Source of the DNA: an uncultured Planctomycetia bacterium
Lineage (GTDB): Bacteria > Planctomycetota > Planctomycetia > Pirellulales > Thermoguttaceae
Length of the DNA: 64,000 nucleotides
NCBI GenBank assembly: GCA_963719885.1
Contig: CAVRDP010000030.1
Location: 66,250-130,249 of the forward strand
Direction of reading: 5' to 3'
Part shown: piece after piece, positions 1 to 64,000 of the stretch
Layout of the letters: every line of letters starts with the position of its first letter
Numbering within the stretch: position 1 is the stretch's first letter
Position numbers and translations under genes: made by a program
The notes under the pieces: generated by a model
What the model was told of the DNA's origin: nothing
Database searches by the model: none
Seen by the model: the letters and a program-made list of their open reading frames with translations, nothing else

Positions 1-1035
1 GATGCGGCACTGGACCTCATCGGCGGGCTGAAAAAGCTCGTCAGCAACAAGACGGTGAGCATCAAGATCAACGTCACCGGCGGGCCGGACAAGCTGGCCG
101 GCCTGCCCGGTTATCGAACGTATCAGATCCATCCCAACTTGCTGGCCGCGTTGTGTGCCGCGGTGAACGACGCCGGCGCACGGCGGGTGATCGTGCTGGA
201 AAGCCAGTACTCGCTCAAATCGCCGGAAGAAGTCCTTGCCGGCGGCGGCTGGGACGTCCGTGCGATCCAATCGGCCGGCGGCAACCGCGTGACTTTCCAG
301 GACACCCGCAACCGCGGCAAGTGGCCGCAGTACAGCCGGCTCACGGTTCCCTGGGGTGGATTTCTCTTTCCCGCCTTCGACCTCAACCCGTGCTACGAGA
401 AGACCGACGTGTTCATCTCGCTGGCCAAGCTCAAGGACCATCTCTGCACGGGCGTGACGCTGTCGATCAAGAACCTTTTCGGCATGACGCCCAGCGCGCT
501 CTACGGCGAGGACGCGCCGAACGAAAACTCGCTCAGCAATCGGGGAGCAATCCTTCATAATGGCAAGATTGCCGTGCCGGCCGGGGTGCCCAAGCAAATC
601 GGCGAACCTGTGCCGGTGCTGTGGAAGTATCGGGTCCCGCGGATAACGGCCGATTGCCTCGGCGCGCGGCCCATCGACCTGGCCGTGATTGACGGCATTG
701 AAACCAACCGCGCCGGCGAGGGCCCTTGGGCTCTGAAGGCCCAGCCGATCCAGCCGGGATTGCTGTTGGTCGGCTGCAATCCGCTCTGCACCGACGCCAT
801 CGCCACGGCCGCCATGGGCTACGACCCGCTGGCCGGGCATTTCGAGTTTCCTTTCCCCGGCGAGAATCACTTGCGGTTGCTGCGCAGCGTCGGCATCGGC
901 GAGATCGATCCCAGGAAACTCGAGGTCCGCGGGCTGCCGCTCAAAGAGGCAGTCTACCCGTTCAATCCCAAGCATGAGGCGTTGGAGACTCCTATGGCCT
1001 ACCACGCCTACTACGACTCGCGCCTGCGGGCGTAA
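1..1035 (+). CDS. DUF362 domain-containing protein (5' end outside window)
   Basis: Frame 1 is open from nt 1 (DAALDLIGGLKKLVSNKTVSIKINVTGG...). ORF track 55..1035. Sequence resembles DUF362 family proteins as I remember them. Strong GC3 bias. Confidence 0.65.
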   Translation, partial: DAALDLIGGLKKLVSNKTVSIKINVTGGPDKLAGLPGYRTYQIHPNLLAALCAAVNDAGARRVIVLESQYSLKSPEEVLAGGGWDVRAIQSAGGNRVTFQDTRNRGKWPQYSRLTVPWGGFLFPAFDLNPCYEKTDVFISLAKLKDHLCTGVTLSIKNLFGMTPSALYGEDAPNENSLSNRGAILHNGKIAVPAGVPKQIGEPVPVLWKYRVPRITADCLGARPIDLAVIDGIETNRAGEGPWALKAQPIQPGLLLVGCNPLCTDAIATAAMGYDPLAGHFEFPFPGENHLRLLRSVGIGEIDPRKLEVRGLPLKEAVYPFNPKHEALETPMAYHAYYDSRLRA

Positions 1036-1172
1036 TCGCGGCCGAAAACCGCCGTCTAGCACGCTACGGGGTCTTGCGCCCCCTCTTTATGCGGATCTTG
1101 CCTAATCGATCTTGCACGGCTCAGCCGATATAGGTAGAGTCCGCCTGTGTCTATATTCGTTCAGGAGGAGCG

Positions 1173-3031
1173 ATGATGAACACGCCTTGGGGAATCGCAA
1201 CAACCGGCAAGGGCCGTTTACGCCGTACGGGCCGACACGGCCGAGCACTGCGGGATTATCGCCGTCTGGGCATCGAGCCGTTGGAAAATCGCCGCGTTTT
1301 GTCGGCGGTTTTTCCCTTCGTGACGCTGCCACCCGTCCCCTGTGGCCCGATCCTCTCGCCCGTGACCTCGTCGCCGGTGAGCTCGTCGCCGCCGGCGCCC
1401 GTGGAAGGCAAACCAATCGGCGCCACGCTCTCGCCCGCACAGCTCGCGGCCGAGACGACGGTCGGCCAGTCGATCAATGCCTTCGCGGAGGCCCTCTACA
1501 GCGAGATCCAGAGCCAGCCGGGGGGGAGCGGCAACCTCTTCCTTTCCCCGGCAAGCATCTCGACCGCCTTGGCGATGGCCTACGCGGGGGCCCAAGGTGA
1601 GACCGCAACCCAGATGGCGGCCGCGCTCCACTACACGCTTGCTCCTGCTACGCTGGCCGGCGATTTTGGCAGCCTGATCGCCGACCTGAACAGTGCCGGC
1701 CAGGGCAATTACTCGCTCTCCGTGGCCGACGCCCTCTGGGGCCAGCAGGGCTACTCGTTCCTCGCCCCGTTCCTGGACCTCATGCAAGCCGACTACAGCG
1801 GCGGCCTGCGCCGGGTCGATTTCCAGAACGCCACCCAAGCCGCCCAACTGACCATCAACAACTGGGTCGCCAAAGAGACCAACAACAAGATCCAGAATTT
1901 GATCCCCGCAGCGCCCTCACCCCGTTGACGCGGCTCGTATTGACCAACGCCATCTACTTCCAAGGCCAATGGGCGACTCCCTTCAATGCCAGTCTCACGC
2001 AGAATGCGGCCTTCACGCTGGGCTCGGGCGGCCAGGTGCAGGTTGCCACAATGCATGCCACCAATTCGTACCGCTATATGCAGAGCGACGGCTATCAAGT
2101 CCTGGAGCTGCCCTACGCGGGCAACCGCCTGGTCATGGACGTGCTCCTGCCGAGCGCCGGCAGCGGGTCCGCGGGCCTGGCTGCCACCCAACTCCCCGCC
2201 AACCTCAACGGCTGGCTGCAAGGCCTGACGTCGCAACCGGTCGCTGTCTCGTTGCCCAAGTTCCAGATCACCACGCCGTCGTTCGATCTCACTCAATCGC
2301 TTAAGGCCCTGGGCATGACTGATGCTTTTAGTCCCACGGCCGCCGACTTCGCGGGCATCAGCGCCAACCCGCTGAATATCAGTTCCGTCTACCACAAGGC
2401 GTTCGTCGACGTGAACGAGACGGGAACCGAGGCCGCGGCCGCCACGGGGACGGTCGTGACGGCTCAAGTCATCGTGTCGTCGCCAGAGACCGTCGCCTTC
2501 AACGCCAACCACCCGTTCTTGTTCCTGATCCGCGATACGCAGTCGGGGAGCGTTCTCTTCATGGGGCAGGTGGCCGATCCGTCCTCGACCGGCACCGATC
2601 CGTCCGCTCCGGCCGTGCCCACGGCTATCGCGCCTCGAATCACCTCGACCGCACCGACGCGAGCCAACGTGGGACGCGTCTACGCCTACCGGGTCCTGAC
2701 CAATGCGGCCTCCGGCCAGAGCATCACTTTCTCGCTGAAAAGTGCGCCGGCCGGCATGAGCATCAACGCCTCGACCGGTCTGGTGATCTGGTCGCCGACG
2801 GCTTTCCAAACGGGATCGAGCGCCGTGACCGTGCTCGCCACGGACCAGTTCGGCGACACGATGCGGCAGGCATTCAGCATTCGCGTTTCCGGCGATTCGG
2901 TTCTAAGTAATCCCTTCGCCTCCGTGTCGCAGAATCTCCCCACGCTGGACAGTCTCAGGCATGCAGGCTTGAAGAGCAACGCGGTCGACCAGTTCTTTGC
3001 ATCCAGCGGTTTGGGACCGGCCGAAGAATAA
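1173..3031 (+). CDS. Serpin with C-terminal Ig-like (He_PIG-type) domain; one frameshift as assembled (~1904-1907)
   Basis: AGGAGG 6 nt upstream of the ATG at 1173. ORFs 1173..1928 and 1925..3031 are two halves of one serpin (NLFLSPASISTALAMAYAGA...; LTRLVLTNAIYFQGQW; hinge GTEAAAATG; HPFLFLIRD). The frame switches in the CCCC run at 1904-1907. N-terminus has the LGIEPLENRRVLS planctomycete motif. The C-terminal ~130 aa (SITFSLKSAPAGMSINASTGLVIWSP) look like a putative Ig domain. Confidence 0.85.
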
Positions 3032-3141
3032 CTTCCGTGTTCATGCGAGGGGTGGCATGCCTTCATGCCGGCGTTGCCGGCATAGGCATGTCGTTGGCTA
3101 CGTTAACACGCGAAAACATGCCCCAATCGGGAAGTTATTTT
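3028..3141. repeat. Palindromic element between convergent genes (possible bidirectional terminator)
   Basis: Outer inverted repeat AATAACTTCC (3028-3037) / GGAAGTTATT (3132-3141). Inner perfect hairpin ATGCCGGC-gtt-GCCGGCAT (3065-3083). No T-run. Confidence 0.4.
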
Positions 3142-3168
3142 TCGGCCCATCCTTGGGCGGGTGGCGAA

Positions 3169-3630
3169 TCATTTGTTGAGCTCCCGCACCACCCGCAGGG
3201 CTTCGTCGATGTGCCGGTCGGCCGAGAAGTGCGCGGTGAACACATGGCGGACCACACCCTCCTTGTCGATCACGTAGGTCGTACGGCCGGGCAAGAACCC
3301 CAGCAGTCTTGGCACGCCGAGGGCCTTTTGCAGGGCCTGGTCCTGGTCGCTGATCAGCAAGAACGGCAGGCGTTGCTCTGCGGCGAATCGCCGGTGCCGC
3401 TCGATCGAGTTGATGCTGACGCCGATGACCACCGCCCCAGCCGCGGCGAAATCTGCGTAAGCATCGCGAAATCGACAGGCCTCCGCGGTGCAGACGGGCG
3501 TGCCGTCGCGGGGGTAAAAATAGAGCACGACGACTTGCTTTCCCAAGTAATCGGCCAGCGCAACCGGTTGGCCCGTATGGGCCATGGCGGTGAACTGCGG
3601 AGCGCGATCTCCGACGGCTATGGCGGTCAT
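3169..3630 (-). CDS. bcp: Thiol peroxidase / peroxiredoxin Bcp (PrxQ type)
   Basis: 153-aa intact ORF. GDRAPQF...VVLYFYPRDGTPVCTAEACRFRD...FLLISDQD pattern is typical of Bcp. Confidence 0.9.
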   Translation of the reverse strand: MTAIAVGDRAPQFTAMAHTGQPVALADYLGKQVVVLYFYPRDGTPVCTAEACRFRDAYADFAAAGAVVIGVSINSIERHRRFAAEQRLPFLLISDQDQALQKALGVPRLLGFLPGRTTYVIDKEGVVRHVFTAHFSADRHIDEALRVVRELNK

Positions 3631-3648
3631 GACAGGTTCCTTGGCATG

Positions 3649-4863
3649 TTACGCTTCTGGTTTATAGCGCCGCTGGAACTCCTCGATGTTCACGATCCGG
3701 CCGGTGGCGCGCGACTCCTCGGCAGCGAAGCCCATGAGATGGCTGTGGACCGTCGAGTCCAGGCCGGCGGCCAGCGGGGCGTCCGGCGGGCCGGTCATCT
3801 CGTCGTAGAGCGCGTCGATCAGCCCCGCATCGCCGCCGCCGTGCAGTTCGTAGCCGCCGTCTGCGGCTTGCACCGTGTATCGCACCGGCTCGCCCTCGTG
3901 GGGAAAAACGTAGAGGTGTTCGCCAAAATGCTTGTGGTAGGTCTCGCCGCCTTTGAGCACGCCGCGCGTGCCGTAGATCTCGATGTGCCGGCCGTTCTCG
4001 AAGGCCGTCATCGTGAACGTGCCCGTCACGCTGCCTTCGAACTCCATCGCTAACACCTGCCGGTCCACAGCGTCGTTGTCGCAGCGATAGACGCAGCGGC
4101 CCCACGGGCTGGTTTTCAGCCACGCTGCGATCTCCTCGGCGCCGGCCTCGGCGGCGCGGTCGAAAACCATCGGCAGCCACACGGCCCGCATGTCGCCGGC
4201 GTAGCGCAGCGCATTGTAGGCGCACGTGTCGCCGACCGGGCAGCCGTCGGTGCAGCGCGGGGCGCGCCGGCGGGCGCCCGTTCGGGCCGGAAAAACTCCA
4301 AGGAGCCGAAGCTCGCCACGCGGAGGCAGCGGCGGCCGGCCAGCCAGTGGACGATATCCGTGTCGTGGCAGCACTTGGAAATAATCATCGGCGAACTCTT
4401 GCCCGCGACCGACCAATGCCCGCGTACGAAGGAGTGCGCCTGGTGCCAGGGCATGACGCCCTCGTTGGCCTGGATGGAGACGATTTCGCCCAGCGCTCCC
4501 GACTGGACGATCTCTTTCACCTTGCGGTAGAACGCGGCAAACCGCAGTACGAAGCAGACCATCACGCGGCGGTTTGCCTGGCGGGCAAGGGCCTCGATCT
4601 CCAGCACCTGCTCGACGCGGGTGGAAATCGGTTTCTCCAGGAGCACGTGGTAGCCGGCCTGGAGGGCCTGGCGGCAATGGCGGTAGTGGTCGTTATCCTG
4701 TGTGGCGACGATCATCACGTCGGCGAGGTGTCCTGCCTCCAGGATCGCATCGGCGGCGGCGACGATCTGGAAGCGATCGGGCCGGCGCAGCCAACGCCGT
4801 ATAGGTCTGCGCCCGTGCGCCGCAACCGATGCAGGCAATCGTCAGAGGTCTTGGCGTATTCAT
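3649..4863 (-). CDS. Gfo/Idh/MocA family oxidoreductase; two frameshifts as assembled
   Basis: ATG at 4863 (MNTPRPLTIACIGCGARAQTY). The reading then continues in ORF 4116..4838 (HVLLEKPIS..., Rossmann part). It finishes in ORF 3649..4677 (C-terminal alpha/beta domain). Breaks lie at ~4795 and in the GGGG run at 4258-4261. Confidence 0.8.
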
Positions 4864-4987
4864 CGCAAATCCCCTATCTCCTTCAAGACGGGTGTTCTGC
4901 GATTATCGGGTGGCGACGGGCAGCGTGCAAGCCGGCCCCTTCCAGCCGCGGGAAAACGCCAAAGTCGTCTTCGTAGAACGGGATCCC

Positions 4988-5122
4988 GTAGTTCTTTAGC
5001 TAAGTGAAGTAAACCGCGGATTGCACGGATAACGCGGATATTTTCACAGATTGGCGAATTCCAGTGTATCCGCGGAATCCGCGTCATCCGCGGTCAATCA
5101 TTTCAGACGGCGTAACAGTTAC
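4988..5122. repeat. CCGCGGAT-rich ~135-nt imperfect palindromic element, copy A
   Basis: AACCGCGGATTGCACGGATAACGCGGATA ... ATCCGCGGAATCCGCGTCATCCGCGGT, with flanking arms TTTAGCTAAGTGAAGT / CATTTCAGACGGCGTAACAGTTAC. Aligns along its whole length with 5455-5601. Confidence 0.75.
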
Positions 5123-5184
5123 GGAATTCCATTGTCAATCCGCAGAAAATCCCAGAGAAAAACTGGATTTCTCGACCAGAATCG

Positions 5185-5425
5185 GAGACAATATCAATGG
5201 GCAAGGGGCGTGGTCAACGCAATGACCTCGAACATCAACTCGGCCCACAGTGGCGGAGCGGTAGTGGTCTTCTGCGACGGGCACAGCCAATTTCTGGGGG
5301 ACGACGCCGGAGTGAATCTGGCGACCGGCAGCAATTCGATTACGGTTTACCAAATCGTGGCGACCCCGGACGGCAGCAAGATCGGCGGCGAGCCTCCGGC
5401 CGATGACGGCCAGTGGGCGCAGTAA
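5185..5425 (+). pseudogene. C-terminal remnant of a DUF1559 (H-X9-DG) pseudopilin-like protein
   Basis: Only the last ~75 codons are present: SAHSGGAVVVFCDGHSQFL matches the H-X9-DG motif. No prepilin N-terminus. Bracketed by the two CCGCGGAT elements. Confidence 0.75.
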
Positions 5426-5454
5426 GGCAGTAAGCTTGCCAACGATCTTGGGAC

Positions 5455-5601
5455 GTAACTGTTTAGCCGTCTGAAGTGATGAACCGCGGATTACGCAGAT
5501 ACCGCGGATAAAACGATGCAAACACCAAGATTTGAATTCATCTGAAACATCCGCGTTCTCCGCGAAATCCGCGGTTTACACCATTCCGCTGAAGAGTAAC
5601 G
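5455..5601. repeat. CCGCGGAT-rich ~147-nt imperfect palindromic element, copy B
   Basis: GTAACTGTTTAGCCGTCTGAAGTGATGAACCGCGGATTACGCAGATACCGCGGATA ... ATCCGCGTTCTCCGCGAAATCCGCGGTT. Same orientation as copy A. Its 5' arm is the reverse complement of copy A's 3' arm. Confidence 0.75.
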
Positions 5602-5718
5602 AAAACGTGTGTTTTGACGTTTGGCGGAATCAGTTCTGCGCAGCGCACGTTGACAGTCCCCAAGAGGCATGCGATAATGCCAGTATTGATGGAGAGGGGC
5701 TGTGGATTGGAGGATACG

Positions 5719-5949
5719 ATGGAGCCGACGGGTACACCTGGCGATCAACTCTACCGCGACGAGGTGCTTGCTGCTCGCGTTATGACGCCGGAGGAGAAAC
5801 TCTTGGCCGGTCCCCAGCTTTTTGACTTCGCCTGCCGAATTGCCCTGGATGGGATCCGCAATCAGTTCCCGGATTTCGACGAACAGCGCATGCGTCAGGT
5901 CCTGGCCGAGCGGGTGGAGTTGGGCCGCCGCCTGGAGAACAACGGGTGA
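5719..5949 (+). CDS. Hypothetical small protein (76 aa), translationally coupled to the downstream nucleotidyltransferase-fold gene
   Basis: GGAGGA 5 nt upstream of the ATG at 5719. Its stop overlaps the GTG of the next ORF (GTGA at 5946-5949). No family recognised. Confidence 0.5.
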   Translation: MEPTGTPGDQLYRDEVLAARVMTPEEKLLAGPQLFDFACRIALDGIRNQFPDFDEQRMRQVLAERVELGRRLENNG

Positions 5950-6542
5950 ACAGTGACGAAGCCACCGTCGCCGTCATCGACGCCCTCCAGGCGCTCGACA
6001 TTCCTTACCTCCTGGTTGGCTCCCTGGCCAGCAATCTCTACGGAATTCCCCGCTCGACCAAGGACGCGGATTTCAGCGTGCAGGTTGGGCCCGGCGGTAT
6101 TCGTGCCATCGTTACACATTTAGGTTCCCACTTCCGCCTTGACCCGCAGGTCTCGTTCGAGACGGTCACGGGAACGATGCGGTACGTCGTCAACGTCGCC
6201 GAAAACCCGTACCGGATCGAGTTCTTCTGCATGAATGACGATCCTTTCGCTCGGGAGCGTTTTGCACGGCGGCAGCGGTCGCCGTTCCTGGGCAGGCAGG
6301 CGTTCGTGCCCACCCCGGAGGATGTTGTCGTCGTGAAGCTGCGGTGGGCGTTGTCGCTGAACAGGCCAAAAGACGCCGAGGATGCGCGTGGCGTGATTGC
6401 CGTTCAAGGCGAGCGCCTCGATTGGAATTACATCCGCCGCTGGTGCGATGCTCACGGCACGCGCGAACTGCTCGACAAAGTGCGGGCATCGATACCGCCA
6501 TTCCACGGCAACGACCCTCTATTGCCGCGTGGAACGCCATAG
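5946..6542 (+). CDS. Nucleotidyltransferase-fold protein (MNT/AbiEii-like)
   Basis: 198-aa ORF. LLVGSLASNLYGIPRSTKDADF resembles the GS...DxD minimal nucleotidyltransferase motif. Lies in a toxin-antitoxin-rich neighbourhood. Confidence 0.55.
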   Translation: MNSDEATVAVIDALQALDIPYLLVGSLASNLYGIPRSTKDADFSVQVGPGGIRAIVTHLGSHFRLDPQVSFETVTGTMRYVVNVAENPYRIEFFCMNDDPFARERFARRQRSPFLGRQAFVPTPEDVVVVKLRWALSLNRPKDAEDARGVIAVQGERLDWNYIRRWCDAHGTRELLDKVRASIPPFHGNDPLLPRGTP

Positions 6543-6550
6543 CGTGCTCC

Positions 6551-6611
6551 GCACTTCGTACTCGGCACTTCGTACTCCCGGCGCGTCTTTGCCGGCGGCA
6601 AGCGCTTGCCG
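6551..6611. repeat. Heptamer (GTACTCN) array plus truncated conserved core, copy 1
   Basis: GCACTTCGTACTCG GCACTTCGTACTCC (2 x 14 nt), then CGGCGCGTCTTTGCCGGCGGCAAGCGCTTGCCG. It abuts the vapC stop at 6612. Confidence 0.8.
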
Positions 6612-7013
6612 TCACTTCAAGAGGGCGGTGAATCCGGCTTGCTCAAAATGATGGTCGCCGGTCAGGGCCTCCGCAATCCCTTCCTCCGTCACTACGACGA
6701 AGGAAATGCAGTCCGTCAGCGACCACTGTTTGTCCGGCCGCTCATGATAAAGCTCGACGCCTTTTTCGAACGTCTCCGCGTTGGCCGGCACGATCATGTC
6801 CGCCGGGTTCGCCTCGATGTCAGCCAGCACACGACGAAACGCTTGCCGGTTTGGCGTGGACGCTAGCCCGTCCGCCAACTCGGTGAGCACTCAAGCGGTC
6901 GTTGCCAACGGCGCCCGGTTTCGCCGGCTGAAATCCATAGCCTTTGTGTGCGCCGGGTTGCGCGGATTGAGGATCGCGAAAAAGAAGAACGAGTCGGCGA
7001 AAATACGCATCAT
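6612..7013 (-). pseudogene. vapC: PIN-domain toxin VapC interrupted by an in-frame TGA
   Basis: Reverse strand from ATGATG at 7013 reads MMRIFADSFFFFAILNPRNPAHTKAMDFSRRNRAPLATTA-TGA-VLTELADGL...GDHHFEQAGFTALLK. The TGA (6891-6893) sits where a homologous PIN protein would be expected to continue (possibly Trp, TGG). Confidence 0.8.
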
Positions 7014-7240
7014 TGCTTGGGAGCTCCGTGCAGGTAGTGGTCTTGCTGTGCCGCCATGTCGGCCGGGAGCTCGGGCACCGTTCCGACAACATCGGCAAAC
7101 CGCTCGGCCAGCGTCCGTCCCTCAGCCGGAGATTTGTCGGGCGTCGCAACAGGCTCGATGTGGACTTCCGTGCCCTCCGGCAGCCCCGCTCCCTTCTCGA
7201 AAACCACGACTCCCCCTTTGACGTATCCACGATGGACCAT
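7010..7240 (-). CDS. Putative antitoxin partner of VapC
   Basis: GAGGAGGA 8 nt upstream of the ATG at 7240. MVHRGYVKGGVVVFEKGAGLPEGTEVHIEPV is an antitoxin-like N-terminus. Its TGA overlaps the vapC ATGATG. Confidence 0.6.
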   Translation of the reverse strand: MVHRGYVKGGVVVFEKGAGLPEGTEVHIEPVATPDKSPAEGRTLAERFADVVGTVPELPADMAAQQDHYLHGAPKQ

Positions 7241-7386
7241 AGTACTATCCTCCTCGATCAAAACATCTCTTGTTGAGTATCTTTCGTTTTGCTCCGCTCG
7301 GCCAGGGCCAACTTCGTCAGTTCCGGCCAGGCAATCACCAAACCATTATAGCCGGGTTGCAGGCCAGGCAGTGCCGGCTGCGCGCC

Positions 7387-7476
7387 CCCGGTCCGTCCTT
7401 GCCGGCGGCAATCGCTTTCCATGCCAAGTTCACCGAAGCGTCGAAAGTCGCGGGCTCGTAAGGTTCTGGGTGCAAA
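7387..7476. repeat. Conserved ~90-nt core unit, copy 2 (no heptamer array)
   Basis: CCCGGTCCGTCCTTGCCGGCGGCAATCGCTTTCCATGCCAAGTTCACCGAAGCGTCGAAAGTCGCGGGCTCGTAAGGTTCTGGGTGCAAAG. 82 of 91 positions are identical to 8641-8731. Confidence 0.85.
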
Positions 7477-7648
7477 GGCGCGCGAGGACATTAGCCCCTG
7501 GGCCTCTTGATCTCCTCGGCACGATCGCGGGACAGACGAAAATGTCAGATATGTCAGGGGCCAGGTGGCCCTGGGCGGTTGGGAGACGGGTAGCGACGAG
7601 GTCGCCGGGCGACGCCCAGTTTCCGGCCACCGGCGGCCGCTCCATGTC

Positions 7649-7776
7649 ACATACTCCGAACTCTGCACTCCCTACTCTGTACTCCCTACTCTGTACTCCC
7701 TACTCTGTACTCCCGGCCCGTCTTTCCCGGCGGCAATCGCTTTCCATGCCTTGTTGACCGAAGCGTCGCGAATCAC
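7649..7776. repeat. Heptamer array plus conserved core, copy 3
   Basis: CTACTCTGTACTCC x3 (7-nt period) at 7649-7712, then CGGCCCGTCTTTCCCGGCGGCAATCGCTTTCCATGCCTTGTTGACCGAAGCGTCGCGAATCAC. Overlaps the stop of the truncated vapC. Confidence 0.85.
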
Positions 7777-7975
7777 GAAGACCAGTCGACGATGGAGAGG
7801 CCCGGAATCAATCGAAAGTCCCTGACGTTGCGCGTCACCAGGGTGCCGCCTTGCTCCAGAGTGATCGCTGCTATGCGCAGGTCCGCATGTTTGACTCCGA
7901 GCTTCAGGCCCCTGAGGTGAATGAATCGGTCGATTGCCGGCTCGCTGAATGAGAAGATGTGAAGTGGAGACTCAT
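7773..7975 (-). pseudogene. vapC: N-terminally deleted PIN-domain (VapC) remnant
   Basis: Only ~60 C-terminal codons are present (FSFSEPAIDRFIHLRGLKLGVKHADLRIAAITLEQGGTLVTRNVRDFRLIPGLSIVDWSS). There are 200 nt between the antitoxin stop and this stop, against ~390 nt for a full PIN gene. Confidence 0.7.
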
Positions 7976-8271
7976 TGGCCCTGCCCGAGGTCTTCAGTCT
8001 CTCGGCGATACTGGGCCATCGCGTCCTTCCACGGCTGGAGCAGGGGATCGTCCTTGAGCATTCCCGCAAATCGAGCGAGGGGATGTGCCCGACCGCGAAT
8101 TTCCAGTTCGCAGACCTCGGCGCCGGCATCGAGGCGGCAGTCGATCAATTCGCGGAGCCTTTGGATTGCTTCGTCGCGAGTCGGCGCTTCAATTTCCAGG
8201 CCCCAAAGGCCCCCGCTGCTTGCGCGAAAAGCATTTTCTCCCGCGGGCTCGACGATAATGGGGATCTCCAT
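7972..8271 (-). CDS. Putative antitoxin (HicB-like fold) of the truncated VapC
   Basis: ATG at 8271. MEIPIIVEPAGENAFRASSGG...APTRDEAIQRLRELIDCRL...HPLARFAGMLKDDPLLQPWKDAMAQYRRE. Its stop overlaps an ATG at the start of the toxin remnant. Confidence 0.55.
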   Translation of the reverse strand: MEIPIIVEPAGENAFRASSGGLWGLEIEAPTRDEAIQRLRELIDCRLDAGAEVCELEIRGRAHPLARFAGMLKDDPLLQPWKDAMAQYRRETEDLGQGQ

Positions 8272-8585
8272 TTTCCGTATTTCCTCGCTCCTGGAACTGC
8301 TTGCCTTTGTCGTGGGCGGGACCCTTAGCCGCTCGCCTGGGGATTTGGTCTCCGCCCCCGCTCTAGGGAAAATCGCTCCTGATAATCCGTTGCGGGCGCC
8401 GGATACTCGTCGTGCGGCGGCAATTCTGCCACGAACCCCGCCACGCTGCATGATCCATGCTATTATGGCGGCTTCGGGCGCAAAGTCAACTCAATTCGGG
8501 CGTTTTCCAGCATGTCCGGCGGCTGTTCCACGTCATGGCGGCGGATCCGCAAGGCCGTGCAACATGCGGCGGCCGCACCATGTCA

Positions 8586-8731
8586 CGTACTCCGTACTCC
8601 GTACTCTGTACCCTGTACTGCGTACTGTGCACTCCGTACTCCCGGGCCGTCTTTGCCGGCGGCAATCGCTTTCCATGCCAAGTTCACCGAAGCGTCGAGA
8701 ATCACCGGCTCCTCAGGTTCCGGGTGCAAAG
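8586..8731. repeat. Heptamer array plus conserved core, copy 4
   Basis: GTACTCC GTACTCC GTACTCT GTACCCT GTACTGC GTACTGT GCACTCC GTACTCC, then the full ~90-nt core (CGGGCCGTCTTTGCCGGCGGCAATCGCTTTCCATGCCAAGTTCACCGAAGCGTCGAGAATCACCGG...GGGTGCAAAG). Confidence 0.85.
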
Positions 8732-8834
8732 ATGGGGACGGCTTCAGCGCCATCTGACGGTGGTTTTCCGTGTATCAGCGAGACGCCACGTCGGGTCGGC
8801 ACGTCGCGACGCGCCCCGTTCACGTTCAATATAA

Positions 8835-9939
8835 GTGATGTCCCTTTATCCGGCCCTATCCGGCCCCTTCATTGCTGTACATAGCCAAATAAATGCCAAG
8901 AAGTCGGGTGGAAGTGGAAACCTGTATCAGGCAACGATCGACGCACTCTGGGCGGAGGCTCGCCGACTGTCGACTCTCCCCTCGCCGCAATTTGGCCCGA
9001 AGTATGTGACCAGTGAGCCCGGAACGCTGTGGGGGCTGTCGCCGAACCAGCGAATGATGCTGGCCTTGTCACGGGCCAAGGCTCAACTCCCGTCAGCGCT
9101 TTACCAGAAGTTCGAAGAGCTTTTCACACGGACGAATCTTCTCATCATGGGTGGCGCGGTAGGGGTATTGGTTGCAGCCCATTTCTTCGGGGTCGGCGAA
9201 ATAATTGACCTTATTGGACTAGCATGGATTGGGGTTGATTCCGCGGTGACTCTTATTGACCTTTGCGGCGCAATCGCGGACGCCAGGGCTGCGGTTGATG
9301 ACGCTGCAGATTGATGTCGCCGCATCGCGGATCGCAAAGGACTTTTCCGAACTCGTGCGGACTGGGGCATTGACGCTCGGAGGCGCGGGAGCCGGGAAAT
9401 TGGGTCGTGCAGGGGCGCGGTTACTGAAAGGCAAGCGCGTAACTGTTCCCGAGGTGCCACCGGAAGCGCCGCCGCCACCGCCCGAGGTGCCACCGCCACC
9501 GCCCGAAGTGCCGCCGGTTGAACCACCGGTTGAGCCGCCGCCGGTTGAACGGACGCCAGTTCCTGGTGGTGACCTGGCAGTGCATGAAGCGGCTGGTGGA
9601 CATACGATTGCCGAACATGTTGGACGAACAACTGAGCAGTTGGCTACACGACTCGTTGATGAGCCTAAGATTCCCGCAGCATCCACATTTCCCAATATTG
9701 CTACGGCCGAAAGAGCCACAGCCGATGCTCTTCAAGCACGGTCGGCGGAGATTGCAAGCTGGCTTTCCACCAGCGCTAAGAGGCTGGTACTAAAAGTACC
9801 ATTGCTCTATGATGTTGGCATCAGTTTGGCCCGTGGAGCTACCACTCCTGTCAATGTACGGTCGGTATTGATCGTGCTACAGCGAGATGCGTCTTTTCCA
9901 TCGGGATACCGAATTATCACAGCCTATCCGGTACCATGA
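8835..9939 (+). CDS. Polymorphic toxin with C-terminal RNase A-like (CdiA-CT type) domain; one frameshift as assembled (~9290-9310)
   Basis: ORFs 8835..9314 and 9256..9939 overlap in different frames. N-terminal ~150 aa contain hydrophobic helices. A Pro-rich linker follows (PEVPPEAPPPPPEVPPPPPEVPPVEPPVEPPPV). Then AAGGHTIAEHVGRTTEQLATRL...ASTF...ITAYP, which resembles the bacterial RNase A-like toxin domain. GC is lower than in the flanks. Confidence 0.7.
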
Positions 9940-10232
9940 GCGAAGACAAATACAAAAACCTCCGGCACTTACTTGGTTCGTACTTACACCAAGATTGGAT
10001 GTTGGAGTTTCAAAACCCATTTGATGCTATTGCAGCTTTCAGGGAACAGGAGCCTACTGAATCTGTTCAGGCGGCTTGTAGGGAGCTAGAAGAGGTTATT
10101 CCCTTGGTTGAGGGTATGCAAGACGCCGAAACGTTCTTATGGCAGGTTCTATCGTGTTACTATTCCCCTAGGACGGACGGGTTATCGGTTGCCGATTGGT
10201 TTCGACTGGTTCGCAATAAACTTTGCGGGTAG
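9936..10232 (+). CDS. CdiI-type immunity protein
   Basis: ATGA start/stop overlap with the toxin. 98 aa. LLGSYLHQDWMLEF...DAIAAF...VLSCYYSPRTDGLSVADWFRLV resembles the contact-dependent-inhibition immunity family. Confidence 0.65.
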   Translation: MSEDKYKNLRHLLGSYLHQDWMLEFQNPFDAIAAFREQEPTESVQAACRELEEVIPLVEGMQDAETFLWQVLSCYYSPRTDGLSVADWFRLVRNKLCG

Positions 10233-10429
10233 GTGTTCTGGTGCCCTGGTCCAGCGACCCCGCCAACCGACGATCCAGCGAAGCAAACGCCCCCGCAGCC
10301 AGAACGGCTTGGGCGGCGGACGGAAAGATGGCTGAGCCCTTGCTGTGTTGGTCCAACGACCTTTTACAACCGATCGGATGGATAAGAGAACACCCCGGAA
10401 GGGGCAAGATTGGCATGCGGGTCAAGTAG

Positions 10430-10969
10430 ATGGCTGAGCCCTTTCGTCGCCTCGGCGACGCGCCGCAACTGGCTTTTGAGGAGATTTGGCTCATCTTCCG
10501 ACAAATATGGTTGGTCGTGTTGGTGCTCCTTGCGGCGCTCGGCAGTCTTGCCGTGGCAACCGCCGCAGAACCCAAGGAGGCGGTCAGCAAGGCGAAAAGC
10601 CCCCGAAAGGAACTGACGGTGGACCTTGGCAAGGGCGTGAAGCTGGAGATGGTCTTGATCCCGGCGGGCGAGTTCCTGATGGGTTCGCCCGATTCGGACA
10701 AGGGAGCCGTCACCTGGGAGAAGCCGCAGCATCGGGTTCGGATAACCAAGCCGTTCTACCTCGGCAAGTATCTGGTTACGCAGGAGCAGTGGGAAGCTGT
10801 CATGGGCAAGAATCCGAGCCACTTCAAGGGATCGAAGAATCCGGTGGAAACAGTCAGTTGGGACGACTGCCAGCGGTTTCTCGGCAAGCTCAATACAAAG
10901 ATCGGCACGCACGGCGGAAAGTTCGTATTGCCGACTGAGGCACAGTGGGAATATGCCTGCAATCCTTAG
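10430..10969 (+). pseudogene. Formylglycine-generating enzyme (SUMF1/FGE) family protein, 3'-truncated
   Basis: Signal/TM region, then MVLIPAGEFLMGSP...PQHRVRITKPFYLGKYLVTQEQW...NPVETVSWDDCQRFL...LPTEAQWEYAC. It stops abruptly (NP-TAG) exactly where the 195-nt repeat copy 1 begins. The C-terminal half of the domain is absent. Confidence 0.75.
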
Positions 10970-11165
10970 TCGCCAACTCGTTATTATTTCTGTTCGTTTC
11001 ACCAAACTCAACGCGGCCCCGCGGTCCTGGCGGTTGTACCCGGTTCGCGGGCAGGCGGCTCCGTCAGGGGACCAGCAGCCAGCACAAAAGTTCGGGAAAA
11101 ACCTGATTCTACCCCCGCTAACGTGGAGACGCAACTTGCAATGGCGACTAAATTTCGAATCGCAG
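10969..11165. repeat. ~195-nt direct repeat, copy 1
   Basis: GTCGCCAACTCGTTATTATTTCTGTTCG...GGCGGTTGTACCCGGTTCGCGGGCAGGCGGCTCCG...AAGTTCGGGAAAAACCTGATTCTACCCCCGCTAACGT... Near-identical to 12218-12415, same orientation. Confidence 0.85.
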
Positions 11166-11202
11166 TTTTCTCAAACGTCTTGACACGCTCCGCGTCCACT
11201 GC

Positions 11203-11380
11203 TCACGACGCGTTCTCCGGCTTTAACGTGAAAGCCAATTCGCAGCCGCGGGGCGCCGGCGGGCGCTCCATCAAACGGCGAATCGCGGCCACCAACGGCT
11301 GGATCGCCACGTCATGCGCCGCCGACCTTCCACTCCAACGCGGCCAGCTTTCCGGCTAACTCCTTGTGTCGCAAATCAGC
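11203..11380 (-). pseudogene. Possible C-terminal remnant of an ORF6N/KilA-type phage-related protein
   Basis: Reverse frame reads ADLRHKELAGKLAALEWKVGGAHDVAIQPLVAAIRRLMERPPAPRG..., with no start codon and stops upstream. Resemblance to ORF6N C-termini is from memory only. Confidence 0.3.
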
Positions 11381-11562
11381 GCCGAGACCACCCGGATTAG
11401 TGGTCGACTCCGTTCGGAATGGTCATACTACGGAGATTTCAGGCAAAACTGTGGATCGTCGAGTGTGTCGTCTATTGACTAGCCTACCGAGGACCGTATA
11501 TTAAGGATGGAGGCTTTGGTTGGCCCTTGCGGGCCGGGCATTGCCTTCGTTTTTTCTTGCGG

Positions 11563-12087
11563 TCACTCCTGCTCATTCTCGCGGTCGAAGTGGCCACGCA
11601 GGTCGTCCAGATAGAGGTAGACGTAGTCTTTACGAAGCCGCCCTTGTTCTGGCTTTGGCGCATCTTGATCCACCACAGATGCAAAAACTTGGACGTTGAA
11701 ACTGGCGGCTATATCCAGAACCGCGTGGACGAACTCCAAGACCTTGCGGCTAAAAGCAACAATTTCCAGGAAGGTTGGATTGCTGGTCGCCTGCCCTCGG
11801 GCGGCCTTTCCCTTCCGCAGCAACGAATTGGCCAGCGCCGCGCAGTCGTCGGTTGGGATAACAACATCGCGTTGGGCCTCATAGAAGCGGTCGGGCTTCA
11901 GGAGTTTTTTTGCCTTCATCTCGCCAGCGTAAACGTCTCGCAAATAATTGCCAAAATGATCTCTTTCCGCCGAGCGAATGGCACGCACCAGATTCCAAAG
12001 CATGTCTTCCGCGACGGCTACGCCCGCAAGCACTTCGCATGGCGTCCCGCTCTTGTTATGCCCGCTCTCGTCGACAAATAGCAGCAT
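11563..12087 (-). CDS. DUF3800 domain-containing protein
   Basis: 174-aa intact ORF starting MLLFVDESGHNKSG (the DESG motif of DUF3800). Lower GC than surroundings. Lies between the two 195-nt direct repeats. Confidence 0.75.
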   Translation of the reverse strand: MLLFVDESGHNKSGTPCEVLAGVAVAEDMLWNLVRAIRSAERDHFGNYLRDVYAGEMKAKKLLKPDRFYEAQRDVVIPTDDCAALANSLLRKGKAARGQATSNPTFLEIVAFSRKVLEFVHAVLDIAASFNVQVFASVVDQDAPKPEQGRLRKDYVYLYLDDLRGHFDRENEQE

Positions 12088-12217
12088 GATCTACCTGGTG
12101 GCGTTCATTTCGGACCAGGCGCCAGCCACCAAATATGGAAGTCTAGGGGGTGTGCGCCTATCGATCATATTTATTGTGCCTGGATTTCGTGGCCGCGACC
12201 CCCTGTTTGTTCCCCGT

Positions 12218-12415
12218 GTCGCCGACTCATTATTATTTCCGTTGGGTTCACCAAACGCAACGTGGCCCCGTGGTCCCGGCGGTTGTACCCGGTTCGCGGG
12301 CAGGCGGCTCCGACAGGGGACCAGCAACCAGCAGCACAAAGTTCGGGAAAAACCTGATTCTACCCCCGCTAACGTAGAAACACAACCAGCAATGGCAGAT
12401 AGGTTCGATTTCGGC
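12218..12415. repeat. ~195-nt direct repeat, copy 2
   Basis: GTCGCCGACTCATTATTATTTCCGTTGG...GGCGGTTGTACCCGGTTCGCGGGCAGGCGGCTCCG...AAGTTCGGGAAAAACCTGATTCTACCCCCGCTAACGT... Confidence 0.85.
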
Positions 12416-12716
12416 AAAAAGATGATTGACAGGAACATGGCCTGTGAGTACACAGGCGACAGAAAAATGAGGAGCAGAAACATGAGGAAGGAGGAAGCGT
12501 GAAGCGGCGCTGATGCGCACGGATCCACCAGGAAGATGGGGGAGTTTACTCGCTTTTTGCTGTGCGCTTGTCGCGAGATTCCGCTGTTTCGCAACTCCTT
12601 TGGGACGAACGCCTTGCGGCAATATGGTAAGCCGCGACCACATGTACAACCGTACCAAATCGCCTGCTCCTGCGTACTTATTCGTAGAGAAAAGTCGTGC
12701 GCAAGGAGCAGGGAGC

Positions 12717-12762
12717 AGAGTACGGAGTGCAGAGTACACAGTACCGAGTGCAGAGTACAAAG
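12717..12762. repeat. Heptamer (AGTACNN) array, reverse orientation
   Basis: AGAGTACGGAGTGCAGAGTACACAGTACCGAGTGCAGAGTACAAAG is the complement of the GTACTCN arrays at 6.5-8.7 kb. Confidence 0.8.
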
Positions 12763-12831
12763 AATAAATATGGATACGTAGGCTATATCAGTAATATCCG
12801 TGGACCTATAACGACCAAAAGGAGATCGAAC

Positions 12832-13188
12832 ATGCCTAGCCCAAAAGAAAAACCGGCCTCCGCAACGCAATTGCGGAAGGAGGCCCTGCTCGCACAAGTC
12901 TGCAGGCTGGCGCTGGCCGGCCAAAGCTGCCGGCAGATCGCCGCGACGTGCGGGCTGCCCAAGTCGAGCGTCCATCGCTGGCTGGAAGCCCTTCGCGAGG
13001 ACTGCCCGACGAGAAAAACCTCATGGGCGGCAAGAAACCGGCGAATTCCTCGGGAAAGGTTCGCCCGGCCGGCTGCGGGCGATTGTGTTGTCCGGAAATC
13101 CGGAACGCCGAACTGTACAAAATCACCGGCTAAAACGTACTTATTAGGGCGAAGAATGAAGGATGATGAGGGAGAACGACAGGATTGA
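12832..13188 (+). CDS. Small helix-turn-helix protein, possibly a remnant
   Basis: AAGGAG upstream of the ATG at 12832. QVCRLALAGQSCRQIAATCGLPKSSVHRWLEAL looks like a resolvase/transposase-type HTH. The C-terminal ~60 codons look non-coding. Confidence 0.35.
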   Translation: MPSPKEKPASATQLRKEALLAQVCRLALAGQSCRQIAATCGLPKSSVHRWLEALREDCPTRKTSWAARNRRIPRERFARPAAGDCVVRKSGTPNCTKSPAKTYLLGRRMKDDEGERQD

Positions 13189-13444
13189 ATGGCCGTCACG
13201 CCCGCCATTTGCGCAAAGGACCCGAAACGACGCGAATTCTTGCTACCGTCCGACGGCTATATGCGTCAGGACCCAAGGAGTTGTAAACCATCCTTTTCCC
13301 GTGTTTTCTCAAGCAGAAGAAATAGCGGTGCCACTCCGGTGGCTATGGCATAATATACTATCCGTGGTAAAAAACAGGCGAAAATCAGAAAGCAATTCGT
13401 TTTTTGGCAAAGTTGGCAAGTGCCCCCCAGTGGGATGAGGATTA

Positions 13445-13535
13445 AGGCGGAAGGATGAAGGATGAAGGCGGAAGGATGGGGAAGCCGCCCTCACCCCCGG
13501 CGCCTCTCCCGAGTACGGGCGAGGGGAGGGGAGAG
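13445..13535. repeat. GAAGGATGAAGG tandem motifs followed by a CCCTCACCCC/CTCTCCCGAGTACGGG hairpin element
   Basis: AAGGCGGAAGGATGAAGGATGAAGGCGGAAGGATG (13445-13480), then CCCTCACCCCCGGCGCCTCTCCCGAGTACGGGCGAGGGGAGGGGAGAG. Related motifs occur at 13151-13172 and 13941-13960. Confidence 0.7.
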
Positions 13536-13965
13536 ACAAGGGATCACCTCGATTTTGGACCACATTGTGGTGGACCACAAGGAAGGCATCCACACCATGT
13601 AAGTACCGCATGGAAAAGCACTTACGGATGTTTTTTCCGGACCGCGAAGATTGCCCGGCTAGCGGTCTTTTTTGTTCTTGGATTATTTGCTTGGCGCATT
13701 GCCCCCTGCGTGGGGGATCGAGTCTCGATTTTCGGCCAAAACCTCTGTCGCCGATTCAGCAGCGGTGGTCCATGACGATCCGCGGCCAAGAAAGGCGTTG
13801 AACGGGGTTTTGTCCCGGTATTAGGGCGTTTTTTCAAGAACAATGCCCGCCGGGGAGACGAATTTGGACCACACCGTGATAGACCAAGATTTTTTCCTAG
13901 AAATGCGCGACCGACAAGAGGAGAAAGAAGGAGGAGAGACGAAGGCGGAAGGATGAAGGGAGCGC

Positions 13966-13990
13966 GGAGTACACAGTACCGAGTACAAAG
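13966..13990. repeat. Short heptamer (AGTACNN) array
   Basis: GGAGTACACAGTACCGAGTACAAAG. Confidence 0.6.
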
Positions 13991-14064
13991 CGGCGGATAG
14001 AAAACGGCCGGGATCGATGAGTAACGTCTTGATACGGTTTGATCTTAGCTTCTCGGGCGGCTGC

Positions 14065-14531
14065 TCACGGCGCCAGCGAGCGGCCATAGCTCAGCCACGG
14101 CCAGGGCACGGCGCAGAGCAGAACCGCCAGCGCGGCCGTGTAGCAGATGACGGCAATCCGATACTTGCGGCGATCGTCGCTCAGCCGCTTCGAGACCGAA
14201 AAGCCGACCTGCCCAAAAACCACCGCCGTGAACATTGCCAGGGGATGGATCAGCCCGAAGAAAGTCGTGGCGAACGCATCAGGCCCGGCAGCCCCGCCGG
14301 AAAACAAGGGGCGAACGACCGGACTCTGAAAGTACAAGGCCAGACCGATCAAGAACTGCGTGGCCAAGGCACTGGAGAACACCAGCCCGGCCAGCCGTTC
14401 GCGTCGCGTCCAGGCCGATTGGGCAAGCTGCCCCGCGCCAGTGCGCGGACGACGGCCCACAGGCCGGAAAAGAGGATGATCCACAAGATGAGGGTGTGCA
14501 GATGAAGCGTCGCGACGTACAAGTGAGACAT
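14065..14531 (-). CDS. Hypothetical integral membrane protein; one frameshift as assembled (~14425)
   Basis: ORF 14349..14531 (MSHLYVATLHLHTLILWIILFSGLWAVV) continues in ORF 14065..14484 (hydrophobic segments LVFSSALATQFLIGLALYF, FFGLIHPLAMFTAVVFG, IAVICYTAALAVLLCAV). Confidence 0.5.
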
Positions 14532-14570
14532 GGTGGAATTCTATCGCCTAGCGTCAAGGTTTGCAATTGC

Positions 14571-17546
14571 TCACTTCGCCGGGTGGCCGCTCTCGTATTC
14601 GGCCCGGACCTCCCTTGCCGAGAGCGGCCGGGCCCAGATCTTCACCCCGCCCATCAAACCATGATAGAAGCAGGGACGACCGTCGGCGTTTCCGTTCCAG
14701 GCCTCGCGGCCGAGAACCACCGGCTCGGCGTTGGTGCAACGCTTCTTCGGGTTGTCGAGCTTGGCCACCGCTTCGCCGTTGCAATAAAGGACGACCCCCT
14801 TGCCCGCGTCGACAACCGCGGCCAGATGGCACCAGACGCCGGCCTTGACGACGGCGGGCGAGCGGAAGTTGAAGCTCCAGCGGTCGGTCTCGTCGTTCGC
14901 CTCGAACTCGATGCCGCCGTCCCAAAGGCTGAGCACGAACGGCGCGGCCACGCCGCCCCAACGCTTTCCGATCAATCCATGGCGTCCGGCGACCGTGTCC
15001 GGCTTGATCCAAAGGTCCAGAGTCAACGACGGCAGGTTCAGGATTTGCGCGTCGTCGGCACGCAGGAAGCCTTCACCGGAAAACTTGATCGCCTGGCCGT
15101 GGATGCCTCCCGGCGCGGACTGCACTCCGGGTCCGACGGCGTCGAAGCTGTGGCCGGTGGCGTCACGAAACCGCGTCTTGTCGGCGCCGTCGACAAGGGC
15201 CTTCTCGCCGTTCCAGGCGGCGACGGGCTCGCGCTGGGCGAAAAGCTCGCGCAGCCGCTGCTCCGCGGCGGCCAAGGCCTCGGCCTCGTCCCACACCGGT
15301 TGCCGGACGTTCGTGAAAATGGTTGTCTCGCAAGAGGACGCCCTGCGCGGTGCGGCAGACGCAAACCCCGACGCCGTTGTTCTCCACCAGGTTGTCCTCG
15401 ACGATGACGTTTTTCACGAGCGGATCGTTTCGCCCGCCCGGGAGCGGAACGCCCGCCGACAGCTCGTTGCCCAGGGCGATGCGGGCGTTGTTGCGGAGGC
15501 GATTGCCGCGGAGGACCGTGCCCATGGTGATGGGCAGCCGCCACTCGCTGCCGACCAGGCCGAAGACACCGAGGTGGGCCTCGCCGGAGAGGCAATGGTT
15601 ATCGTGATCGGCGCGATAGATGTTGCCTTCGAGGATTTCGTTGTCCAGCCATTGCACGAACCAGCTCGGCTGGACGCCGCCGTAGTTCATGCCGAAGTTG
15701 TGGAAGCCCGCCGTCCGCGCGGAGCGGTTGCCGGCGATGATGTGCTCCAGCGAAGCCCCGTAAATCTGCACCGCCACGCCCGTGTCGGAGAAGTCGTTGT
15801 CCAGGATCAGCCACTGACGGAGGAGATACGTGGTGGCGACGGTAGAGGAGGCGTCGGGAACGACGTCCCAGGGGCGATCGGTCACGATTCTGGGCCCCTC
15901 GAAGCGGGCGATCGCGCGCCACTGGCCCTGCCCCTTGCCGTCGACCACGTAGACCGCGGCGCCCTTCATCCGGTCGCGGAGCCAGGGCGGCGTCTTTTCC
16001 GCGATGTCCTTGGGCAGAGTGACGCCGGAGGCGTCGCCCGCCGCGATCCGGCCGTGATAGACCTCGCCGGAGGAATCGGAGGTGATCGACTCGCGGTCGC
16101 CGCCGTGTTCCAGGGCGAACGAGTTGCGGCGGATGAAGACGTGTTGGAGGTTGCCGAAGCCCAGCCCGCCGGCGGCGCCCCAGGACATCAGGTCGCAACC
16201 GACGTACTTGTTGTCGGCGATGACGACGCCATCGCCGCCAAAGACGCCGCCGCCGCCCCAGCGTCCCGCGCCGAGGATGTTGCGTTCGATGCGTGCCCCG
16301 CGCGGTTCGATCAGGCTGATGACGCAACTTGCCGAGTACAGATCGCAATCGCTGACCTCGACGTTTCGCCCGCCGAGGGTCGCCAGCCAATAGCCGCCGC
16401 CGAAGCCGACCTTCAAGCCCTCGCGATAGCGGCGATCGACCTCCTCGGGCTCGGGATGGCCGTAGTACAGGTTCGCCCGCACCCGCAAGCGCCGCAGGAA
16501 GACGTCGCCGGCGTCGGGGGTGCGCGTGTCGGCGGCAATGATCGTCTTGTAATTCGCGCAGTAGAGGGTCAGATCTTCGAGGCCGAAGCTGTTCTTGCCG
16601 CGGACCAGGGCCTCGGGCGGTTTGGGGAAATCGGGCCAAAGCAGGTTGACCAACTCCCGCTTCTCGCCGCGAAGGACCGTGAATCGCGGCACGCTCAGCA
16701 TGGCGGAGACGAGGTAACGGCCGCGGGGAAAATAGACTACGCCGCCGCCGTTCTTATCGGCAGCCGCCAGCGCCGCTTGGACCGGCGTGGTATCGTCCTT
16801 CACGCCCGTCCCCTCAGCGGCGAAATCCTTGACGTTGAAGACGGTTTGCGGCCAAGTCGGCAGTTTCTCGACGCGGGTGATCGCCGGCTCGCTCCAGGCC
16901 GCGCTGCCGCCGCGGCCGTTATGCGTGAAGACCTCGTAATCTCCGGCGGGCAAGTCTGCCGGCAAATCGACGGTTGCCTCGTAAGCGTCGCCGTGGGCCG
17001 TCAGCGAGATCGTTCGACGGGGCGAAGTCGGCGTCGCGCTGCTGCCGCCGGCCGACGCCCGCGGTCCCTCGAGAACGACCGTCGTCGTCGCCCCGCCCGT
17101 GTCGCCTGCGGCAAGATTCTTGCCGAACAAGCGCAATGTTCCGCCCGGACTGGTCGATGTCCCGCAATTGCCTTGCGTCCACCAGATCGTTGGGCGGTTG
17201 AGCAGGCCCGTTACACGCCGCTCGCCGTGGCAATGCGATAGGCGAAAACGCCTGGCGGCAGCGTCGCCGGCACGATGAACTTCAGCGAATTGTCCGTCGC
17301 CTGCAAGGTTTCGACCTTGGCGCCTTCGCCGGGCCAGGTGAAGCGGGCCCGCGTGGGGCTGCCCGCGGCCGTGTCGGCCAGGCGGACTATTTCAACCGTG
17401 GCATGATCGCCCAGCGCATCGCCGATCGCCATGACGGCCTGGCCAGGGCCGACCGGATCGGAGGCCCAATACAGGTGCGGAGCGGCGGCAAATGCCGACG
17501 CGGAGCACAAGGCGACGACAGCCAAAGCGATACGGCATGTTCTCAT
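14571..17546 (-). CDS. Exported pectate-lyase-fold beta-helix protein with C-terminal LamG domain; at least two frameshifts as assembled (~17215, ~15300)
   Basis: Three collinear ORFs. 17211..17546 has a signal peptide (MRTCRIALAVVALCSASAFAAAP). 15163..17136 has FNVKDFAAEGTGVKDDTTPVQAALAAADKNGGGVVYFPRGRY plus repeated beta-helix turns. 14571..15296 is LamG-like (SLTLDLWIKPD...VWCHLAAVVD...LYCNGEAV). Confidence 0.7.
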
Positions 17547-17726
17547 TGTTGTTTCTCCTGGATGCTTCGACCTTGTCGATCCCGCGAATCGAACGCGGGA
17601 TGGCGCGACACGTGGCCGGTAGGGTCACCTCTTCGTTCAAACAGGGAATCTGGACGGTTCGAACTGTTTCAGCCCGAGAGGGGCGGACGGCACACCGACC
17701 ACGCTGCGCGTGGTGCCCGGTGCCTG

Positions 17727-18264
17727 CTACTTTGCAAACGCTGTTTCGGCGGCCTTCTGCAAGGCCGGCCAGATTCGTCCACCGTCCTTGCCGGGGTAGC
17801 CCGCATGCTGCACCATGTACACCATGACCAACCCGCGCGGCGGATCGATCCACATGTTCGTCGAATACGCGCCGCCGTGCCCGCAAGGACCGACCGGAGC
17901 GGGGTCGCTTGGGCCGTGCAACTTTCGCGAAGTGCTCCAGCCGAGGCCGTAGCCGCCTTCGTTCGGGCCACGACCGAGCAGGTCGCCGGTCTGCGTGGAG
18001 GTCATCTGCCGGATGGCCGCGGCCGAGAGCAACCGCTTGCCGTGATACACGCCGCCGCCGAGGATCATGCGGCAAAAGGCGCCCGACGTCGCTGGCGGTG
18101 GAGAACAGCCCGCCGGCAGGCGACGGGCCGCGCTTGTGGTCATCCAAGGGATAGCTGAGCTGGCCGATCGTCGTCTCCTCCAGTTCCTGCTGCGTGCCCT
18201 TGGGGTGATAGGGCAGGCAGAGCAGCAGGATCGCGCAAACAGGGAAACAGCGACGAATGTTCAT
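17727..18264 (-). pseudogene. Truncated serine hydrolase (beta-lactamase family) remnant; also frameshifted (~18075)
   Basis: A signal peptide (MNIRRCFPVCAILLLCLP) is joined directly to the C-terminal third only (AGGLFSTASDVG / FCRMILGGGVYHGKRLLS...GYGLGW...GHGGAYSTNMWIDP). The SxxK catalytic region is absent. Confidence 0.6.
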
Positions 18265-18274
18265 GATTGAAAGC

Positions 18275-21200
18275 TCACTCTTCTTGAAAAACCCAACGGC
18301 CCCAGAGGCTTGGGGCCAGCATGGCCTCGCTGGGCACGTCGCTGGTGATGCCGGTGGCCTTGTTGCTCCAATAGACGCGCTGCAAGGTTTGGAACCAGTT
18401 ACCGCGGAGGATGCCCAAGTCGGCGCGAATCGCCTGGCCGGACGCCGGCTTCAGACCCAAGACGGCCAGCGGGATCGACAACTCGTAGTTTCCCTCGGCC
18501 GCCGCGAATTGCAACTGGTCGCTCACATCGTCCACGCGATCGATGGTGATGGTCCGCCACGGCGAGGAGAAGGGCACCGGTTCTTTCGTGCCCGGCACGA
18601 CCGGTCGATAGATCAGCCCGCGCGGTTTCCCGTGGGCCAGCGTCACCAACAGCCGCAGGTCGCCCTGCACGGGGTCCTGCCGGGCGTTGCCGGCGTGGGG
18701 GTCGGCGCCGATCATGAGGTCCAGCCCGCCACCGCTCTTGAAGGGCGCCAGGGGCGTTTCACCGCTGTTCTGCAACAGGTTCGGATCGCCCGTGCGAAAG
18801 GCCGCGTACAGCCGGTCGCCGGCCACGGCCACTGCGGCGGTGACGTCGTACGGCCTGCTATGGCTGTCGAAGAAGGCGGCCACTCCGCTCTTGTCGACGG
18901 TGGCCCAGGCAGCGCCGGCCCAGTCGTCCAGCTTGCCGTCGACCGTGGGGGCGACTTTGCGCAAGGGCACGCGGAGCGTGGGCCGGCCCTGCTCGCGCTG
19001 CCGCTGAAGCTCGCCTTGCACCAGGTACTCCTGGGCGCGCTTGAGGTCCTGTGGACTCACGCGGAGCGAGCTTTCGGCCAGGCGGCGAATTCGCTCCAGC
19101 CCCTCGACACGCACCAGGCTTGTCCGCGCGCCGTCGACGACGTAGATCTTGCCGTCACTGGTCTGCGTGATCGACGGCCAGAAATTCTCGTCGTGCAGGC
19201 TCACGTCGTTCAACTGCATGCCGCGCTGCGCGATAGGCATGGCCCAGGAACGGCCGCGGCGGACGTCGCGGAACAACTCGGCCACGAACAGGCCGTCGGC
19301 AGTGAAAAGATAGATGTTCCCCTGGTTGCCGTTGACGGCCCACAGCGGCCCGGCATCGCCGGCCCGCGGCGTGACAAAACCACCCAGGAGGCGCGTGGTG
19401 CCGATCAACTCGCCCGGCCGATCGGGCGAAGGCGATTCGTGCGAGGCGTGCAACCCGGGCCAGAGGTCCGGGTACGACCATCGCGGCTGGCCCCGATAGG
19501 CGCCGCCCAGCGATTGCGGGGCGAACGGCTTGGGCGCCACGGTCAGGATCGTCCAGCCGCTGGGGTCCACCAGGGCCTGGTCGCCGCCGGACGACGTGGG
19601 GGCTTGGCGCCCTTCGACCAGCGTCTCCGCCGCTGCCAAATCGTAGAGCGGCGCGCCTGCGGCGCTGAACCGTTGCGGCACGTAGCGCACCGCACGGCTA
19701 TCAACGCGCGAAACCACGACCGACAAATCGGGCATCACCGTCAAGCCGCCGGACGATGCCTTCAGGAACGTCACTTCCTCCGGTTGCACCTGGCCGTCGC
19801 CGTTGCGGTCCGACCAGGCAAACAGCAGCTCCGTGGACCAGCGGCCGTTGCGAAGCTCGACTCCGGCGGGCAGCCGCGGCTTGAAGGCCTCGGTCTTCAG
19901 CAGGCTCCAATCGTCGGCACGGCCCAGGGCGGCTACCGGAACGGCGATTCCTTGCCGATCCAACCAGAGCATCACCAGGCTCGCGCCGTTGGTCGGATTG
20001 CTGTTGTAACAATTGGTGAAATAGCGGCGCACTCCGGACGCAGTCGCCCGATAGATCGGCATTTCCGGCTCTCCCCCGACGCCGAAGCCGTTGGGCAGGC
20101 CAAGGTCCCCGGGCTGCGGACGGAAAAAGACCCGTACAAGCTTGTCAACGCCTCGACGCCAGTCGAGTTCGAACTCCATGCCATGATAGTAAAAGCGCGT
20201 CTTATCCACTGGATCGAGTTTGCCGCCTCCGCCGTATTCCGAGGGGCCGTAGAAGGCCCGGATCAGGTGGCCGTCGAGCGTCCAGACGCTGACCCGCTTG
20301 GGTTGGAAATCGGTCTCAGCCACCCACAAATGCCCGTCGCTGTCGATGGTCAACCCGTTGGGATTGTTGATGTGCAACCGATTGTAGGGACCGGCCTTCG
20401 GTGCGCCCGCAGCACCGATGACGCGGAGCGGCTTGCCGGCCGGATCGAAGACCTTGACCTGGTGGCTGTTGCCGCGGTCGCTGACGTACAGATTTCCTTC
20501 CGCGTCCAGGCGCAACGTGCTGCGGATCTTCCAGCCCGGTGGCCACGAGCACGTCGGGGGCGGGAAGCTTCTTGCCGACCGTCGCTGGCAGCCGGTAGCG
20601 ATGCAGTTGCTTGCCGGTCAGGGCCAGCAGCCGTCCTTGGCCGTCGAAGGCCAGGCCGCGGGGATCGCTGAGCGGAACCGCGGTGAGGAGCTTGCCTGCC
20701 TTGGCGTCGACCAGCAACAATTCGTTCTGCTTGGGCAGACTGCACGCCAGCAGCCCGTCGTGGATGGCCAGTCCGGTCAGGGCCGAGGCGTCCTTGCCGC
20801 CGGGGAACGAGTACTTGATCACCGGTTTGTCGCCTGTGCGGGTGACGGCGGTGAGCCGCAGTTCACCCTCCCAGGCCGAGCCGGCGTAGACGTAAACGCC
20901 GTCCACCGCCTGCGGGCCGGCATCGCGGGCCAGGTAGGGAGCGCCGGTCCAAGCCCCGCCGACCCAGCCGACGCCGCCTTGCTTGTGGCCCTCCAGGTCG
21001 ACCCAAGCCAGGCCATCGCCGCCTTCGCTCACGTAACTGCCCAGATACACCAGCGGCCGGCCGCCGGGGGCCTTGTCGCCGGGCACGAAGAGCGCGCTGC
21101 TCGGCGGCGTGTGGTTCGTCAGCCAACCGCCCGTATGGTCCGCGGTGGACCAGGCGGGGCTGCCGGCGTTGTAAATTGCAAACTCATCGCGCAAGTCGAT

Positions 21201-22580
21201 CCCCGCATGACACAAACCGCGGACGCGGTACGTGCCCGGGGCCACCAACTGCGCCGGGACGTGATAGACGCCATGCCGAGCGGCATCGGCATCGCGGGCC
21301 AGATCGTCGGTGGCATCCCACCACACGGTGTTAGGCCCGGCGGGAAACAGTGTCTCGCTCACGAGATTCCGCACTCGGCCTTCGGCCGACTCGATGACCA
21401 AGGTCACGTAGCCCGGCGAGTCGAGCGTGAATCGTACAGGGATCGGTCCATGGACGGCGGCGGAGGGCGCCGGCCGTTGCGGATAGGACGTTTCCAGCGG
21501 CGCATCGCCCAGTTGGCGCAAGGCGAGCAACTCGCCGAGCCAGACCCGTCGGCCGTTGTAGGTCTTTCCCACGAGGTGCGGGTGGCTTTCCTTGGTGGCC
21601 TGGGTGATCCGCAGGCGGATGGCCCGCGTCGTCAGGGTTTGCCCCAAATCCAGCCAGTTGACACCCAGCCCGCGGGGATATTGGTTCTCGAGGCCTTGCC
21701 AGTCTTTGACGGTGCGCCAGTCGGTCTCGGCGGCCTCGCGTGGCGGGCGATCGGCGGGGCCTTCATAACTCTGTACTTCGGCGGTCGCGAAGCCGGCCCA
21801 CAGGGCGCCGAGGGCACGGATCGCCACCGGCCGCGGCCAGGCCAGCAGCACGTCCACCGGATGCTGTGGCGAGACCGGCTGCGGGCTGCCTTCCGGACCG
21901 TTGTCCCACGCGGCCCATATACCGTTATTGCTTTCATCGTTGATCCGAGCGACCGCCTCGCCGTTGGCGTCGGTCGCGGCGATGGCCGCCGGCGCCACGT
22001 TGGCCATCCGCTCGGCGAAGACGTAGGCCCCGCCCAGCCAACCCGCGAAACGGCTGTCAACGGGCCCGGCCGTGTGCGTGAAACGCAGCGCCCGCGTCTG
22101 CGCGGCCTTGGGGAAAACCCAAAGCACGTACTGCTCATCGGCCGTCTTGAGATCGGCGGCCGGGGGCCGGGCGATGTGCTCGGCGGGCATCCATTGCGAC
22201 TCGTCGGCCAGGTCGCCCGGGTAGGCGGCCGTGGGCCGAAGCATGCTCACTTGCCCGCCGCCGCGAACGAGCACCGAACCCACGGTGATTGGGGTCTTGA
22301 CGGCGATGCGGAGATGTCGCGGCCCGGGGATCTTCGAATCGCCGAAGAGCACGCCGTCCCACTCGGGCTGCGTGGCGGAGGTCCAGACGACATGGCGCGG
22401 GCCGTCGCGTTGGGGCATCGGCTTTTCGACGCCATCGACCCATTGCACGAAGGCAACGGGGTCGAGATTGTCGGCTCTCAGCGGCGTGACGAGCGGCCCG
22501 GCCGGCTCGACTTGGCCAAGGGCCCACGGCGCTCGTACGGCAAGGGAGAGAAACAGCGTGACGAAAACGACATATTTCAT
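18275..22580 (-). CDS. Large (~1430 aa) exported protein with NHL-type beta-propeller repeats; one frameshift as assembled (~20520)
   Basis: ORF 20316..22580 (signal MKYVVFVTLFLSLAVRAPWALG) continues into ORF 18275..20515 (DAEGNLYVSDRGNSHQVKVFDPAGKP, NPNGLTIDSDGHLWVAE). The C-terminal DGKLDDWAGAAW region looks like a carbohydrate-binding/DOMON-type module. Function unknown. Confidence 0.65.
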
Positions 22581-22589
22581 CGGAATTGA

Positions 22590-23564
22590 CTATTTTGGCG
22601 GGATGCACTGCAAGGCCTTGGCCGCAGCGGCGCGGACGGCCTCCTGCGGATCGCTGGCGGCGGTCTCCAGCGCGGAACGGGCCGATTGGGCCTCGGCGCC
22701 CAGGTTCCCCAACGCGCGGGCGGCGGCACGGCGAACGGCGGGACTGTGGTCCGTGAGTGCGGCAATCAAGGGCCGCACCGCGTCCGGCCCCATCCAACTC
22801 AAGGCCTCGATGACCAGGCGGCGGACATCGGCATCGGGGTCATGCAGGGCCTTGGACTTCTGCAGGGCCGGAAATGCGGCTTTGCCCAACTGCCCCAACG
22901 AACGGGCGGCCGCGCGGCGAACATCGGCCGATGGTCCGTGCAAGGCTTCAATCAGTGCCGGAGCGGTCCTTTCCGATTCTTGCTCGATATGGCCCAGGGC
23001 GACGGCCGCGGCATACGCCTGCGACGAACTGCCGTGGCGAAGCATCTCGATTAGTGCCGGCAGGGCCTTGGGATGGCGATCGATTTTCCAGAGGGCCAGG
23101 GCCGCATTGACGGGCGTTATTTCGTCGTCATTTTTCAGCATCTCGAGTAGTGCCTTCACGGCCGGCTTCGCCGCGGGACCGAAATTGCCCAGGGCCTCCG
23201 CCGCGCTGCGGCGCACGGCGAGAAGCGTCGTCGAGTGCAGCGTTTCGATCAAGACAGGTATCTCCCGCTCGGCGGCAGGGCCAATGCGACCCAGGGCCCA
23301 GGCGGCCATACTCCGCGAGTATTCGTTGTTGTATTCGTTGCGGGCGTTGACATCCACCAGGACCGCGTGCAAGGCCGGCACCGCTGCCGCCGCTTTGGGA
23401 CCGAGCGTTCCCAAGATGTATGCCGCATGCCATTGTTCGCGGAACTCCGTGGACTTCAGTTGGTCGGCCCAATGCTCAACGGCCTTGCCGTCCGGCCCGA
23501 CCGGCGGTTGGGCGGCTGCCGTGGATGGAAGCCAGAGAAGGATCAGGGCAACGAGCGGTTTCAC
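22590..23564 (-). CDS. HEAT-repeat protein (exported)
   Basis: 324-aa intact ORF with a signal peptide. Repeated AVPALIEAL...D..VRRAAA.ALG motifs. ATGA overlap with the upstream kinase gene. Confidence 0.8.
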   Translation of the reverse strand: MKPLVALILLWLPSTAAAQPPVGPDGKAVEHWADQLKSTEFREQWHAAYILGTLGPKAAAAVPALHAVLVDVNARNEYNNEYSRSMAAWALGRIGPAAEREIPVLIETLHSTTLLAVRRSAAEALGNFGPAAKPAVKALLEMLKNDDEITPVNAALALWKIDRHPKALPALIEMLRHGSSSQAYAAAVALGHIEQESERTAPALIEALHGPSADVRRAAARSLGQLGKAAFPALQKSKALHDPDADVRRLVIEALSWMGPDAVRPLIAALTDHSPAVRRAAARALGNLGAEAQSARSALETAASDPQEAVRAAAAKALQCIPPK

Positions 23565-26462
23565 TTCAGGTTCAACTCGTCTTTCTCGGGCGCCGTACGG
23601 CCCTTCTGTTGTTTGCCCTTGGCGTTCTTCTTCGTCCCGCCGGCCTTCGGCTCCTCGACCTCACCGCTTTGGAAGATGACGACTTTGGGCGACTTCTCGT
23701 CGTCGGTCTCGCTCATGGCAGCGTAGACGCGGAAGGGAATCGAGGCCTTCTGGTTCAACTCGGTCGCCAACTCTCCCAGGGCCTTCAGTTCGTCCCTGGT
23801 GGTTTTCGCCCTCTCGATCTGTGCCTGCATATTCTTCTTATTGGGGTTCTTGTCGGAATCGGTCGCCATGAGGTATGAACCAACGCGGGCGGCAGCTACC
23901 TGTAGATTCGTATAGTTGAGCGGCACATTCAACATATCGCAACCTTCCTGCACGTCGAGTTGCACGTCTTTGGCGTGCGTCTCAAACGTGATGCCAAGAA
24001 AGATCCGCGGGGTTTTCTCCTTCATGAACACCACAAAAACGTGGCCTTTGGCGGGCACCTTGTCGCCCTTGACCGCTTCCGTCGGCTTGCCGTGCGCCGG
24101 CCGGCCGCCGTGCGTCTTGGCCTCCAGGATCTTGAAATCGTGTTTCGGCAGGGCTGGATCCAAAGGCAGGACCTGCAGGCGGAGCAGGCTCAAGTCGGGC
24201 AAGGGGAAGTCTCTCGACAATCGCGTGCGGGAAGCGCCCGAATCGATGTCGATCATCAACGGCGCAACGATCTTCGGGGCGCTCAAAGCGATGAAATGCG
24301 TCTTCTTCTCACAGGAGAACTGCAGGCCGCAGTAGCGGACCAGCGTGGCTTTGTCCAGCGTGGGTTTGTCCTTCGCTTCGACCGCCCATTGGATTTTCCA
24401 TTCGTTTCCTTCCGGCCAGACCCGGGCGATCTTCACGGCCTCTTTATTCTTCCCGGCCATCTCGATCGACCAGCCCGGAGTTGCGCCATCGCCGTCTTTC
24501 TGCAACTCAAACTTGGATTTGCCCTTGGCGACAAGGTCGCCACCGAGCAACTGGACGCCGAGAGTCAGTTTGGGATCGAGGTCGAGTTTACCCAGAGAAA
24601 CGGCTTCGTTGGCGCCCTTGCCGCCGGGCGGCGGCAAGTCGACTGCCTTCTCGAGGCCATCCAGCGAGACCGGCTTGGGGGGCTCGGGCTTCTTGATGGG
24701 CGGTTCCGGCTTTTTCTCGGGCGGTTCCGGCTTCTTTTCGAGCGGCGCTGGCGTGGCGGGCGTCTTAGGAGCGGTGTTCGCGTCCGATTTCGCGGGTGGC
24801 GCGAACGTCAGTCTTGCTGGGGGTCTTGGGTGCCGACTTGTCGGGTTCGGTCAGCTTAAGCGGAACAGTTCTCGACGGCTTTTCGGCGGGATATTTTGGC
24901 TCCTTGGGCGTCTCCGTCTTCCCTCCGGACGTATCATTATCGCGCAAACCTTTGGATCCATCCGATTTCTTCTCTTCTGACTTGTCGGGCGGGGGGCCCA
25001 CGTCCGGTTCGATCGGACCTTTCGGCTCCTCTTGCTTTGCCTTTACCGCGAGTTGCTGCGCAGGCTTGGAATGCGATAGCAGGAAAGGTAGCGCCGCGAG
25101 TCCTGCCGCCACGGCGAGCAACAATATGCCGCCAGCGGCCCCCACGATCTTTCGCTTCGTGGTGTTGAACCAAGCGAGTCTTGCCCGGCCGAAGGCCAAC
25201 ACAGCGGCCAGGGCGGCGGCGATTCCACCGCTGGACTGGCCTTTTTTGTTTTGTTGCTTGCCGGACTTGGGCGGCTTCACCGCGGGCGCGGCCGAGGCAG
25301 CCGTTTTTTCGCCGTTGGTGGGCGCGTCCGACTTCAACTGCGTCGTAAGGGACGACAACCAGTCGTCGGCCGCAGCGGCATTTTCCACCGGCTTTACGGA
25401 CTGCGGCAGGCGACCGCCCGTGGCGCCGTCGGTCGTACCCTGCCAAGGCGCCAGGGCCGCGCTCACCTCTTGCATCGTTTGATAACGGTTCTCCGGCTCC
25501 TTGGCCATCATCCGCTTGCAGATCTCGACCAACTCCGGCGGAGTGTCGGGCCGCTCGAGCAGAACGTCGCGGGGTTCCTGCGTCTGATGTTTGACGATCC
25601 GTTGCGCGAGCGTGCCTTCCGGAAAGGGCGGATGCCCCGTGAGCAGAGAGTACAGCGTGCAGCCCAGGGAATAGATGTCGGCGCGGTGATCGAAGTTCGG
25701 CGTTTCCAGGGCCTGCTCGGGGGCCATGTAATCGACGGTCCCAAAGGCCGTTTCGCCCGCCGCTCCCCCGCGGGGTTCGTCGCTGCGGTTCAGGCGGGCC
25801 AGGCCCAGGTCGAGAATCTTGATCACACCCCGGTTGTTCACCAGCAGGTTCGAGGGCTTGATGTCGCAGTGGACGAGGTTGCGGGCGTGGGCGTGGGCCA
25901 GTCCCTCGGCGGCCTGGCGGACATAGTCTGCCGCATGGTCGAAGTCCATCGGCCCGTCGAGTTCCAACGTCCGTTGCAGATCCTGGCCGTCGACGAATTC
26001 CATGACGATGAAATAGCGGTCCATTTCATTGTCGACGCTATAGGCCTGCACGATATTGGGATGGTCGAGCGCGGCGATCGCGGCGGCCTCGGCGAAGAAG
26101 CGGCTGAGCGAGGCCGGATCTTGGTCGATCGAGCGGGGGACGATCTTCAAGGCCACGCGGCGATTCATCGTCACGTGCTCGGCGAGGAAGACGGTGCCCA
26201 TGCCGCCTTTGCCCAAGCGCTGAATAAGTTTGTACTTGCCCAGGCGGAGTTGTGCCCTTTGACCCAGGGCCAAGAGCGTGCTGGCCTGCCAGCGGCTGAC
26301 AAGATTTTCGCGGGCCAGGGCCCGAGCCAGCCCGGCTGCATCGGATGATTCACCGGCGAGACGCTGAGCTTCGCCAAGCTGAGCCGAGCCAAGCAGCTTG
26401 CTTTTTTCCAGCGCCGACAGATATTCGTCCACCGTCGTGCAAACGGCCATGATTTCCTTCAC
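23561..26462 (-). CDS. Ser/Thr protein kinase with TM segment and large extracytoplasmic C-terminal domain; one frameshift as assembled (~24805)
   Basis: ORF 24765..26462 has Hanks kinase motifs (GKGGMGTVFLA, HCDIKPSNLL, DLGLA, DYMAPE), a TM helix (IVGAAGGILLLAVAAGLAALPFLL) and a Lys/Pro-rich linker. The reading continues (PPAKSDANTAPKTPATPAPLEKKPEPPEKK...) into ORF 23561..24637. Confidence 0.85.
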
Positions 26463-26845
26463 GCCCCCTTCCGTTGGGGTTTCTTATGGCGGCCTAGCGG
26501 TCTATTAACCTATCTCTAATCTACCAGAAAATCGTATCGTCCACCAGGATACAATATTTTGGTACACAATCCTATCCGCGCAAACAACAGGCTTCAAGCA
26601 TTCGCCGGATTTCCTCGGGGACGATTTGGGGGGTTACAGGGATAGTTTCGACCCGGGTGCCAAGTTCCTGGTAGTAATTCAGGAGGCGAACCGTTCTTGG
26701 GGAAAAATGGCCAATTTTCTCAACGACGCGTCACATTCTCGAGTAGGTCCCCTTGCCGAGAGGACTAATCTGCCGGGGGGCCAGGTGAAAAACTCCAAGT
26801 TCCCCGGCGGAACCTCGCACAATAGTCCCTCCCGGCAGGAGAGAC

Positions 26846-27953
26846 CTACTCGCCGCAGGTTTCCGCCAACTCGCGAAGATACTCGATCGCTTCATCCAAT
26901 TCCGAGGTCTCGATGCCCCGTTGTCGGCCATTGCGATCGCAGCGGGCTAGGAGTTTCAGCTCTTCGAAGTCTTCCGATGTCTCCAGCCGCCGCCGTGCGC
27001 GGAGGCCCAAGGCGCCGTCGAGTAGTTCCTGACCTTCGATATGGTGGGCGATGAACCAGGCAGTCCGCGGCGTGATATGCTCTGCCAGGGCCTCCAGGCC
27101 GGCGGCCACGTGGTCCTGGCGGTCGATCGCCTTGCCGACGTCGTGCAAGAGGGCCGCCAGCAGAAACTCTTCGTCGTACGGTAGTTCATCGCGGGCCAGA
27201 TCAAAGACCTGGAGGCTGTGATACAAGGCGTCGCCTTCGGGATGATACTGCGGGCTTTCCTTGACGTTCTCCAGGGGCAACAACAGCATCTCGTAGATCT
27301 GGAAGCGGTCGATCCGGCTTTCGGCCTCCAGGACCGACTGGTCGAGCGAGATGCCCGGATACTCCCGGGCCAGCAGTTGCTCGAGCTCGGCAATGCTGGC
27401 CCGTTCGATGGCCTTGCCGGTGATCGAGCTCTTGAAGACGTAATGGGCCTTGTCGCCGGGATAGATGGTCAGCTCGAAGGGGAAGCGGTCGAGGACGTGG
27501 ATGTGGACGAAGATCCGCTCTTCGCCATGTTTGCGGACCTGCTTGCGCTCGACCTCATAGGAAAAGCCCTGCTCGTCGAGGACGGCGGCCACCGACTCAA
27601 CGCTGTCGGAAAAGACGTGCAAGTCGATGTCGGAGCCGCGGCGGACGTGGCCGGTCAGGGTGCTGCCGATGAGCCGGGGCCGGAAGGTTCTTGAGAATCC
27701 GCATCATGCGGAGGGCCTCGAGGCGCATGTCGCGGAGGTTTTCCGTCCGCCGCTGGCCTTCGTGAAGTTGCGCCCAGACCTGGATCTGGTCGCGGATTTC
27801 GCGGTTGCTGGGCAGGTCGCTGGGCTTGAAGTCGCCGCGCGTGATGCGCCGGGCCGCTTTGAGTTTTGCGCGGAAGTACTCGGTTTCCTCGCGCTCGTAC
27901 ATCAGCCGGGCGGCATCGCAAGCCACCTGGCGACGGATCTTGTCGCTGGACAT
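26846..27953 (-). CDS. Nucleotidyltransferase-domain plus HD-domain protein; one frameshift as assembled (GGGG run 27676-27679)
   Basis: ATG at 27953 (MSSDKIRRQV...). RLIGSTLTGHVRRGSDIDLHVF is the NTase motif. HPEGDALYHSLQV...LLHDVGK is the HD motif. Built from ORFs 27597..28274 and 26846..27622. Confidence 0.7.
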
Positions 27954-28189
27954 CCTTTGGCGCCGTACATGAGCGGCGCACGGTACTGGGAATTGGAGAC
28001 GGGTATACTTGGAGCATACACGCGCCGTGGCGGAAAGGCAAGTGCGGGCTGCGAAATCGGCCCAGTTGAAACGGATTGAATTCCGTCCTACGATAATTGG
28101 ACAGTGATAACTCGGTATTCGATCCAGACCCCAACCGCCTTGCGCGGTTGGTGAATCAGGTTGACGGCTAACGAGGCTCCCGGGAAATG

Positions 28190-28242
28190 TCTCTCCTTTC
28201 CCACGCCTGCCGCCGGAGGCGGCAGGCGTGGGAAAGGAGAGA
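28190..28242. repeat. Perfect 25-bp inverted repeat with 3-nt loop
   Basis: TCTCTCCTTTCCCACGCCTGCCGCC-gga-GGCGGCAGGCGTGGGAAAGGAGAGA. Lies in the divergent intergenic region between the HD-domain gene and glpK. Confidence 0.9.
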
Positions 28243-28343
28243 CGGGGATCGTCGGCAATTCCTATAGCTGCCAACGTGATTCACCATCCAGGCAAGCTGG
28301 ATGGGGTCTTTCCAGGCATTTCACAGGACCCCAACTCGCCGCT

Positions 28344-29834
28344 ATGCCCCAATACATCCTTGCCCTCGACCAGGGCACCACCTCGAGCCGGGCGATCGTT
28401 TTCGATCATGCCGGGCAGATCGTCGCCTCCGCCCAAGAGGAGTTCCCGCAGATCCTGCCGGCCCCGGGCATCGTGGAACACGACCCCGAGGCGATCTGGT
28501 CGTCGCAATTGGAAACGGCCCGGCGGGCCCTCGCCCATGCATCGCTGGCCGCCGGCGATCTGGCAGCGGTGGGCGTGACCAACCAGCGCGAGACGACGGT
28601 CCTTTGGGACCGGCAGACCGGCCGGTCCGTCGCCCCCGCTATCGTTTGGCAGAGCCGCGTCAGTACCGGGATCTGCGACCGCTTGCAGGCCGAGGGCCTG
28701 GAAGAGACCTTTCGGGCCAAGACGGGCCTTGTGGTCGATGCCTATTTCTCCGGCACGAAGATCACGCACCTGCTGGATACGTACGACGGCCTCCGCAGCC
28801 GCGCCGAACAGGGCGAGGTGCTTTTCGGCACGGTCGATTCGTGGCTCCTCTGGCGATTGACCGGCGGTCGCGTGCACGCCACCGACTACAGCAACGCCAG
28901 CCGCACGCTGCTTTACAATATCCACACCCTGGATTGGGACGACGAACTGCTGCGGATCCTCCGCGTACCGCGGGCCATGTTGCCGGAGGTACGCTGCTCG
29001 AGCGAGGTCTACGGCCAGACGATCGACGAGTGGTTTGGCGGTCCCGTGCCCATAGCCGCGGTGGCCGGCGATCAGCAGGCGGCCACGTTCGGCCAGGCCT
29101 GCTTCTCGCCCGGCATGGCCAAGAATACCTACGGTACGGGCTGTTTCCTGTTGATGAACACGGGCGATGCGCCCATTGAGTCGCGGCATCGCCTGCTGAC
29201 CACGATCGGTTGGGGCATCGATGGCCGGATCACCTATTGCCTCGAAGGTTCCGTGTTCATTGGCGGAGCGGTCGTGCAGTGGCTCCGCGACGGTCTAGGA
29301 CTGATCGCCAGCTCGGCGGAAGTCGAGACGCTTGCCGGTCAGGTGGCCGATAGCGGCGACGTTTATTTCGTGCCGGCGTTTGTCGGCTTGGGGGCGCCGT
29401 ATTGGGATCCCTACTCCCGCGGGACGATTCTGGGCATCACCCGCGGCACGACGGCGGCCCACCTTGCCCGAGCGGCGCTGGAGTCGATGGCCTATCAAAC
29501 CCGCGATGTTTTGGAAGCGATGCAGAAGGACGCCGGCATTGCGTTGGCCGCATTGAAGGTCGATGGCGGGGCGTCGGTCAACCATCTGCTGATGCAGTTC
29601 CAGGCCGATGTCTTGGGCGTGCCCGTCTGCCGGCCTGCCGTGGCCGAGACGACGGCCCTCGGGGCGGCCTACCTGGCCGGGCTGGCCGTCGGGTATTGGC
29701 AGGACTTGGACGAACTGACGAGGAATTGGGCCATGCAGTGCGAGTATATGCCGAGGATGGCCGCCGCCGAGCGCGATGCGAAATACGGTCGCTGGCTCAA
29801 GGCCGTGGAAAGGTCGCTGCGCTGGACGGAGTAG
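28344..29834 (+). CDS. glpK: Glycerol kinase
   Basis: 497-aa intact [51 protein letters not shown] and KVDGGAS are all typical GlpK motifs. Confidence 0.95.
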
Positions 29835-29843
29835 AATGGAACT

Positions 29844-32281
29844 ATGGCCAAGAAATACGACCGTCGCCGCCGCGTCTTGAAGGAACCCCAAGCCCGGCGG
29901 GAGGATCCCTATGCCGCGCCACGATCAACGCTGACCGTTGCCCGAAAAGTGCAGCCGCAGTCGTTCGATGCAGGCGGCGATCGGGCGGGCCGTGGAGTGG
30001 TCGTCGCCATCTGCTGCCTGCTCGTGCTAGGGTCGGTGACGGTCTTCGTGCAAACGGCGCGGCACGGCTTCGTCAATTGCGACGACGACGAGTACGTTGA
30101 AAAAAATGTCAATATCCAACGCGGCCTGACACCGGCCAGCACCCGCTGGGCCATCACCGCGTTCCATTCGGCCAACTGGCATCCGCTGACCTGGATGTCG
30201 CATACTATCGATTGGCAGGCATTCGGCAAATGGGATGCAAGTCTGCAACGGTATGTCGACAGTTGGCCGGGCGGGCACCACCTGGTCAACTTGTTCCTGC
30301 ACGCAAGCTGTGCCGTGCTGCTGTTTCTGATTTTGCAAGCGATGACCGGCGCTACCTGGCCCAGCGCAGTCGTGGCGGCGCTCTTTGCCATCCATCCGCT
30401 CCGGGCCGAGTCGGTGGCCTGGGCTACGGGACGCAAGGACACGCTCAGTGCCTTGTTCTTTCTCTTGACGCTAGCGGCCTACCAGGCCTACGCCGCTCGC
30501 GCCTTCACCTGGTGGCGTTATGGGCTGGTGGTCGTCAGTTTCGCCCTGGGGCTCATGGCCAAGTCGATGTTGGTAACGCTGCCCTTGGTGTTGCTCCTGC
30601 TGGACTTTTGGCCGCTGCGGCGGGTGGGAAGAGGAGAGACGTGGGGACGGGGAAACGCGGAGACGCGGGGACGGGGAGATCCGGGCCTCTCCGCCGACCC
30701 GCTCCGCGAGTACCCCGCGTCCCCATGTCTCCGCGTCTTATTTCCGGCTGATCGTCGAAAAGACCCCTTTGTTAATTCTCTCGGCCGGGTCGTGCGTACA
30801 GACGATTCGGGCGAAAAGCGTAGTCCGGGCTTTCAAGCCGCTGGAACTACAATACCGTGCCATCAATGCCCTACTTTCCTACGCAGCCTACATCCGGCAG
30901 ATGTTTTTTCCGACGGGAATGGTCGTGCAATACGTACATCGGGGGCCAAATCTCCAGTGGCAGGAGGCGCTGATCCCGTTGGCGATCCTGGCGCCGATCA
31001 CACTGGTCGTGGGCTGCTTGGGTTGGTGGCGGCGCTATCTGGCCGTCGGCTGGCTCTGGTATTTGGGCATGCTCGTGCCGGTCATCGGATTGGTGCAGGT
31101 GGGTGCCCAAGCCCGGGCCGACCGTTACACCTACCTGACGCAGATCGGCCTGTACATCATGATCGCCTGGGGGCTGAGCGATCTGGCGCGGACATGGCGC
31201 GGACGAACGGCTCTATACGCTGCGGTCGCCGTGCCGGTCATCGCCGTGCTGGCCGCCATCGCCTGGCTTCAGACTTCCTATTGGCAGAACAGCGTTACCT
31301 TGTGGGCACACAGCGTCGCCTGCCAGCCGGAAAACGATTTCGCCCAGAACGAGTACGGCCAGGCCCTGGCCAACGCCGGCCGGGTCGACGAGGCCATGGA
31401 ACACTACGCCAGGGCGTTCGAAATCAATCCCAAGTACCTCACGCCAGCGGTCAACTACGCCGTCAGCTTGCACCAGCAGGGCAAAGTCGGCCGAAGCCGT
31501 GGCGGTTTGCAACACTGCCCTGCAGGTCGATCCGGACGACGCCCAGGCCCACTTCATTAAGGCCGTGGCCCTGTACGGTTGCAGCCAGAAGGAAACGGAC
31601 AAGCTCCGTGCCAAGGAGTTCGTGGAGGCTTCGATTCGCGAGTTTCAAGTCACCATCGAGAAGAACCCCAACCACGTGCTGGCCCACAATAACCTGGCCG
31701 AGGTGTTGCGGGTGAACCGGCGGTATGACGAGGCCCTGGGCGAATGCCGTACAGCCTTGGAACTCAACCCCGAACTGCCCGAAGGCCATCGCACGATGGC
31801 CAGAATTCTACTGGACAAGAACGATCTCGACGGGGCGATGAAGGAGTTTCAGATCGCGTTGAAACTCAAGCCGGACGATCCGCTGGTGTACGACGGGCTG
31901 GCCGACGCGCTGAAGCGGCAAGGCAAGTTCCGTGAACTGGCGGACCTCCGCATCCAACAGGTTGCCCAGCAACCGGCAAACTTGGCCTTTGCGCTGAAAG
32001 TCGCTCGGGCACTGACGACCGACCCGCTAACGGAAGCCCGCAATGGCGCGGCGGCCGTCGAGATCGCTCGTCGCGTGTGCGAAGCGACGAAGAACGAGAA
32101 CATCGTGGCTTTGGATGTCCTCGCGGCGGCCTCCGCCGAGACAGGTGATTTTGGGCAAGCTGAGGCGACGATCCGCAAAGCCATGGAGACCCCCCAGGGC
32201 CGAACGCCAAACTACACGGTCGAATTGCAGAAGCGGCTGGTCCTCTACCAGGCGCATCAGAAGCCGTTCAACCGGAAGTGA
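29844..32281 (+). CDS. Membrane glycosyltransferase-like (PMT/TMTC-type) protein with C-terminal TPR repeats; two frameshifts as assembled (~30620-30745, ~31490)
   Basis: Three collinear ORFs. 29844.. has a multi-TM N-terminus (HLVNLFLHASCAVLLF...IHPLRAESVAW). 30769..31560 reads LIVEKTPLLILSAGSCV... and has further TM helices. 31499..32281 has TPR repeats. Confidence 0.7.
30620..30745. repeat. GGAGACGCGGGGACGGGGA-type palindromic repeat inside the PMT/TPR gene
   Basis: GGAGAGACGTGGGGACGGGGAAACGCGGAGACGCGGGGACGGGGAG ... TACCCCGCGTCCCCATGTCTCCGCGTCT. The arms are partly complementary. Translated as GRGETWGRGNAETRGRGD. Confidence 0.7.
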
Positions 32282-32892
32282 TGTGGTGGTCGTGCCGTGG
32301 CAGCGTGCGATGATAGATATTGCTCTCGGTAATCACGGCGTCGACCCGCACGTCGTAGGGCTGCATCGGCACGGCATCGAAGAGTTGGCACTCGAAGGCC
32401 ACCGCGGCCAGCAGTGCGTCCGCCCGTGCGCCCCGCAAGAGACGATCGAAATAGCCTTTGCCATAGCCGATCCGGCCGCCTTGGCGGTCCAGCGCCAGGC
32501 CGGGGATGACCAGCAAATCGAGTTCATGGACATTGGCTCGCCGATGGTCTTGTTCGCGCAATTCGGGCTTGGGCTCTAGGATGCCCAACGTGCCGGGGGC
32601 CAGGTCGCAAAAACTATTCAGGCAGAAAAGTTGGAGATGTTGGGCTTGGCAATACGGCACGACAACCCGTTTGCGGTCGGCCCACATCCGCGCGAAAAAC
32701 GCGTGCGTGGAGACTTCGCTGCGAAAGCTGACATAACACAGCAAGGTTCTGCGCCTGCGCGTATTGCGGCAGACCAACAAGCCGCTCGAAGATCGTGCCG
32801 CTCAGCCGACCACCGTCTTGCTGGTGGAGTCGGCGTAGATGGGCCACAGCCCGAAGGTGATGTTTTTCCTGGAGCGGGTCGCTTGGTTTCAT
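32268..32892 (-). CDS. 5-formyltetrahydrofolate cyclo-ligase; one frameshift as assembled (~32740)
   Basis: ORF 32614..32892 (N-terminal ...SGTIFERLVGLPQYAQAQN) joins ORF 32268..32780 (CYVSFRSEVSTHAFF...LDLLVIPGLALDRQGGRIGYGKGYFDRLL...). Confidence 0.8.
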
Positions 32893-32925
32893 AAAAAGTT
32901 GGGCCGCGTCCTCGCGGGCGCGGCC
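32893..32925 (-). terminator. Hairpin plus T-run downstream of the cob operon
   Basis: Minus strand reads GGGCCGCG-cccgcgagga-CGCGGCCC, then AACTTTTTAT. It runs straight into the ATG of the MTHFS gene. Confidence 0.45.
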
Positions 32926-33153
32926 CGGAGCATGTTTCGCCTTAAGGCCCGTGTGTTGGCGGATGTCGGCCTTAAGGAGGAGGAAACAGCTAACATTATC
33001 TTAGCTTGTCTCGCCGAATTGTCTATAACCTAATCAAGGGGGGCAATCCTGTTTGCCATGCAAAAATCAAATATGGATTGCCTAATCTTTGCAAATCATC
33101 AGATTTCCGGATTGATCGCACGATAACCCTTGCAAGGATTACAAGACAACTCG

Positions 33154-33927
33154 TCAACCAGATTCTGCCAATGCGTGTGCCAGCACCGCCAGTAGCCCGT
33201 TGACCTCGGTAAACACATGCCGGTTCCCGAGGGCCGGCCGTGCTATGACAATGACGTCGCAACCTTCCGCCCTGGCCGCGTCGAGTTTCTCGGCCGTGCC
33301 GCCGGCCATGCCGCTGTCCTTGGTCACCAGCACGCCGGCGCCGAAGTCGCGAATGTGCCGCCGATTTTCATCGATCGAAAACGGCCCCCGCCCGGCAATG
33401 ATCTGTTCCGGCCTAATGCCGGCCCGGCGACAGGCCTCCAGCGATTGCGGGTGGTCGAGTACGCGGACCGTCAAGCCCAGGCCGGTACGACGCGCCTGCT
33501 CGACGTAAGGCAGAAGATTCCTCGTTCCGGTGGTCAGCAACACGGGCCGGCCACGGCGAAACGCGGCCACTGCGGCAGCCGCGTGGTCCGGCACAAGCTC
33601 CACGCCAGGAGCGGATTCGTCGATAGCTGCCGGGCGAAGAAATCGCAAGTAGGGGACGCCTTTGTTGTCGGCAGCCTGGCTCGCCGCTGCGTGGATCGCG
33701 ATCGCGTAGGGATGGGTTGCATCGACGATCGCACGAATCGCGTAATGATCGACAACTTCCGCGAGGCCGCGTTCGTCCAGCGGGCCGGAACGGGCCTCGA
33801 TGTTGGGGTGTGCAACCGTTGCCAGCAAAACATCGGTCGCTTGAGAAACGAGCACGCGATAGCCGGCCCGGGCCAGACCTAAGGCAATCGGCGGCGCATC
33901 GCTCGTACCACCCAGGAGCAAGATCAT
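33154..33927 (-). CDS. cbiJ: Cobalt-precorrin-6A reductase
   Basis: 257-aa intact ORF. ILLLGGTSDA...ATHPYA...LLTTG...GRGPFS...VLVTKDSG pattern of CbiJ/CobK. Confidence 0.9.
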   Translation of the reverse strand: MILLLGGTSDAPPIALGLARAGYRVLVSQATDVLLATVAHPNIEARSGPLDERGLAEVVDHYAIRAIVDATHPYAIAIHAAASQAADNKGVPYLRFLRPAAIDESAPGVELVPDHAAAAVAAFRRGRPVLLTTGTRNLLPYVEQARRTGLGLTVRVLDHPQSLEACRRAGIRPEQIIAGRGPFSIDENRRHIRDFGAGVLVTKDSGMAGGTAEKLDAARAEGCDVIVIARPALGNRHVFTEVNGLLAVLAHALAESG

Positions 33928-33941
33928 TCGGAGTTTTCCTT

Positions 33942-33989
33942 CGTAGAACGGATTTCAATCCGTTTGAATGGAATGAATTCCGTTCTACG
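33942..33989. repeat. GTAGAACGGAATTCA-type palindromic element
   Basis: CGTAGAACGGATTTCA ... TGAATTCCGTTCTACG (15 of 16 complementary). Spans the cbiH stop and the cbiH-cbiJ gap. Confidence 0.8.
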
Positions 33990-34703
33990 TAAAATATCCA
34001 CGAGCGGTGACCATCCAGCGGTCGATCCGCCGCGTGCTGCTGTTGCCGATGATGACCACGGTCCGCATGTCGATCTCCTGCTCGAGCAGATGATCCAGAT
34101 CGGTAAGCACCAGCGACTGGTCGTCCTGACCGGCCGAGGTAACGATTCCCACGGGCGTCTGGCCCGACCGGGCGGCCCGAAAGATTTCGACTGCCTCTTG
34201 CAATTGCTTGACGCGTTTCTTGCTGCGGGGGTTGTACAGGGCCACCACAAGATCGGCGGCGGCGACCGCTTCCAGCCGCCGGCGGATGACTTCCCAGGAA
34301 ACCAGCAAGTCGCTCAGGCTGATCACGGCGAAGTCCAGCATTAGCGGCGCCCCCAGGGCCGCGGCGGCGGCGCTGGCGGCCGTTACTCCGGGAATGATTT
34401 CCAGGGGAACGTGCAGGTCTTCGGCCTCGGCCAATTCCAGGGCCAGCCCGGCCATGCCGTAGATGCCGGCGTCGCCGGAGGAGATCAACGCGACCACCTC
34501 GCCTGCCGCGGCGCGGTGCAGGGCCTGCCGGCAGCGCTCGACTTCATGCGTCATGCCGGAAGCCACAAGCTCCTTGCCGCCGGTCAGGTCGGCAATCGCC
34601 TCCAAATAGGGCGTATAGCCGACGATGGTCCCGCTCTCGGCAATCGCCTCAACCGCCCGCAACGTGCGATGCTGCTTGCCGCCGGGACCTATCCCAACGA
34701 CGG
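33985..34703 (-). CDS. cbiH: Cobalt-factor III / precorrin-3B C17-methyltransferase; no independent start codon as assembled
   Basis: GKLSVVGIGPGGKQHRTLRAVEAI...SSGDAGIYGMAG...IIPGVTAA. The conserved N-terminus (from 34703) has no ATG/GTG/TTG upstream in frame. It overlaps the cbiG 3' end in the -1 frame at an AAA run. Confidence 0.85.
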
Positions 34704-35470
34704 ACAGCTTTCCCGGGCGATCGCCACGGTCACGCCGTGGAGTCTTTGTTTGGGAAGTAGTAATTGCGTCCTCCTTCCTGCCAAGAGCGCCGCGGGCTCC
34801 GCGACCGCCGGCAGGTCCACCTTTTCCTGAACGAAGTCGGAATGTCCGAATGTCCGGATCGAGTTGCGGATTTCCTCCGCCCCTACCAGCCGCAACGGCA
34901 GGCCCAACTGTCGGGCCGCCTCCAGCAATCCGGGCTCGTCGGCCTTGATTTCGGCGGAGGCCAACAATCGTACCTGGGCCAGATCGCAGTTGGCCAGCGC
35001 CAAGGCTTCACGAATTGCGGCCCCGATCGCGCCGGCTTCGGCGCCACGGCGGCAGCCCACGCCGACGATCAAGTTCTTGACGGCCTCGGTGGTTGTCGAG
35101 ATCACCGGTTCGGCGTCGAGGATGTTGGCCACGGCCATCGCCAGTTCATTAGCGCCGCCTTCATGCCCGCTGAGCAGGCTCACGGCCCAGCGCCCGCCCA
35201 CGTCGACGGCCACGACCGCCGGATCGACCGTTTTGTGGCGGATACAGGGGCAATGGCTCGGACGACGGCGCCGATAGGGGCGATATAGACCAACCCTTGG
35301 TATAGCGGAAAAACCTCCTGCGACAACTGTGCGAGGCGGTCGAACCGTTTGGCGTCGGGCAGTTCTGTGACCCCGGCGTGGTGGAACACGTCGCAAGCTT
35401 CCCACGACACGGCCAGTTTCGCGGCAATGCGCGATCCTTCGTTGCTCAAGCTGATGACGGCGAGGTTCAT
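34689..35470 (-). CDS. cbiG: Cobalt-precorrin-5A hydrolase; one frameshift as assembled (GGGG run 35247-35250)
   Basis: ORF 35180..35470 (MNLAVISLSNEGSRIAAKLA...YIAPIGAVVRAIAP) joins ORF 34689..35405 (IRHKTVDPAVVAVDVGGRWAVSLLSGHEGGANELA...IVGVGCRRG...). Confidence 0.85.
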
Positions 35471-35598
35471 GTCTCCTTGTGTGCGTTGGTTTGCACCAGC
35501 ATAGTGACTCAGTCAGGTGGGTGATCGGCCCGTAGCAGCCGTATTAGACTTGCGAGGTATGTCTGCGCATGAAGCGAGGGAGCAAAGCAGGTTGGCGA

Positions 35599-36333
35599 CT
35601 ACGGAAGAATATCGGGTACCTCGTCCGTGCCGATTTGAGGTTTGAGACTTCTTGAACTAACAGGCTCCACCAGCACTAGGTAGTGATTTCCGATGCGGTT
35701 CAGGTCGCCTCTGCAAATCAGCACGTGGGGTTGCGCAGTATCAGTCGGGGCATTGGTGTAGATTTGGGTAATTCCCGGGTCACCTGACAACAGGAGCGGC
35801 GGTAGCGGCAGCGTGGCCCCATGGCGTTGAGCCGGTCGAGTATCTTTGGTATCGATGTTGAAGGCTATGTCCACCGCTTTCCCGTTGTAAGTCACACCCG
35901 GCGGAAGGCTCGCCTCCGACATGCGAATCTCAACGTCGTCGGGATTGGGCAGCCTTTGCGCCACCAACGGTGCCAATCCCGGTGGCACGGCGATTGTGTT
36001 CGTTTCAGCACGAGGGCCTGCGCCGTTCCAAAAATAGACAGCTAGCCGCCAGTCGCCTTTGGGAAGGGAGCCGCGAAAGAGATTGCCGGGCTCCGCGCTG
36101 ACTTGCGTAAGCCAGGCCGGTTGGATCTCCTTGGGAAGCACCTTCGTCAGTTCTTCAACCTGGCGTTCAGCAACCCGCCTTTTTTGATCGAGCATTTGAT
36201 ACCGTGCAGTCTGGACAAGAGCTGCCATGAGCAGCGCGATTCCAACGGTAAACCACAATAGGCTCGACATCCGGAACTGATACCAGCGGAGCTTGGGGAC
36301 TGGTGGGGCCAATTCGGATTCTAGGTCGGTCAT
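35599..36333 (-). CDS. Hypothetical membrane-anchored protein inserted in the cob operon
   Basis: GGAGG upstream of the ATG at 36333. MTDLESELAPPVPKLRWYQFRMSSLLWFTVGIALLMAALV (planctomycete N-terminal anchor motif). Visibly lower GC than the flanking cbi genes. No family recognised. Confidence 0.6.
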   Translation of the reverse strand: MTDLESELAPPVPKLRWYQFRMSSLLWFTVGIALLMAALVQTARYQMLDQKRRVAERQVEELTKVLPKEIQPAWLTQVSAEPGNLFRGSLPKGDWRLAVYFWNGAGPRAETNTIAVPPGLAPLVAQRLPNPDDVEIRMSEASLPPGVTYNGKAVDIAFNIDTKDTRPAQRHGATLPLPPLLLSGDPGITQIYTNAPTDTAQPHVLICRGDLNRIGNHYLVLVEPVSSRSLKPQIGTDEVPDILP

Positions 36334-36385
36334 GAGATCCTCCGTTAGTTGACTGCAATTGTACCATGATATCAGCTTCCGCATA

Positions 36386-37151
36386 CTATTCTCGTGCATC
36401 GCCTTGGCGATACCCGTGTCCGAATGTCTTATCGTAAAGCTTGGAAAAACTCCGCGCCGGCCTTTCCAGGGCGAACCCCACAAGAAAGATGGCCGTGCGC
36501 GTGATTCCTTCCGCGCGGACCCGCTCGCCGATATCGCTGAGCGTGCCGCGGATGACCTTCTCGTCGGGCCACGAGGCATGAAAGACCAACGCCGCCGGGC
36601 AATCCGGCCCGTAATGGCCTGCCAGCATTCCGGTCAGCTCCGCGATTCGATCCGTGGAGAGGAAGATGCACAACGTCGCCCGCGACTGGGCCAACCGCGA
36701 AAGGTCTTCCGAGGGCGGCATCGGCGTGCGGCCTGGGGTGCGGGTGAGGATGATCGTTTGGGCAACGTCGGGGGCCGTTAGCTCGACCTTCAGCGTCGCG
36801 GCGGCCGCTTGGAAGGCGCTGATCCCCGGCACCACTTCGTAGGCAATTTGAAGTCGATCGAGGGCGTCCATCTGCTCGCCGATCGCGCCATAGATCGCAG
36901 GCTCGCCGGTGTGCAGGCGAACGACGTCGATCTGTTGCTCGCGGGCCGCCTCGGAACTGCGCGACGATCTCCTCCAGGTTCATCGTGGCCGAATCGTAAC
37001 GCTCGGCCTCGGGAGGAAGCAGGTCCAACAGCGCGGGATTCACCAGCGACCCAGCGTAGATGCACAAGCGGGCACTGGTCAGAAGCCGCTTCGCTTTGAC
37101 GGTCAACAACTCGGGGTCTCCCGGGCCGGCGCCCACGAAATAGACTTTCAT
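36386..37151 (-). CDS. cbiF: Cobalt-precorrin-4 C11-methyltransferase; one frameshift as assembled (~36945)
   Basis: MKVYFVGAGPGDPELLTVKA...IYAGSLV (ORF 36429..37151) joins EAAREQQIDVVRLHTGEPAIYGAIGEQMDALD...YEVVPGISAF (ORF 36386..36871 and its upstream in-frame extension). Confidence 0.85.
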
Positions 37152-37168
37152 AGTTGATTCTCCTTGCC

Positions 37169-37221
37169 GTACGTCAGGCTTTCCAGCCTGACTGTCTGTC
37201 AGGCTGGAAAGCCTGTCGTAC
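37169..37221. repeat. CAGGCTTTCCAGCCTGAC-type palindromic element
   Basis: GTACGTCAGGCTTTCCAGCCTGAC-tgtct-GTCAGGCTGGAAAGCCTGTCGTAC. Lies in the cbiL-cbiF gap. Confidence 0.85.
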
Positions 37222-38751
37222 TACGGCCCTTTGGCTTGAACGATCAAGATCGATAAATACCCCGCCTCGTTGGGCAACCCCTGCAAGCGACGCACGTCGG
37301 TTTCCACCTGTTGTTGCGGCATGCCGGCACGCGACACGAAGATCGTCTGCTCCAATAGGCTGCGGGTTTCCAGTTCGTCGAGGACCCGCGCCAGGCGCCG
37401 TCCGACTTTCATCAAGACGACGGTGCCGCCACGGTCCAGCGCGGCGGTGAACTGATCGAGATCGTCCGAGGCCGGAACGACCGTCAGCAATTGTTTGCCT
37501 TCCCCTAGCGGCTGGTTTGTCAGGGCGGCCGCCGCGCTGAAGGCCGTCACCCCCGGCACCGTGACGACCTGCAGGGCTGGTTCGATCGCCCGCAACTCGC
37601 GCAGCAGGTAGATATAAGTCGAGTAGAGCAGGGCGTCGCCGAGGGTCAGGAAACAGCAATCCTCGCCGCGGGCCAGAATCTCGTGGACTTCCCGCGCAGC
37701 CCGCTGCCAGTTTTCCCGCAACACGCCCGGGTCGGCAGTCATGGGATAGGCCTGCTCGTGTACGACTGCATCCGGCCGAAGATAGCTGCGGGCGATCTCC
37801 AAGGCCACGCTATCGGCCGCCAAGGCCGATTTGGGCACGCACACGTGCCGGCAGGTCGAAAGGATGCGGACGGCCTTGACGGTCATCCATTCCGGATCGC
37901 CCGGGCCCACGCCGATGCCGTAAAGGGTTCCAAAATCACCCTTTCCCGCCTGCCTGTAGGGAACGTCCTCTGTGGCGTTCCATGACGGGGTCGAATGCCC
38001 TTTATCCGGAACGCCACGGAGGGCGTTCCCTACAGGCGTCTCCCCTCGCTGCAAACCGCCCTCACCCCGACCATGGGTACATGGTGCCCGCCCTCTCCCG
38101 AGTACGGGAGAGGGGAGCTTGCGAATAAGAAGCACGATCGACAGTGAAGCGGCGTCGATCTGGCCGAGTTGTTCGGGCGCAATCTGCTGAAAACGTTCGC
38201 TGTCGAGAGTCAAGTTTTCGGCGAGAAACGCAGCATGGCTGGCATGCAAGGCGCTGGCCATGCCAGCCGACCAGCGGATGGCCTCCGCCGTGCCGGCGAG
38301 GATGGCGATCTTGTCGGCGTCGAGCGAGATCGTCCGCGGTGATGTTCGGAATTCGCCCATGGGCGCTCAGGATGCGGGCATCGGCCCAATCCAGCCCGAG
38401 CCGGGCAAAGGCCACCTGTACCGAACTGACGGCCGGAACGACTTCGCATTGCTCCCGGCCGAAGCGTTGGATCACATTCTGCGCGAGACTGTGCAGTCCC
38501 GGATCGCCGCTGACCAGCACGGCGATCCTCTGCCCGGCCGTGCGCCGCGTCGCAATCTGCTCCAGGAGTGCGGCGATATCGGTCTCGACGAGGATTCTCT
38601 CCGCGGGGCAATCGGGAAACAGTTCCAGGAGGCGCTGGCCGCCCACGAGGACGTCGGCCCGGGCGACCGCCTGCCGCGCGGCCTCGGTGACATACTCGGC
38701 CGAACCCGGCCCGCAGCCGACGATCGAGAGCGGGGGTGTGTTCATTGCCAT
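37221..38751 (-). CDS. cbiE/cbiL: Apparent CbiE-CbiL fusion (cobalt-precorrin-7 C5-methyltransferase + cobalt-factor II C20-methyltransferase); one frameshift in the CbiE part (~38305)
   Basis: ATG at 38751 (MAMNTPPLSIVGCGPGSAEY...VLVSGDPGLHS...ILSAHGR). After the frame switch it reads DADKIAILAGTAEAI...SIVLLIRK. A ~65-aa repeat-derived linker follows. Then CbiL (TLYGIGVGPGDPEWMTVKAVRIL...LTLGDALLYSTY...VPGVTAF). No stop codon and no ATG/GTG separates the two enzymes. Confidence 0.8.
37953..38036. repeat. GTAGGGAACGCC...GGCGTTCCCTAC palindromic element (intragenic)
   Basis: CCTGTAGGGAACGTCCTCTGTGGCGTTCC ... GGAACGCCACGGAGGGCGTTCCCTACAGG. 84 nt. Same family as 44342-44423. Confidence 0.85.
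38059..38117. repeat. CCCTCACCCC / CCTCTCCCGAGTACGGGAGAGG hairpin element (intragenic)
   Basis: CCCTCACCCCGACCATGGGTACATGGTGCCCGCCCTCTCCCGAGTACGGGAGAGGGGAG. Relatives at 13488-13535, 51293-51329, 53353-53391, 54084-54137 and 54185-54215. Confidence 0.8.
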
Positions 38752-38781
38752 TTCCTGTTCTGCCAGTTGGGGGACAAGAAA

Positions 38782-38870
38782 AGTACAGGCACACTCCGTG
38801 TGCCGTCCGCCCGGCGGCGTCAGCCGCAGGTTTTTTCAAAGCGGACGGCACGCGGAGCGTGCCTGCTACT
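38782..38870. repeat. AGCAGGCACACTCCGTGTGCCGTCCGC palindromic element (intergenic cbiD-cbiE)
   Basis: AGTACAGGCACACTCCGTGTGCCGTCCGC ... GCGGACGGCACGCGGAGCGTGCCTGCTACT. Same family as 46513-46620. Confidence 0.85.
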
Positions 38871-38883
38871 TTGGTGGCCGTCT

Positions 38884-39942
38884 TTATTTCCATGGCGCAA
38901 GATCTCCATCGGTTCCCAGGCACTCGCCCGCCATGTCGATGAGGAACACAGCCACGGGGAGAGGCTGGGCAATTCGGCAGGCTACCGCCAATCGCACGCG
39001 CTTGGCCAGTTCCGCGGCCAGCGCCGTTTTTTCGGGCATCGCTAGCGCGGAAAAAACGCCTTCGGCGGTGGTGCTGTCCGGGGCCGGATGCCCGAGGACC
39101 TCGGGGCAGACACGGCTCAAGTAGTGCGTAACCTGGCTGGAGCGCGAGGAATGGGTGTCCCAATAGCCTGCCGCGAGTTTGGCCAGCTTGCCGGGATGTC
39201 CCAGAAGCATTACGGCCCGAAAGGTATGCCGGGACAACAGGTCCAGCACGAAGCCCCATTCGTTGCCCGTCTCGATCACCTGCTCCTCGCGGAGCGAGAA
39301 ATGGCGTCGAGCGGCACCCGCACCGATGTTGCCGGGCACGAGGACTGGGGCCGTCACCTGGCAGGCCGCGGCCACGTCGAGCGTACACTTCAGGGCATCC
39401 TGCAAGGCCAGGGCACAATAGGGACGGACGATGCCGGTGGTGCCCAGGATCGACAGTCCGCCTTCGATCCCCAGCCGCGGATTGAAGGTCTTGGCGGCAA
39501 TTTCCCTTCCGCCGGGCACACTGATTTCCACGCGGACGCCGCGGGCGGTAATCTCACGGATGGCCGCCACAATCATCCGTCGCGGGACTGGATTGATGGC
39601 CGGCTCGCCCGGCGGGACCTGGAGCCCCGGTTTGGTGACGGTGCCGACGCCGTCGCCGGCCACGAAGGTCACACCGGCGCCGTCGTCCCAGGAAAGCCGA
39701 ACTTGTAATTCCAAGCCATGCGTCACGTCCGGGTCGTCGCCGGCGTCTTTGCGAACGGCTGCCGTCGCGGCCGCGGGATCCTGCTCGGATTGTACGTAAA
39801 GGATCGGCACGCAGATCGCCTCTCCCGCCGGCAACCGCAGCTCGACCTCGCGCGGCGCGCTCTGGCCAACTAGAAGGGAGGCCGCTGCCTTGGCAGCCGC
39901 GGCAGCACAGGTCCCCGTTGTAATGCCCCGCCGCAGGTTCAT
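38884..39942 (-). CDS. cbiD: Cobalt-precorrin-5B C1-methyltransferase
   Basis: ATG at 39942 (ATGA overlap with the cbiO stop). MNLRRGITTGTCAAAAAKAA...GDGVGTVTKPGL...GGLSILGTTGIVRP. Intact. Confidence 0.9.
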   Translation of the reverse strand: MNLRRGITTGTCAAAAAKAAASLLVGQSAPREVELRLPAGEAICVPILYVQSEQDPAAATAAVRKDAGDDPDVTHGLELQVRLSWDDGAGVTFVAGDGVGTVTKPGLQVPPGEPAINPVPRRMIVAAIREITARGVRVEISVPGGREIAAKTFNPRLGIEGGLSILGTTGIVRPYCALALQDALKCTLDVAAACQVTAPVLVPGNIGAGAARRHFSLREEQVIETGNEWGFVLDLLSRHTFRAVMLLGHPGKLAKLAAGYWDTHSSRSSQVTHYLSRVCPEVLGHPAPDSTTAEGVFSALAMPEKTALAAELAKRVRLAVACRIAQPLPVAVFLIDMAGECLGTDGDLAPWK

Positions 39943-40841
39943 GGCCGGTCTCCTTCTCGTGCGGCAATCTGCCCCACATCGTCTGTAGCCAGCCACTGGC
40001 GGATCTGTTGCTCCGCCTCGGCCACGGTCAAAGGGATCGTACCGACCGGCAGCCCATTGCGGTCTTGAAGCTGGTGGAACAACTGGGCAACCAGCGGAAT
40101 CCGCAGGCCGGCCTGGGCGACTCGTTGGGGATCGGCAAGGACTTCATGCGGGATGCCTTCCTGCCACACGCTTCCCCGGGCAAGAACATAAATGCGGTCG
40201 GCCAGGACGGGCAGCAAATCCACGCAGTGGGTTGCGATGATCAACGTGACATTCTGTTGGCGATTGAGCTGGACAAGAAGGTCGATCATCTGCGATTCGC
40301 CCACCGGATCCAGGCCCGCGGTCGGCTCGTCCAGCAGCAAAATCTCCGCTTGCATGGCAAGCACGCCGGCCAAACAGACGCGTTTCTGTTGGCCGTAGCT
40401 GAGATGGTGGATCGGACGCTTGCCCAGCGCGAGGGCATCGACCGCGGCCAGCGATTGCTCGACGCGATCGGCCACCTCGGCCTCGGAAAGCCCCTGGTTG
40501 CGTGGACCGAAGGCCACGTCCTCTTCCACCGAGGCTGCGAAAAGCTGGTCGGCCGGATTCTGGAAAACCATACCCACCCGGCGGTACAGTTCGCTCTGTC
40601 GCAGGTTGCCAGCGTCGTCCGCTCCCAGAAGCACTTCCCCGCGCTCGGGCTGGAGCAGGCGCATGAGCACCTTCAAGAGGGTTGTCTTGCCCGAGCCGTT
40701 GGCACCCATGACGGCCACGAGTTCGCCCTCCAACGCGCGGAAGGAAAGGTCCACGAGCGCCTGAATTCCGCCGGGATATGCGAAAGAGACGTTTCGGGCT
40801 TCGATGGCTGTTGGGCCGATAATGCGATTCACAGAGGCCAC
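39939..40841 (-). CDS. cbiO: Cobalt ECF transporter ATPase
   Basis: Walker A GANGSGKTT, signature LSYGQQKRV, Walker B ILLLDEPTAGLD. Overlaps the cbiQ stop. Confidence 0.9.
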   Translation of the reverse strand: MASVNRIIGPTAIEARNVSFAYPGGIQALVDLSFRALEGELVAVMGANGSGKTTLLKVLMRLLQPERGEVLLGADDAGNLRQSELYRRVGMVFQNPADQLFAASVEEDVAFGPRNQGLSEAEVADRVEQSLAAVDALALGKRPIHHLSYGQQKRVCLAGVLAMQAEILLLDEPTAGLDPVGESQMIDLLVQLNRQQNVTLIIATHCVDLLPVLADRIYVLARGSVWQEGIPHEVLADPQRVAQAGLRIPLVAQLFHQLQDRNGLPVGTIPLTVAEAEQQIRQWLATDDVGQIAAREGDRP

Positions 40842-41615
40842 CTCTCTGCCAGGATGTATGCCGCAATAATGACCGTCACCCCGCTGCAGGCAAATGCCAC
40901 TTGGCGCCAGGGCAACCGCGGCATGGCAGGCAGAGGCAAGTGTCCCCGATAACCGCGGGCCGTCATGGCCTCATGCGACTTCTCGGCCTGATCCAACGAG
41001 CGGAGGACGACCATCCCCGCCAGGTTCCCCAGCGATTGAAACGATCGCCGCATGTCCGCTGTAGCCCAGGCGGACCCTCTGCGCCGCCGTGATGCAAACG
41101 GATTGCTCAAGGAAGACGTGCAGGTAGCGATACATGAGCACTGCGATTTCGATCCACGTCCGCGGTACCCTGGCCCAGCGCAATGCGGCGAGGATTTCCG
41201 CAACGGACGCGCCCTGGCATAAGAGCATTACGATTCCGAACGAGCCGAGCACGCGGCTGGCGATCAAGGCTCCCGCCCGGAAGCCTTCGCGGCTGGCCGT
41301 CAAGCGACAGAAACCGAGATCGATCGTGGCCATCGGCGTGGCGCCTGTCATGAACGTCTGCATCAGCAACACAAGGGCCGCAATTGCCGCCGGTCCCATC
41401 AGCCGGTACATGAGGACCTTTGGCGGGGTGCGCACGGCGGCCAGGCCGGCCAGCGAGCACCCCAGCGCAATCAATCCGAACCCAATGTACGTCGACGCCA
41501 CGGTCGCCACGACGGCCGCCAGGGCCACGATCAAGCGGACACGAATGTCGCAGCCCGCCAGCAGAATGCTGCTGGACCCGGATCCGCGCGAACGAAACTC
41601 GTGAAAGTGGTGCAT
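40829..41615 (-). CDS. cbiQ: Cobalt ECF transporter T component; one frameshift as assembled (~41050)
   Basis: ORF 40971..41615 (multi-TM, ...AQRVRLGYS) joins ORF 40829..41203 (ADMRRSFQSLGNLAGMVVLRSLDQAEKSHEAMTARGYRG). Confidence 0.8.
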
Positions 41616-41638
41616 GATCGCCTTCTTAGAAAAGAAGA

Positions 41639-41678
41639 TGGTAGAAAGGAAAATGAGTTCATTTTCCTTTCTACCATT
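41639..41678. repeat. AT-rich perfect 19-bp palindrome in the cbiN-cbiQ gap
   Basis: ATGGTAGAAAGGAAAATGA-gt-TCATTTTCCTTTCTACCAT, followed by further TTTTCCTTTCT repeats. Confidence 0.9.
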
Positions 41679-41687
41679 TTCCTTTCT

Positions 41688-41924
41688 TCAATCTTCCTTT
41701 TGCTTCTTGCTAACTTCGTTTGCGGCCCGTTTTCGCGGTGGGAAGAGCCCGCGGAACGTGTAACCGATGATGAACCCGCCGATCACGCCGGCCAGCAGGA
41801 ACATGAAGAGCAGCAAGTCGCCTTGCTCGGTATTGATATAGGGCTCCCGCGCCGGGTGCCCGGCATCGGCGGCCACCTTTTCTACCAAATCGTCCAGGCC
41901 TTGCCAATTCGTCGCGTAGATCAT
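41688..41924 (-). CDS. cbiN: CbiN-like small cobalt-transport membrane protein
   Basis: ATG at 41924 (ATGA overlap with the cbiM stop). ...QGDLLLFMFLLAGVIGGFIIGYTF resembles the CbiN C-terminal helix. Position between cbiM and cbiQ fits. Confidence 0.65.
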   Translation of the reverse strand: MIYATNWQGLDDLVEKVAADAGHPAREPYINTEQGDLLLFMFLLAGVIGGFIIGYTFRGLFPPRKRAANEVSKKQKED

Positions 41925-42694
41925 GCGTCGGCTCCTGTGGGTTGCTCCAAACCGGCACCGGCTTCGAGCGATTCCAGCGGGAGGCAATCGTCGCGGCCAA
42001 CATCGGGATCAAGATTGTGCGAATCCGCGCGTACCCCGAGCAAGTCTGGCCGGCGGTTCAGGACAAAACGGTAAGCCAAAGCCGTGACCACCCCCTCGGC
42101 AATGCCCAGGGGAACTTGCGTGGGAGCGAACAAGGCGATCATAAAGGCGAACATGCCCCAAAAGGAACCATGGTTGCGCAGGACCGCGGCGAGTTCCACG
42201 GAGGTCATGGCGTAGGTAGCCCAGTCGGAGGCGATCCCGGCTGCCAGTGCAGCGGCGAAGATCGGGACCCTCATCCTCCGCAGAACATGAAACAGGCCAT
42301 AAGCGCTAAAGGCCCCGACCACGCCCATGGATACGATATTCCCGCCCAAGGTCGTCAATCCGCCATGGGCCAGGAACAGGGCTTGAAACAGGAGGGCGAT
42401 GCTGGCCACGACGACTGTCGGCCCCGGGCCGATCAAGAGGGCCCCCAGGCCCGTGCCGCAGGGATGTGAGCACGTGCCGTGTTGGCTGAGCGAAGGAATG
42501 GGTATGGGCGTGCAGGAGATGACGAAGATTGCCGCTCCCACCATTGCCACCAGGGTCATGGCGCGGGGATCTTCCCTGCGCCGCCGATCGATGGTCCGCA
42601 ACCCCCAGAAGACGAAAGGCGCCGCCACCAGGAACCACAGGCTCGCCCAGTCGATCGGCAGGATTCCTTCGGAGATGTGCATGGCATAAAGCAT
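41921..42694 (-). CDS. cbiM: Cobalt ECF transporter substrate-capture component
   Basis: GAGGAG upstream of the ATG at 42694. MLYAMHISEGILP contains the conserved MHIxEG N-terminus. Multi-TM. Confidence 0.85.
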   Translation of the reverse strand: MLYAMHISEGILPIDWASLWFLVAAPFVFWGLRTIDRRRREDPRAMTLVAMVGAAIFVISCTPIPIPSLSQHGTCSHPCGTGLGALLIGPGPTVVVASIALLFQALFLAHGGLTTLGGNIVSMGVVGAFSAYGLFHVLRRMRVPIFAAALAAGIASDWATYAMTSVELAAVLRNHGSFWGMFAFMIALFAPTQVPLGIAEGVVTALAYRFVLNRRPDLLGVRADSHNLDPDVGRDDCLPLESLEAGAGLEQPTGADA

Positions 42695-42696
42695 AA

Positions 42697-43699
42697 TTAT
42701 TTCTCCTCGCCGAGCGTGGCCAGGGCGTTGACGGCCGCCGCCGCCACCGAGCTGCCGCCGCGCGGGCTGGTGTTGGTAATCGAACAAAGGTCGCTCTCCC
42801 ATAACGCCAGTTTCGATTCCCTGGCGCCGACGAAGCCGACAGGCAGCCCGACGACCAGGGCCGGACGATGGCCGCCGTTGCGGGCGAGTTCCATGACTTT
42901 CCAGAGCGCGGTCGGCGCGTTTCCGATGGCCACGATCGCGCCCTCGATACGCGGCGCCAGCAGTTCCATGGCCGCCGCCGCCCGCGTACATCCCCTGCTT
43001 CGGGCCAAGGCGGCGACCTCGGGGCGATCGAGCGCAGCAGAGGATTTCGCCGCGGACCTTCGTCATACCCGCCTGGAGCATCTTGACATCGCAGACGATC
43101 GGCTTGCCTGCGGCCAATGCCGCAAGCCCACGCTGGATGGCCTGCGGATGAATCCGCAGCGTGCGGGCGAAGGAGATATCGGCCGTGGCATGGACCACGC
43201 GGCGAACAATTCGCCGCGCCCCGGTATCGGCGGGACCCCAATCGCCAAGTTGCCGGTCGATGATCTCGTAGCTTCGCCGCTCGATGGCCGCTCCGTCGCT
43301 CGGTAGGCATGGGCTGCTATCCGTGTATGGCGTGAGCCGTTCCACCAGCAAGTCCTCTAGCGCAGGATCGTTTTCCAGCGTGGGCAGCAGTTCCAGCGCG
43401 ACCTGCGGGCATCGCCGGCGGCACTCATCCAAGAGCGCGGGAATATCGACGGTCACATGCTGGCCGGAATAAAGAAAATAGGGCATCGAGAAGACGCGAC
43501 GCACTCCGCCAGCCGCCATGGCAAGCACCTGATCTGGGATATCGGGTCGGGTAATGGAAAAGAAGGCCGGTGCCACCTCAGCCCCTTGCAATCGCGATGC
43601 CACGCGCGCGACCATGGCCTGAAAGCCCTGGTTTGCCTCGGCACGAGGGCTGCCATGACTGATAATAAGGATGCCGGTTGCGTTTGCCGCGTCGCTCAT
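42697..43699 (-). CDS. cbiX/cbiC: Apparent CbiX(small)-CbiC fusion (sirohydrochlorin cobaltochelatase + cobalt-precorrin-8 methylmutase); one frameshift in the CbiC part (~43030)
   Basis: N-terminus ILIISHGSPRAEANQGF...MPYFLYSGQHV (CbiX). Then IERRSYEIIDRQL...VVHATADISF...IVCDVKMLQAGM (CbiC). After the frame switch the reading continues in ORF 42697..43008 (GAIVAIGNAPTAL...PALVVGLPVGFVGARESK). Confidence 0.8.
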
Positions 43700-45133
43700 G
43701 GTCGTTTCTCACAGCAAGAGAGGAAGTGGTGAATTGCCTCGGGCCGGGATGCCCAATGCAGGTGTACGTAGCCGGCCAAAACCCGTCCCCGGCAAAACCC
43801 TTCCAGGGCGGGTTCGGCCCGTCGGCGGCAAACCGTGTAAGCCGGTTGCCAACCGCCCGCCGGGCCATCTTGGGTGGTGATTTGCGGAATAATGGAACTC
43901 GTGTCCGCGTACGATCTCTTCCGCCGCTCCCCATAGCGAATCGGCTGCCCACTGGATCTCCGTATAGCCCAGCACCTTGAGCTTCTCCAGCATGGCCGTC
44001 TCGATGGGCAACACGCCGGCCAACAGATACCGCACGCCGTCCAAGGTGGTCAGGGCTTGGCCAAGGTACATCAGCCCGCCACACTCGGCATAGACGAGGC
44101 CTCCCGCGGCGGCGAACTCGCGGACGGCGGCCAACATTCCCAAGTTAGCGCTCAAGCGGGCGGCATGGACCTCGGGATAACCGCCGCCGAAGTAAAGCCC
44201 ATCCAGCTCCGCGGGCAGGCCCACGTCGGCCAGTGGCGAGAACGGCACCCACTGGACGCCGGCCCGCGCCAGCGATTCCAAGTTGTCGGGATAGTAGAAG
44301 TGGAAGGCTTCGTCCCGGGCAATTCCCAGGCGGAGGTTGGCCTGTAGGGAACGCCCTCCGTGGCGTTCCGAATTAGGGGCGATCGTCTCCTTCACGGAAC
44401 GCCGCGGAGGGCGTTCCCTACAGTCGTGACACACGTCGCCGCTCCCCGCCAATTCCAAAATCGCCGGCACGTCCAGGTATTGACCACAGGCATCGGCCAA
44501 CTGATCGAGGATTCCGGCCGAAAGGTTCGCTTGCTCGGCGGTCACCAACCCCAAATGCCGGCTAGGCAACGTGGGCAGCGATCCGCGGGGCAACATGCCC
44601 ACCAGCGGTGGCGATGAGGCACCCGCCAACGATTCCGACAGCCAGGCGCGGTGCCGCTCGGAGCCGCCCTGGTTGGCGATCACCCCCGCCACGCGGACGC
44701 CCGGCTCGAAGCGGGCAAAACCTTGGACCGTCGCCGCCAGGCTGCGGGCCGCTCCATGCGCATTGACCACCAACAGCACCGGTGCGTCGAGCCACAGCGC
44801 GATCTCGGCCGTACTACCCTCGAGAGTGCTTGGCGAAGCGCCGTCGAACATGCCCATCACGCCTTCGATAATCGCGAGGTCGGCATCGGCCGTTGCCCGC
44901 ACGAACAACTCGCACACATATTCGCGCGAGGTCATCCATCCGTCGAGGTTGTAGCAGGTGCGGCCGGAGGCCATGGCCAGGTAACTCGGGTCGAGGAAGT
45001 CGGGCCCGACTTTGAAGGTCTGCACGCGCAATCCTTGTCGCACAAGCCGCCGTGCCAGTCCCAGCGCAAGTGACGTCTTTCCCACGCCACTGCCGGTTCC
45101 GGCAATCACCAGTCGGGGACAAACGGAACTCAT
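43696..45133 (-). CDS. cbiA: Cobyrinate a,c-diamide synthase; one frameshift as assembled (~43890) and an in-frame repeat insertion
   Basis: ATG at 45133 (MSSVCPRLVIAGTGSGVGKTSLALGL...FKVGPDFLDPSY). GATase part has IARDEAFHFYYPDN...YAECGGLMYL...RGHEFHYS. The true C-terminus lies in another frame (GWQPAYTV...LEGFCRGRVLAGYVHLHWASRPEAIHHF) and ends at a TGA overlapping the cbiX ATG. Confidence 0.85.
44342..44423. repeat. GTAGGGAACGCC...GGCGTTCCCTAC palindromic element inside cbiA
   Basis: CTGTAGGGAACGCCCTCCGTGGCGTTCCG ... CGGAACGCCGCGGAGGGCGTTCCCTACAG. Translated in frame as RERPPRRSVKETIAPNSERHGGRSLQ. Confidence 0.85.
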
Positions 45134-45657
45134 CGCTCGACTCCTTCCTGGGCGGCCCGCCCGGCTTGCAGGCCGTGCTTGAGGCATCGCATTTCCGTGA
45201 CGGTATCGGCCAAGGCGATCAAGGCGGGAGTCGCGTAGCGGCCCGTGAGCACCAGGCACGTCTCCGGCGGGGCCTGGGCCAGGAGTTCCGCCACTTCGTG
45301 TTCCTCAAGCAATCCACGGGCGACGGCCAGACAGATCTCGTCGAGGATTACCAGCGGGAACTGCCCACGGGCCAGGATTTCCGCCGCCTTGCGCAAGCCG
45401 GTTTGCGCCGCCGCCCGATGCTCGACGAAACGCGGATCATCGACCGGTGGCAGGAATCCCAGCCCCGTCGTATGGATCTCAATGTTCGCGGAAGCCGCCG
45501 CGGCGGCAACTTCGCCTACGGACGTGTCGCTCTTGATGAACTGGATGACGTTGGACCGCAGGCCATGACCGCTGGCGCGGAAAGCCATGCCCAAGGCGGC
45601 CGTGGTCTTGCCCTTGCCGTCGCCCGTGAAAATCAGGATCCGCGGTTTCTGGCTCAT
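45130..45657 (-). CDS. cobO: Cob(I)yrinic acid a,c-diamide adenosyltransferase
   Basis: ATG at 45657 (ATGA overlap with the cbiB stop). ILIFTGDGKGKTTAALGMAFRASGHG...VIQFIK...LVILDEI...LVLTGR. Intact. Confidence 0.9.
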   Translation of the reverse strand: MSQKPRILIFTGDGKGKTTAALGMAFRASGHGLRSNVIQFIKSDTSVGEVAAAAASANIEIHTTGLGFLPPVDDPRFVEHRAAAQTGLRKAAEILARGQFPLVILDEICLAVARGLLEEHEVAELLAQAPPETCLVLTGRYATPALIALADTVTEMRCLKHGLQAGRAAQEGVER

Positions 45658-46748
45658 GCGCTGGTCCCCCACACTTGCCATAGATTTACTGCCCCCGCCC
45701 GCAGCAGCAGGCATGCCACCAGAAACAACGCGCTGGTCCACAGCATCGAGAGAGTGGCGCACACGATGTGGCACCGCGACAAGGGCATGAGCGGGTCGCC
45801 GATCGTGGGCTTTTCCAGCGGCTGGCCGTCGTAATAATTCACCCCGCCCAACTGCACGCCCAGGGCGCCGGCCATGGCGGCTTCAGCGAGACCGGCGTTC
45901 GGACTGGCGTGCTTCCGCCCGTCTCGGAGCAGGATGCGTAGCGCGTGCCGCGCCGAGAGGATCGAAGCCCGCGCCGCCGCCAGGCACATCAAAGGGGCCG
46001 TGAGCCGGGCGGGGAGATAGTTGGCCAAATCGTCGATCCGCGCCGCCGCCCAGCCGAAATGCCGGTAGCGGTCATCCTGGTGCCCGAACATCGAATCCAG
46101 CGTGTTCACCGCCCGATAGACCATCGCCCCTACGGGACCGGCAATCGCGGCGAAGAACAGCGGGGCCGTCACTCCGTCCACCGTGCTCTCGGCGACGCTT
46201 TCCACGGCGGCCCGGACCACGCCTGCTTCGTCGAGTTGCTGCGTGTCGCGGCCGACGATTTTCGCGACCCGTCGCCGGGCCTCGTCGAGGTCGCTGGCAA
46301 CCAAGGCACTAAAGACCGCCATGCTATGCCGGGCCAGGTCGTGCGCGGCAATGGTCATGTAGATAACGAAGATCGACACCGCATCGGCCGCCCACGGATG
46401 CACCGCGGCCGCTAGATGAATCGCTGCCCACGTTGCCAGGCCAACCAGAATATACGTAGTGAGCGCCGCCAACAGGCCTGCAATTCGCGTCGCCTCCGCC
46501 TGGCACAAGAAAGGTAGCAGGCACACTCCGTGTGCCGTCCGCCCTACTGCCCCAGCCAAAGGTTCATTTTCAGAAGCCGAAGGCTGCTGGCGGACGGCAC
46601 ACGGAGTGTGCCTGCTACTTTGCCGCGACAAAGTTTCCAGCCAAAGCGCCAGCCGCCCGATGCCGCGGACCGGGTGCGGCAACCATCGCGGATCACCGAG
46701 GATCAGGTCGATGGCAAAGGCACTCAGGATTTGATATTCGAGTCTCAT
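45654..46748 (-). CDS. cbiB: Adenosylcobinamide-phosphate synthase, with an in-frame ~36-codon repeat insertion
   Basis: AIDLILGDPRWLPHPVRGIGRL...IVGRDT...ESTVDGVTAPLFF...YRAVNTLDSMFGH...ARIDDLANYLPARL...SPNAG. Frame intact. Confidence 0.9.
   Translation of the reverse strand: MRLEYQILSAFAIDLILGDPRWLPHPVRGIGRLALWLETLSRQSSRHTPCAVRQQPSASENEPLAGAVGRTAHGVCLLPFLCQAEATRIAGLLAALTTYILVGLATWAAIHLAAAVHPWAADAVSIFVIYMTIAAHDLARHSMAVFSALVASDLDEARRRVAKIVGRDTQQLDEAGVVRAAVESVAESTVDGVTAPLFFAAIAGPVGAMVYRAVNTLDSMFGHQDDRYRHFGWAAARIDDLANYLPARLTAPLMCLAAARASILSARHALRILLRDGRKHASPNAGLAEAAMAGALGVQLGGVNYYDGQPLEKPTIGDPLMPLSRCHIVCATLSMLWTSALFLVACLLLRAGAVNLWQVWGTSA
46513..46620. repeat. AGCAGGCACACTCCGTGTGCCGTCCGCC palindromic element inside cbiB
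   Basis: GGTAGCAGGCACACTCCGTGTGCCGTCCGCC ... GGCGGACGGCACACGGAGTGTGCCTGCTACT. 108 nt. Translated as SSRHTPCAVRQ...GRTAHGVCLL. Confidence 0.9.
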
Positions 46749-49438
46749 CAGAAACCCATAAGCCGGTAGACTTCGTCCATTCGTATACTCTCACGCACCA
46801 CTTCCGCCAGGCGATCCAAGGCCGGCTCGATGTCGTAGCGGCCGATCACCTTTCCCACGGGCGCTAGGCCGCGCCGCACGCGCAAACCATCGATGAACCA
46901 GCGGCGGAAGGCGTCGCAATCGAACAGACCGTGCAGGTACGTACCCCAAACTCTATGACCATGGTCGGCAATGCCGATGGTCTGGCCGTCGTCGCGAGTT
47001 ATCATCGGATCACAATCGTCAAAGATTGTTTGCCCGTGATGGATCTCGTAGCCGCTCAGTCTGAAGCCGGAAAGGAGATGCCGGGCGGTGGTCGCGACCA
47101 GCGTTTTCTCGGCTGCCATCACCGTGTCGGCGGCGAGCAGTCCCAACCCGCGGGAGTACCCGTGGGATTTCTCGCCCGCCGATTCGATGCCAAGTGGGTC
47201 GCGGATTTCGCGGCCCAGCATCTGCAGTCCGCCGCAAATTCCGATGACCTCCCCCCTGCCCTCCCGGGCCAAGGCGGTTATCCGCTCGGCCAATCCGCTG
47301 CGACGGAGATAATCCAGGTCGCCCAACGTGTTCTTGCTGCCGGGGATGATTACGGCATCCGGGGAATTCAGGTCCGCCGCGGTGCGAATGATTCGCAACC
47401 GCACGTCAGATTCCGTGCGGAAGGCGTCGAAATCGGTGAAGTTCGCGATGTGCGGCAAGTCGAGCACCGCGATCTCGACGGCGTCTTCGTTTCCGGCCGC
47501 TTGATCGAGCGCGCCGCTCTTGAATTCGACCGAATCTTCCTGGGGAAGACCGAGTTGGGCAAGATACGGTACCACGCCGAACACGGGCCGGCCTGTGTGC
47601 CGCAACGTATAGTCCAGCGCGGGACCCAGCAAACTTGCGTCGCCGCGAAAACGATTGACGACCCAGCCGGCGACCCGCTTGCGTTCCCAGGGGGCAAGCA
47701 CTTCCATCGTGCCGACGAACGAAGCAAACACGCCGCCGCGATCGATGTCGCCGACTACGAGCACGGGGGCGGCCGCATACTCGGCCATCCGCATGTTGAC
47801 GATGTCATGACTCTTCAGGTTCACTTCGCCGGGCGAGCCGGCGCCCTCCAAGACCATCGCGTCGAACTCCTCAGCCAGCGAGTCGTAGCACTGTTTTGCG
47901 GCGGCAAAGGCCTGCGGCTTGTAGGCTACGTACTCGCCGACTCGCATGTTTCCCACGGGCTTGCCCCGCACAATGACCTGGCAGCCGGTGTCCGAATTGG
48001 GTTTGAGGAGGATGGGGTTCATCCGCACATCGGGCTCCAGGCGGCAGGCCTGGGCCTGTACGACCTGGGCGCGGCCCATCTCGCCGCCGTTGCGGTCAAT
48101 GAACGAATTGAGCGACATGTTTTGGGCCTTGAACGGCGCCACGCGGATGCCGTCCTGGAACAGAATCCGGCATAAGGCCGCCGTCAACACGCTCTTGCCG
48201 GCATTGGAACTCGTGCCTTGAAGCATGAGGGCCGGCGTCTGCCGACATTTGCAAAATGAATTTGCACGATTTGCGTAGGGTGGGACAAGATCCGGGGTAC
48301 CCGCGCCGTGGGTCGGCGAGCGCCGGCCCACCAATTCTTGCGGTTGGTGGGCCGGCGCTCGCTGCGCGATCTTGTCCCACCCTACGATTTGCTCCAGAGC
48401 CTCGCACAGCCGGCAGTTCTCTTCCTCCGTGCGCACGGCTACGCGGAAGAATCGGGTGTCGAGGTGTTGCTCCTCGTCGAAGGTGCGGATGGCAATGCCC
48501 TCGCGAAGCAGGTGATCGGCCAGATCCGAAGCCTGCATGTCGGTTCGATCCAACCGGACCAGGAGAAAGTTCGTGACGCTGGGGTAAACATGCAGCCCGG
48601 AAAGCTTCATCAGTTTCGCGGTCAGCCGCGTCCGCTGCTGGTCGACCAGGGCTATGCTCTGTCGTGCGTAGTCTTCATCGGAGAGCAAATCGATCGCAGC
48701 CTCTTGCGCCAAAACACTCACCGACCAAGGCAGGATTTGGCCTCGGATCTGCCGGACGGCCTCCGGGCAGGCCACCGCATAGCCAACGCGCAGTCCGGGG
48801 ACCGCGTAGAACTTCGTCAGCGAGCGCACGACGATCACGTTGGACGCGGTCCGCCCGGCCAAAGATGCGTAGCCCTCGATGAAATCAGCGAAGGCCTCAT
48901 CGACGACAAACGTGGTGGCGCGATGCCGGGCGGCCAGCCCGCAAAGTGCATCGCCATCCAGTGCCCGGCCCGTGGGATTGTTCGGTTGACCGAGGAGCAC
49001 GAGATCTTGTTCGCGAAGTTGACCTTCCAACGCGTGCCAGTCGAGGGCAAAGTCCTCGCTTTCCTTCAACTTCAAGAAAGAGACTTCACGGCCGGCCGCC
49101 CGCACCGCCGCGGCGTAGTCGGTGTACGAGGGCACGGGGATGACCGCGCGGGCGAAGGAAAGGGCCCGCGCCAAGGCGAAGAGAAGTTCCGTCGAGCCGT
49201 TACCGACGACGACCTGCTCTTCGGCCACGTGGTGTCGCCGTGCCAGGAACTCGACGAGGTCGCTGCAGTCGGGATCGGGATAATGCACGATCCGGTCGAT
49301 GTTCCGCGTCAGTGCCGCCCGCAGACCATCGGGTGGGCCCAGCGGATTGATGCTGGCGCTGAAATCGAGGATTTGGTCCTGGCCCCGTCCGGCCCGTTGG
49401 GCCAACTCATGCAGGTTTCCGCCGTGTGTATTTGCCAT
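46748..49438 (-). CDS. cobD/cobQ: Apparent fusion of L-threonine-phosphate decarboxylase (CobD, Salmonella naming) and cobyric acid synthase (CobQ/CbiP)
   Basis: Single intact 896-aa ORF. N-terminus is aminotransferase class I/II-like (HGGNL...NPLGPP...PNNPTGR...[15 protein letters not shown]). A linker encoded by a nested palindrome follows. Then [14 protein letters not shown]...KPNS...[10 protein letters not shown]...YEIHHG (CobQ). Confidence 0.85.
48274..48384. repeat. Nested palindromic element (111 nt) at the cobD/cobQ junction
   Basis: Outer arms GTAGGGTGGGACAAGATC / GATCTTGTCCCACCCTAC. Inner arms GCGAGCGCCGGCCCACCAA / TTGGTGGGCCGGCGCTCGC. Confidence 0.9.
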
Positions 49439-49441
49439 CGG

Positions 49442-50224
49442 TTACCTGCCTCCCATTGGCCCAATGGCCAAGACGATTGCCGGGACGGCTTCCATGATTT
49501 CGCAGACGGCACCGAAGGTGTCGCCCGTCGCGCCGCCGATCTTCCGATAGGTGTATGCTGAGAAGACCGCCGTCGCGGCCATGCAAACCGCCCAGACCAC
49601 CAGCCCGCGCCACCCGAGGAGGCCAAAACCCACGGCCGCCAGAACTCCCGCGGCCCAGATGGCCACCCAGCGCGGCCGGGCACCAGGTCGGGCACCATGT
49701 ACCCATGGTCGTGGTCGGCGGTAGAAGATAGCACCCAGTCCGCTCGGCCGCGCGTAGGGCAAGAGGGCCATGTGGACGACGATCGCGCACCGCCCGGCAA
49801 GCGGCATGAGCAGCACCGCCCGCCAAAACATGCCGGCAGGCAGCGAGGCCAGCGCGGCGAATTTCACCAGGAGCAGGCAGGCGATGGCGATCACCCCCAT
49901 GGCCCCGATGTGGCTGTCCTTCATGATTTCCAAGATTCGCTCGCGCGGGCGGGAACTGAGGAAGCCGTCGGCCGTGTCGGCCAATCCATCCAGGTGCAGG
50001 CAGCCGGAGAAGCTCAAGAGAACGACGACCACCACGGCGGCCGCCAGCAGGGGCGGCGCCGCCAGGGACACGGCCCACGCCAGTCCGGCTGCCGCCGCGC
50101 CCAGCAAGAGGCCAATCAGCGGAAACCAAGGCACGCTCCGGGCAAGATCCTCCTCGGCCGTGCCCCAGCCGCCCGGGACCGGCACGATCGTGAGAAACCG
50201 TAGGGCTGCCAGCAGTGGTTTCAT
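49442..50224 (-). CDS. cobS: Adenosylcobinamide-GDP ribazoletransferase (cobalamin synthase)
   Basis: ATG at 50224 (ATGA overlap with the cobT stop). LRFLTIVPVP...FPLIGLLLG...HLDGLADTADG...IGAMGV...GGATGDTFGA. Confidence 0.85.
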   Translation of the reverse strand: MKPLLAALRFLTIVPVPGGWGTAEEDLARSVPWFPLIGLLLGAAAAGLAWAVSLAAPPLLAAAVVVVVLLSFSGCLHLDGLADTADGFLSSRPRERILEIMKDSHIGAMGVIAIACLLLVKFAALASLPAGMFWRAVLLMPLAGRCAIVVHMALLPYARPSGLGAIFYRRPRPWVHGARPGARPRWVAIWAAGVLAAVGFGLLGWRGLVVWAVCMAATAVFSAYTYRKIGGATGDTFGAVCEIMEAVPAIVLAIGPMGGR

Positions 50225-51285
50225 GCTTCCGCCTGTGAAACGTGTGCTTCCTCGAACGTGGCCACTTCGGTCAGGATCCGTTGTGCCGCGTCGACCAGGT
50301 TCATCGCCAGCGCCGCCCCCGTGCCTTCTCCCAGTCGCAGCCCCAGATCCAGCAGCGGTTCCTTCCCCAAGCGGGCGTGCATGGCCCGATGCCCCGGCTC
50401 CGCGCTGCGGTGCGCGGCGATGACGTACTGACTCGCCGCGGGGCAAAGGGTATGAGCCAAGAGTGCCCCAGCCGTTGAAATAAAGCCGTCCACAACGACC
50501 GGCTTCCGCCGGGCGGCGGCCGCGAGCACGACGCCGGCAATGCCGCCGATCTCATAGCCGCCGACTTTGGCCAACACGTCCAAAGCGTCCTGCGGATCGG
50601 GCCGATTCGAGGCCAATGCCGTTTCTACGATGGTGATCTTTCTGGCCAGTTGGCCGTCGTCGATGCCGGTGCCGCGGCCCACCAGGTCGCCCACCGGCAG
50701 TCCGGTCAGTGCGGCAAGGACGGCGGTGGAAGGCGTCGTATTGGCGATGCCCATGTCGCCCGTGCCGAAGACGTCGGTGGTTTCGGCCAGGTCTTCGACG
50801 ACCTCGATGCCTGCCTCCACCGAACGTACCGCGTGTTCCCGGGACATCGCCGGCCCGGCCACGATATTGGCCGTTCCCAGGGCGATTTTCTTGTCGATGA
50901 TCTTGCCGGCCTTCGCCAGCGAGCCAAGATCGGCGGCCACCCCCATATCAACCACCATGACCCGCGCCCTGGCCAATCGCGCCAAGGCACTAATGCCCGC
51001 CATGCCGCCGACGAAGCCATAGACCATCTGTGCCGTGACTTCCTGGGGGTACTTGCTCACGCCTTCGGCCGCCACGCCATGATCGCCGGCCAGGGTAACG
51101 ATGGTCTTCCGTGCCGTCGGTGGATTCATCGAACGAGTGATGCCGGCCAGGTCCATGGCCAGATCCATCAACCGCCCCAGGGCCCAGTGCGGCATGATGA
51201 GTTGGTCCAGTCGCTGCCGCGCCTTGCCGCGCCAGGCCTCGTCTTGGGGGGAAATTCGAGTCAGGGTAGTGTGAAGCAGGCTCAT
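50221..51285 (-). CDS. cobT: Nicotinate-nucleotide--dimethylbenzimidazole phosphoribosyltransferase
   Basis: 354-aa intact ORF. LAGDHGVAAEGVS.YPQEVTAQMV...GDMGIANTTPS...GYEIGGIAG...LGEGTGAALA. Confidence 0.9.
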   Translation of the reverse strand: MSLLHTTLTRISPQDEAWRGKARQRLDQLIMPHWALGRLMDLAMDLAGITRSMNPPTARKTIVTLAGDHGVAAEGVSKYPQEVTAQMVYGFVGGMAGISALARLARARVMVVDMGVAADLGSLAKAGKIIDKKIALGTANIVAGPAMSREHAVRSVEAGIEVVEDLAETTDVFGTGDMGIANTTPSTAVLAALTGLPVGDLVGRGTGIDDGQLARKITIVETALASNRPDPQDALDVLAKVGGYEIGGIAGVVLAAAARRKPVVVDGFISTAGALLAHTLCPAASQYVIAAHRSAEPGHRAMHARLGKEPLLDLGLRLGEGTGAALAMNLVDAAQRILTEVATFEEAHVSQAEA

Positions 51286-51292
51286 GACGATG

Positions 51293-51329
51293 CTCCCCTC
51301 GCCTTTCGGGAGAGGGCCGGGGGTGAGGG
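51293..51329. repeat. CTCCCCTC...GGGAGAGGG...GGGGTGAGGG hairpin element (cobU-cobT gap)
   Basis: CTCCCCTCGCCTTTCGGGAGAGGGCCGGGGGTGAGGG. Confidence 0.7.
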
Positions 51330-51342
51330 CAATGTAGTTCTG

Positions 51343-51885
51343 TCAGGTATCTTTCACTTGAACGGGGATTCCGCAACAAAGCAGCGTTACCGTGTCGGCA
51401 CGGGCGGCAACGACCTGATTGGCGCGGCCGATCAGGTCGCGATAGCGCCGGGCCTGGGCATTTTCCGGGACCACGCCCAGACCAACCTCGTTGGTGACGA
51501 AGATTACCGTGCCGCGACAGGCCTCGGCGGCATCCAATACCTCGCGGCACCGCGCGGCAACGTCGGTTTCCGTGAAGGGGCGGCCTTCGTGCTCGGCGTG
51601 GTACATCAGGTTATTGATCCAAAGCGTGACGCAATCCACCAACAGAACGTGGTGCTGCCCGTGGCGGTGAAGGATATCGGCCAGCTCGCACTGTTCCTCG
51701 ATGGTCTCCCAACCGCGGTCGTAGCGGGCGCGGCGGTGCTGCTCGATGCGGTCTCGCATCTCTTCGTCCGTGACGGGGCAGGTGGCCACGAACAGCCGCG
51801 TGGGCGGCAACGACTCGGCCAGTTGCTGGGCATAGTTGCTCTTGCCGCTACGACAACCGCCGGTAATGAGTATGATTCTAGGCAC
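51343..51885 (-). CDS. cobU: Adenosylcobinamide kinase / adenosylcobinamide-phosphate guanylyltransferase
   Basis: ILITGGCRSGKS (P-loop)...EEMRDRIEQHR..R...W.TIE...LVDCVTLW...VTNEVGLG.VP. Intact. Confidence 0.9.
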   Translation of the reverse strand: MPRIILITGGCRSGKSNYAQQLAESLPPTRLFVATCPVTDEEMRDRIEQHRRARYDRGWETIEEQCELADILHRHGQHHVLLVDCVTLWINNLMYHAEHEGRPFTETDVAARCREVLDAAEACRGTVIFVTNEVGLGVVPENAQARRYRDLIGRANQVVAARADTVTLLCCGIPVQVKDT

Positions 51886-52489
51886 GGCCGTCCTCCGCCT
51901 CGTCGGGCCTCTCCAGTGCAGCTAGCACACCCTTGCCGTCCTGCAGATCGATCACCGCCAGCGCGGAGTACCGCACGTCGAACGCCAAGTAGTGTCGGGG
52001 CTCGAGTCCGAGCAAGTGACAAATCATCGTGCGGACGACTCCTCCATGTGTGACCGCCAACACGGTCTGGGCCTCGGCATGGGTCAGGCGATCGGCCGCG
52101 CTGCGAACGCGACCCAAAAAATCGCCCACGCTTTCCCCGCCGGGGAAGGCGAAATCGGGACTGAATTCTGCCCATCGATCCACCAGCGTTGGGTCCTCGC
52201 CGGCTGCTTCGGCGAACGTTCGCGTTTCCCACTCGCCGAAGTCGACCTCGCGGAGGTCCGCATCAACCTGCGCCAGCAAGTCCGGAACTACAGCCGCTGC
52301 CGTTTGCCGGCAGCGTTGCAGCGGGCTGCAATAGCAGGCCTGCGGCGCCCATCGCGTCAGCCGCTCTGTCAGGCTCCGTGTCGGCACTTCGCCCGCTGGA
52401 TCCAGCGGTACGTCGGTAGCGCCGATCATTCGCCCGACGTATCGAGCCTCGATCCGAGCGTGCCGCAATAGTAACAGGCGTCTGGCCAT
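51878..52489 (-). CDS. cobC: Alpha-ribazole phosphatase (histidine phosphatase family)
   Basis: LLLLRHA start (RHG-type motif), SPLQRCRQTA, FGEWE, VTHGGV. Operon position between cobA and cobU. Confidence 0.8.
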   Translation of the reverse strand: MARRLLLLRHARIEARYVGRMIGATDVPLDPAGEVPTRSLTERLTRWAPQACYCSPLQRCRQTAAAVVPDLLAQVDADLREVDFGEWETRTFAEAAGEDPTLVDRWAEFSPDFAFPGGESVGDFLGRVRSAADRLTHAEAQTVLAVTHGGVVRTMICHLLGLEPRHYLAFDVRYSALAVIDLQDGKGVLAALERPDEAEDGRA

Positions 52490-52494
52490 TGGTC

Positions 52495-53238
52495 TTATCC
52501 CAGCCCCACGACTTCACCCACGACGATGACTGCCGGCGGGCAGAGCTTCCGCTGCTCGATCACGTCGGCCACGGTTCCCAACGTGCAGCGGACGGTCTCC
52601 TGGTCCGGCCAACTCGCGCGGCGGACGATGGCCACCGGCGTGTCGGGCGGTCGGCCGCCGCGCAAGAGGGCCTCGCTCCACCGCCGCGAGGTCGTCATAC
52701 CCATATAAAAAACCAGCGTGCCGGGGAACTGCGCCAAACAGCCATAGTCCATTTCCGGGCCGGCCCCATCGCCGCGCCGGTGCCCGGTAATAAGCGCAAC
52801 TGCCGAGGCCAGGTCGCGGTGGGTAAGGGGGATGCCCGCATGACTTGCTACGGCGAAAGCGGCCGTGACCCCAGGAACCACTTCATAGGAAATGCCCGCT
52901 GCGGCAAGCGCGTCAACCTCCTCGGCCCCGCGCCCGAACAGATACGGATCGCCGCTCTTAAGGCGAACCACGGTCTTGCCTTCCCGGGCCGCCGCCACCA
53001 TCCGCTGGTTGATCTCTTGCTGGAGCGCCGCCCGGCCTCCATGCGGATGTCCGAGGCAGACACATTCGGCGGACGCCGGCGCATAGCGCGTCACCTGGGG
53101 ACTTACCAGGTAGTCATAGAGCACGAGATCCGCCTCGGCAAGACATTCAGTGCCACGAACGGTGATCAAGCGCGGATCACCCGGGCCGGCTCCGACCAGA
53201 TAGACTTTTCCAAGACGGTGTTCGGACGCCTGTGTCAT
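52495..53238 (-). CDS. cobA: Uroporphyrinogen-III C-methyltransferase (SUMT)
   Basis: ATG at 53238. KVYLVGAGPGDPRLITVRG...VVRLKSGDPYLFGRG.EE...YEVVPGVTAA. First gene of the operon. Confidence 0.9.
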   Translation of the reverse strand: MTQASEHRLGKVYLVGAGPGDPRLITVRGTECLAEADLVLYDYLVSPQVTRYAPASAECVCLGHPHGGRAALQQEINQRMVAAAREGKTVVRLKSGDPYLFGRGAEEVDALAAAGISYEVVPGVTAAFAVASHAGIPLTHRDLASAVALITGHRRGDGAGPEMDYGCLAQFPGTLVFYMGMTTSRRWSEALLRGGRPPDTPVAIVRRASWPDQETVRCTLGTVADVIEQRKLCPPAVIVVGEVVGLG

Positions 53239-53255
53239 GATTGGCCATCGCTTGC

Positions 53256-53285
53256 AAAAAAAGCCCGTCCTTCGGCAGGAGGGCC
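53256..53285 (-). terminator. Riboswitch expression-platform terminator upstream of cobA
   Basis: Minus strand reads GCCCTCC-tgccgaa-GGACGGGC followed by TTTTTTT. It ends 17 nt before the cobA ATG. Confidence 0.6.
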
Positions 53286-53414
53286 TCAAACGCGCAACGA
53301 TGGCATTGGACCTTCCCACGAAGGCATGCTATAAGGACGGCCGCTACCACGACTCCCTTCTCCTGCCGGGAGAGGGGCAGGGGGTGAGGGGTTCAGTTGC
53401 GGTCATCGATCAAG

Positions 53415-53660
53415 CATCCTTTTTTGGTGTCCTGACTTTCGGGTCGTCCTACTCGCTACGGCCTTCCCATCCCCACGAGGACAGTGGCCAACATTGCAGC
53501 TTTCGTCGCCGATCACAGTGGCGGGGCCGTGCCGGATTTTCACCAGCTTCCCTGCTTTCCGCTTGCAGTTGGTGAGGCAGATTGAACCGTCATCAGTCGG
53601 AGAGCGCCAGCGCGCTGACCCCTCGATCACGGGGCAACAGCCGCCGAAACTCAAGCGGAA
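53415..53660 (-). promoter_or_regulatory. Cobalamin riboswitch (controls the cob operon)
   Basis: Minus strand reads GCAGGGAAGCTGGTGAAAATCCGGCACGGCCCCGCCACTGTGA ... CCACTG...GGGAAGGCCG ... AGTCAGGACACC (B12-box-like). These match the conserved core as I know it (Rfam RF00174). Confidence 0.8.
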
Positions 53661-53673
53661 AGTCTAAACAGAT

Positions 53674-53701
53674 AGGATAATCGATCCGCGGGCCATGTCA
53701 A
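53674..53701 (-). promoter_or_regulatory. Sigma70-like promoter for the cob operon leader
   Basis: Minus strand reads TTGACA-N16-TATCCT. Confidence 0.5.
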
Positions 53702-53739
53702 GCGGGTGCGGCGGGCCGGCCGATTCGGCTCTTGCCCTC

Positions 53740-53767
53740 TTGACGCCGATTCGCGGCATGGTACACT
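53740..53767 (+). promoter_or_regulatory. Sigma70-like promoter for the peptide/rSAM operon leader
   Basis: TTGACG-N16-TACACT. 38 bp from the divergent promoter. Confidence 0.5.
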
Positions 53768-53769
53768 GG

Positions 53770-54000
53770 AGGCGGTTTCAGCATCTCGGAACACGGTGCA
53801 AGTCCGTGGCTGTCCCGCAACTGTAATCGGCGAGGCGACTCACTTAGAACCTATCCCAGAACCCTGAGATGGCCCTGGAGTGCATCGGGCTCAATCCGGT
53901 TCCAGGATAGGTTCTCAGGCCCCCGCCGGCCACTGCCGCGATGCATCGCGGTGGGAAGGCCGTGAGCCGCCAACGACCCGCAGCCAGTAGACCTGCTGAT
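53770..54000 (+). promoter_or_regulatory. Cobalamin riboswitch (controls the peptide/radical-SAM/S51 operon)
   Basis: GGAACACGGTGCAAGTCCGTGGCTGTCCCGCAACTGTAA (53788-53826), CCACTGCCGCGATGCATCGCGGTGGGAAGGC (53930-53960), and B12 box GCCAGTAGACCTGC (53983-53996). A long stem insert (AGAACCTATCC...GGATAGGTTCT) lies in the variable region. Confidence 0.8.
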
Positions 54001-54041
54001 GCCACGCACGCAACGTGAATCTGATGGTAAAGGATTCCGAT

Positions 54042-54077
54042 GGACGCTCCACGTCTGTCGGGGTCCTTTTTTGTTTT
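54042..54077 (+). terminator. Riboswitch expression-platform terminator
   Basis: GGACGCTCCACGTCTGTCGGGGTCC hairpin followed by TTTTTTGTTTT. A T-run like this is conspicuous in a 65% GC genome. Confidence 0.55.
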
Positions 54078-54156
54078 CCGCACCCTTCACCCCTGCCCCT
54101 CTCCCTTCCTGTCGTACGACAGGCGGGCAAGGGGAAAACTTAAGAAAGAGAGAAAC

Positions 54157-54300
54157 ATGAAGAAGACACCGAAACTGCCCTCATCCCCTGCCCCTCTCCC
54201 CAAGAGAGAGGGGAGCGACGTGATCGCCTATCGCAAGACGTGCAAGGCCACGGGCACCGGCCTGTCGCACTACATCTTGATGGACAAGAAAGCGAAGTGA
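54157..54300 (+). CDS. Short peptide ORF (47 aa from ATG 54157, or 26 aa from GTG 54220): candidate precursor peptide
   Basis: MKKTPKLPSSPAPLPKREGSDVIAYRKTCKATGTGLSHYILMDKKAK. Its TGA shares a base with the ATG of the radical SAM gene (TGATG at 54298-54302). The alternative GTG at 54220 has GAGGGGAG 5 nt upstream. Confidence 0.55.
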   Translation: MKKTPKLPSSPAPLPKREGSDVIAYRKTCKATGTGLSHYILMDKKAK

Positions 54301-55736
54301 TGGCGCGTGCCAAGCACCTGCGCGGTGCCCCCCAGCAGAGTGCCGGCGTACCGGCCCCTTCCCGGGGCCGGTACGTCGGTACGGGCAATGGTCCGGCCTT
54401 CCAGCCGATCGACATCGGCCACCCCGAGTACGTGGCCGTCATCGAAGCGGAGACGGCTTTTTGGGCATTGGTCCGCCGCGAGAAGTTGGCCTCGGCGGCC
54501 CTCGAGGGCGAATTGGTCAAGTCCTTCCGCAAGAAGGCTTCGCTGTTCGCCAAAGAAATAGAAACGCTCCGTTTCGGCCTGAAACCGTCGGCCGTGTATT
54601 TCAATCCGACGGAGCGCTGCAACTTGAATTGTGCCTACTGCTATATCCCGGAAGACATGCGCCGCGCGGGACAGCACATGTCGGGCGAGAAACTCTTGGA
54701 ATCGTTGGCGATTCTCAAACGCTACTTCCGCACGACGGTTCCCAAGGGCACGCTGCCGCAGATCGTCTTCCACGGCGCCGAGCCGCTGCTGAATCGCGAG
54801 GCTGTATTTGCCGGGATCGAGCGGTTTGCCGACGACTTCCGCTTCGGCATCCAAACCAATGCCACGCTCCTCGATGAATCGGCCATCGAATTCCTCCGCG
54901 GCCACCAGGTCAGCATCGGCATTTCGCTCGATGCGCCTACGGCTGCCATTGCCGACCGCACACGAAGCAACTGGGAAGGCCAAGGGGTTTTCCCACAGGT
55001 CGTCCAGGCGATGGACCGGCTCAAGGGCTACCCGGGCTGGAGCGTGATTTGCACGGTCTCCACGGAAAACCTGCGGCACCTGACGAAGCTCGTCGATTTC
55101 TTCCACAAGCACGAGGTGCCCACCTGCCTGATGAACATTCTCCGCTGCACGCTGCCCCGCTCGCGGAGCGTGAAACCGGCCGATGCGCCGGCGGCAAAGT
55201 ACTTCTTGAAGGCCCTCGATCGCACGCACGCGTTATACAAGAAGACCGGGCGGAAGCTGATCGTGGGCAATTTCGCCAACATCTTGCTGGCCATTATCGC
55301 TCCGGCGTCGCGGCGGCTGATGTGCGACATCTCGCCCTGCGGCGGTGGCCGCTGCTTCTTCGCCTTGGCCCCCAACGGCGACCTCTTCCCCTGCAGCGAG
55401 TTCATCGGCTTGCAGTCGTTCTGCGGCGGCAACCTGTTTCGTGACGATATTCCGAATGTGCTCCAGAGCGGGCCTTTCCAATTGGTCACCGGCCGGAAGA
55501 TCGAGGACATCGATCCTTGCCGGCGTTGTGCCATCCGGCACTTCTGCGGCGCGCCTTGTCCGGCCGAGGCCCACGAAATGAACGGCCGTATGGAAAAGAC
55601 CGGCGCCTTTTGCGAATTCTACGAGGAACAGGTCCGCTATGCCTTCCGCCTCATTGCCGACGAGAAGGTCAACGACTACCTCTGGGACGATTGGGACCAA
55701 GGCCTGCGGCAGACGTTCGCAAGTGGCACATCCTAG
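54300..55736 (+). CDS. Radical SAM enzyme with C-terminal SPASM-type Cys-rich domain (putative peptide maturase)
   Basis: 478-aa intact ORF. CNLNCAYCY (54618-54641). GAEPLL. C-terminal CDISPCGGGRCFFALAPNGDLFPCSEF and CRRCAIRHFCGAPCPAEA. ~95-aa N-terminal extension before the radical SAM core. Confidence 0.85.
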   Translation: MARAKHLRGAPQQSAGVPAPSRGRYVGTGNGPAFQPIDIGHPEYVAVIEAETAFWALVRREKLASAALEGELVKSFRKKASLFAKEIETLRFGLKPSAVYFNPTERCNLNCAYCYIPEDMRRAGQHMSGEKLLESLAILKRYFRTTVPKGTLPQIVFHGAEPLLNREAVFAGIERFADDFRFGIQTNATLLDESAIEFLRGHQVSIGISLDAPTAAIADRTRSNWEGQGVFPQVVQAMDRLKGYPGWSVICTVSTENLRHLTKLVDFFHKHEVPTCLMNILRCTLPRSRSVKPADAPAAKYFLKALDRTHALYKKTGRKLIVGNFANILLAIIAPASRRLMCDISPCGGGRCFFALAPNGDLFPCSEFIGLQSFCGGNLFRDDIPNVLQSGPFQLVTGRKIEDIDPCRRCAIRHFCGAPCPAEAHEMNGRMEKTGAFCEFYEEQVRYAFRLIADEKVNDYLWDDWDQGLRQTFASGTS

Positions 55737-55758
55737 ATGCGTTGGCAGGGAGTCTTTC

Positions 55759-57622
55759 ATGAATTCCGCCTTCTTTCGCATGCTGTTCTGGGTAACGTTG
55801 TTGAGCGCGAGCACAGGGCGATTTTGTGAATTGAGGGCCTGCGCCGAGGACAACCCGTTCGGCTTTCCAGAACCGACACGTCCGCAAGGGTTGGGGTCGG
55901 TCATGCTGCATGGCGGCGGCGGGGGAGTTCAAGAATATGTACGGCAAGAGTTTCTCCGCTTGGCAGGCGGCAGGACTGCACGCGTAGTTCTGCTTCCGTC
56001 GGATGAAGAGCAGCGCCGGCCGGGCGAAAAGCTCGCGGCCTATGAGGAGCGGCTCAGCCGCCCCGGCGTTTACGGGAGGTGGCGGGAACTGTGTCGCGGC
56101 AACGATGCCCATTTTCAGTTTCTCCACTGGGATTGCCCCGAAGATCCCGACCATTCACGGTTCTTTTCCACTTTGGAAGAAGCTAGCGGAATTTGGATTC
56201 CGGCTGAGGATCAAGAATGGGTCATCAGGCGTTTTGCCGGCGATCCGCTCAAACCGACTCGCTTCCAGTTGGCACTGCGTAACCTTATGGCGCGCGGTGG
56301 AGTCGTAGGGGCATCAGGTGGGGGAATGGCGAGCCTTTCTGAAACCGTGATCGCCGGAAATGTCGCCGACGCGGAAGGCGGTTGGACTCGGGCCCGACTC
56401 GCGTTCGGCCTAGGTCTCTTTCAAGGAACTTTGCTCGATCAGAACTTCAACATCTGGTCCGGACGAGTCGAACGCTTGACTGACGCGTTGAGGAACGGTC
56501 CCCAACTCGATCGAGTCGCGCGGAAAGCGGGCGTGCAGCGGCGGACGATCGGATTGGGTGTCGATCGTCAAACGGTGGCCATTGTCAGCGGCAGGACGAT
56601 TCGAGCGATTGGGGAGGGCAACGTTCACGTATTCGTGCAGAGCAACGGCGGCAGAACCCTGGCGTGGTACCGCCTTGCGGCTGGAGACAAGCCACTCGTG
56701 CTTACAACCGCATCCGTTCGGGAGCGCGGCATTCCCCAGTCGGTGAAGGCCGACAGCGCCGAAAACCCCTTCGGTGCGCCTCCCGGCAGGGGAACCGTTG
56801 TCTTGCACGGTGGGGGAAGTACCGCAGAGATGTACGACTTGTTTCCGCGACTTGCCGGGAAGACGCATCCCAAGCTCCTACACTGTCCGTCGGCAAGCGA
56901 CAGGTACCAGCGGATGTCGAACGCAGAATTGATGGTGAGCGATCTTGCCGAAGTGTGGAAGACCGACGCCGTCCAGAGCCTACGTTTCATCAACGCCGAT
57001 AAACCGGGTCGGGCTGAGCAGGGCGAATTCTGCGGCTTGCTTGATGCTGCCGATGCCTTGTGGATCATGGGAGGCGATCAAAGAAACCTGACGACGCTGT
57101 ATGTCAATCCGGTAAAACCGACTCTCTTCCAGAAGAAGGTTCGGAATATCGTGGAGCGCGGCGGCGTCGTTGGCGGCTCATCCGCCGGATGCGCGGCCCT
57201 GTCGGATGTGATGATTGTTGGGACCGTTGCCAGCAATGGCCGTGGTCCCGCGCGAGCGGAAGCTTGCGCGGGGCCTGGGAGTCCTCTCGAACGTCGTGGC
57301 CGAGCAGCATTTCGATGCGCGGCAAGGACGGATCGAGCGATTTGCAGGGCTGTTGCGGAACAAGCAGCAACTTGCCAATGTATCGCCCGGCTGCGATCCG
57401 GGGCAGATGGTTGGTCTAGCGGTGGAGGAGAGCACCGCTCTTATCGTCCGCGGAAATCGCTTAAGCGTTGCCGGGAAGAACAGGGCCCATATCTTTCTAA
57501 AATCGGCGGCCCATGATGCTCTGACGTGGCACACCCTCGCAGCCGGCGATATCGCCGTTGTCGGCACCACCCCGGACGGTTCGCACCAGCTTTATTTCGA
57601 GGAATGGGGCGTCGCCGACTAA
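55759..57622 (+). CDS. Exported protein with two tandem cyanophycinase-like (peptidase S51) domains; one frameshift as assembled (~57235)
   Basis: Signal peptide MNSAFFRMLFWVTLLSAS. Half 1: VMLHGGGG...GGVVGASGGGMASLSE...LLDQNFNIWSGRVERL. Half 2: VVLHGGGS...GGVVGGSSAGCAALSD...VVAEQHFDARQGRIERF. Built from ORFs 55639..57516 and 57215..57622. Confidence 0.7.
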
Positions 57623-57731
57623 CGTTCTTTCCTTTCATGTGTCACGTATGTCATTTTCTCCCCCAATGACAAGATCGTGGGGCTCTCTACTGCGCCCATC
57701 AACAGGCGTTAACCTTCCCAGGATTCGCCCA

Positions 57732-59519
57732 TCACCAAGAAAAGCAGATTATTCGATACAAGGCTTCCGCGGCCTCCTGGCGTGTGAGAAACGAGGCGGG
57801 ATGGAAGCGATTCTCCTTGTCTACCCGCATGAAACCCGCACGCAACGCCATGAAGACCGCCGCGCGATCCGGCACGGGCAAGTCGATCTCATCCTTTAGC
57901 GGAAATGGATTGGCGGGCGGACGTTTCATTCCATGCCGCTCGGCAAAGCCGAGCAGCGACTGGGCCGCGTCAATCCGCGCCACGGCTTCACTTGGTCGAA
58001 ACCGACCGTCGGCGCCCAACTTCATCAGTCCAGCCGCGACCACTCCAGCGACTTCTTCGGCCTCTTCGGTCGATGGATCAACGTCCCTAACCCGGGGCAG
58101 ATCGCGGCGTGGCGTGGTCAGATGTACCGACTGGACTAGAGCATTCGCCAACTCGGCCCGCAAGATGGGTTCCGCGGGGCGCAGCCGTCCCCGGTCGTCG
58201 GCCAACAGAATACCACGGAACCAGAGGCCTTCCAAGGCACTTCGCGCCGGGCCCGACGGCAAGTCGACGGGCAGTGCAATCTGCGGATCCTGCTGGGTGT
58301 AAAGGATCGGACTGATATCGAGCCGTACTCCGTCAATAGCGTGGGAGTAGAAATGGTCCGCGTAGCCTCCGTAAGCGATCGTTCTTTCCGTCTTGGCAAA
58401 GGTGAAACGATAGCCGTGGCCGAATCCCCGGTTGTATCGAAGCGTGATCCCCAACTGTTTCCGGCTGGAATTCTCGGCTAGCCCCGAGAACATCGCCCAC
58501 AGCACGGCCCCCGGGGCGGCGATATCCGCAATCAAGTGATTCCCGTTGAAATCCTGCGATCCCTCTTCGATCGGTTTTTTCCCTGGCCGGACCGTCGTCG
58601 CAGCGGTGGCTGGATCGAAACCGTCTCCGCTTTGCAAGGATGACAGCCGCACCCCGGAGATGCGACACCCGAGCGAGCCGTCGGTGCAGCGTGCGTCCGC
58701 CGCATCGACAATTGTCAAGTTTCCCGTGCCTACGACCTCGAGCCGGCCATCGCCGGAGACGACTAGCGCCGTGTTCTCGTCGACACCGAATCCGAAGCGG
58801 ACGTGCTCCTCGATCAGGGCCCTGGCCAGGCGTGCGAGTCGTCCTCGGTACTGGCTGAAGTGCTGATCGACGATTCCAGCCTGAAAGAACCCCAGCCCCG
58901 CGGTGACCAACAGCCCGCGATGACGTAGATCGCGGCGGATCCCGAAGTCGAGCGCGTCCATCCCTTCATCCAAGGAATCGTCCGGTAGCCCCGCTGCATT
59001 CAGCATTCGGCTGCTCTGCATGGCAGCACCGGCACTGCTGCCCGCAATCACTCCGCCACGGCGCCACATATCCTTCAGTGCCAGCAATGCCGGAGTTGCG
59101 GCGCCATCCGGCTTCAACAAGGTGCGAGTGATACGCGACTGATCACCGCCGGCGAAGTACGCAGCGGTCGATCTGCGAATCTGGTCCACGATTTCGGGGC
59201 TGAAGGCCTGGCGATCGGCGTTCTCCGGCGTGAGGTCGATGATCGTCCAGCGGTCCCGAGAGATGCCGTACCGCACGAAGTTCTCGCCGGCCTCTCGTGC
59301 AGGTTTTGCGCTCTCGGACGCACATCGGAACAAGGCGAACCTGGCATGCTCGCGGCCCCCGGCGGATTCGATCATTCGCTGATACATCGCCGCGTTATCG
59401 GACCGCAAACCGCCACCGATGATGAACAGTTTTCCGCACGGCGAACTCTCTTCTGCCGGCAATAGCGCGGCATTGCCCAACAATCCGCCCAGCAATAGCC
59501 ATATTAGTATCGGTCGCAC
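57732..59519 (-). CDS. Cyanophycinase-like (S51) protein with C-terminal SLH-type repeats
   Basis: GAGGA upstream of the GTG at 59519. Has a signal peptide. LFIIGGG...GGVIAGSSAGAAMQS...GIVDQHFSQYRGRLARL. The C-terminus has three repeats of the FRP...(I/V)xR.E.A..L type, resembling S-layer homology domains. Confidence 0.75.
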   Translation of the reverse strand: MRPILIWLLLGGLLGNAALLPAEESSPCGKLFIIGGGLRSDNAAMYQRMIESAGGREHARFALFRCASESAKPAREAGENFVRYGISRDRWTIIDLTPENADRQAFSPEIVDQIRRSTAAYFAGGDQSRITRTLLKPDGAATPALLALKDMWRRGGVIAGSSAGAAMQSSRMLNAAGLPDDSLDEGMDALDFGIRRDLRHRGLLVTAGLGFFQAGIVDQHFSQYRGRLARLARALIEEHVRFGFGVDENTALVVSGDGRLEVVGTGNLTIVDAADARCTDGSLGCRISGVRLSSLQSGDGFDPATAATTVRPGKKPIEEGSQDFNGNHLIADIAAPGAVLWAMFSGLAENSSRKQLGITLRYNRGFGHGYRFTFAKTERTIAYGGYADHFYSHAIDGVRLDISPILYTQQDPQIALPVDLPSGPARSALEGLWFRGILLADDRGRLRPAEPILRAELANALVQSVHLTTPRRDLPRVRDVDPSTEEAEEVAGVVAAGLMKLGADGRFRPSEAVARIDAAQSLLGFAERHGMKRPPANPFPLKDEIDLPVPDRAAVFMALRAGFMRVDKENRFHPASFLTRQEAAEALYRIICFSW

Positions 59520-59760
59520 GATCGCATCCTCGGGACTGTGATAGGTTACGTTGGTAGTATCTCGGCGCCACCACTTGCTATTGCTGGCAAGTGACCTCGG
59601 TGTGTCGCTGCCGAAGCGCCTCAGATCGGGCAATTCAAACGTCGGTACGTTCTGGGAATCGGCGCGCGCGGCTCAATCGCAACCCCGATTCAACGGCCAG
59701 ATCTCGCTACGTCCCTGGATCCGGACGGTCCGCCTGCGCGCGATTGTGTGCGCTCGAGAG

Positions 59761-61164
59761 TCAAACCGTGATGTCCTGAAGCTCCCAGCCCTTGCGAAAG
59801 TTGGGCTTGACGAACTCGTTGGCCTTCTCGTTGTTGGTGAAGCGCAGGTTCTTGGCATCCCACAACAGCTTCTCATGGGGGAATCGCCAGCTTATCGCGC
59901 CCAACAGCATCCATTCGGTATACGGGCCGGCGATGGTGAAATTGGAACAGGCGGGCTGGCCGCCTTTGCAGGCCCGAATCCAGTCTTGAAAGTGTCCGGG
60001 CGAACGCTTCAATACCTCCGGGGGCCGCGGGTGACCCGCCTGCCTGGAACGTGGAAGCAGGGTGTAGCTCTCGCCCCGGTCGCTGGTGCCCAGAAAGCCC
60101 TTGGTGCCCACGAATACCTCGTTGATGCCCCGGAGGTCCTCGTGCGTGAGGCCGTGCGGCGGTTTGAACATCCCGGCCATGCTGCCTTCATACCAGGAAA
60201 CGGTCACGGCAGGCATCTTGCCCGACTTGACGTACTTGCTCGTGCGCTCGGGGAACTGGAACTTGCAGGCGTAACTGGGATACGTGACCGGATTGACTCC
60301 CGTCACCGCGATACATTCCACGCTTGTCGGGCAGGTTTCGCCCAGACCCAGCGCCCAGTTGGCCGGGCCGAGCTGATGGATACCCCAATCGCCGATCATC
60401 ATCGTGCCATAATCCAGGAACCCGCGCCAGTTGATCGGATGGATCTTCGAGCTGTAGGTGTGCTCCTGGGATCGTCCTTGCCAGAGATTCCAGTCCAGCG
60501 TGGCGGGGACCGGTTCCGCGGGCGGCCAGCGCACGATGCCGCGCGCGAATCCGCCGCCGCTCCACGAATGGACCGCGGTGATGTCCCCAATTTCGTCATT
60601 CCATATATATTCGCAAGCGATCCGCGTGGCCACCGAGGAATATCCCTGGTTGCCCATCTGCGTGGCCACTTTGTACTTGCGGGCCGCGTTGGCCAGCAGC
60701 CGGGCCTCCCAGACCGTCTGGGTCAGCGGCTTCTGGCAGTGGACGCCGATGCCCCGCTCCATCGCCCACACGGATGCCGTGGCGTGCATGAAATCGGGTA
60801 TGGTGACCGTCACTCCATCGAGCTTCTTGTGCTCCTTGTCCAGCATCTCGCGAAAGTCCCGGTAGAGCTTGGCCTTGGGATAGCGCGTGGCGGTCCTGTT
60901 GAGATGGTTCTGGTCCACGTCACAGAGGGCATAGATATTCTCGCTGCTGACGGAGCCGACGTCGTTGTCGCCCTGCATGCCGCCCACGCCGATCGAACCC
61001 AGGTTGAGCTTCTCGCTGGCCGCTGGCCCCGCCGACCCGCTGCGCGAGTACCCCGCTCCCAGTACATGCCGGGGCACGATCATCAAGGCGGCGGCCGTGG
61101 CGCCGGCCACGAACTGACGGCGGGTAGTAGTGGTCTTCTTCACGCTTTTCTTCTCTTCGATCAT
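59761..61164 (-). CDS. Gfo/Idh/MocA family oxidoreductase with twin-arginine signal
   Basis: GAGGAG upstream of the ATG at 61164. TRRQFVAGATAAAL (TAT motif). GSIGVGGMQG...CDVD...HCQKPL. Intact. Confidence 0.85.
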   Translation of the reverse strand: MIEEKKSVKKTTTTRRQFVAGATAAALMIVPRHVLGAGYSRSGSAGPAASEKLNLGSIGVGGMQGDNDVGSVSSENIYALCDVDQNHLNRTATRYPKAKLYRDFREMLDKEHKKLDGVTVTIPDFMHATASVWAMERGIGVHCQKPLTQTVWEARLLANAARKYKVATQMGNQGYSSVATRIACEYIWNDEIGDITAVHSWSGGGFARGIVRWPPAEPVPATLDWNLWQGRSQEHTYSSKIHPINWRGFLDYGTMMIGDWGIHQLGPANWALGLGETCPTSVECIAVTGVNPVTYPSYACKFQFPERTSKYVKSGKMPAVTVSWYEGSMAGMFKPPHGLTHEDLRGINEVFVGTKGFLGTSDRGESYTLLPRSRQAGHPRPPEVLKRSPGHFQDWIRACKGGQPACSNFTIAGPYTEWMLLGAISWRFPHEKLLWDAKNLRFTNNEKANEFVKPNFRKGWELQDITV

Positions 61165-61288
61165 GGCAGTTCTCCTCAATTTCGAGTCAAGTTTCTCTTG
61201 TAAAGATGCATCATGTTGCGACCGGCGAAGACGGCCGGCACAAGTGCCAGGGCTGAACTCCGCGAATCACGCAGTGGTATCATAAGGG

Positions 61289-63115
61289 TCAACGTGCTGG
61301 CATGCCTTCCCTTCCGCCTCTGGAATCCGTGCCGCTGAAGTCACCGTACGTCTGCCGCATGGCACTGGCGGGAGAGTTCGCATAGACCCGGCCCCCGCTG
61401 TTGTTGATGATGTGGGTGATCTCGCTGCCGGTCTGGCCATTAAGCCAGATGGTCGTCAAGTTATGGAACTTGACGCCCCGGACGGCGGGCGCCTCGATGG
61501 CGCTGTTGGCCTTCACGGCCGCGTCGCGGAAGTAGGAGTACACGCCCACGCCCCAGGCCTCGTGGCTGGTCACCCTGTTGGCGACCTTGTACGAGGCGTA
61601 GCCCCGCGTCGTGCCGCTCATCCAGGACGACTGATCGGGCACGTCGTAGGGCATCTCGGACTGGTAGAAGTACACGCGGCCGCCGTTGCCGTTCCACAAC
61701 GTCTGGTACTGCTCGTGGTGTTCGTTGAACAGGCCGTAGATGGTCACGTTGTTGCCGTTGACGAACAGGCCGTTCTTCGTGGGGTTGGCGGTCCACGCCG
61801 CGCCTGCGCCGTGGTCCGCGCGCCAGATCCAGATCTGATCCGCCACGACGTTGTTGCTGTTGATCTTGATGCCCACGTCGTTCTTGCCGGGTGAGGCGCC
61901 GCCGCTGCGCACGGTCAGGTCATAGAGGAAGGTGGGGTTGGCCGAGTGATCGGCGGCGCTGCCGCGGTGGCCCACCTCCAGGATGCTGGCGGAGTTGACC
62001 GCGCCGGCATCGAGGATCAGGCCGGCAATCGTTACGCCATCCACGTCCGCCACCGAGATGGCCGGCAGGCCGCTGCGTTTGCACCAGCGAGGGGACGCCG
62101 AGGCCAAGGATGATGGTGCCGGCTTTGGTGACCTTGAGCGTTTCTTCGAGCGCGTACTTGCCCGGCGTGAACAGGACGTGCTTGCCCGCGGCCAGGGCGG
62201 AGTTGATGCCGCCGGCGCTCGCCGTCGAGGGCTGCGCAATGTAGAACTGATCGATGGAGACGGGCGCGCCCGGCGTGGGGCCGGCGGCCCAGCTTACGCC
62301 GCGGGTATTGGTCTGCAGCGCTGGAACGAAGACGAAGTACCGGCCGGAGCGGTTGACGCAGAGGTAGGGCTTCTCGCGGATGATCGGCGTCCGCTCCACC
62401 ACCGTATAGGGCGGGTTGGGGAATGCGCCCGGGGGACGTTGATGTCGCCCACGAAGACCATGTTCCAAACGCCGTTGGACCAACGTGACCACTTGCTGTT
62501 GCGCGACAGCCACTGCTGCTGCGAGGCGGGGACGACCTCGCCATCCACGACGGAGTCGGCCAAGAAGCCGCCGCTGGCCCAACCCGCGTTCCACTTCGCG
62601 TCGAAATCGAACAGATGCAGCGATCCCTTGACGTGCAGGCGCCGCAGGGGGGCGGCCTGGGAGACGGCAATCCGCGTGACGCCCTTGGTGGACGAGGGGG
62701 TGACGGCGAAGTTCTCCAGCGTCCGCCAGAAGTTGCACGTCGCGTTGGCGTTGGGCATCCATTGGGCGTTGACGTTCACGCCGCCATTGACCTGCACGTC
62801 GTCGGGGTTCTGCCCCAGGCCGGCCACGTGGGTGTAGAAGCCCACGTTGAAGGAGACGTTGTACACGCCGGGCTGGAAGAGCAGCGCATAGCGCTCCGGG
62901 CCGAACTGGTTGGATTCCATCTTCGCGAAGATGCGGGCGGCGGTGCGCTGGATCTCCGCGGCCGGCATGCTCGTGTCGAAAACGTAGACGTTCGGGCCGA
63001 AGATCGTGGCGTTCGACGTGGAGACAGAGCCGCCGCGGGCGATACATGGGGCGGCTGCGCATAGGCCTGCCACGGCCGCCAGCGCGATAACCAGCGCTAG
63101 GGTATTCTTGGTCAT
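61289..63115 (-). CDS. Exported right-handed beta-helix (pectin-lyase fold) glycoside-hydrolase-like protein; two frameshifts as assembled (~62440, ~62085)
   Basis: ATG at 63115 with a signal peptide (MTKNTLALVIALAAVAGLCAAAP). Collinear pieces lie in ORFs 62294..63145, 61920..63206 and 61289..62239 (FYTHVAGLGQNPDDV, WASGGFLADS, IWIWRADHGAG, YGLFNEHHEQYQTLWNGNGG). The exact family is not recognised. Confidence 0.65.
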
Positions 63116-63228
63116 TGCCGGGGCTCCTGGGGTTGCAAGGGACAAGGGCGATTATACTGTCAGTACGCGGCCGACGGAAGACCCCCTCGGCCGCTAACGA
63201 CAACAATTGGCGTTGGCAAGCCTACGGG

Positions 63229-63360
63229 TTAGTCCTTCGAGCAGATGCCCTGCAAGGTGGCCAACGATGCGCCGCAGATGGTCGAGGCCGTGAATGTCAG
63301 CGCACCGCCAATGATGAGCAGGGCAACGAAGGCCAAGGTCACGGCGGCAATGTGCGTCAT
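63229..63360 (-). CDS. Possible 43-aa hydrophobic peptide
   Basis: MTHIAAVTLAFVALLIIGGALTFTASTICGASLATLQGICSKD. Strong GC3 bias in this frame. No recognisable RBS. Too short for the ORF track. Confidence 0.35.
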   Translation of the reverse strand: MTHIAAVTLAFVALLIIGGALTFTASTICGASLATLQGICSKD

Positions 63361-63468
63361 GGTTACAATTACAAGGTTACCCGATCGACCGGGCATTGAC
63401 TTTTGCCGGCCGATCGACTATTTTTTCTTGCAGTTTTGTGTTGATGCCCTTGCTTGGAGAGACAACGC

Positions 63469-64000
63469 GTGAAGGTGTGGAGTTCTTTTGCTTTGCTCTG
63501 TAGCGGTTTGCTGCTGTGCGCGGCGGGCTGCGAGCGTCCTGCGCCGCAGGTAGCGCCCGCGGAAGCGCCGCCGGTGCCCGTCAGCCGGCCGGTTGCGCGG
63601 CAGGTCACCGATTTCATCGACTTCACGGGTCGGACCCAGGCGGTCAACTCAGTCAACGTAGTCGCGCGGGCCACCGGCTACCTGGTCATGCCGTCCGACG
63701 GGAAGCAATTCAAGGAGGGCTCGGAGGTCAAGAAGGGAGATTTGCTCTTCGAGATCGATCCCCGCCCCTACCAGGCCCAGTACGATCAGGCCGTGGGCCA
63801 GGTGAACCTTTATAAGGCCCAACTCAAGCTCGCCCAGGTGACGCTGGCTCGAGACGAGCGCACCGTGCAAAACACGCCCGGAGCAGTCAGTGCGCAGCAA
63901 CTCGACCAGGATCGGGCCGCGGTCGACGAAGCGGTGGCCCAGGTCAAAGCGGCGGAGGCCAGCCTGGAGACGTACAAACTCAATTTGAGTTTCTGCAAGG
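63469..64000 (+). CDS. Efflux RND transporter periplasmic adaptor subunit (3' end outside window)
   Basis: GTG at 63469. Lipobox LLLCAAGC. FIDFTGRTQAVNSVNVVARATGYL...EVKKGDLLFEIDPRPYQAQYDQA...L.LA...LAR is typical of MexA/AcrA-type adaptors. The frame is open to the window end. Confidence 0.8.
   Translation, partial: MKVWSSFALLCSGLLLCAAGCERPAPQVAPAEAPPVPVSRPVARQVTDFIDFTGRTQAVNSVNVVARATGYLVMPSDGKQFKEGSEVKKGDLLFEIDPRPYQAQYDQAVGQVNLYKAQLKLAQVTLARDERTVQNTPGAVSAQQLDQDRAAVDEAVAQVKAAEASLETYKLNLSFCK

Follow-up and report, generated by a model that had tools for sequence, protein, structure and literature searches.

The gene cbiB, which encodes a membrane enzyme of cobalamin synthesis, is read in frame through a long palindromic repeat in the genome of an uncultured Planctomycetia bacterium. 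The locus raises the question of how the repeat came to lie within the coding sequence and whether the enzyme has withstood it. The stretch of DNA analysed here, called the window, is 64,000 nucleotides long. The reading that we favour, with a probability of about 85%, is that a non-autonomous REP doublet inserted into a loop of cbiB, kept the reading frame, and is carried by the protein as a passenger peptide. The alternatives that the insertion was co-opted, that the gene is inactivated, or that the element is an artefact are improbable even when taken together.

The cbiB gene belongs to an operon on the minus strand that comprises cobU/cobT/cobS, cobD-cobQ, cbiB, cobO, cbiA, cbiX-cbiC, cbiM/N/Q/O, cbiD, and cbiE-cbiL. 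The coordinates of the features discussed here are listed in Table 1. The ATG of cbiB overlaps by 1 nt with the stop codon of the upstream cobD-cobQ. The product of cbiB aligns with positions 2-275 of the 282-position profile of its family (PF03186; E-value of 3.5e-99), in an uninterrupted match that runs across the insert. A repeat search identified the cbiB palindrome as the longest close inverted repeat of the whole window. An earlier note on this DNA had described an in-frame palindromic repeat of 108 nt in cbiB. The arms that it quoted are present at 46513-46543 and 46589-46619, and the length of the full palindrome has been adjusted to 111 nt, whereas the core from GTAG to CTAC (46514-46618) measures 105 nt. 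Each of these three spans is divisible by three and the open reading frame of cbiB continues through the repeat without a stop, as had been proposed. The repeat encodes the peptide SSRHTPCAVRQQPSASENEPLAGAVGRTAHGVCLL, which is 35 residues long, close to the approximately 36 extra residues expected after the HPVRGIGRL segment. The peptide forms residues 44-78 of CbiB (SSRHT...GVCLL) and is positioned between HPVRGIGRLALWLETLSRQ and the next helix.

Table 1. Positions of the palindromic elements and associated features in the window.
Feature	Position	Strand	Description	Source
cbiB (adenosylcobinamide-phosphate synthase)	45654..46748	-	364 aa, Pfam CobD_Cbib	
Palindromic REP doublet (REPIN-like hairpin) in cbiB	46511..46621	-		repeat search and fold
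Arms of the cbiB palindrome	46511-46543 and 46589-46621		33 nt, 97% complementary	inverted-repeat search
Spacer of the cbiB palindrome	46544-46588		45 nt between the arms	
GTAG tag	46514-46517		left arm of the cbiB palindrome	
CTAC, complement of the tag	46615-46618		right arm of the cbiB palindrome	
Core of the left REP unit	46520..46536		GGCACAC-TCC-GTGTGCC, 7-bp stem, 3-nt loop	
Core hairpin of the mirror REP unit	46596-46612		right half of the cbiB doublet	
Second doublet, REP family as in cbiB	38782..38872	.	cbiD-cbiE intergenic spacer	
In-frame palindrome, GTAGGGAACG-type doublet	44342-44423		CbiA interdomain linker	
In-frame palindrome, GTAGGGAACG-type doublet	37952-38037		CbiE-CbiL linker; present in L121 too	
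In-frame palindrome, nested GTAGGGTGGG-type element	48274-48386		CobD-CobQ linker	
Cobalamin riboswitch	53426-53552		upstream of the cobalamin operon	

The REP unit has the organization AAA-GTAG-CA-[GGCACAC-TCC-GTGTGCC]-GTCCGC(C) and a length of roughly 30 nt. Its length and its 7-bp stem lie within the ranges for GTAG-tagged REPs (units of 20-40 bp, stems of 6-13 bp). Units of this kind are also denoted GTAGCAGGCACAC units (REP1). The coding-strand RNA of the cbiB element is predicted to fold with an energy of -88.5 kcal/mol (z = -10.3), and its hairpin contains 33 near-perfect base pairs. A 24-nt probe derived from the arm matched four sites of the window with at most 3 mismatches, two of them in cbiB and the other pair within 38788-38863; no match arose in 100 dinucleotide-preserving shuffles. 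The 64 kb of the source genome covered by the window therefore contain four REP units, which are organized as two doublets.

The second doublet confirms the related intergenic element that had been claimed at 38782-38870. It is housed in a spacer of 132 nt, from the cbiD stop at 38884 to the cbiE start at 38751, and its RNA is predicted to fold with -71 kcal/mol (z = -7.8). The arm sequence and some of the spacer sequence are common to the two copies, as are ACAAGAAA and TTTG at their flanks. These flanks belong to the element, and the shared spacer and flanks indicate that the doublet was the unit that was copied. No target-site duplication was found around the cbiB element: the adjoining sequences, GGCACAAGA on one side and GCCGCGACA on the other, lack a direct repeat. 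The element had been called REP/MITE-like. The REP part of this description holds, based on the GTAG tag, the 7-bp stem-loop, the presence of multiple copies, and the inverted doublets. Terminal inverted repeats, as expected of a MITE, are present as well; however, "MITE" is the less apt label because of the missing target-site duplication. A comparison with Rfam at gathering thresholds gave no match at the cbiB element. In the E-value mode, only sub-threshold models of animal and plant miRNA precursors were returned, for example mir-5856, which scored 47.5 bits on both strands where the gathering score is 90; these were rejected as generic matches to a long hairpin.

It had been suggested that alignment with orthologues would reveal whether the extra segment is ancestral. 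We compared the window CbiB with 119 close matches from a search of 5.8 billion proteins, of which those that are named come from Thermoguttaceae or from other Planctomycetota. Of these closest orthologues, about 100 of the 119 have 324 residues and do not contain the segment, whereas the window protein has 364 residues, 40 more. When the sequences are aligned with MAFFT, only the window protein has the block RHTPCAV...PFLCQA (residues 46-84). The nearest CbiB among the 5.8 billion proteins has a sequence identity of 67% overall, and about 83% outside the inserts. The closest relative, a short-read scaffold designated L121, has neighbouring genes that are 76-92% identical to those of the window. 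The DNA on either side of the cbiB site is nearly identical in L121, and the REP element is missing. L121 has 12 extra residues at the same loop, but a DNA alignment of these as a decayed relic of the REP is unconvincing. Orthologues without the repeat are thus also without the segment, and the ancestral-loop reading was rejected. Judged by this comparison, the cbiB segment is an insertion relative to the orthologues.

The integrity of the enzyme was assessed from its conservation and from a structure prediction. Among the 119 other CbiB sequences, 118 alignment columns are conserved at 95% or more. The window CbiB has the consensus residue at all 118, whereas the median orthologue has it at 99%. 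An AlphaFold2 model of the window CbiB, built from an alignment of 117 sequences, has a mean pLDDT of 90.7 and a pTM of 0.87, and its core is predicted with confidence. The low-confidence part of the model is restricted to residues 45-77, with a stretch of pLDDT below 50 within residues 53-71; the means of 10-residue blocks over residues 41-80 are 77, 47, 46, and 54. The insert is modelled as a coil between the helix of residues 26-45, which contains HPVRGIGRL, and the helix of residues 78-116. Since the low-confidence coil lies between two helices, the insert occupies a loop, with the remaining fold modelled as in the orthologues. CbiB is thus predicted to gain about 35-40 residues in a disordered loop, with its catalytic core unchanged. 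The enzyme carrying the insert looks intact in the model, and the proposal that CbiB tolerates the repeat as an extra loop is borne out by the conserved columns, the confidence of the model, and the recurrence of inserts in relatives described below. Most simply, the peptide can be read as a passenger that CbiB tolerates, rather than as a new functional module. We infer that CbiB with the insert is expressed and active.

The distribution of the REP unit was surveyed using the pattern GGCACRCTCCGYGTGCCGTCCGC in one genome per species, which gave at least 119 stretches. The matches listed include Pirellulaceae, Lacipirellulaceae, Thermoguttaceae, Planctomycetaceae (with Schlesneria and Planctomyces), Gemmataceae, Isosphaeraceae, Tepidisphaeraceae, and one Kuenenia bin. 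They cover Pirellulales, Planctomycetales, Gemmatales, Isosphaerales, Tepidisphaeraceae, and Poribacteria, the last with four records among the matches listed, three of which are complete chromosomes. Several genomes have five to nine separate REP loci each among the matches listed. An alignment of 138 units contains an A-rich triplet, GTAGCA (93-99%), GGCACAC-TCC-GTGTGCC, GTCCGC, and C (50%), after which the sequence is random. The residues of the GTAG tag have frequencies of 0.96, 0.99, 0.94, and 0.96, respectively. One pair of the stem is degenerate and is A-T in 114 units, G-C in 22, G.T in two, and A.C in none; approximately 18 A.C pairs would be expected under independence, although the copies are not phylogenetically independent. 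The covariation of the stem pair is supportive of the REP hairpin, but does not prove it. An inverted partner is positioned 4-146 nt away in 72 of the 138 units, with the GTAG ends pointing outward, when partners are sought within 170 nt. The remaining units are single, or in a few cases tandem, as in locus L108. These sequence characteristics fit an element of the GTAG-tagged REP super-family that is arranged as a REPIN-like inverted doublet.

The exact sequence of the core occurs in none of the papers searched, and the unit was not found in the text or supplements of PMC3733652 either. The search for a RAYT employed three increasingly loose HUH/Y1 motif scans (HUH...Y-x(1-4)-[NQ]P) and all-against-all clustering of 4242 ORFs from 119 loci. 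It identified no candidate in the window or in these loci of ~8 kb each, which is unsurprising for 8-kb samples.

Copies of the REP that are read in frame are not limited to cbiB. The 121 elements in the fetched loci were screened for a coding signal in the same frame on both flanks, followed by a Pfam scan. In this rough screen, about six of the 121 elements have a two-sided coding signal and a Pfam match, so the family appears to be predominantly extragenic. In other Planctomycetota, in-frame copies are located in the GTP_EFTU (GTPase) domain of LepA (L110), in an L-lactate permease whose domain match is split in two (L069), in a DUF7133 protein (L089), in a solute-binding protein (L039), in a DEAD-box helicase (L022), and in a sulfatase-like protein (L109). 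The REP unit is open in every reverse frame and in two of its three forward frames; the remaining forward frame includes the TAG that is part of GTAG. One of the frames in use gives VAGTLRVP...ADGTRSVPATL and another SSRHTPCAV...RTAHGVCLL.

Insertions also recur within CbiB. Inserts of at least 12 residues are present in 20 of 120 CbiB proteins (17%), counting that of the window. Six proteins have an insert after consensus columns 42-48, four of them exactly after column 45, as in the window; further clusters are positioned after column 111, after columns 223-226, after columns 317-320, and at the C-terminus. In the CbiB model, the first three clusters fall in predicted loops; that at 317-320 lies where the C-terminal helix ends, and the final one at the C-terminal end. 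The DNA of 12 insert-bearing cbiB genes, including that of the window, was compared, and the inserts of 11 are strongly palindromic. In the exception (P0048), one short hairpin is accompanied by simple repeats. Other in-frame palindromes are present in clean short-read cbiB orthologues, in four cases at the same loop as in the window. The short-read assemblies L121 and L127, which cover whole operons, and L124-L126, which cover cbiB and its immediate neighbours, contain intact genes with in-frame palindromes in cbiB. In L127, GTATCCGGCACACTCCGTGTGCCG, a variant of the REP core of the window, is in frame both in CbiB and in CbiA. The tolerance of palindromes by cbiB thus rests on more than the window genome, because these relatives carry them in intact genes. 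A selection filter would produce such a recurrence of unrelated inserts at a few loops; a target preference of the insertion machinery is another possibility. The 17-kb operon of the window contains four in-frame palindromes, including the one in cbiB (Table 1). In relatives, the linkers of CbiA, CbiE-CbiL, and CobD-CobQ contain different elements or none.

The best-supported account of the locus is a passive one, with the following course of events. A doublet formed by two inverted GTAG-tagged units of roughly 30 nt, whose GTAG ends face outward and which are 45 nt apart, would have landed in cbiB, in codons of the loop that links the conserved HPVRGIGRL helix near the N-terminus to the long helix that follows. 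By analogy with known REP systems, a RAYT-type (IS200/IS605-like HUH) transposase may have mobilised the doublet in trans as a single-stranded hairpin. The copy would have survived since the loop is permissive, the length keeps the frame, and the frame that is read is open. Because the net insertion is divisible by three and the frame contains no stop, the cbiB ORF survived and the copy would have escaped the purifying selection against disruptive insertions. The very stable hairpin in the mRNA probably has at most a modulating effect on expression. Within the coding region, the 33-bp duplex might be cleaved by RNase III or hinder ribosomes.

It is unlikely that the insertion was co-opted for a role of the RNA or of the new protein loop. 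At the RNA level, processing (for example by RNase III), pausing, or attenuation at the hairpin would set the expression of cobD-cobQ relative to that of cbiB and the genes downstream. The high stability of the hairpin, with its 33 near-perfect base pairs, agrees with such a role, and an action as RNA elements has been proposed for REPs that separate the genes of an operon (PMC3733652). A consensus terminator scan called the intergenic copy terminator-like on both strands, and a module of a hairpin plus a T-run recurs in a number of spacers, among them that of the intergenic copy and that of L098. In the cbiB copy, however, the T-run and the inner hairpin of the spacer are degraded, and the scan made no terminator-like call at 46511-46621. 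At the protein level, each arm supplies a His-x2-Cys motif (HTPC...HGVC), but the insert is unstructured in the AlphaFold2 model, and the repeat is read in two frames in different genes, which results in unrelated peptides. Furthermore, orthologues have unrelated palindromes or none at the cbiB loop, which argues that no particular sequence is required there, and the closest relative, L121, is without the insert.

Less probable still is that cbiB has been inactivated, or that the whole operon is decaying, and that the open frame is a recent accident. Compared with L121, the operon in the window has four apparent frameshifts, in cbiA (~43862-43884), cbiC (~42992-43032), cbiQ (~41055-41059), and cbiE (~38318-38323). 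If these were real, the pathway may be decaying, and the case for tolerance by an essential enzyme would be weaker for the window genome. However, cbiB itself contains neither a frameshift nor a stop, and its agreement with the conserved columns is above that of the median orthologue. The isolated indels are the only decay in neighbouring genes that otherwise retain 76-92% identity to L121. The related long-read contigs L120 and L123 have equally fragmented gene calls, which are suggestive of consensus indel errors, and it is plausible that the frameshifts in the window have this origin. In-frame palindromes in cbiB are also present in intact short-read operons (L121 and L127), and next to intact immediate neighbours in L125 and L126. 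That the element at the cbiB position is an assembly artefact is very improbable: the contig may stem from a long-read assembly with indel errors, but the sequence of the element matches the family consensus from more than 100 independent assemblies produced by different technologies, cbiB is in frame on both sides of it, and Illumina assemblies of relatives contain comparable in-frame copies.

The insertion of a REP doublet, which remains our preferred reading, can be compared with known systems. As in the GTAG REPs and REPINs of RAYT systems (Di Nocera et al. 2013, PMC3733652; Bertels & Rainey 2011, PMC3116915; Nunvar et al. 2010, PMC2817692), the GTAG tag adjoins a hairpin with a 7-bp stem and a 3-nt loop, and the copies are dispersed and numerous; they may be single, paired as inverted dimers whose spacers vary, or arrayed in tandem. 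The copies are mainly extragenic, with a minority in frame, and several REP families occur together in one genome, as is the case in those systems. A previous catalogue includes GTAG REPs, RAYTs, and REP dimers that lie in frame within genes and encode 20-30 residues (PMC3733652). According to the same source, Rhodopirellula baltica has GTAG REPs and a "plethora" of tyrosine-transposase genes, and the number of intragenic GTAG REPs is highest in Opitutus terrae, a PVC bacterium. Unlike in the known GTAG REPs, the sequence of the unit was not found in the text or supplements of PMC3733652, and a candidate cognate RAYT was not found in the sampled loci. In-frame copies that are dense in one operon also distinguish the window from the GTAG REPs and REPINs compared.

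The Rickettsia palindromic elements (RPEs), the classic case of selfish DNA in protein-coding genes, resemble the cbiB element in that they are palindromes read in frame in conserved, presumably functional proteins, which they lengthen by tens of residues at permissive positions on the surface (PMC3733652). The similarity is limited to this in-frame behaviour: the tag is GTAG, whereas RPE-4 and RPE-6 belong to a CGTC-tagged super-family, and RPE-1 is described only as a longer palindromic insertion (PMC3733652). The hosts differ as well, since the organism of the window is free-living with a large genome, and Rickettsia is an obligate intracellular bacterium. With bacterial MITEs, such as Nezha, Correia/NEMIS, ERIC, and RUP, the element shares the small size, the non-coding nature, the long terminal inverted repeats, the stable hairpin, and the ability to occupy transcription units and ORFs. 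In contrast to MITEs, it has no target-site duplication, and each of its arms is a GTAG-tagged REP hairpin and not a remnant of the end of an insertion sequence. We know of no parent IS for the cbiB element.

Well-studied REP families, for example those of Pseudomonas, diverge between much closer relatives. In contrast, the unit described here varies very little among several planctomycete orders and in Poribacteria, and this near-identity across the phylum is the less expected part of the finding. Some REP families have been reported in distant microorganisms (Di Nocera et al. 2013, PMC3733652). The four in-frame copies in one operon and the repeated insertion at the same loops of CbiB also exceed expectation.

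In-frame insertion of REPs and RPEs is already established in Rickettsia and Opitutus; what is new here is the host lineage and the gene, for which there are good comparative controls. The cbiB insert is a well-controlled example of selfish palindromic repeats that create protein sequence in a membrane enzyme of cobalamin synthesis. Some orthologues are without the insert, others have unrelated palindromes at the same few loops, and the structural model shows which positions of CbiB are permissive. For annotators, the finding accounts for odd variation in length among planctomycete proteins and for recurring peptides in them, such as GTLRVP...ADGTRSVPATL, RHTPCA...TAHGVC, GWDKR..PP, and PLPKGEG.

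In-frame palindromic repeats are strikingly frequent in Planctomycetota. A broader idea, which we regard as tentative and rather doubtful, is that one near-invariant GTAG-REP family, spread over at least five orders of Planctomycetota and Poribacteria, routinely generates loop and linker peptides together with its sister families. The figures behind it are the four in-frame palindromes of the 17-kb operon, the 20 of 120 CbiB proteins, and the copy in the GTPase domain of LepA. If the idea were true, it would point either to an unusually ancient, tightly constrained partnership between the REP and a transposase or host factor, or to a recent horizontal spread across the phylum. If a cognate RAYT or a host factor were tied to the REP unit, the family would provide a good system for the study of long-term REPIN persistence. 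Were the broader idea true, REP insertion would also have contributed measurably to the long proteins, rich in linkers, of planctomycetes.

A doublet of the same REP family as that in the window is also translated within coding sequences of other genomes. In a Gemmataceae MAG (L110, ~6920-6942), the doublet is read in frame as VVGTLRVPLPADGTRSVPSTL within the GTP_EFTU domain of LepA/EF4, where the insert follows the switch I region and precedes the DTPGH motif. The cobalamin operon of a relative (L127) contains one short doublet, GTATCCGGCACACTCCGTGTGCCG...CGGCACACGGAGTGTGCCGGATAC, in frame in two genes, those of CbiB and CbiA.

Among the matches listed from the scan for the REP arm (loci L001-L119), the unit GTAGCAGGCACACTCCGTGTGCCGTCCGC is almost invariant. 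The exact 23-nt arm occurs there in MAGs of many Planctomycetota families, in one Kuenenia bin, and in four records of Poribacteria, three of which are complete chromosomes. Isosphaeraceae copies carry a compensated G-C variant of one REP stem pair. Within the spacer of the intergenic doublet between cbiD and cbiE, a short GC hairpin with TTTTTT directly after it (38812-38836) was called terminator-like on the plus strand by the scan. An unrelated Planctomycetia MAG has this spacer module in one of its doublets as well (L098, ~3880-3905), and the module is degraded in the cbiB copy. An AT-rich palindrome with 29-nt arms, of atypical composition in the GC-rich window, is located between cbiN and cbiQ (41628-41700) and received a terminator-like call on both strands.

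Other repeats of the window include the palindrome GTACGTCAGGCTTTCCAGCCTGAC / GTCAGGCTGGAAAGCCTGTCGTAC (37169-37221) directly downstream of the cbiE-cbiL stop, the GTCAGGCTTTCCAGCCTGAC core of which also adjoins a copy of the REP unit in locus L026. Two divergent cobalamin riboswitches (53426-53552, minus; 53737-54014, plus), each at the head of a transcription unit, are flanked by palindromic repeats of the CCCTCTCC/GGGAGAGG type at 53353-53390 and 54178-54215. The region ~5000-14000 has a weak codon-position GC signal and numerous direct and inverted repeats, among them runs of GTACTCC/GTACTCT and of GAAGGATG. Repeats of 116-120 nt lie at 7332-8705 and 10969-12396, and palindromes of ACCGCGGAT occupy 5013-5576.

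Comparison with the proteins of the closest relative (L121) indicates apparent frameshifts in four cobalamin genes of the window, which may reflect either errors in a long-read consensus or true pseudogenisation. The apparent frameshift in cbiA looks like one surplus C in TCCGCAAATC, where relatives read ...SEIT....

Coordinates of in-frame elements and apparent frameshifts (window positions unless L127 is named)
Feature	Position	Strand	Detail
Nested palindrome, GTAGGGTGGG type, CobD-CobQ linker	48274-48386	minus	outer pair of arms at 48274-48292 and 48368-48386
Inner arms of the same	48316-48334 and 48344-48362		
REP doublet GTAGGGAACG(C/T)CC..., CbiA interdomain linker	44342-44423	minus (gene)	in frame, CRERPPRRSV...NSERHGGRSLQ
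REP doublet GTAGGGAACG(C/T)CC..., CbiE-CbiL fusion linker	37952-38037	minus (gene)	in frame, GNALRGVP...WNATEDVPYRQ
L127 CbiB copy	cbiB 3569-4603		peptide AMYPAHSVCRCQRHTECAGY
L127 CbiA copy	cbiA 5121-6539		peptide EAMYPAHSVCRCERHTECAGY
Apparent frameshift, cbiA	~43862-43884		vs L121 protein
Apparent frameshift, cbiC	~42992-43032		vs L121 protein
Apparent frameshift, cbiQ	~41055-41059		vs L121 protein
Apparent frameshift, cbiE	~38318-38323		vs L121 protein

Linkers of the window's cobalamin proteins contain further translated palindromes. The nested palindrome contributes 37 residues, in frame, to the linker of a CobD(aminotransferase)-CobQ fusion of 896 aa. The fusion is native to the lineage, with lengths of 856-908 aa in relatives, whereas the linker element varies from genome to genome. 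REP doublets of a second type are positioned in the linkers of CbiA and of the CbiE-CbiL fusion. The CbiE-CbiL doublet is also carried by L121, and is therefore older than the split between the window's lineage and this relative.

Follow-up and report, generated by a model that had tools for sequence, protein, structure and literature searches.

At the junction of an 896-aa gene joining CobD and CobQ, two enzymes of cobalamin biosynthesis, lies a 111-nt nested palindrome. Does this palindrome create or control the fusion, or did it arrive in a gene that was already fused? CobD supplies aminopropanol phosphate and CobQ supplies cobyric acid, and both steps feed CbiB. We approached the question within the window, by which we mean the whole 64-kb stretch of DNA analysed here, and by comparison with orthologous loci and with copies of the palindrome elsewhere.

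An ancestral CobD-CobQ fusion

The host gene comprises the following features:

46748..49438, minus strand: bifunctional CobD (L-threonine-O-3-phosphate decarboxylase)-CobQ (cobyric acid synthase) gene, 896 aa, host of the element
48395..49426, minus strand: CobD domain, aa 5-348 (TIGR01140, 330.7 bits, cut-off 290.55; PF00155)
46757..48232, minus strand: CobQ domain, aa 403-894, with CbiA-type ATPase and GATase_3 (NF001989, 605.8 bits; TIGR00313, PF01656, PF07685)
48233..48274, minus strand: remainder of the native linker on the CobQ side of the element, A+T-rich

The original prediction of a true single open reading frame with the palindrome between two domains was borne out, as was its count of 37 stop-free codons in frame. 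TIGR01140 is matched over model positions 1-330 of 331 and NF001989 over 2-479 of 480, both above their curated cut-offs. The element encodes aa 352-388, 37 residues rich in Gly, Pro, Arg and Ala, and both the domain models and the ortholog alignments place this insert in the inter-domain linker. No dedicated NCBIfam model for the CobD-CobQ architecture was among the matches, and the two halves match separate equivalogs. Like other bifunctional cobalamin enzymes (e.g. NCBIfam NF053748, CobB/CobC), the host is a natural fusion of two steps.

Single-ORF CobD-CobQ orthologs of about 856-870 aa occur at no fewer than 100 loci, in many genomes of several phyla (Thermoguttaceae, other Planctomycetota, Desulfomonilaceae, Syntrophaceae, Brocadiia, Fibrobacterota and others), and in dozens of related genomes their linker is short, basic and non-palindromic. 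The spacing between the FFRVAVR and LMxQGT motifs is 31-32 aa at 88 of 121 loci, with a mode of 31 aa (55 of 121), and the window protein has 68 aa, exactly 31 + 37. The closest relatives with an empty linker are L177, L178, L179, L181, L095, L096 and L250. A near-identical strain with an empty site was sought and not found: no contig on record encodes the exact 896-aa protein, and its best relatives are 79-80% identical. Given these ortholog junctions, with a conserved non-palindromic linker in bifunctional relatives, the palindrome neither makes the junction nor is special to it, contrary to what had been suggested, and on ortholog comparison the CobD-CobQ fusion is older than the element. 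Deleting 118 nt would leave two overlapping genes, a configuration in which the insertion itself would have created the fusion; we reject this scenario, as fusions in a single ORF are widely distributed and the length of the linker points to an insertion of 111 nt.

It is also conceivable that the insertion inactivated or split the gene, so that the 896-aa frame is a recent pseudogene, or that the palindrome is an assembly artefact. A hairpin as stable as the one described below could hinder translation, palindromes can be assembly-prone, and the protein stands alone in its cluster, no relative reaching 90% identity. However, both domains match full-length models end to end and the gene carries no other lesion; the operon is intact, with cobalamin riboswitches ahead of it; the repeat family and similar in-frame inserts recur in many independent assemblies, including Mb-scale contigs; and the length of the insert is the exact excess over the modal linker. 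We consider a damaged or misassembled gene scarcely credible.

Anatomy of the palindrome

The palindrome resolves into two inverted units around a short spacer:

48275..48385, no strand assigned: REPIN-like element, 111 nt, a GTAG-REP dimer with heads outward (GTAGGG...CCCTAC)
48275..48334, plus strand: REP unit 1, 60 nt, consisting of the GTAG head and GGTGGGACAAGATC, the optional module CGGGGTACCCGCGCCGTGGGTCG, then GCGAGCGCCGGCCCACCAA
48293-48315, inside REP unit 1: the optional 23-nt module CGGGGTACCCGCGCCGTGGGTCG
48335..48343, no strand assigned: central loop or spacer TTCTTGCGG, the variable part of the family, copies differing in spacer sequence and length
48344..48385, minus strand: REP unit 2, canonical, about 41 nt, minus-strand reading GTAGGGTGGGACAAGATCGCGCAGCGAGCGCCGGCCCACCAA
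Termini and units of the family: GTAGGGTGGGACAAG

The nested arms are as first described, although the element, initially placed at 48274-48384, in fact begins and ends one base further on. Counting one extra C/G, the outer arms (48274-48292 and 48368-48386) are 19 nt long and 100% complementary, and the same length and complementarity hold for the inner arms (48316-48334 and 48344-48362). These inverted repeats did not arise by chance: the 18-mer of the arm is found twice in the window against 0.01 occurrences expected from shuffles, and 0.12 occurrences are expected for the inner arm. The anticipated very stable mRNA hairpin was confirmed by folding, the sense-strand RNA (48255-48405, minus strand) reaching -91 kcal/mol against -55.6 +/- 4.3 in shuffles (z = -8.26), with none of the 200 shuffles equally stable.

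Each arm is a REP unit, and the inverted pair is a REPIN-like dimer. Across 46 distinct arms, conservation is 90% or more at each of the head positions G1, T2, A3 and G4, and both ends of the window copy carry this head (GTAG...CTAC). A single arm folds into an unpaired GTAG followed by a 6-bp outer and a 7-bp inner stem; within-arm pairing is seen in 90.3% of cells, compared with 29-51% in slid controls. Compensatory changes support four pairs of the inner stem, and the covariation score was reached by 0 of 500 shuffles. Two inverted units fold as one long hairpin with a variable spacer.

This anatomy is that of the described GTAG-REPs and REPINs (Bertels & Rainey 2011, PMC3116915; Di Nocera 2013, PMC3733652), whose 5' GTAG head and imperfectly palindromic units recur in the window element, and whose inverted pairing, variable spacers and heterodimers recur in its family. 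Such elements are present in tens of copies or more per genome, cause no target duplication and are mostly extragenic, with occasional intragenic dimers adding 20-40 residues; GTAG REPs are known from the PVC superphylum, and intragenic REP dimers coding for 20-30 aa or more have been documented (PMC3733652). The window family differs in its unit, which at 41 nt (60 nt with the apical module) ranks among the longest REPs described, and in its two-tier stem, and its sequence, GTAGGGTGGGACAAGATCGCG...GGCCCACCA, matched no described family in this comparison.

A dispersed repeat and its mode of insertion

The 18-nt arm is found in more than 94 stretches of metagenome-assembled genomes from Planctomycetia, Pirellulales and Thermoguttaceae, mostly between genes, and there are several arm loci per genome (at least nine in each of the CAWDQE01, CAVPPL01 and DATLQY01 assemblies). 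One copy of the element lies within the window. Among the matches listed, 36 paired copies of 93-143 nt from other genomes have outer and inner arms in common, along with the optional 23-nt module, and the units are separated by spacers of about 5 to 60 nt. L004, L071, L081 and L087 have the module on the left, and L008, L039, L042, L085 and L086 have it on the right; L004, 87% identical and with the module layout of the window copy, is the nearest copy among those listed. A logo of the target sequences has a pyrimidine preference at position -1 only (53 of 70 ends). Judging by these matches, the palindrome represents one occurrence of a repeat dispersed among planctomycetes rather than a feature of this locus, which further removes the ground for regarding it as junction-specific. 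We describe a previously unnamed GTAG-REP dimer family of Pirellulales and Thermoguttaceae.

How the element entered the gene hinges in part on its flanks:

48266..48274, plus strand: left flanking direct repeat ACGATTTGC, of which 7 nt (GATTTGC) fall wholly beyond the element
48384..48392, plus strand: right flanking direct repeat ACGATTTGC, its first two bases being the end of the element

This 7-9-nt repeat had gone unnoticed in the original prediction, as had the dispersed copies and the similar in-frame palindromes in two neighbouring cob genes.

A direct repeat immediately at both edges resembles a target site duplication, and an exact 7-mer there has a chance probability of about 6e-5. 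Together with the terminal inverted repeats, a size of about 100 nt and transposase-like ORFs between the arms at two loci, it could indicate a conventional MITE derived from an insertion sequence with a DDE transposase, inserted with a duplication of 7-9 bp (GATTTGC) and restored to frame by a later compensating indel. MITEs of this origin are likewise small, non-autonomous and capable of forming hairpins, carry terminal inverted repeats and can insert in frame (review PMC10969869). In contrast to these elements, the window family lacks a fixed-length duplication at every copy: none was found at 36 of 36 other copies, and a flanking repeat of at least 3 nt at 0 of 36, the 7-nt direct repeat being seen at the window copy alone. 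Moreover, removing 118 nt breaks the CobD-CobQ frame and implies an original linker of 28-29 aa, a length that none of the 121 loci has; with 111 nt removed, the linker has the modal 31 aa. ATTTGC occurs four times locally, with repeated occurrences in 48248-48391, which makes a coincidental flanking repeat more probable, and the frame and linker-length arguments favour insertion as 111 nt without duplication. Nor did the two loci examined with arms 1.5-1.6 kb apart contain a full-length DDE-type parent insertion sequence sharing the termini: L076 holds a Tn5-like insertion sequence with its own ends, CTGTCATTTATACACAAC, inserted into a copy of the element, and at L075 unrelated, decayed DNA and ORFs interrupt the loop of another copy. 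We judge a MITE origin very unlikely.

A RAYT flanked by the REP of this family was sought by four approaches across family loci, RAYT relatives and a pattern scan, and was not found. A motif scan of 94 loci returned one RAYT, at L040 (Y1_Tnp, E = 2.4e-7); this gene and its planctomycete relatives among 51 related RAYT loci are flanked by a different REP, GTAGGTCCCGCCTGCCGGGCGGGACC, and none of the 51 is flanked by the REP of the window family. A head-plus-NPV pattern scan gave 59 matches and no RAYT ORF. Classic REPtrons in the phylum carry the sister head GTAGGTCCCGCC..., and verrucomicrobial RAYTs have similar heads, GTAGGGCGGG, yet belong to another family. The gene at L298 is frameshifted.

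Taking these observations together, it is highly probable that the palindrome is a non-autonomous mobile REPIN-like dimer, inserted as exactly 111 nt and without target duplication into a pre-existing CobD-CobQ linker. Two inverted GTAG-headed REP units make up the repeat, which a RAYT-type (HUH/Y1) transposase may mobilise by way of a single-stranded form. The insert would then have been kept in the flexible linker as a presumably neutral passenger, and the stable mRNA hairpin would be a by-product of the structure of the element rather than an evolved regulatory device. The insertion probably survived because it spans a whole number of codons, meets no stop in the frame used and sits in a flexible linker that tolerates 37 extra residues; it was probably harmless.

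Possible hairpin function and in-frame insertions

A hairpin this stable, placed exactly between two domains, might nonetheless have been selected as a cis-regulatory RNA, for example to pause ribosomes while CobD folds, to provide an RNase processing site or to allow separate translation of CobQ. Hairpin-forming inserts are present at the CobD-CobQ linker of several relatives, and L175 carries an element that is related to, but different from, that of the window at the identical codon and phase. Yet the closest empty-linker relatives and more than 100 other fusion genes have no hairpin at all, the inserts of relatives are unrelated in sequence, position and frame, and the family of the window element is mostly intergenic elsewhere. 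Internal initiation at the ATG of MLQGT, which had been raised as a possibility, fares poorly: this Met belongs to the N-terminal CobQ motif [MLIVC]xQGT and is found in the large majority of junctions, the Met of ALMLQGT being a conserved CobQ residue in nearly all sampled fusions; reading of the sequence upstream of the ATG revealed no Shine-Dalgarno-like motif. No promoter-like or terminator-like site was detected at the element and no Rfam match at the gathering threshold over 48275-48385, the sole Rfam matches in the window being two cobalamin riboswitches (53426-53552 and 53737-54014). From gene to gene, copies are translated in varying frames and orientations, and nothing suggests that pausing or processing is a selected function. 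Ribosome pausing, RNA processing and internal initiation all lack support as roles of the hairpin, and we regard selection for any of them as highly improbable.

In-frame insertion is not confined to this gene. Other GTAG-REP dimers, missing from orthologs, sit in frame in the CbiA linker and in a CbiB loop of the window, and at L056 a tandem ABC ATPase carries a second copy of the window family, in frame, between its two ABC_tran domains. Of ten long open frames that run across family copies, five were searched with Pfam, which identified only L056 as a real gene; L022, L055, L061 and L090 proved to be spurious antisense frames. The window copy is itself open in four of six frames. Eleven expanded CobD-CobQ linkers, all from the planctomycete clade, contain at least five unrelated palindromes.

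One operon has thus received three in-frame insertions, two of them in inter-domain linkers and the third in a loop (CbiB), with independent insertions at the same sites in sister lineages. Given that unrelated palindromes recur at the CobD-CobQ, CbiA and CbiB sites in these lineages, and that the codon and phase of insertion coincide in the window and L175, the inter-domain linkers and loops of cobalamin enzymes could be preferred, and not just tolerant, sites of landing or retention for GTAG-REP dimers in Thermoguttaceae-like planctomycetes, an idea that we find unlikely. If true, it would mean that insertion is site-directed, for instance into DNA that is transiently single-stranded or structured, or else that a strong mRNA hairpin or a longer linker between domains brings a benefit, such as translational pausing for domain folding.

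The Rickettsia palindromic elements (RPE), reportedly presented by Ogata et al. in Science in 2000, offer a parallel from another lineage. These mobile palindromic repeats of about 100-150 nt reside in frame inside intact genes and add a peptide at a permissive site, as does the window element. RPEs are A+T-rich, some belonging to a CGTC-tagged superfamily, whereas the window element is G+C-rich, GTAG-tagged and located in inter-domain linkers (PMC3733652, which mentions RPE-1/4/6). By their description in the literature, the two are unrelated in sequence and host lineage, and the likeness is one of in-frame intragenic behaviour only. Intragenic insertion of a REP dimer tolerated in a linker has precedent (Di Nocera 2013; Rickettsia RPEs), and the mechanism involves nothing new.

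For annotation, the 896-aa gene is best described as a genuine bifunctional CobD-CobQ carrying a 37-residue passenger of selfish DNA. No domain should be assigned to the extra residues, and the locus represents neither a novel junction nor a mis-assembly. The operon as a whole provides a clean natural example of protein sites that tolerate insertions, and our results suggest that planctomycete proteins owe some of their variation in linker length to REP-like elements, a contribution that RPEs make in Rickettsia.

The nested palindrome and its host gene

Two perfect inverted repeats, one nested within the other, span 48274-48386, and their arm matches lie far above the shuffle expectations of 0.01 (outer) and 0.12 (inner). 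The element proper (GTAGGG...CCCTAC) comprises 111 nt at 48275-48385; the nested palindrome of the original prediction is real, with coordinates that had been placed one base too far to the left.

Element and host gene
Outer arms, CGTAGGGTGGGACAAGATC / GATCTTGTCCCACCCTACG, perfect inverted repeat
Inner arms, GCGAGCGCCGGCCCACCAA / TTGGTGGGCCGGCGCTCGC, perfect inverted repeat
46748-49438, minus strand, host ORF of 896 aa, in which the element forms the stop-free codons 352-388

Threonine-phosphate decarboxylase (TIGR01140) occupies aa 5-348, before the element, and cobyric acid synthase (NF001989) aa 403-894, after it. Both are full-length model matches over the curated cut-offs and, together with the codon positions, confirm that the element lies in frame and without a stop between the two enzyme domains of one ORF. 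Folding of the sense-strand RNA likewise bore out a very stable hairpin on the mRNA (-91 kcal/mol, z = -8.3 against shuffles). Neither a promoter-like site, a terminator-like site nor an Rfam family was found at the element (48275-48385).

The palindrome had also been proposed to form the junction of the fusion, which is contradicted by orthologous loci: CobD-CobQ is a single ORF of ~856-870 aa in many genomes, from Thermoguttaceae and other Planctomycetota to Desulfomonilaceae, Syntrophaceae, Desulfobulbaceae, Brocadiia, Fibrobacterota and Spirochaetes, as well as on metagenome contigs (up to 79-80% identity to the window). The native linker of these widespread fusions is short, basic and non-palindromic, e.g. 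CEALAAALGVSSRPLPKRRRAAAIMIQGTSS in the fusion locus L095. The spacing from FFRVAVR (CobD) to LMxQGT (CobQ) is 31 aa in 55 of 121 loci and 32 aa in a further 33; in the window it is 68 aa, that is 31 + 37, and deletion of exactly 111 nt rejoins ...CEALEQI to the downstream linker in frame. Judged from these sequences, the fusion is older than the element. Since almost every fusion sampled has the Met of ALMLQGT, this Met is a CobQ residue and gives no hint of the internal start that had been suggested at the ATG of MLQGT.

A dispersed family of GTAG-tagged repeats

The matches to the 18-nt arm listed from the species-representative genome collection cover more than 94 stretches, nearly all from Planctomycetia, Pirellulales or Thermoguttaceae MAGs and often at many loci per MAG. 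With paired copies defined by arms no more than 200 nt apart, the listed matches include at least 36 further copies of 93-143 nt, the closest of which (L004, from another MAG) has 87% identity and an identical layout. The copies listed from elsewhere are mostly intergenic, at the edges of open frames. In the alignment, the family shares the outer as well as the inner arms of the window copy: the consensus reads GTAGGGTGGGACAAGATCGCGTAGCGAGCGCCGGCCCACCA, followed by a variable spacer and the mirror image. The asymmetry of the window copy comes from an optional module of 23 nt, CGGGGTACCCGCGCCGTGGGTCG (48293-48315), which about ten of the aligned copies listed have on one or other side.

Each arm starts with GTAG (conservation at least 90%), which stays unpaired when a single arm is folded and precedes a two-tier hairpin with GGTGGG/CCCACC closing the inner stem. 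Across 46 distinct arms, standard pairs fill 90.3% of cells, compared to 29-51% with partners slid, and four inner-stem pairs show compensatory changes (e.g. GATCGC/GCGAKC, GATTGC/GCAAGC, GCTCGCC/GGCGAGC); the observed covariation score was reached by 0 of 500 shuffles. This anatomy is that of a GTAG-tagged REP, and two inverted units constitute a REP dimer or REPIN. The element shares both the tag and the two inverted units with the published architectures (Bertels & Rainey, PMC3116915; Di Nocera et al., PMC3733652), and such repeats have been reported in the PVC superphylum (PMC3733652).

Transposases, flanks and mode of insertion

The definition of a REPIN includes a cognate RAYT (REP-associated HUH/Y1 transposase) flanked by the same REP. 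Locus scan, RAYT relatives and pattern scan yielded no cognate RAYT for the family; in the pattern scan, the family head stood at the expected distance from the NPV-coding motif in 59 matches, 0 of which adjoined a RAYT ORF. Among the loci listed, only L040 has a RAYT (Pfam Y1_Tnp) near a family copy, and its flanking REP differs. Of 51 relatives of this RAYT, those at planctomycete loci are flanked by GTAGGTCCCGCCTGCCGGGCGGGACC and are textbook REPtrons (RAYT genes flanked by their own REPs) of a sister REP family; verrucomicrobial RAYTs have REPs of type GTAGGGCGGG.... At the RAYT loci L255-L283 (e.g. L258, L259, L261, L271), planctomycete Y1_Tnp genes lie inside GTAGGTCCCGCCTGCCGGGCGGGACC arrays of up to six tandem units with 28-nt spacing. 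One degenerate GTAGGTCCCGCCTGCCGGGCGGGACC unit is present in the window at 26825-26849.

That the element is a conventional DDE-type MITE is unlikely, because a flanking direct repeat is absent in 36 of 36 other copies whose flanks were checked and neither of two loci whose arms are separated by 1.5-1.6 kb is a parent IS. At L076 (471-2030), an IS4-family, Tn5-like IS with its own ends (CTGTCATTTATACACAAC) and a 468-aa transposase landed in a family element; at L075 (4453-5939), 1.35 kb of unrelated DNA, with decayed HTH and GAF-like fragments, interrupts the loop of a family element whose inverted repeat measures 70 nt.

A flanking direct repeat was seen in the window copy only, where GATTTGC stands at either side (ACGATTTGC when the element's last two bases are included), which could be read as a target-site duplication from an insertion of 118 nt. 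An insertion of that size breaks the CobD-CobQ frame, and the linker before it would have been 28-29 aa long, which is the case in 0 of 121 loci. Four copies of ATTTGC are present around the element (48248-48391), which makes a chance flank match less improbable than 4^-7. From the sequence, we favour an insertion that would have comprised 111 nt without target duplication. The ATTTGC copies lie in an unusually A+T-rich linker stretch (48248-48274 and 48385-48391), possibly the trace of an older insertion. The host protein is alone in its cluster, and no relative reaches 90% identity. REP anatomy, the lack of target duplications and the RAYT/REP systems of the phylum tip the balance slightly towards mobilisation of the element by a RAYT.

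Palindromes in cobalamin genes and their probable tolerance

Expanded linkers (at least 45 aa) occur in 11 of 121 fusion genes, all in the planctomycete clade; they fold much more stably (-0.51 vs -0.30 kcal/mol per nt) and hold at least five unrelated palindromes.

Inserts in the linkers of other fusion loci
L175 (78 nt) and L183 (84 nt), GTAGGGTGGG-type elements
L176 and L185, TTGGAGTGCGGCG... palindrome
L182, palindrome with GATTTC/GCAAATC (also written GAAATC/GCAAATC) repeats
L097, L180, L184 and L249, other palindromes

The L175 element sits at the same codon and phase as that of the window, which may reflect either shared ancestry or a preferred site. Two neighbouring genes carry dimers of other GTAG-REP families.

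Further in-frame GTAG-REP dimers in the window
46511-46621 (111 nt = 37 codons), in cbiB (45654-46748, minus strand), GTAGCAGGCACACTCCGTGTGCC...
44342-44423, in cbiA/cobB (43709-45259, minus strand), the third dimer, GTAGGGAACGCCCTCCGTGGCGTTCC...

The former adds ~40 residues to a CbiB loop in which most orthologs have 2-4 and L183 has a different insertion; its arm recurs in eight fetched sequences (seven loci from other sources and the window). The latter lies in a variable linker between the CbiA ATPase (aa 50-236) and GATase_3 (aa 311-461), with other expansions in the relatives L182, L183, L184 and L097. Both repeat families recur at unrelated planctomycete loci, and intragenic REP dimers of like kind are documented in Opitutus terrae, Rickettsia (RPEs) and others (PMC3733652).

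At 37952-38037, the GTAGGGAACG... family has a second copy, within an open frame of the minus strand (37221-38360) and some 10 codons before a TP_methylase domain (aa 145-354); this copy may be intragenic and connect an N-terminal segment with the domain, or precede the true start codon. A diverged second cbiB-type dimer (38782-38869) is intergenic, just downstream of cbiD (38884-39996); the 402-aa frame across it looks spurious, being arginine-rich and without a Pfam match.

Other features of the window
53426-53552, minus strand, cobalamin riboswitch (RF00174, 82 bits)
53737-54014, plus strand, cobalamin riboswitch (RF00174, 46 bits), divergent to the minus-strand aptamer
41921-43699, minus strand, 592-aa ORF with CbiX (aa 15-119), CbiC (aa 139-233) and CbiM (aa 341-553)
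41628-41700, 37169-37221, 28189-28243 and 54340-54382, long palindromes of other types

The minus-strand riboswitch appears positioned to control the cobT-cobS-cobDQ-cbiB-cbiA operon, and a radical-SAM/SPASM gene (54144-55733) follows that on the plus strand. CbiC is represented by its first half only (model positions 2-100 of 196), and the 592-aa ORF may be either an atypical fusion or a gene that suffered a disruption or rearrangement in the stretch from CbiC to CbiM. Of the other palindromes, one is A+T-rich (AGAAAAGAAGATGGTAGAAAGG...), another lies on the 5' edge of an FGGY kinase ORF and a third is within the radical-SAM ORF, upstream of its domain; a GTACGTCAGGCTTTCCAGCCTGAC palindrome of the window was also seen at the loci L064 and L250.

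Four of six frames run through the window copy without a stop, which is closed only where the TAG of the GTAG head is read, and in 11 of 36 analysed copies the length is a multiple of three; an insertion without disruption is thus not a rare outcome. At L056, which encodes a tandem ABC ATPase, a 93-nt copy (5026-5118) lies in frame between two ABC_tran domains (aa 305-336 of a 641-aa open frame). Relative to the window copy, translation passes through it in the opposite orientation and in another frame; the peptide therefore shows no conservation, and nothing points to a function at the protein level. Very probably, the element is a REPIN-like GTAG-REP dimer that would have inserted in frame into the native linker of an ancestral bifunctional CobD-CobQ enzyme. 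Its best-supported role is that of a tolerated passenger lengthening a flexible linker, with the stable mRNA hairpin as a by-product; the hairpin might also pause ribosomes or be a site of RNA processing, but this is unsupported. The element is of interest as natural history, but it is explained, and the kind of event is already known.

Follow-up and report, generated by a model that had tools for sequence, protein, structure and literature searches.

A peptide gene, cbpA, and the gene of a radical-SAM/SPASM enzyme, cbpB, form a self-contained unit with a cobalamin riboswitch and an intrinsic terminator in a 64,000 nucleotide stretch of DNA from an uncultured Planctomycetia bacterium, which is referred to as the window below. 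The unit is another member of the already catalogued CbpA/CbpB family and most likely represents a B12-repressed, intracellular peptide-modification cassette serving corrinoid metabolism, whereby both the modification and the role are what we infer. We assign a probability of about 0.7 to the CbpA/CbpB cassette, with riboswitch, terminator, peptide and enzyme as one self-contained unit, as the best explanation of this locus. Almost all of the + strand elements listed in the original prediction were recovered at the same positions (Table 1), including the peptide gene coupled translationally to a radical-SAM/SPASM maturase, as cbpA and cbpB overlap by the single base 54300 that is common to the TGA of the former and the ATG of the latter.

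Table 1. Features of the cassette and its surroundings, numbered from the first letter of the window.
Feature	Position	Strand	Description
cob/cbi operon, 13 kb	39939-53319	-	context of the cassette
Second cobalamin riboswitch, heads the cob operon	53426-53552	-	RF00174, 82.2 bits, E 1.1e-18
Cobalamin riboswitch aptamer	53737-54014	+	RF00174, 45.8 bits, E 2.7e-8
Sigma-70-like promoter	53740-53767	+	TTGACG-16-TACACT, TG before -10; consensus match only
Intrinsic terminator	54029-54079	+	18-pair hairpin 54029-54069, then T-run TTTTTTGTTTT
cbpA	54157-54300	+	47-aa precursor peptide, 47-codon ORF; TIGR04164
Conserved CbpA core	54220-54297	+	residues 22-47; 81 loci compared
cbpB	54300-55736	+	478-aa radical-SAM/SPASM enzyme; TIGR04163, PF04055, PF13186
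Exported tandem S51 (cyanophycinase-like) gene	55759-57622	+	frameshifted near 57246-57279

Family membership was judged by the curated equivalog cutoffs of NCBIfam/TIGRFAMs. The peptide matches TIGR04164 (CbpA, cobo_pep) with 59.9 bits at a cutoff of 35 and the enzyme matches TIGR04163 (CbpB, rSAM_cobopep) with 710 bits at a cutoff of 375, and since both proteins lie far above these values the pair is a new member of the catalogued family, just as the original prediction had suggested for the enzyme. Homologues carry the NCBI product name 'peptide-modifying radical SAM enzyme CbpB', and the window pair is no different in kind from the family, with the peptide encoded directly upstream of the enzyme and both located beside a cobalamin operon. 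The family is described as planctomycete and cobalamin-operon-associated. CbpB relatives were found in at least 589 species genomes from about ten phyla, mostly of uncultured bacteria and including MAGs of Omnitrophota and Dehalococcoidia, so the cassette is not confined to planctomycetes; the idea of a planctomycete-specific family does not hold, as the unit of riboswitch, terminator, cbpA and cbpB recurs throughout these phyla. The related loci, 82 of which served as our comparison set, thereby extend what is catalogued for CbpA/CbpB by a much broader range of hosts, by a riboswitch and terminator dedicated to the unit and by a specific linkage to late cob genes. Our literature search retrieved no paper on the CbpA/CbpB chemistry, which agrees with the expectation that the system is uncharacterised in print.

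On the + strand, the aptamer spans the full-length RF00174 model with a significant score (gathering score 31.5) and scores 123.9 bits with an HMM derived from the riboswitches linked to cbpA. Its RF00174 score falls below the 62–106 bits of its relatives because of an inserted hairpin of about 95 nt, a lineage-specific element (~53843-53918) whose arms at 53843-53863 and 53898-53918 form an inverted repeat. The terminator downstream would serve as the expression platform, in accordance with the predicted B12 gating through a terminator-type riboswitch. Of 71 related loci, 65 have a homologous hairpin with T-run 47–105 nt downstream of the aptamer (205 nt in one case), and the 5' arm of the terminator is itself conserved among them as ATGGTAAAGG(G/A)TTCCG. 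Candidate antiterminator pairing between the 5' core of the aptamer and this arm shows a modest excess, with a mean of 4.9 nt vs 3.8 nt in shuffled sequences. An Rfam scan of 36 loci placed RF00174 upstream of cbpA in 30, and the dedicated HMM matched at 74 of 81 loci; of the seven loci that gave no match, two have no upstream DNA, while in the other five (L015, L041, L043, L058 and L073) no riboswitch was detected despite sufficient upstream DNA. A dedicated riboswitch is present in more than 90 % of the loci with sufficient upstream DNA. Two promoter-like sites were found in the region vs 0.2 expected. A promoter-like site at 53701-53674 on the - strand lies back to back with the + strand site, and the latter would be consistent with an aptamer P1 formed by TCAGCA (53779-53784) and TGCTGA (53995-54000).

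CbpA (MKKTPKLPSSPAPLPKREGSDVIAYRKTCKATGTGLSHYILMDKKAK) ends in a 25-aa core, VIAxRKxCx[APT]xGxGLSH[Y/F]IL, that is almost invariant. Throughout 81 loci the R, the C, the G and G-L-S-H are invariant, Y-I-L is near-invariant and the tail behind the core does not vary in length. Orthologous loci retain the small ORF, the core being encoded directly upstream of cbpB in 80/80 loci, and the stop/start overlap is likewise conserved, amounting to 1 nt in 45/81 and to 4 nt in 14/81 loci. The MKN(T/A) start is kept in the relatives with CbpB identities of 90 % and 88 %, and precursors with two cores occur in L063, P0121 and P0122. The N-terminal region of the window copy includes some 12 aa that are rich in Pro. 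CbpB features the radical-SAM motif CNLNCAYCY (CX3CX2C; C107/C111/C114) and a complete SPASM cysteine set (C342, C347, C352, C365, C407, C410, C416, C420 and C438), all of them invariant in an alignment of 48 sequences comprising the window protein and 47 homologues. Its AF2 model (pLDDT 84.9) is nearest in fold to CteB and anSME, and sequence and fold searches together list CteB, anSME, TigE and ChlB as the nearest structures.

The cassette is transcribed divergently from a riboswitch-controlled operon with the gene order cobA, cobC, cobU, cobT, cobS, a cobD-cobQ fusion, cbiB, cobO, cbiA, cbiX-cbiC-cbiM, cbiQ and cbiO. The RF00174 element heading this operon on the - strand, the stronger of the two, had been missed in the original prediction, and the twin divergent riboswitch layout is also seen in L008, L011, L016, L022, L031, L038, L039, L040 and L047. 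Among the related loci, 24 of 80 (30 %) have cob genes flanking the cassette, nearly all of them late genes, and the late cobamide-assembly genes cobT/S/U/C are its sole recurrent neighbours. In eight loci from three phyla, cbpB is followed by cobT in the same orientation, L070 shows the order cbpA-cbpB-cobT-cobS-cobC-cobU, and in L073 the cassette stands at the end of a cbiD...cobD/Q-cbiB operon. In most loci the neighbours of the bicistron are unrelated, the gene after cbpB being convergent in about 25, and our neighbour survey revealed no conserved exporter, protease, leader peptidase or other partner. Only 30 % of the loci show this proximity, and any two units under B12 control may lie close together while acting in different pathways, which counts against deducing a corrinoid role from it. 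Lineages of Omnitrophota and Dehalococcoidia often do not make corrin de novo, and a role in ring synthesis is therefore unlikely.

We propose that a corrinoid binding to the aptamer would allow the terminator to form and transcription to stop, so that the cassette would be expressed only when B12 is scarce, which is very likely in view of the architecture and the known behaviour of RF00174. CbpB would probably cleave SAM reductively and take a hydrogen atom from CbpA within its conserved C-terminal core. By analogy to CteB, the closest structural relative, we tentatively favour a modification centred on the single invariant Cys, in the form of an intramolecular thioether that links it to the invariant stretch G-x-G-L-S-H-Y-I-L; cross-linking of His or Tyr through a C-C or C-O bond is a rather doubtful alternative, and oxidation of the Cys to formylglycine would be improbable. 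Modified CbpA would remain inside the cell to serve corrinoid metabolism, and within cobamide assembly we would cautiously place it in the late, nucleotide-loop or salvage part.

Oxidation to formylglycine would make CbpB an anSME-type enzyme. The CbpA motif C-x-[A/P/T]-x-G resembles the sulfatase signature C-x-[P/A]-x-R; among 81 sequences, the residue at +2 after the Cys is A in 68, P in 7 and T in 6. The anSME structure 4k36 (E 2.4e-18) is the PDB entry closest to CbpB in sequence and aligns over the whole core and SPASM domain, and anSME is among the top fold matches of the model. However, TIGR03942 gives 111 bits at a cutoff of 349, no better than for DynA or PapB, which leaves the enzyme far below the anSME cutoffs; no sulfatase gene lies nearby, the Arg of the motif is replaced by an invariant Gly, and the invariant Ser366 aligns with anSME Asp277, reportedly proposed as catalytic base by Goldman et al. 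in 2013, all of which renders this reading quite improbable. Alternatively, in line with the bypass function that the original prediction had also considered, modified CbpA, alone or with CbpB, could replace or back up the function of a cobamide-dependent enzyme when B12 is scarce. The riboswitch-OFF logic would be that of metE and nrdDG, bypass genes that are switched on at B12 scarcity in other B12 regulons; the cassette is moreover a stand-alone bicistron among unrelated neighbours in most loci, and its carriers include Omnitrophota and Dehalococcoidia, which probably depend on external corrinoids. Replacement of an enzyme by a peptide of 33–47 aa is hard to picture though, no B12-dependent gene is recurrently adjacent, and the only recurrent linkage, including shared operons with cobT/S/C/U, is to cobamide assembly, so we regard such a bypass as unlikely.

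The original prediction had further included a third gene and, as one possible role, scavenging of cobalt or corrinoid; in such a three-gene RiPP system the exported S51 protein would process or partner the peptide and the product would be secreted. The third gene indeed starts 22 nt after cbpB and encodes a signal peptide and two S51/cyanophycinase-like halves. Its reading frame is interrupted, however, which the original prediction had missed: the stop of frame 1 lies at 57516, short of 57622, and the C-terminal homology is found in the +1 frame from ~57246-57279, intact orthologues having 620 aa. The gene may be co-transcribed with cbpAB in the window, as the stretch that separates it from cbpB revealed neither a promoter-like nor a terminator-like site. 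Different peptidase families occur downstream of cbpB in three related planctomycetes (S51 here, M28 in L002, S8 in L082), and the invariant Cys and His of CbpA could be metal ligands. Yet none of the 80 related loci encodes the S51 protein, nor do the two closest relatives, whose CbpB shows 90 % and 88 % identity, while its intact orthologues with 89 % and 85 % identity reside in unrelated neighbourhoods with no cbpAB within 5 kb. The S51 gene is hence a local neighbour and no component of the conserved cassette. A secreted scavenger is also disfavoured by the lack of any conserved exporter or protease. CbpA itself carries no signal peptide, and in place of a typical leader its N-terminus offers only about 10 aa rich in Lys, which makes this scenario highly improbable. 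An ordinary antimicrobial or signalling RiPP that lies near B12 genes by coincidence is the faintest prospect; precursor and maturase do show the classical sactipeptide/ranthipeptide arrangement and two-core precursors exist, but the core stays about 70–90 % and the enzyme 61–83 % identical over about ten phyla, unlike fast-evolving antimicrobial RiPPs, the riboswitch is dedicated, and no immunity, transporter or protease genes were seen at the related loci.

As in the cobalamin-riboswitch regulons (cob/cbi, btu, metE, nrd), the genes of the CbpA/CbpB cassette are preceded by an RF00174 aptamer and then an intrinsic terminator, and in the window this arrangement is divergent from a cob operon that has a riboswitch of its own. 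The cassette differs in that the genes under control encode a peptide and a peptide-modifying enzyme. Our literature search found no such class among characterised B12-regulon members, and to our knowledge none is known. Like SCIFF (ScfA/ScfB; CteB, PDB 5WGG/5WHY), the cassette combines a small, highly conserved peptide with a radical-SAM/SPASM enzyme in a widespread, housekeeping-like pair, and no structure matches the fold of the CbpB model better than CteB. CbpA has one Cys in contrast to six in SCIFF, CbpB scores 86 bits with TIGR03974 (cutoff 425), and an RRE is recognised in CteB whereas no assignment was obtained for the N-terminal domain of CbpB, which the original prediction had considered as possibly RRE-like. 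We know of no riboswitch control for SCIFF. With anSME (PDB 4K36-4K39), CbpB has the radical-SAM core and full two-cluster SPASM in common, and the substrate motif likewise starts with Cys-x-Ala/Pro; CbpB however possesses an additional N-terminal domain of 100 aa, and its substrate is a dedicated peptide rather than a sulfatase. PqqA/PqqE and MftA/MftC also join a very short, strongly conserved precursor to a radical-SAM/SPASM enzyme, with a product made for the cell's own metabolism and not for warfare. These systems depend on several additional conserved genes (PqqB-F; MftB, D, E, F), among them peptidases and an RRE that is either separate or fused, whereas just two genes are conserved in CbpA/CbpB, and PqqE is a distant fold match to CbpB (6c8v, E 1.5e-8).

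Positions 53740-57622 of the + strand contain every element that the original prediction had listed, and their coordinates are collected in the table together with those of neighbouring features. The family named there also proved to be the right one, as the peptide is described by NCBIfam TIGR04164 ("modified peptide precursor CbpA") and the enzyme by TIGR04163 ("peptide-modifying radical SAM enzyme CbpB"). CbpA scored 59.9 bits against TIGR04164 cobo_pep (cutoff 35), residues 22-46 covering model positions 1-25 of 25, and has every core residue that is invariant in a comparison of 81 sequences. CbpB reached 710.2 bits against TIGR04163 rSAM_cobopep (equivalog cutoff 375), with residues 34-461 aligned to model positions 1-428 of 428, and exceeds the Pfam cutoffs for PF04055 Radical_SAM (67.7 bits) and PF13186 SPASM (24.3 bits). 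Its CX3CX2C motif (C107/C111/C114) and the complete SPASM pattern (C342, C347, C352, C365, C407, C410, C416, C420 and C438) do not vary among 48 sequences, namely the window protein and 47 homologues. As in the description of the family, the CbpB gene directly follows the CbpA gene and lies near cobalamin biosynthesis genes, here the divergent cob operon 0.8 kb upstream. Since both proteins score above the family cutoffs and homologues are already named CbpB by the NCBI pipeline, the locus is a further member of the catalogued CbpA/CbpB family and no new kind of system.

Features of the cbp locus and its surroundings in the window
Feature	Position	Strand	Basis or remark
Promoter-like site TTGACG-16-TACACT, TG in front	53740-53767	+	Consensus scan
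Cobalamin aptamer RF00174, full length (model positions 1-189)	53737-54014	+	Rfam, 45.8 bits (gathering score 31.5), E 2.7e-8
Hairpin insertion of ~95 nt inside the aptamer	arms 53843-53863 and 53898-53918	+	Inverted-repeat search
Intrinsic terminator, 18-pair hairpin then TTTTTTGTTTT	hairpin 54029-54069	+	Textbook form
cbpA ORF, product MKKTPKLPSSPAPLPKREGSDVIAYRKTCKATGTGLSHYILMDKKAK	54157-54300	+	ORF translation
cbpB ORF, 478 aa	54300-55736	+	ATG shares base 54300 with the cbpA TGA
Third ORF (S51)	start 55759, 22 nt past cbpB	+	ORF translation
Frameshift (+1) in the S51 gene	~57246-57279	+	Frame 1 stops at 57516
Second cobalamin riboswitch	53426-53552	-	82 bits
cob/cbi operon of 13 kb, cobA to cbiO	39939-53319	-	
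cbiC frameshift inside ORF 41921-43699	~43000-43040	-	
Second S51-like protein, 633 aa	57732-59633	-	C-terminal SLH domain
ORF, 316 aa	61289-62239	-	No Pfam match
ORF, 283 aa	62294-63145	-	No Pfam match
16-mer CCCCTGCCCCTCTCCC, three exact copies	53368-53383; 54090-54105; 54185-54200	-; +; +	

All other radical-SAM/SPASM families remained far under cutoff for CbpB, for example DynA with 122 against 450 bits and PapB with 122 against 340 bits. The original prediction would have been contradicted by an anaerobic sulfatase maturase (anSME) next to a non-conserved small ORF. This objection falls away, as CbpB stays below the anSME cutoffs (TIGR03942 111.5 bits vs 349, NF010321 73.1 bits vs 441) and the small ORF is conserved at related loci. 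The CbpA core found no match among the PDB sequences at E values up to 10, and a search of 1.84 billion representative proteins returned small stand-alone peptides as its only matches. Three large candidate relatives (P0144, P0146 and P0217) were discarded as repeat proteins with a chance likeness, "YKNTGTG..H.WI".

Scanning one genome per GTDB species, we found a CbpB relative encoded in at least 589 genomes, and the loci of the best 80 of these, with 61-83% identical CbpB, were compared. Besides Planctomycetota (including Brocadiaceae and Phycisphaerae), these best 80 comprise Syntrophales/Smithella, Kiritimatiellia, Verrucomicrobiota, Dehalococcoidia/Chloroflexota, Nitrospinales, Anaeromyxobacteraceae, Omnitrophota and Bacillota-labelled MAGs. 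The assumed restriction of the family to planctomycetes was therefore wrong, as the best 80 relatives span about ten phyla. The predicted pairing of peptide and maturase, on the other hand, held throughout: a CbpA core lies directly upstream of cbpB in 80/80 best loci, and this strict co-conservation, together with the gene arrangement, is consistent with CbpA being a precursor that is modified by the adjacent CbpB. The cbpA stop codon and the cbpB start codon overlap by 1 nt in 45 of 81 loci and by 4 nt in another 14.

A typical CbpA has 33-40 aa, consisting of Met, about ten Lys-rich residues and the core. Across 81 sequences, R, C, G and G-L-S-H of the core are invariant, while Y, I and L each differ once. 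The residue at Cys+2 is A in 68 sequences, P in 7 and T in 6, and the tail past GLSHYIL measures six residues in 60/81. Two tandem cores occur in three precursors, one at locus L063 (7789-7974) and two from the protein searches (P0121 and P0122), where units of the form VIAxRKxCxAxGxGLSHYIL are spaced 5-8 residues apart. These two-core precursors suggest that recognition and modification act on the 25-aa unit by itself.

The predicted cobalamin riboswitch was recovered above the gathering score, on the coding strand of the genes that it would regulate. Its score falls below those of its relatives because of the hairpin insertion inside the aptamer. The cbpA riboswitch of locus L082, whose CbpB is 88% identical, is likewise unusually long (6465-6764; 300 nt, 54 bits), suggesting that the insertion is common to the lineage of the window. 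Among the 36 related loci given an Rfam scan, RF00174 was detected on the coding strand just 5' of cbpA in 30, and an HMM built from cbpA-linked riboswitches matched in 74/81 loci, two of the seven misses having no upstream DNA. A hairpin with T-run follows the aptamer in 65/71 loci at a distance of 47-105 nt (205 nt in one case), and the sequence of the terminator 5' arm, ATGGTAAAGG(G/A)TTCCG, is kept across phyla. Riboswitch, terminator, cbpA and cbpB form a four-part unit that is conserved as such.

When the window RNA was folded without the terminator 3' arm, the 5' arm paired with the conserved CGGAAC of the aptamer, which makes this pairing a plausible antiterminator. Complementarity between the aptamer CGGAAC and the terminator GTTCCG is present in about half of the loci. 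We regard the antiterminator as tentative, because across loci this complementarity only weakly exceeds that of shuffled controls. Judging by the aptamer and terminator architecture and the known behaviour of RF00174, corrinoid binding would terminate transcription, so that the cassette would be made when B12 is scarce.

In the window, the cob/cbi operon is headed by the second, stronger cobalamin riboswitch, and the two riboswitches lie back to back within ~200 nt along with their promoter-like sites, for which the consensus scan found one on each strand. This twin divergent layout, with one riboswitch for cob and one for cbpAB, recurs in nine related planctomycetotal loci (L008, L011, L016, L022, L031, L038, L039, L040 and L047). 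Clustering all ORFs of the best 80 loci revealed no conserved partner gene. The gene 3' of cbpB is convergent in ~25 of these loci and otherwise highly varied. Genes downstream of cbpB in related loci code for cation efflux, for an ABC permease, for M28 and S8 peptidases and for proteins with no assigned function. The sole recurrent neighbours in the best 80 loci are cob genes, which flank the cassette in 24 of them and belong nearly all to the late pathway (cobT, cobS, cobU, cobC, cbiB, cobD/Q and cobO, with cbiA in traces). In eight loci of three phyla among the best 80, cobT follows directly 3' of cbpB on the same strand, and the Dehalococcoidales locus L070 shows the order cbpA-cbpB-cobT-cobS-cobC-cobU. 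At L073, where no riboswitch was detected, cbpAB closes a cbiD...cobD/Q-cbiB operon. In a Bacillota MAG (L058 3287-5521), also without detectable riboswitch, a gene for a RACo-type reductive activator of corrinoid proteins is found upstream of cbpAB. An Omnitrophota contig (L076) carries a group I intron at 7475-7738 (RF00028, 62.6 bits), ~5 kb 3' of cbpB.

Translation of cbpA and cbpB would be coupled, and CbpB would apply SAM-derived radical chemistry to the conserved CbpA core. Most probably the single invariant Cys takes part in the modification, our first choice being a thioether to the G-x-G-L-S-H-Y-I-L segment, with a His/Tyr cross-link or a formylglycine as alternatives. In an AlphaFold2 model of CbpB (mean pLDDT 84.9), the nearest fold is that of the thioether-forming CteB, with anSME, TigE and ChlB also close. 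The best PDB sequence match is anSME. Where anSME has Asp277, its proposed catalytic base, the CbpB alignment shows an invariant Ser. The N-terminal domain (~34-92), which the original prediction took for a possible RRE, a PqqD-like peptide-recognition domain, lies within the family model and is predicted to form three strands followed by two helices. A Pfam search of residues 1-108 gave no match at E values up to 10. Modelled alone, residues 29-101 adopt a beta-beta-beta-alpha-alpha arrangement (pLDDT 77) that matches no PDB fold significantly; TbiB1, an RRE protein, appears only at E 2.8. The full-length model aligns with the RRE-containing CteB over ~460 columns, but with an RMSD of 5-7 Å.

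As neither an exporter nor a protease nor an immunity gene is conserved, the CbpA product would remain intracellular. That the core hardly varies between phyla, that the cassette has a riboswitch of its own and that it is repeatedly fused to cobT/S/U/C operons points to a housekeeping role in corrinoid metabolism, for which a late assembly or salvage stage is our best guess. More specifically, modified CbpA may be a peptide-derived participant in the cobamide metabolism of anaerobes, acting as carrier, precursor or chaperone at the lower-ligand/nucleotide-loop stage (CobT-CobS-CobU-CobC) or in salvage. We give this reading a probability of about one in five; it would explain why the core is near-invariant, why a dedicated B12 riboswitch accompanies the cassette in about ten phyla and why, in several of these, the cassette is fused into cobT/S/C/U operons. 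The main rival is a B12-independent bypass function of the cassette. Release of p-cresol from the invariant Tyr as a phenolic lower ligand is judged unlikely, since the CbpA of locus L079 has Phe at this position, and it is further disfavoured as CbpB is no ThiH/HydG-type lyase. A glycyl-radical "spare part" was rejected as well: the CbpA core does not contain the RVxG[FWY] motif, and CbpB is a SPASM enzyme and no glycyl-radical activase.

The biosynthesis of cobamides and the riboswitch regulon that belongs to it count as well charted, and much new chemistry comes from radical-SAM/SPASM peptide systems. The two fields meet here in one two-gene cassette. Nearly all of its copies are equipped with a B12 sensor, and its sequence is kept almost residue by residue from Planctomycetota as far as Dehalococcoidia. 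A full-text literature search yielded no paper on the chemistry, product or regulation of CbpA/CbpB and no known product, and a review of SPASM RiPP enzymes makes no mention of the family. Within the literature searched, CbpA/CbpB is defined bioinformatically only. The interest of the locus lies in the family itself, with its wide spread, almost invariant peptide and B12 riboswitch control. If the modification were worked out, either the B12 metabolism of anaerobes would gain a further step or helper, or a B12-sparing function of a new kind would come to light.

The comparative results narrow the candidate system to these two genes and leave out the exported S51 protein, which the original prediction had counted as a partner. 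Using both of its halves in tblastn, we found it in 0/80 best related loci, and at L081 and L082 (CbpB 90% and 88% identical) other genes lie downstream of cbpAB in its place. Its orthologues P0221 and P0225 (89% and 85% identity) are located in unrelated neighbourhoods that are free of cbpAB within 5 kb. The S51 protein is no component of the cbp cassette. A scan of the intergenic stretch between cbpB and the S51 gene detected no terminator-like site, so read-through is possible in the window organism and would be a local accident. The protein scored 109.7 bits against TIGR02069, summed over two stretches and under the cutoff of 126.6, and 22.9 bits against PF03575, under the cutoff of 23.9; its intact orthologues do carry PF03575 in precomputed Pfam annotation. 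By these scores it is best described as S51-like and not as a cyanophycinase equivalog.

The S51 reading frame ends at 585 aa, matching the public record P0219, and the homologous C-terminus sits in the +1 frame beyond the frameshift. Orthologues of 91% and 89% identity are intact with 620 aa. A second frameshift affects cbiC, the N-terminal half of which is fused in frame behind cbiX, while the C-terminal half (GNAPTAL...VVGLPVGFVGARESK...) lies in another frame and ends just before cbiM. As cbiC is affected too, the assembly may contain indel errors, which are suggested here rather than real pseudogenes, and the S51 gene need not be broken in the organism itself. The two adjacent same-strand ORFs of 316 and 283 aa may belong to a single gene that a further such indel has cut in two.

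The convergent neighbour of the S51 gene encodes a second S51-like protein, so that two S51 paralogues face each other. Large proteins with a peptidase domain, each of another family, are encoded 3' of cbpB in three related planctomycetes, namely M28 (L002 9338-12343), S8 (L082 8976-12494) and S51 in the window (55759-57622). In genomes rich in peptidases this could be a coincidence, or a processing enzyme may have been replaced by non-orthologous ones; the pattern is too thin to build on. Finally, the three exact copies of the 16-mer are located in the cob operon 5' UTR, directly 3' of the cbpA terminator and inside cbpA, in the stretch that codes for the N-terminal region and in which the repeat gives PSSPAPLP; a similar PSSPA segment is found in the relative L082. 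Allowing up to two mismatches, five matches were obtained against 0.07 expected. Inverted repeats overlap both + strand copies in the repeat search covering them, and the 16-mer may represent a small palindromic repeat family.
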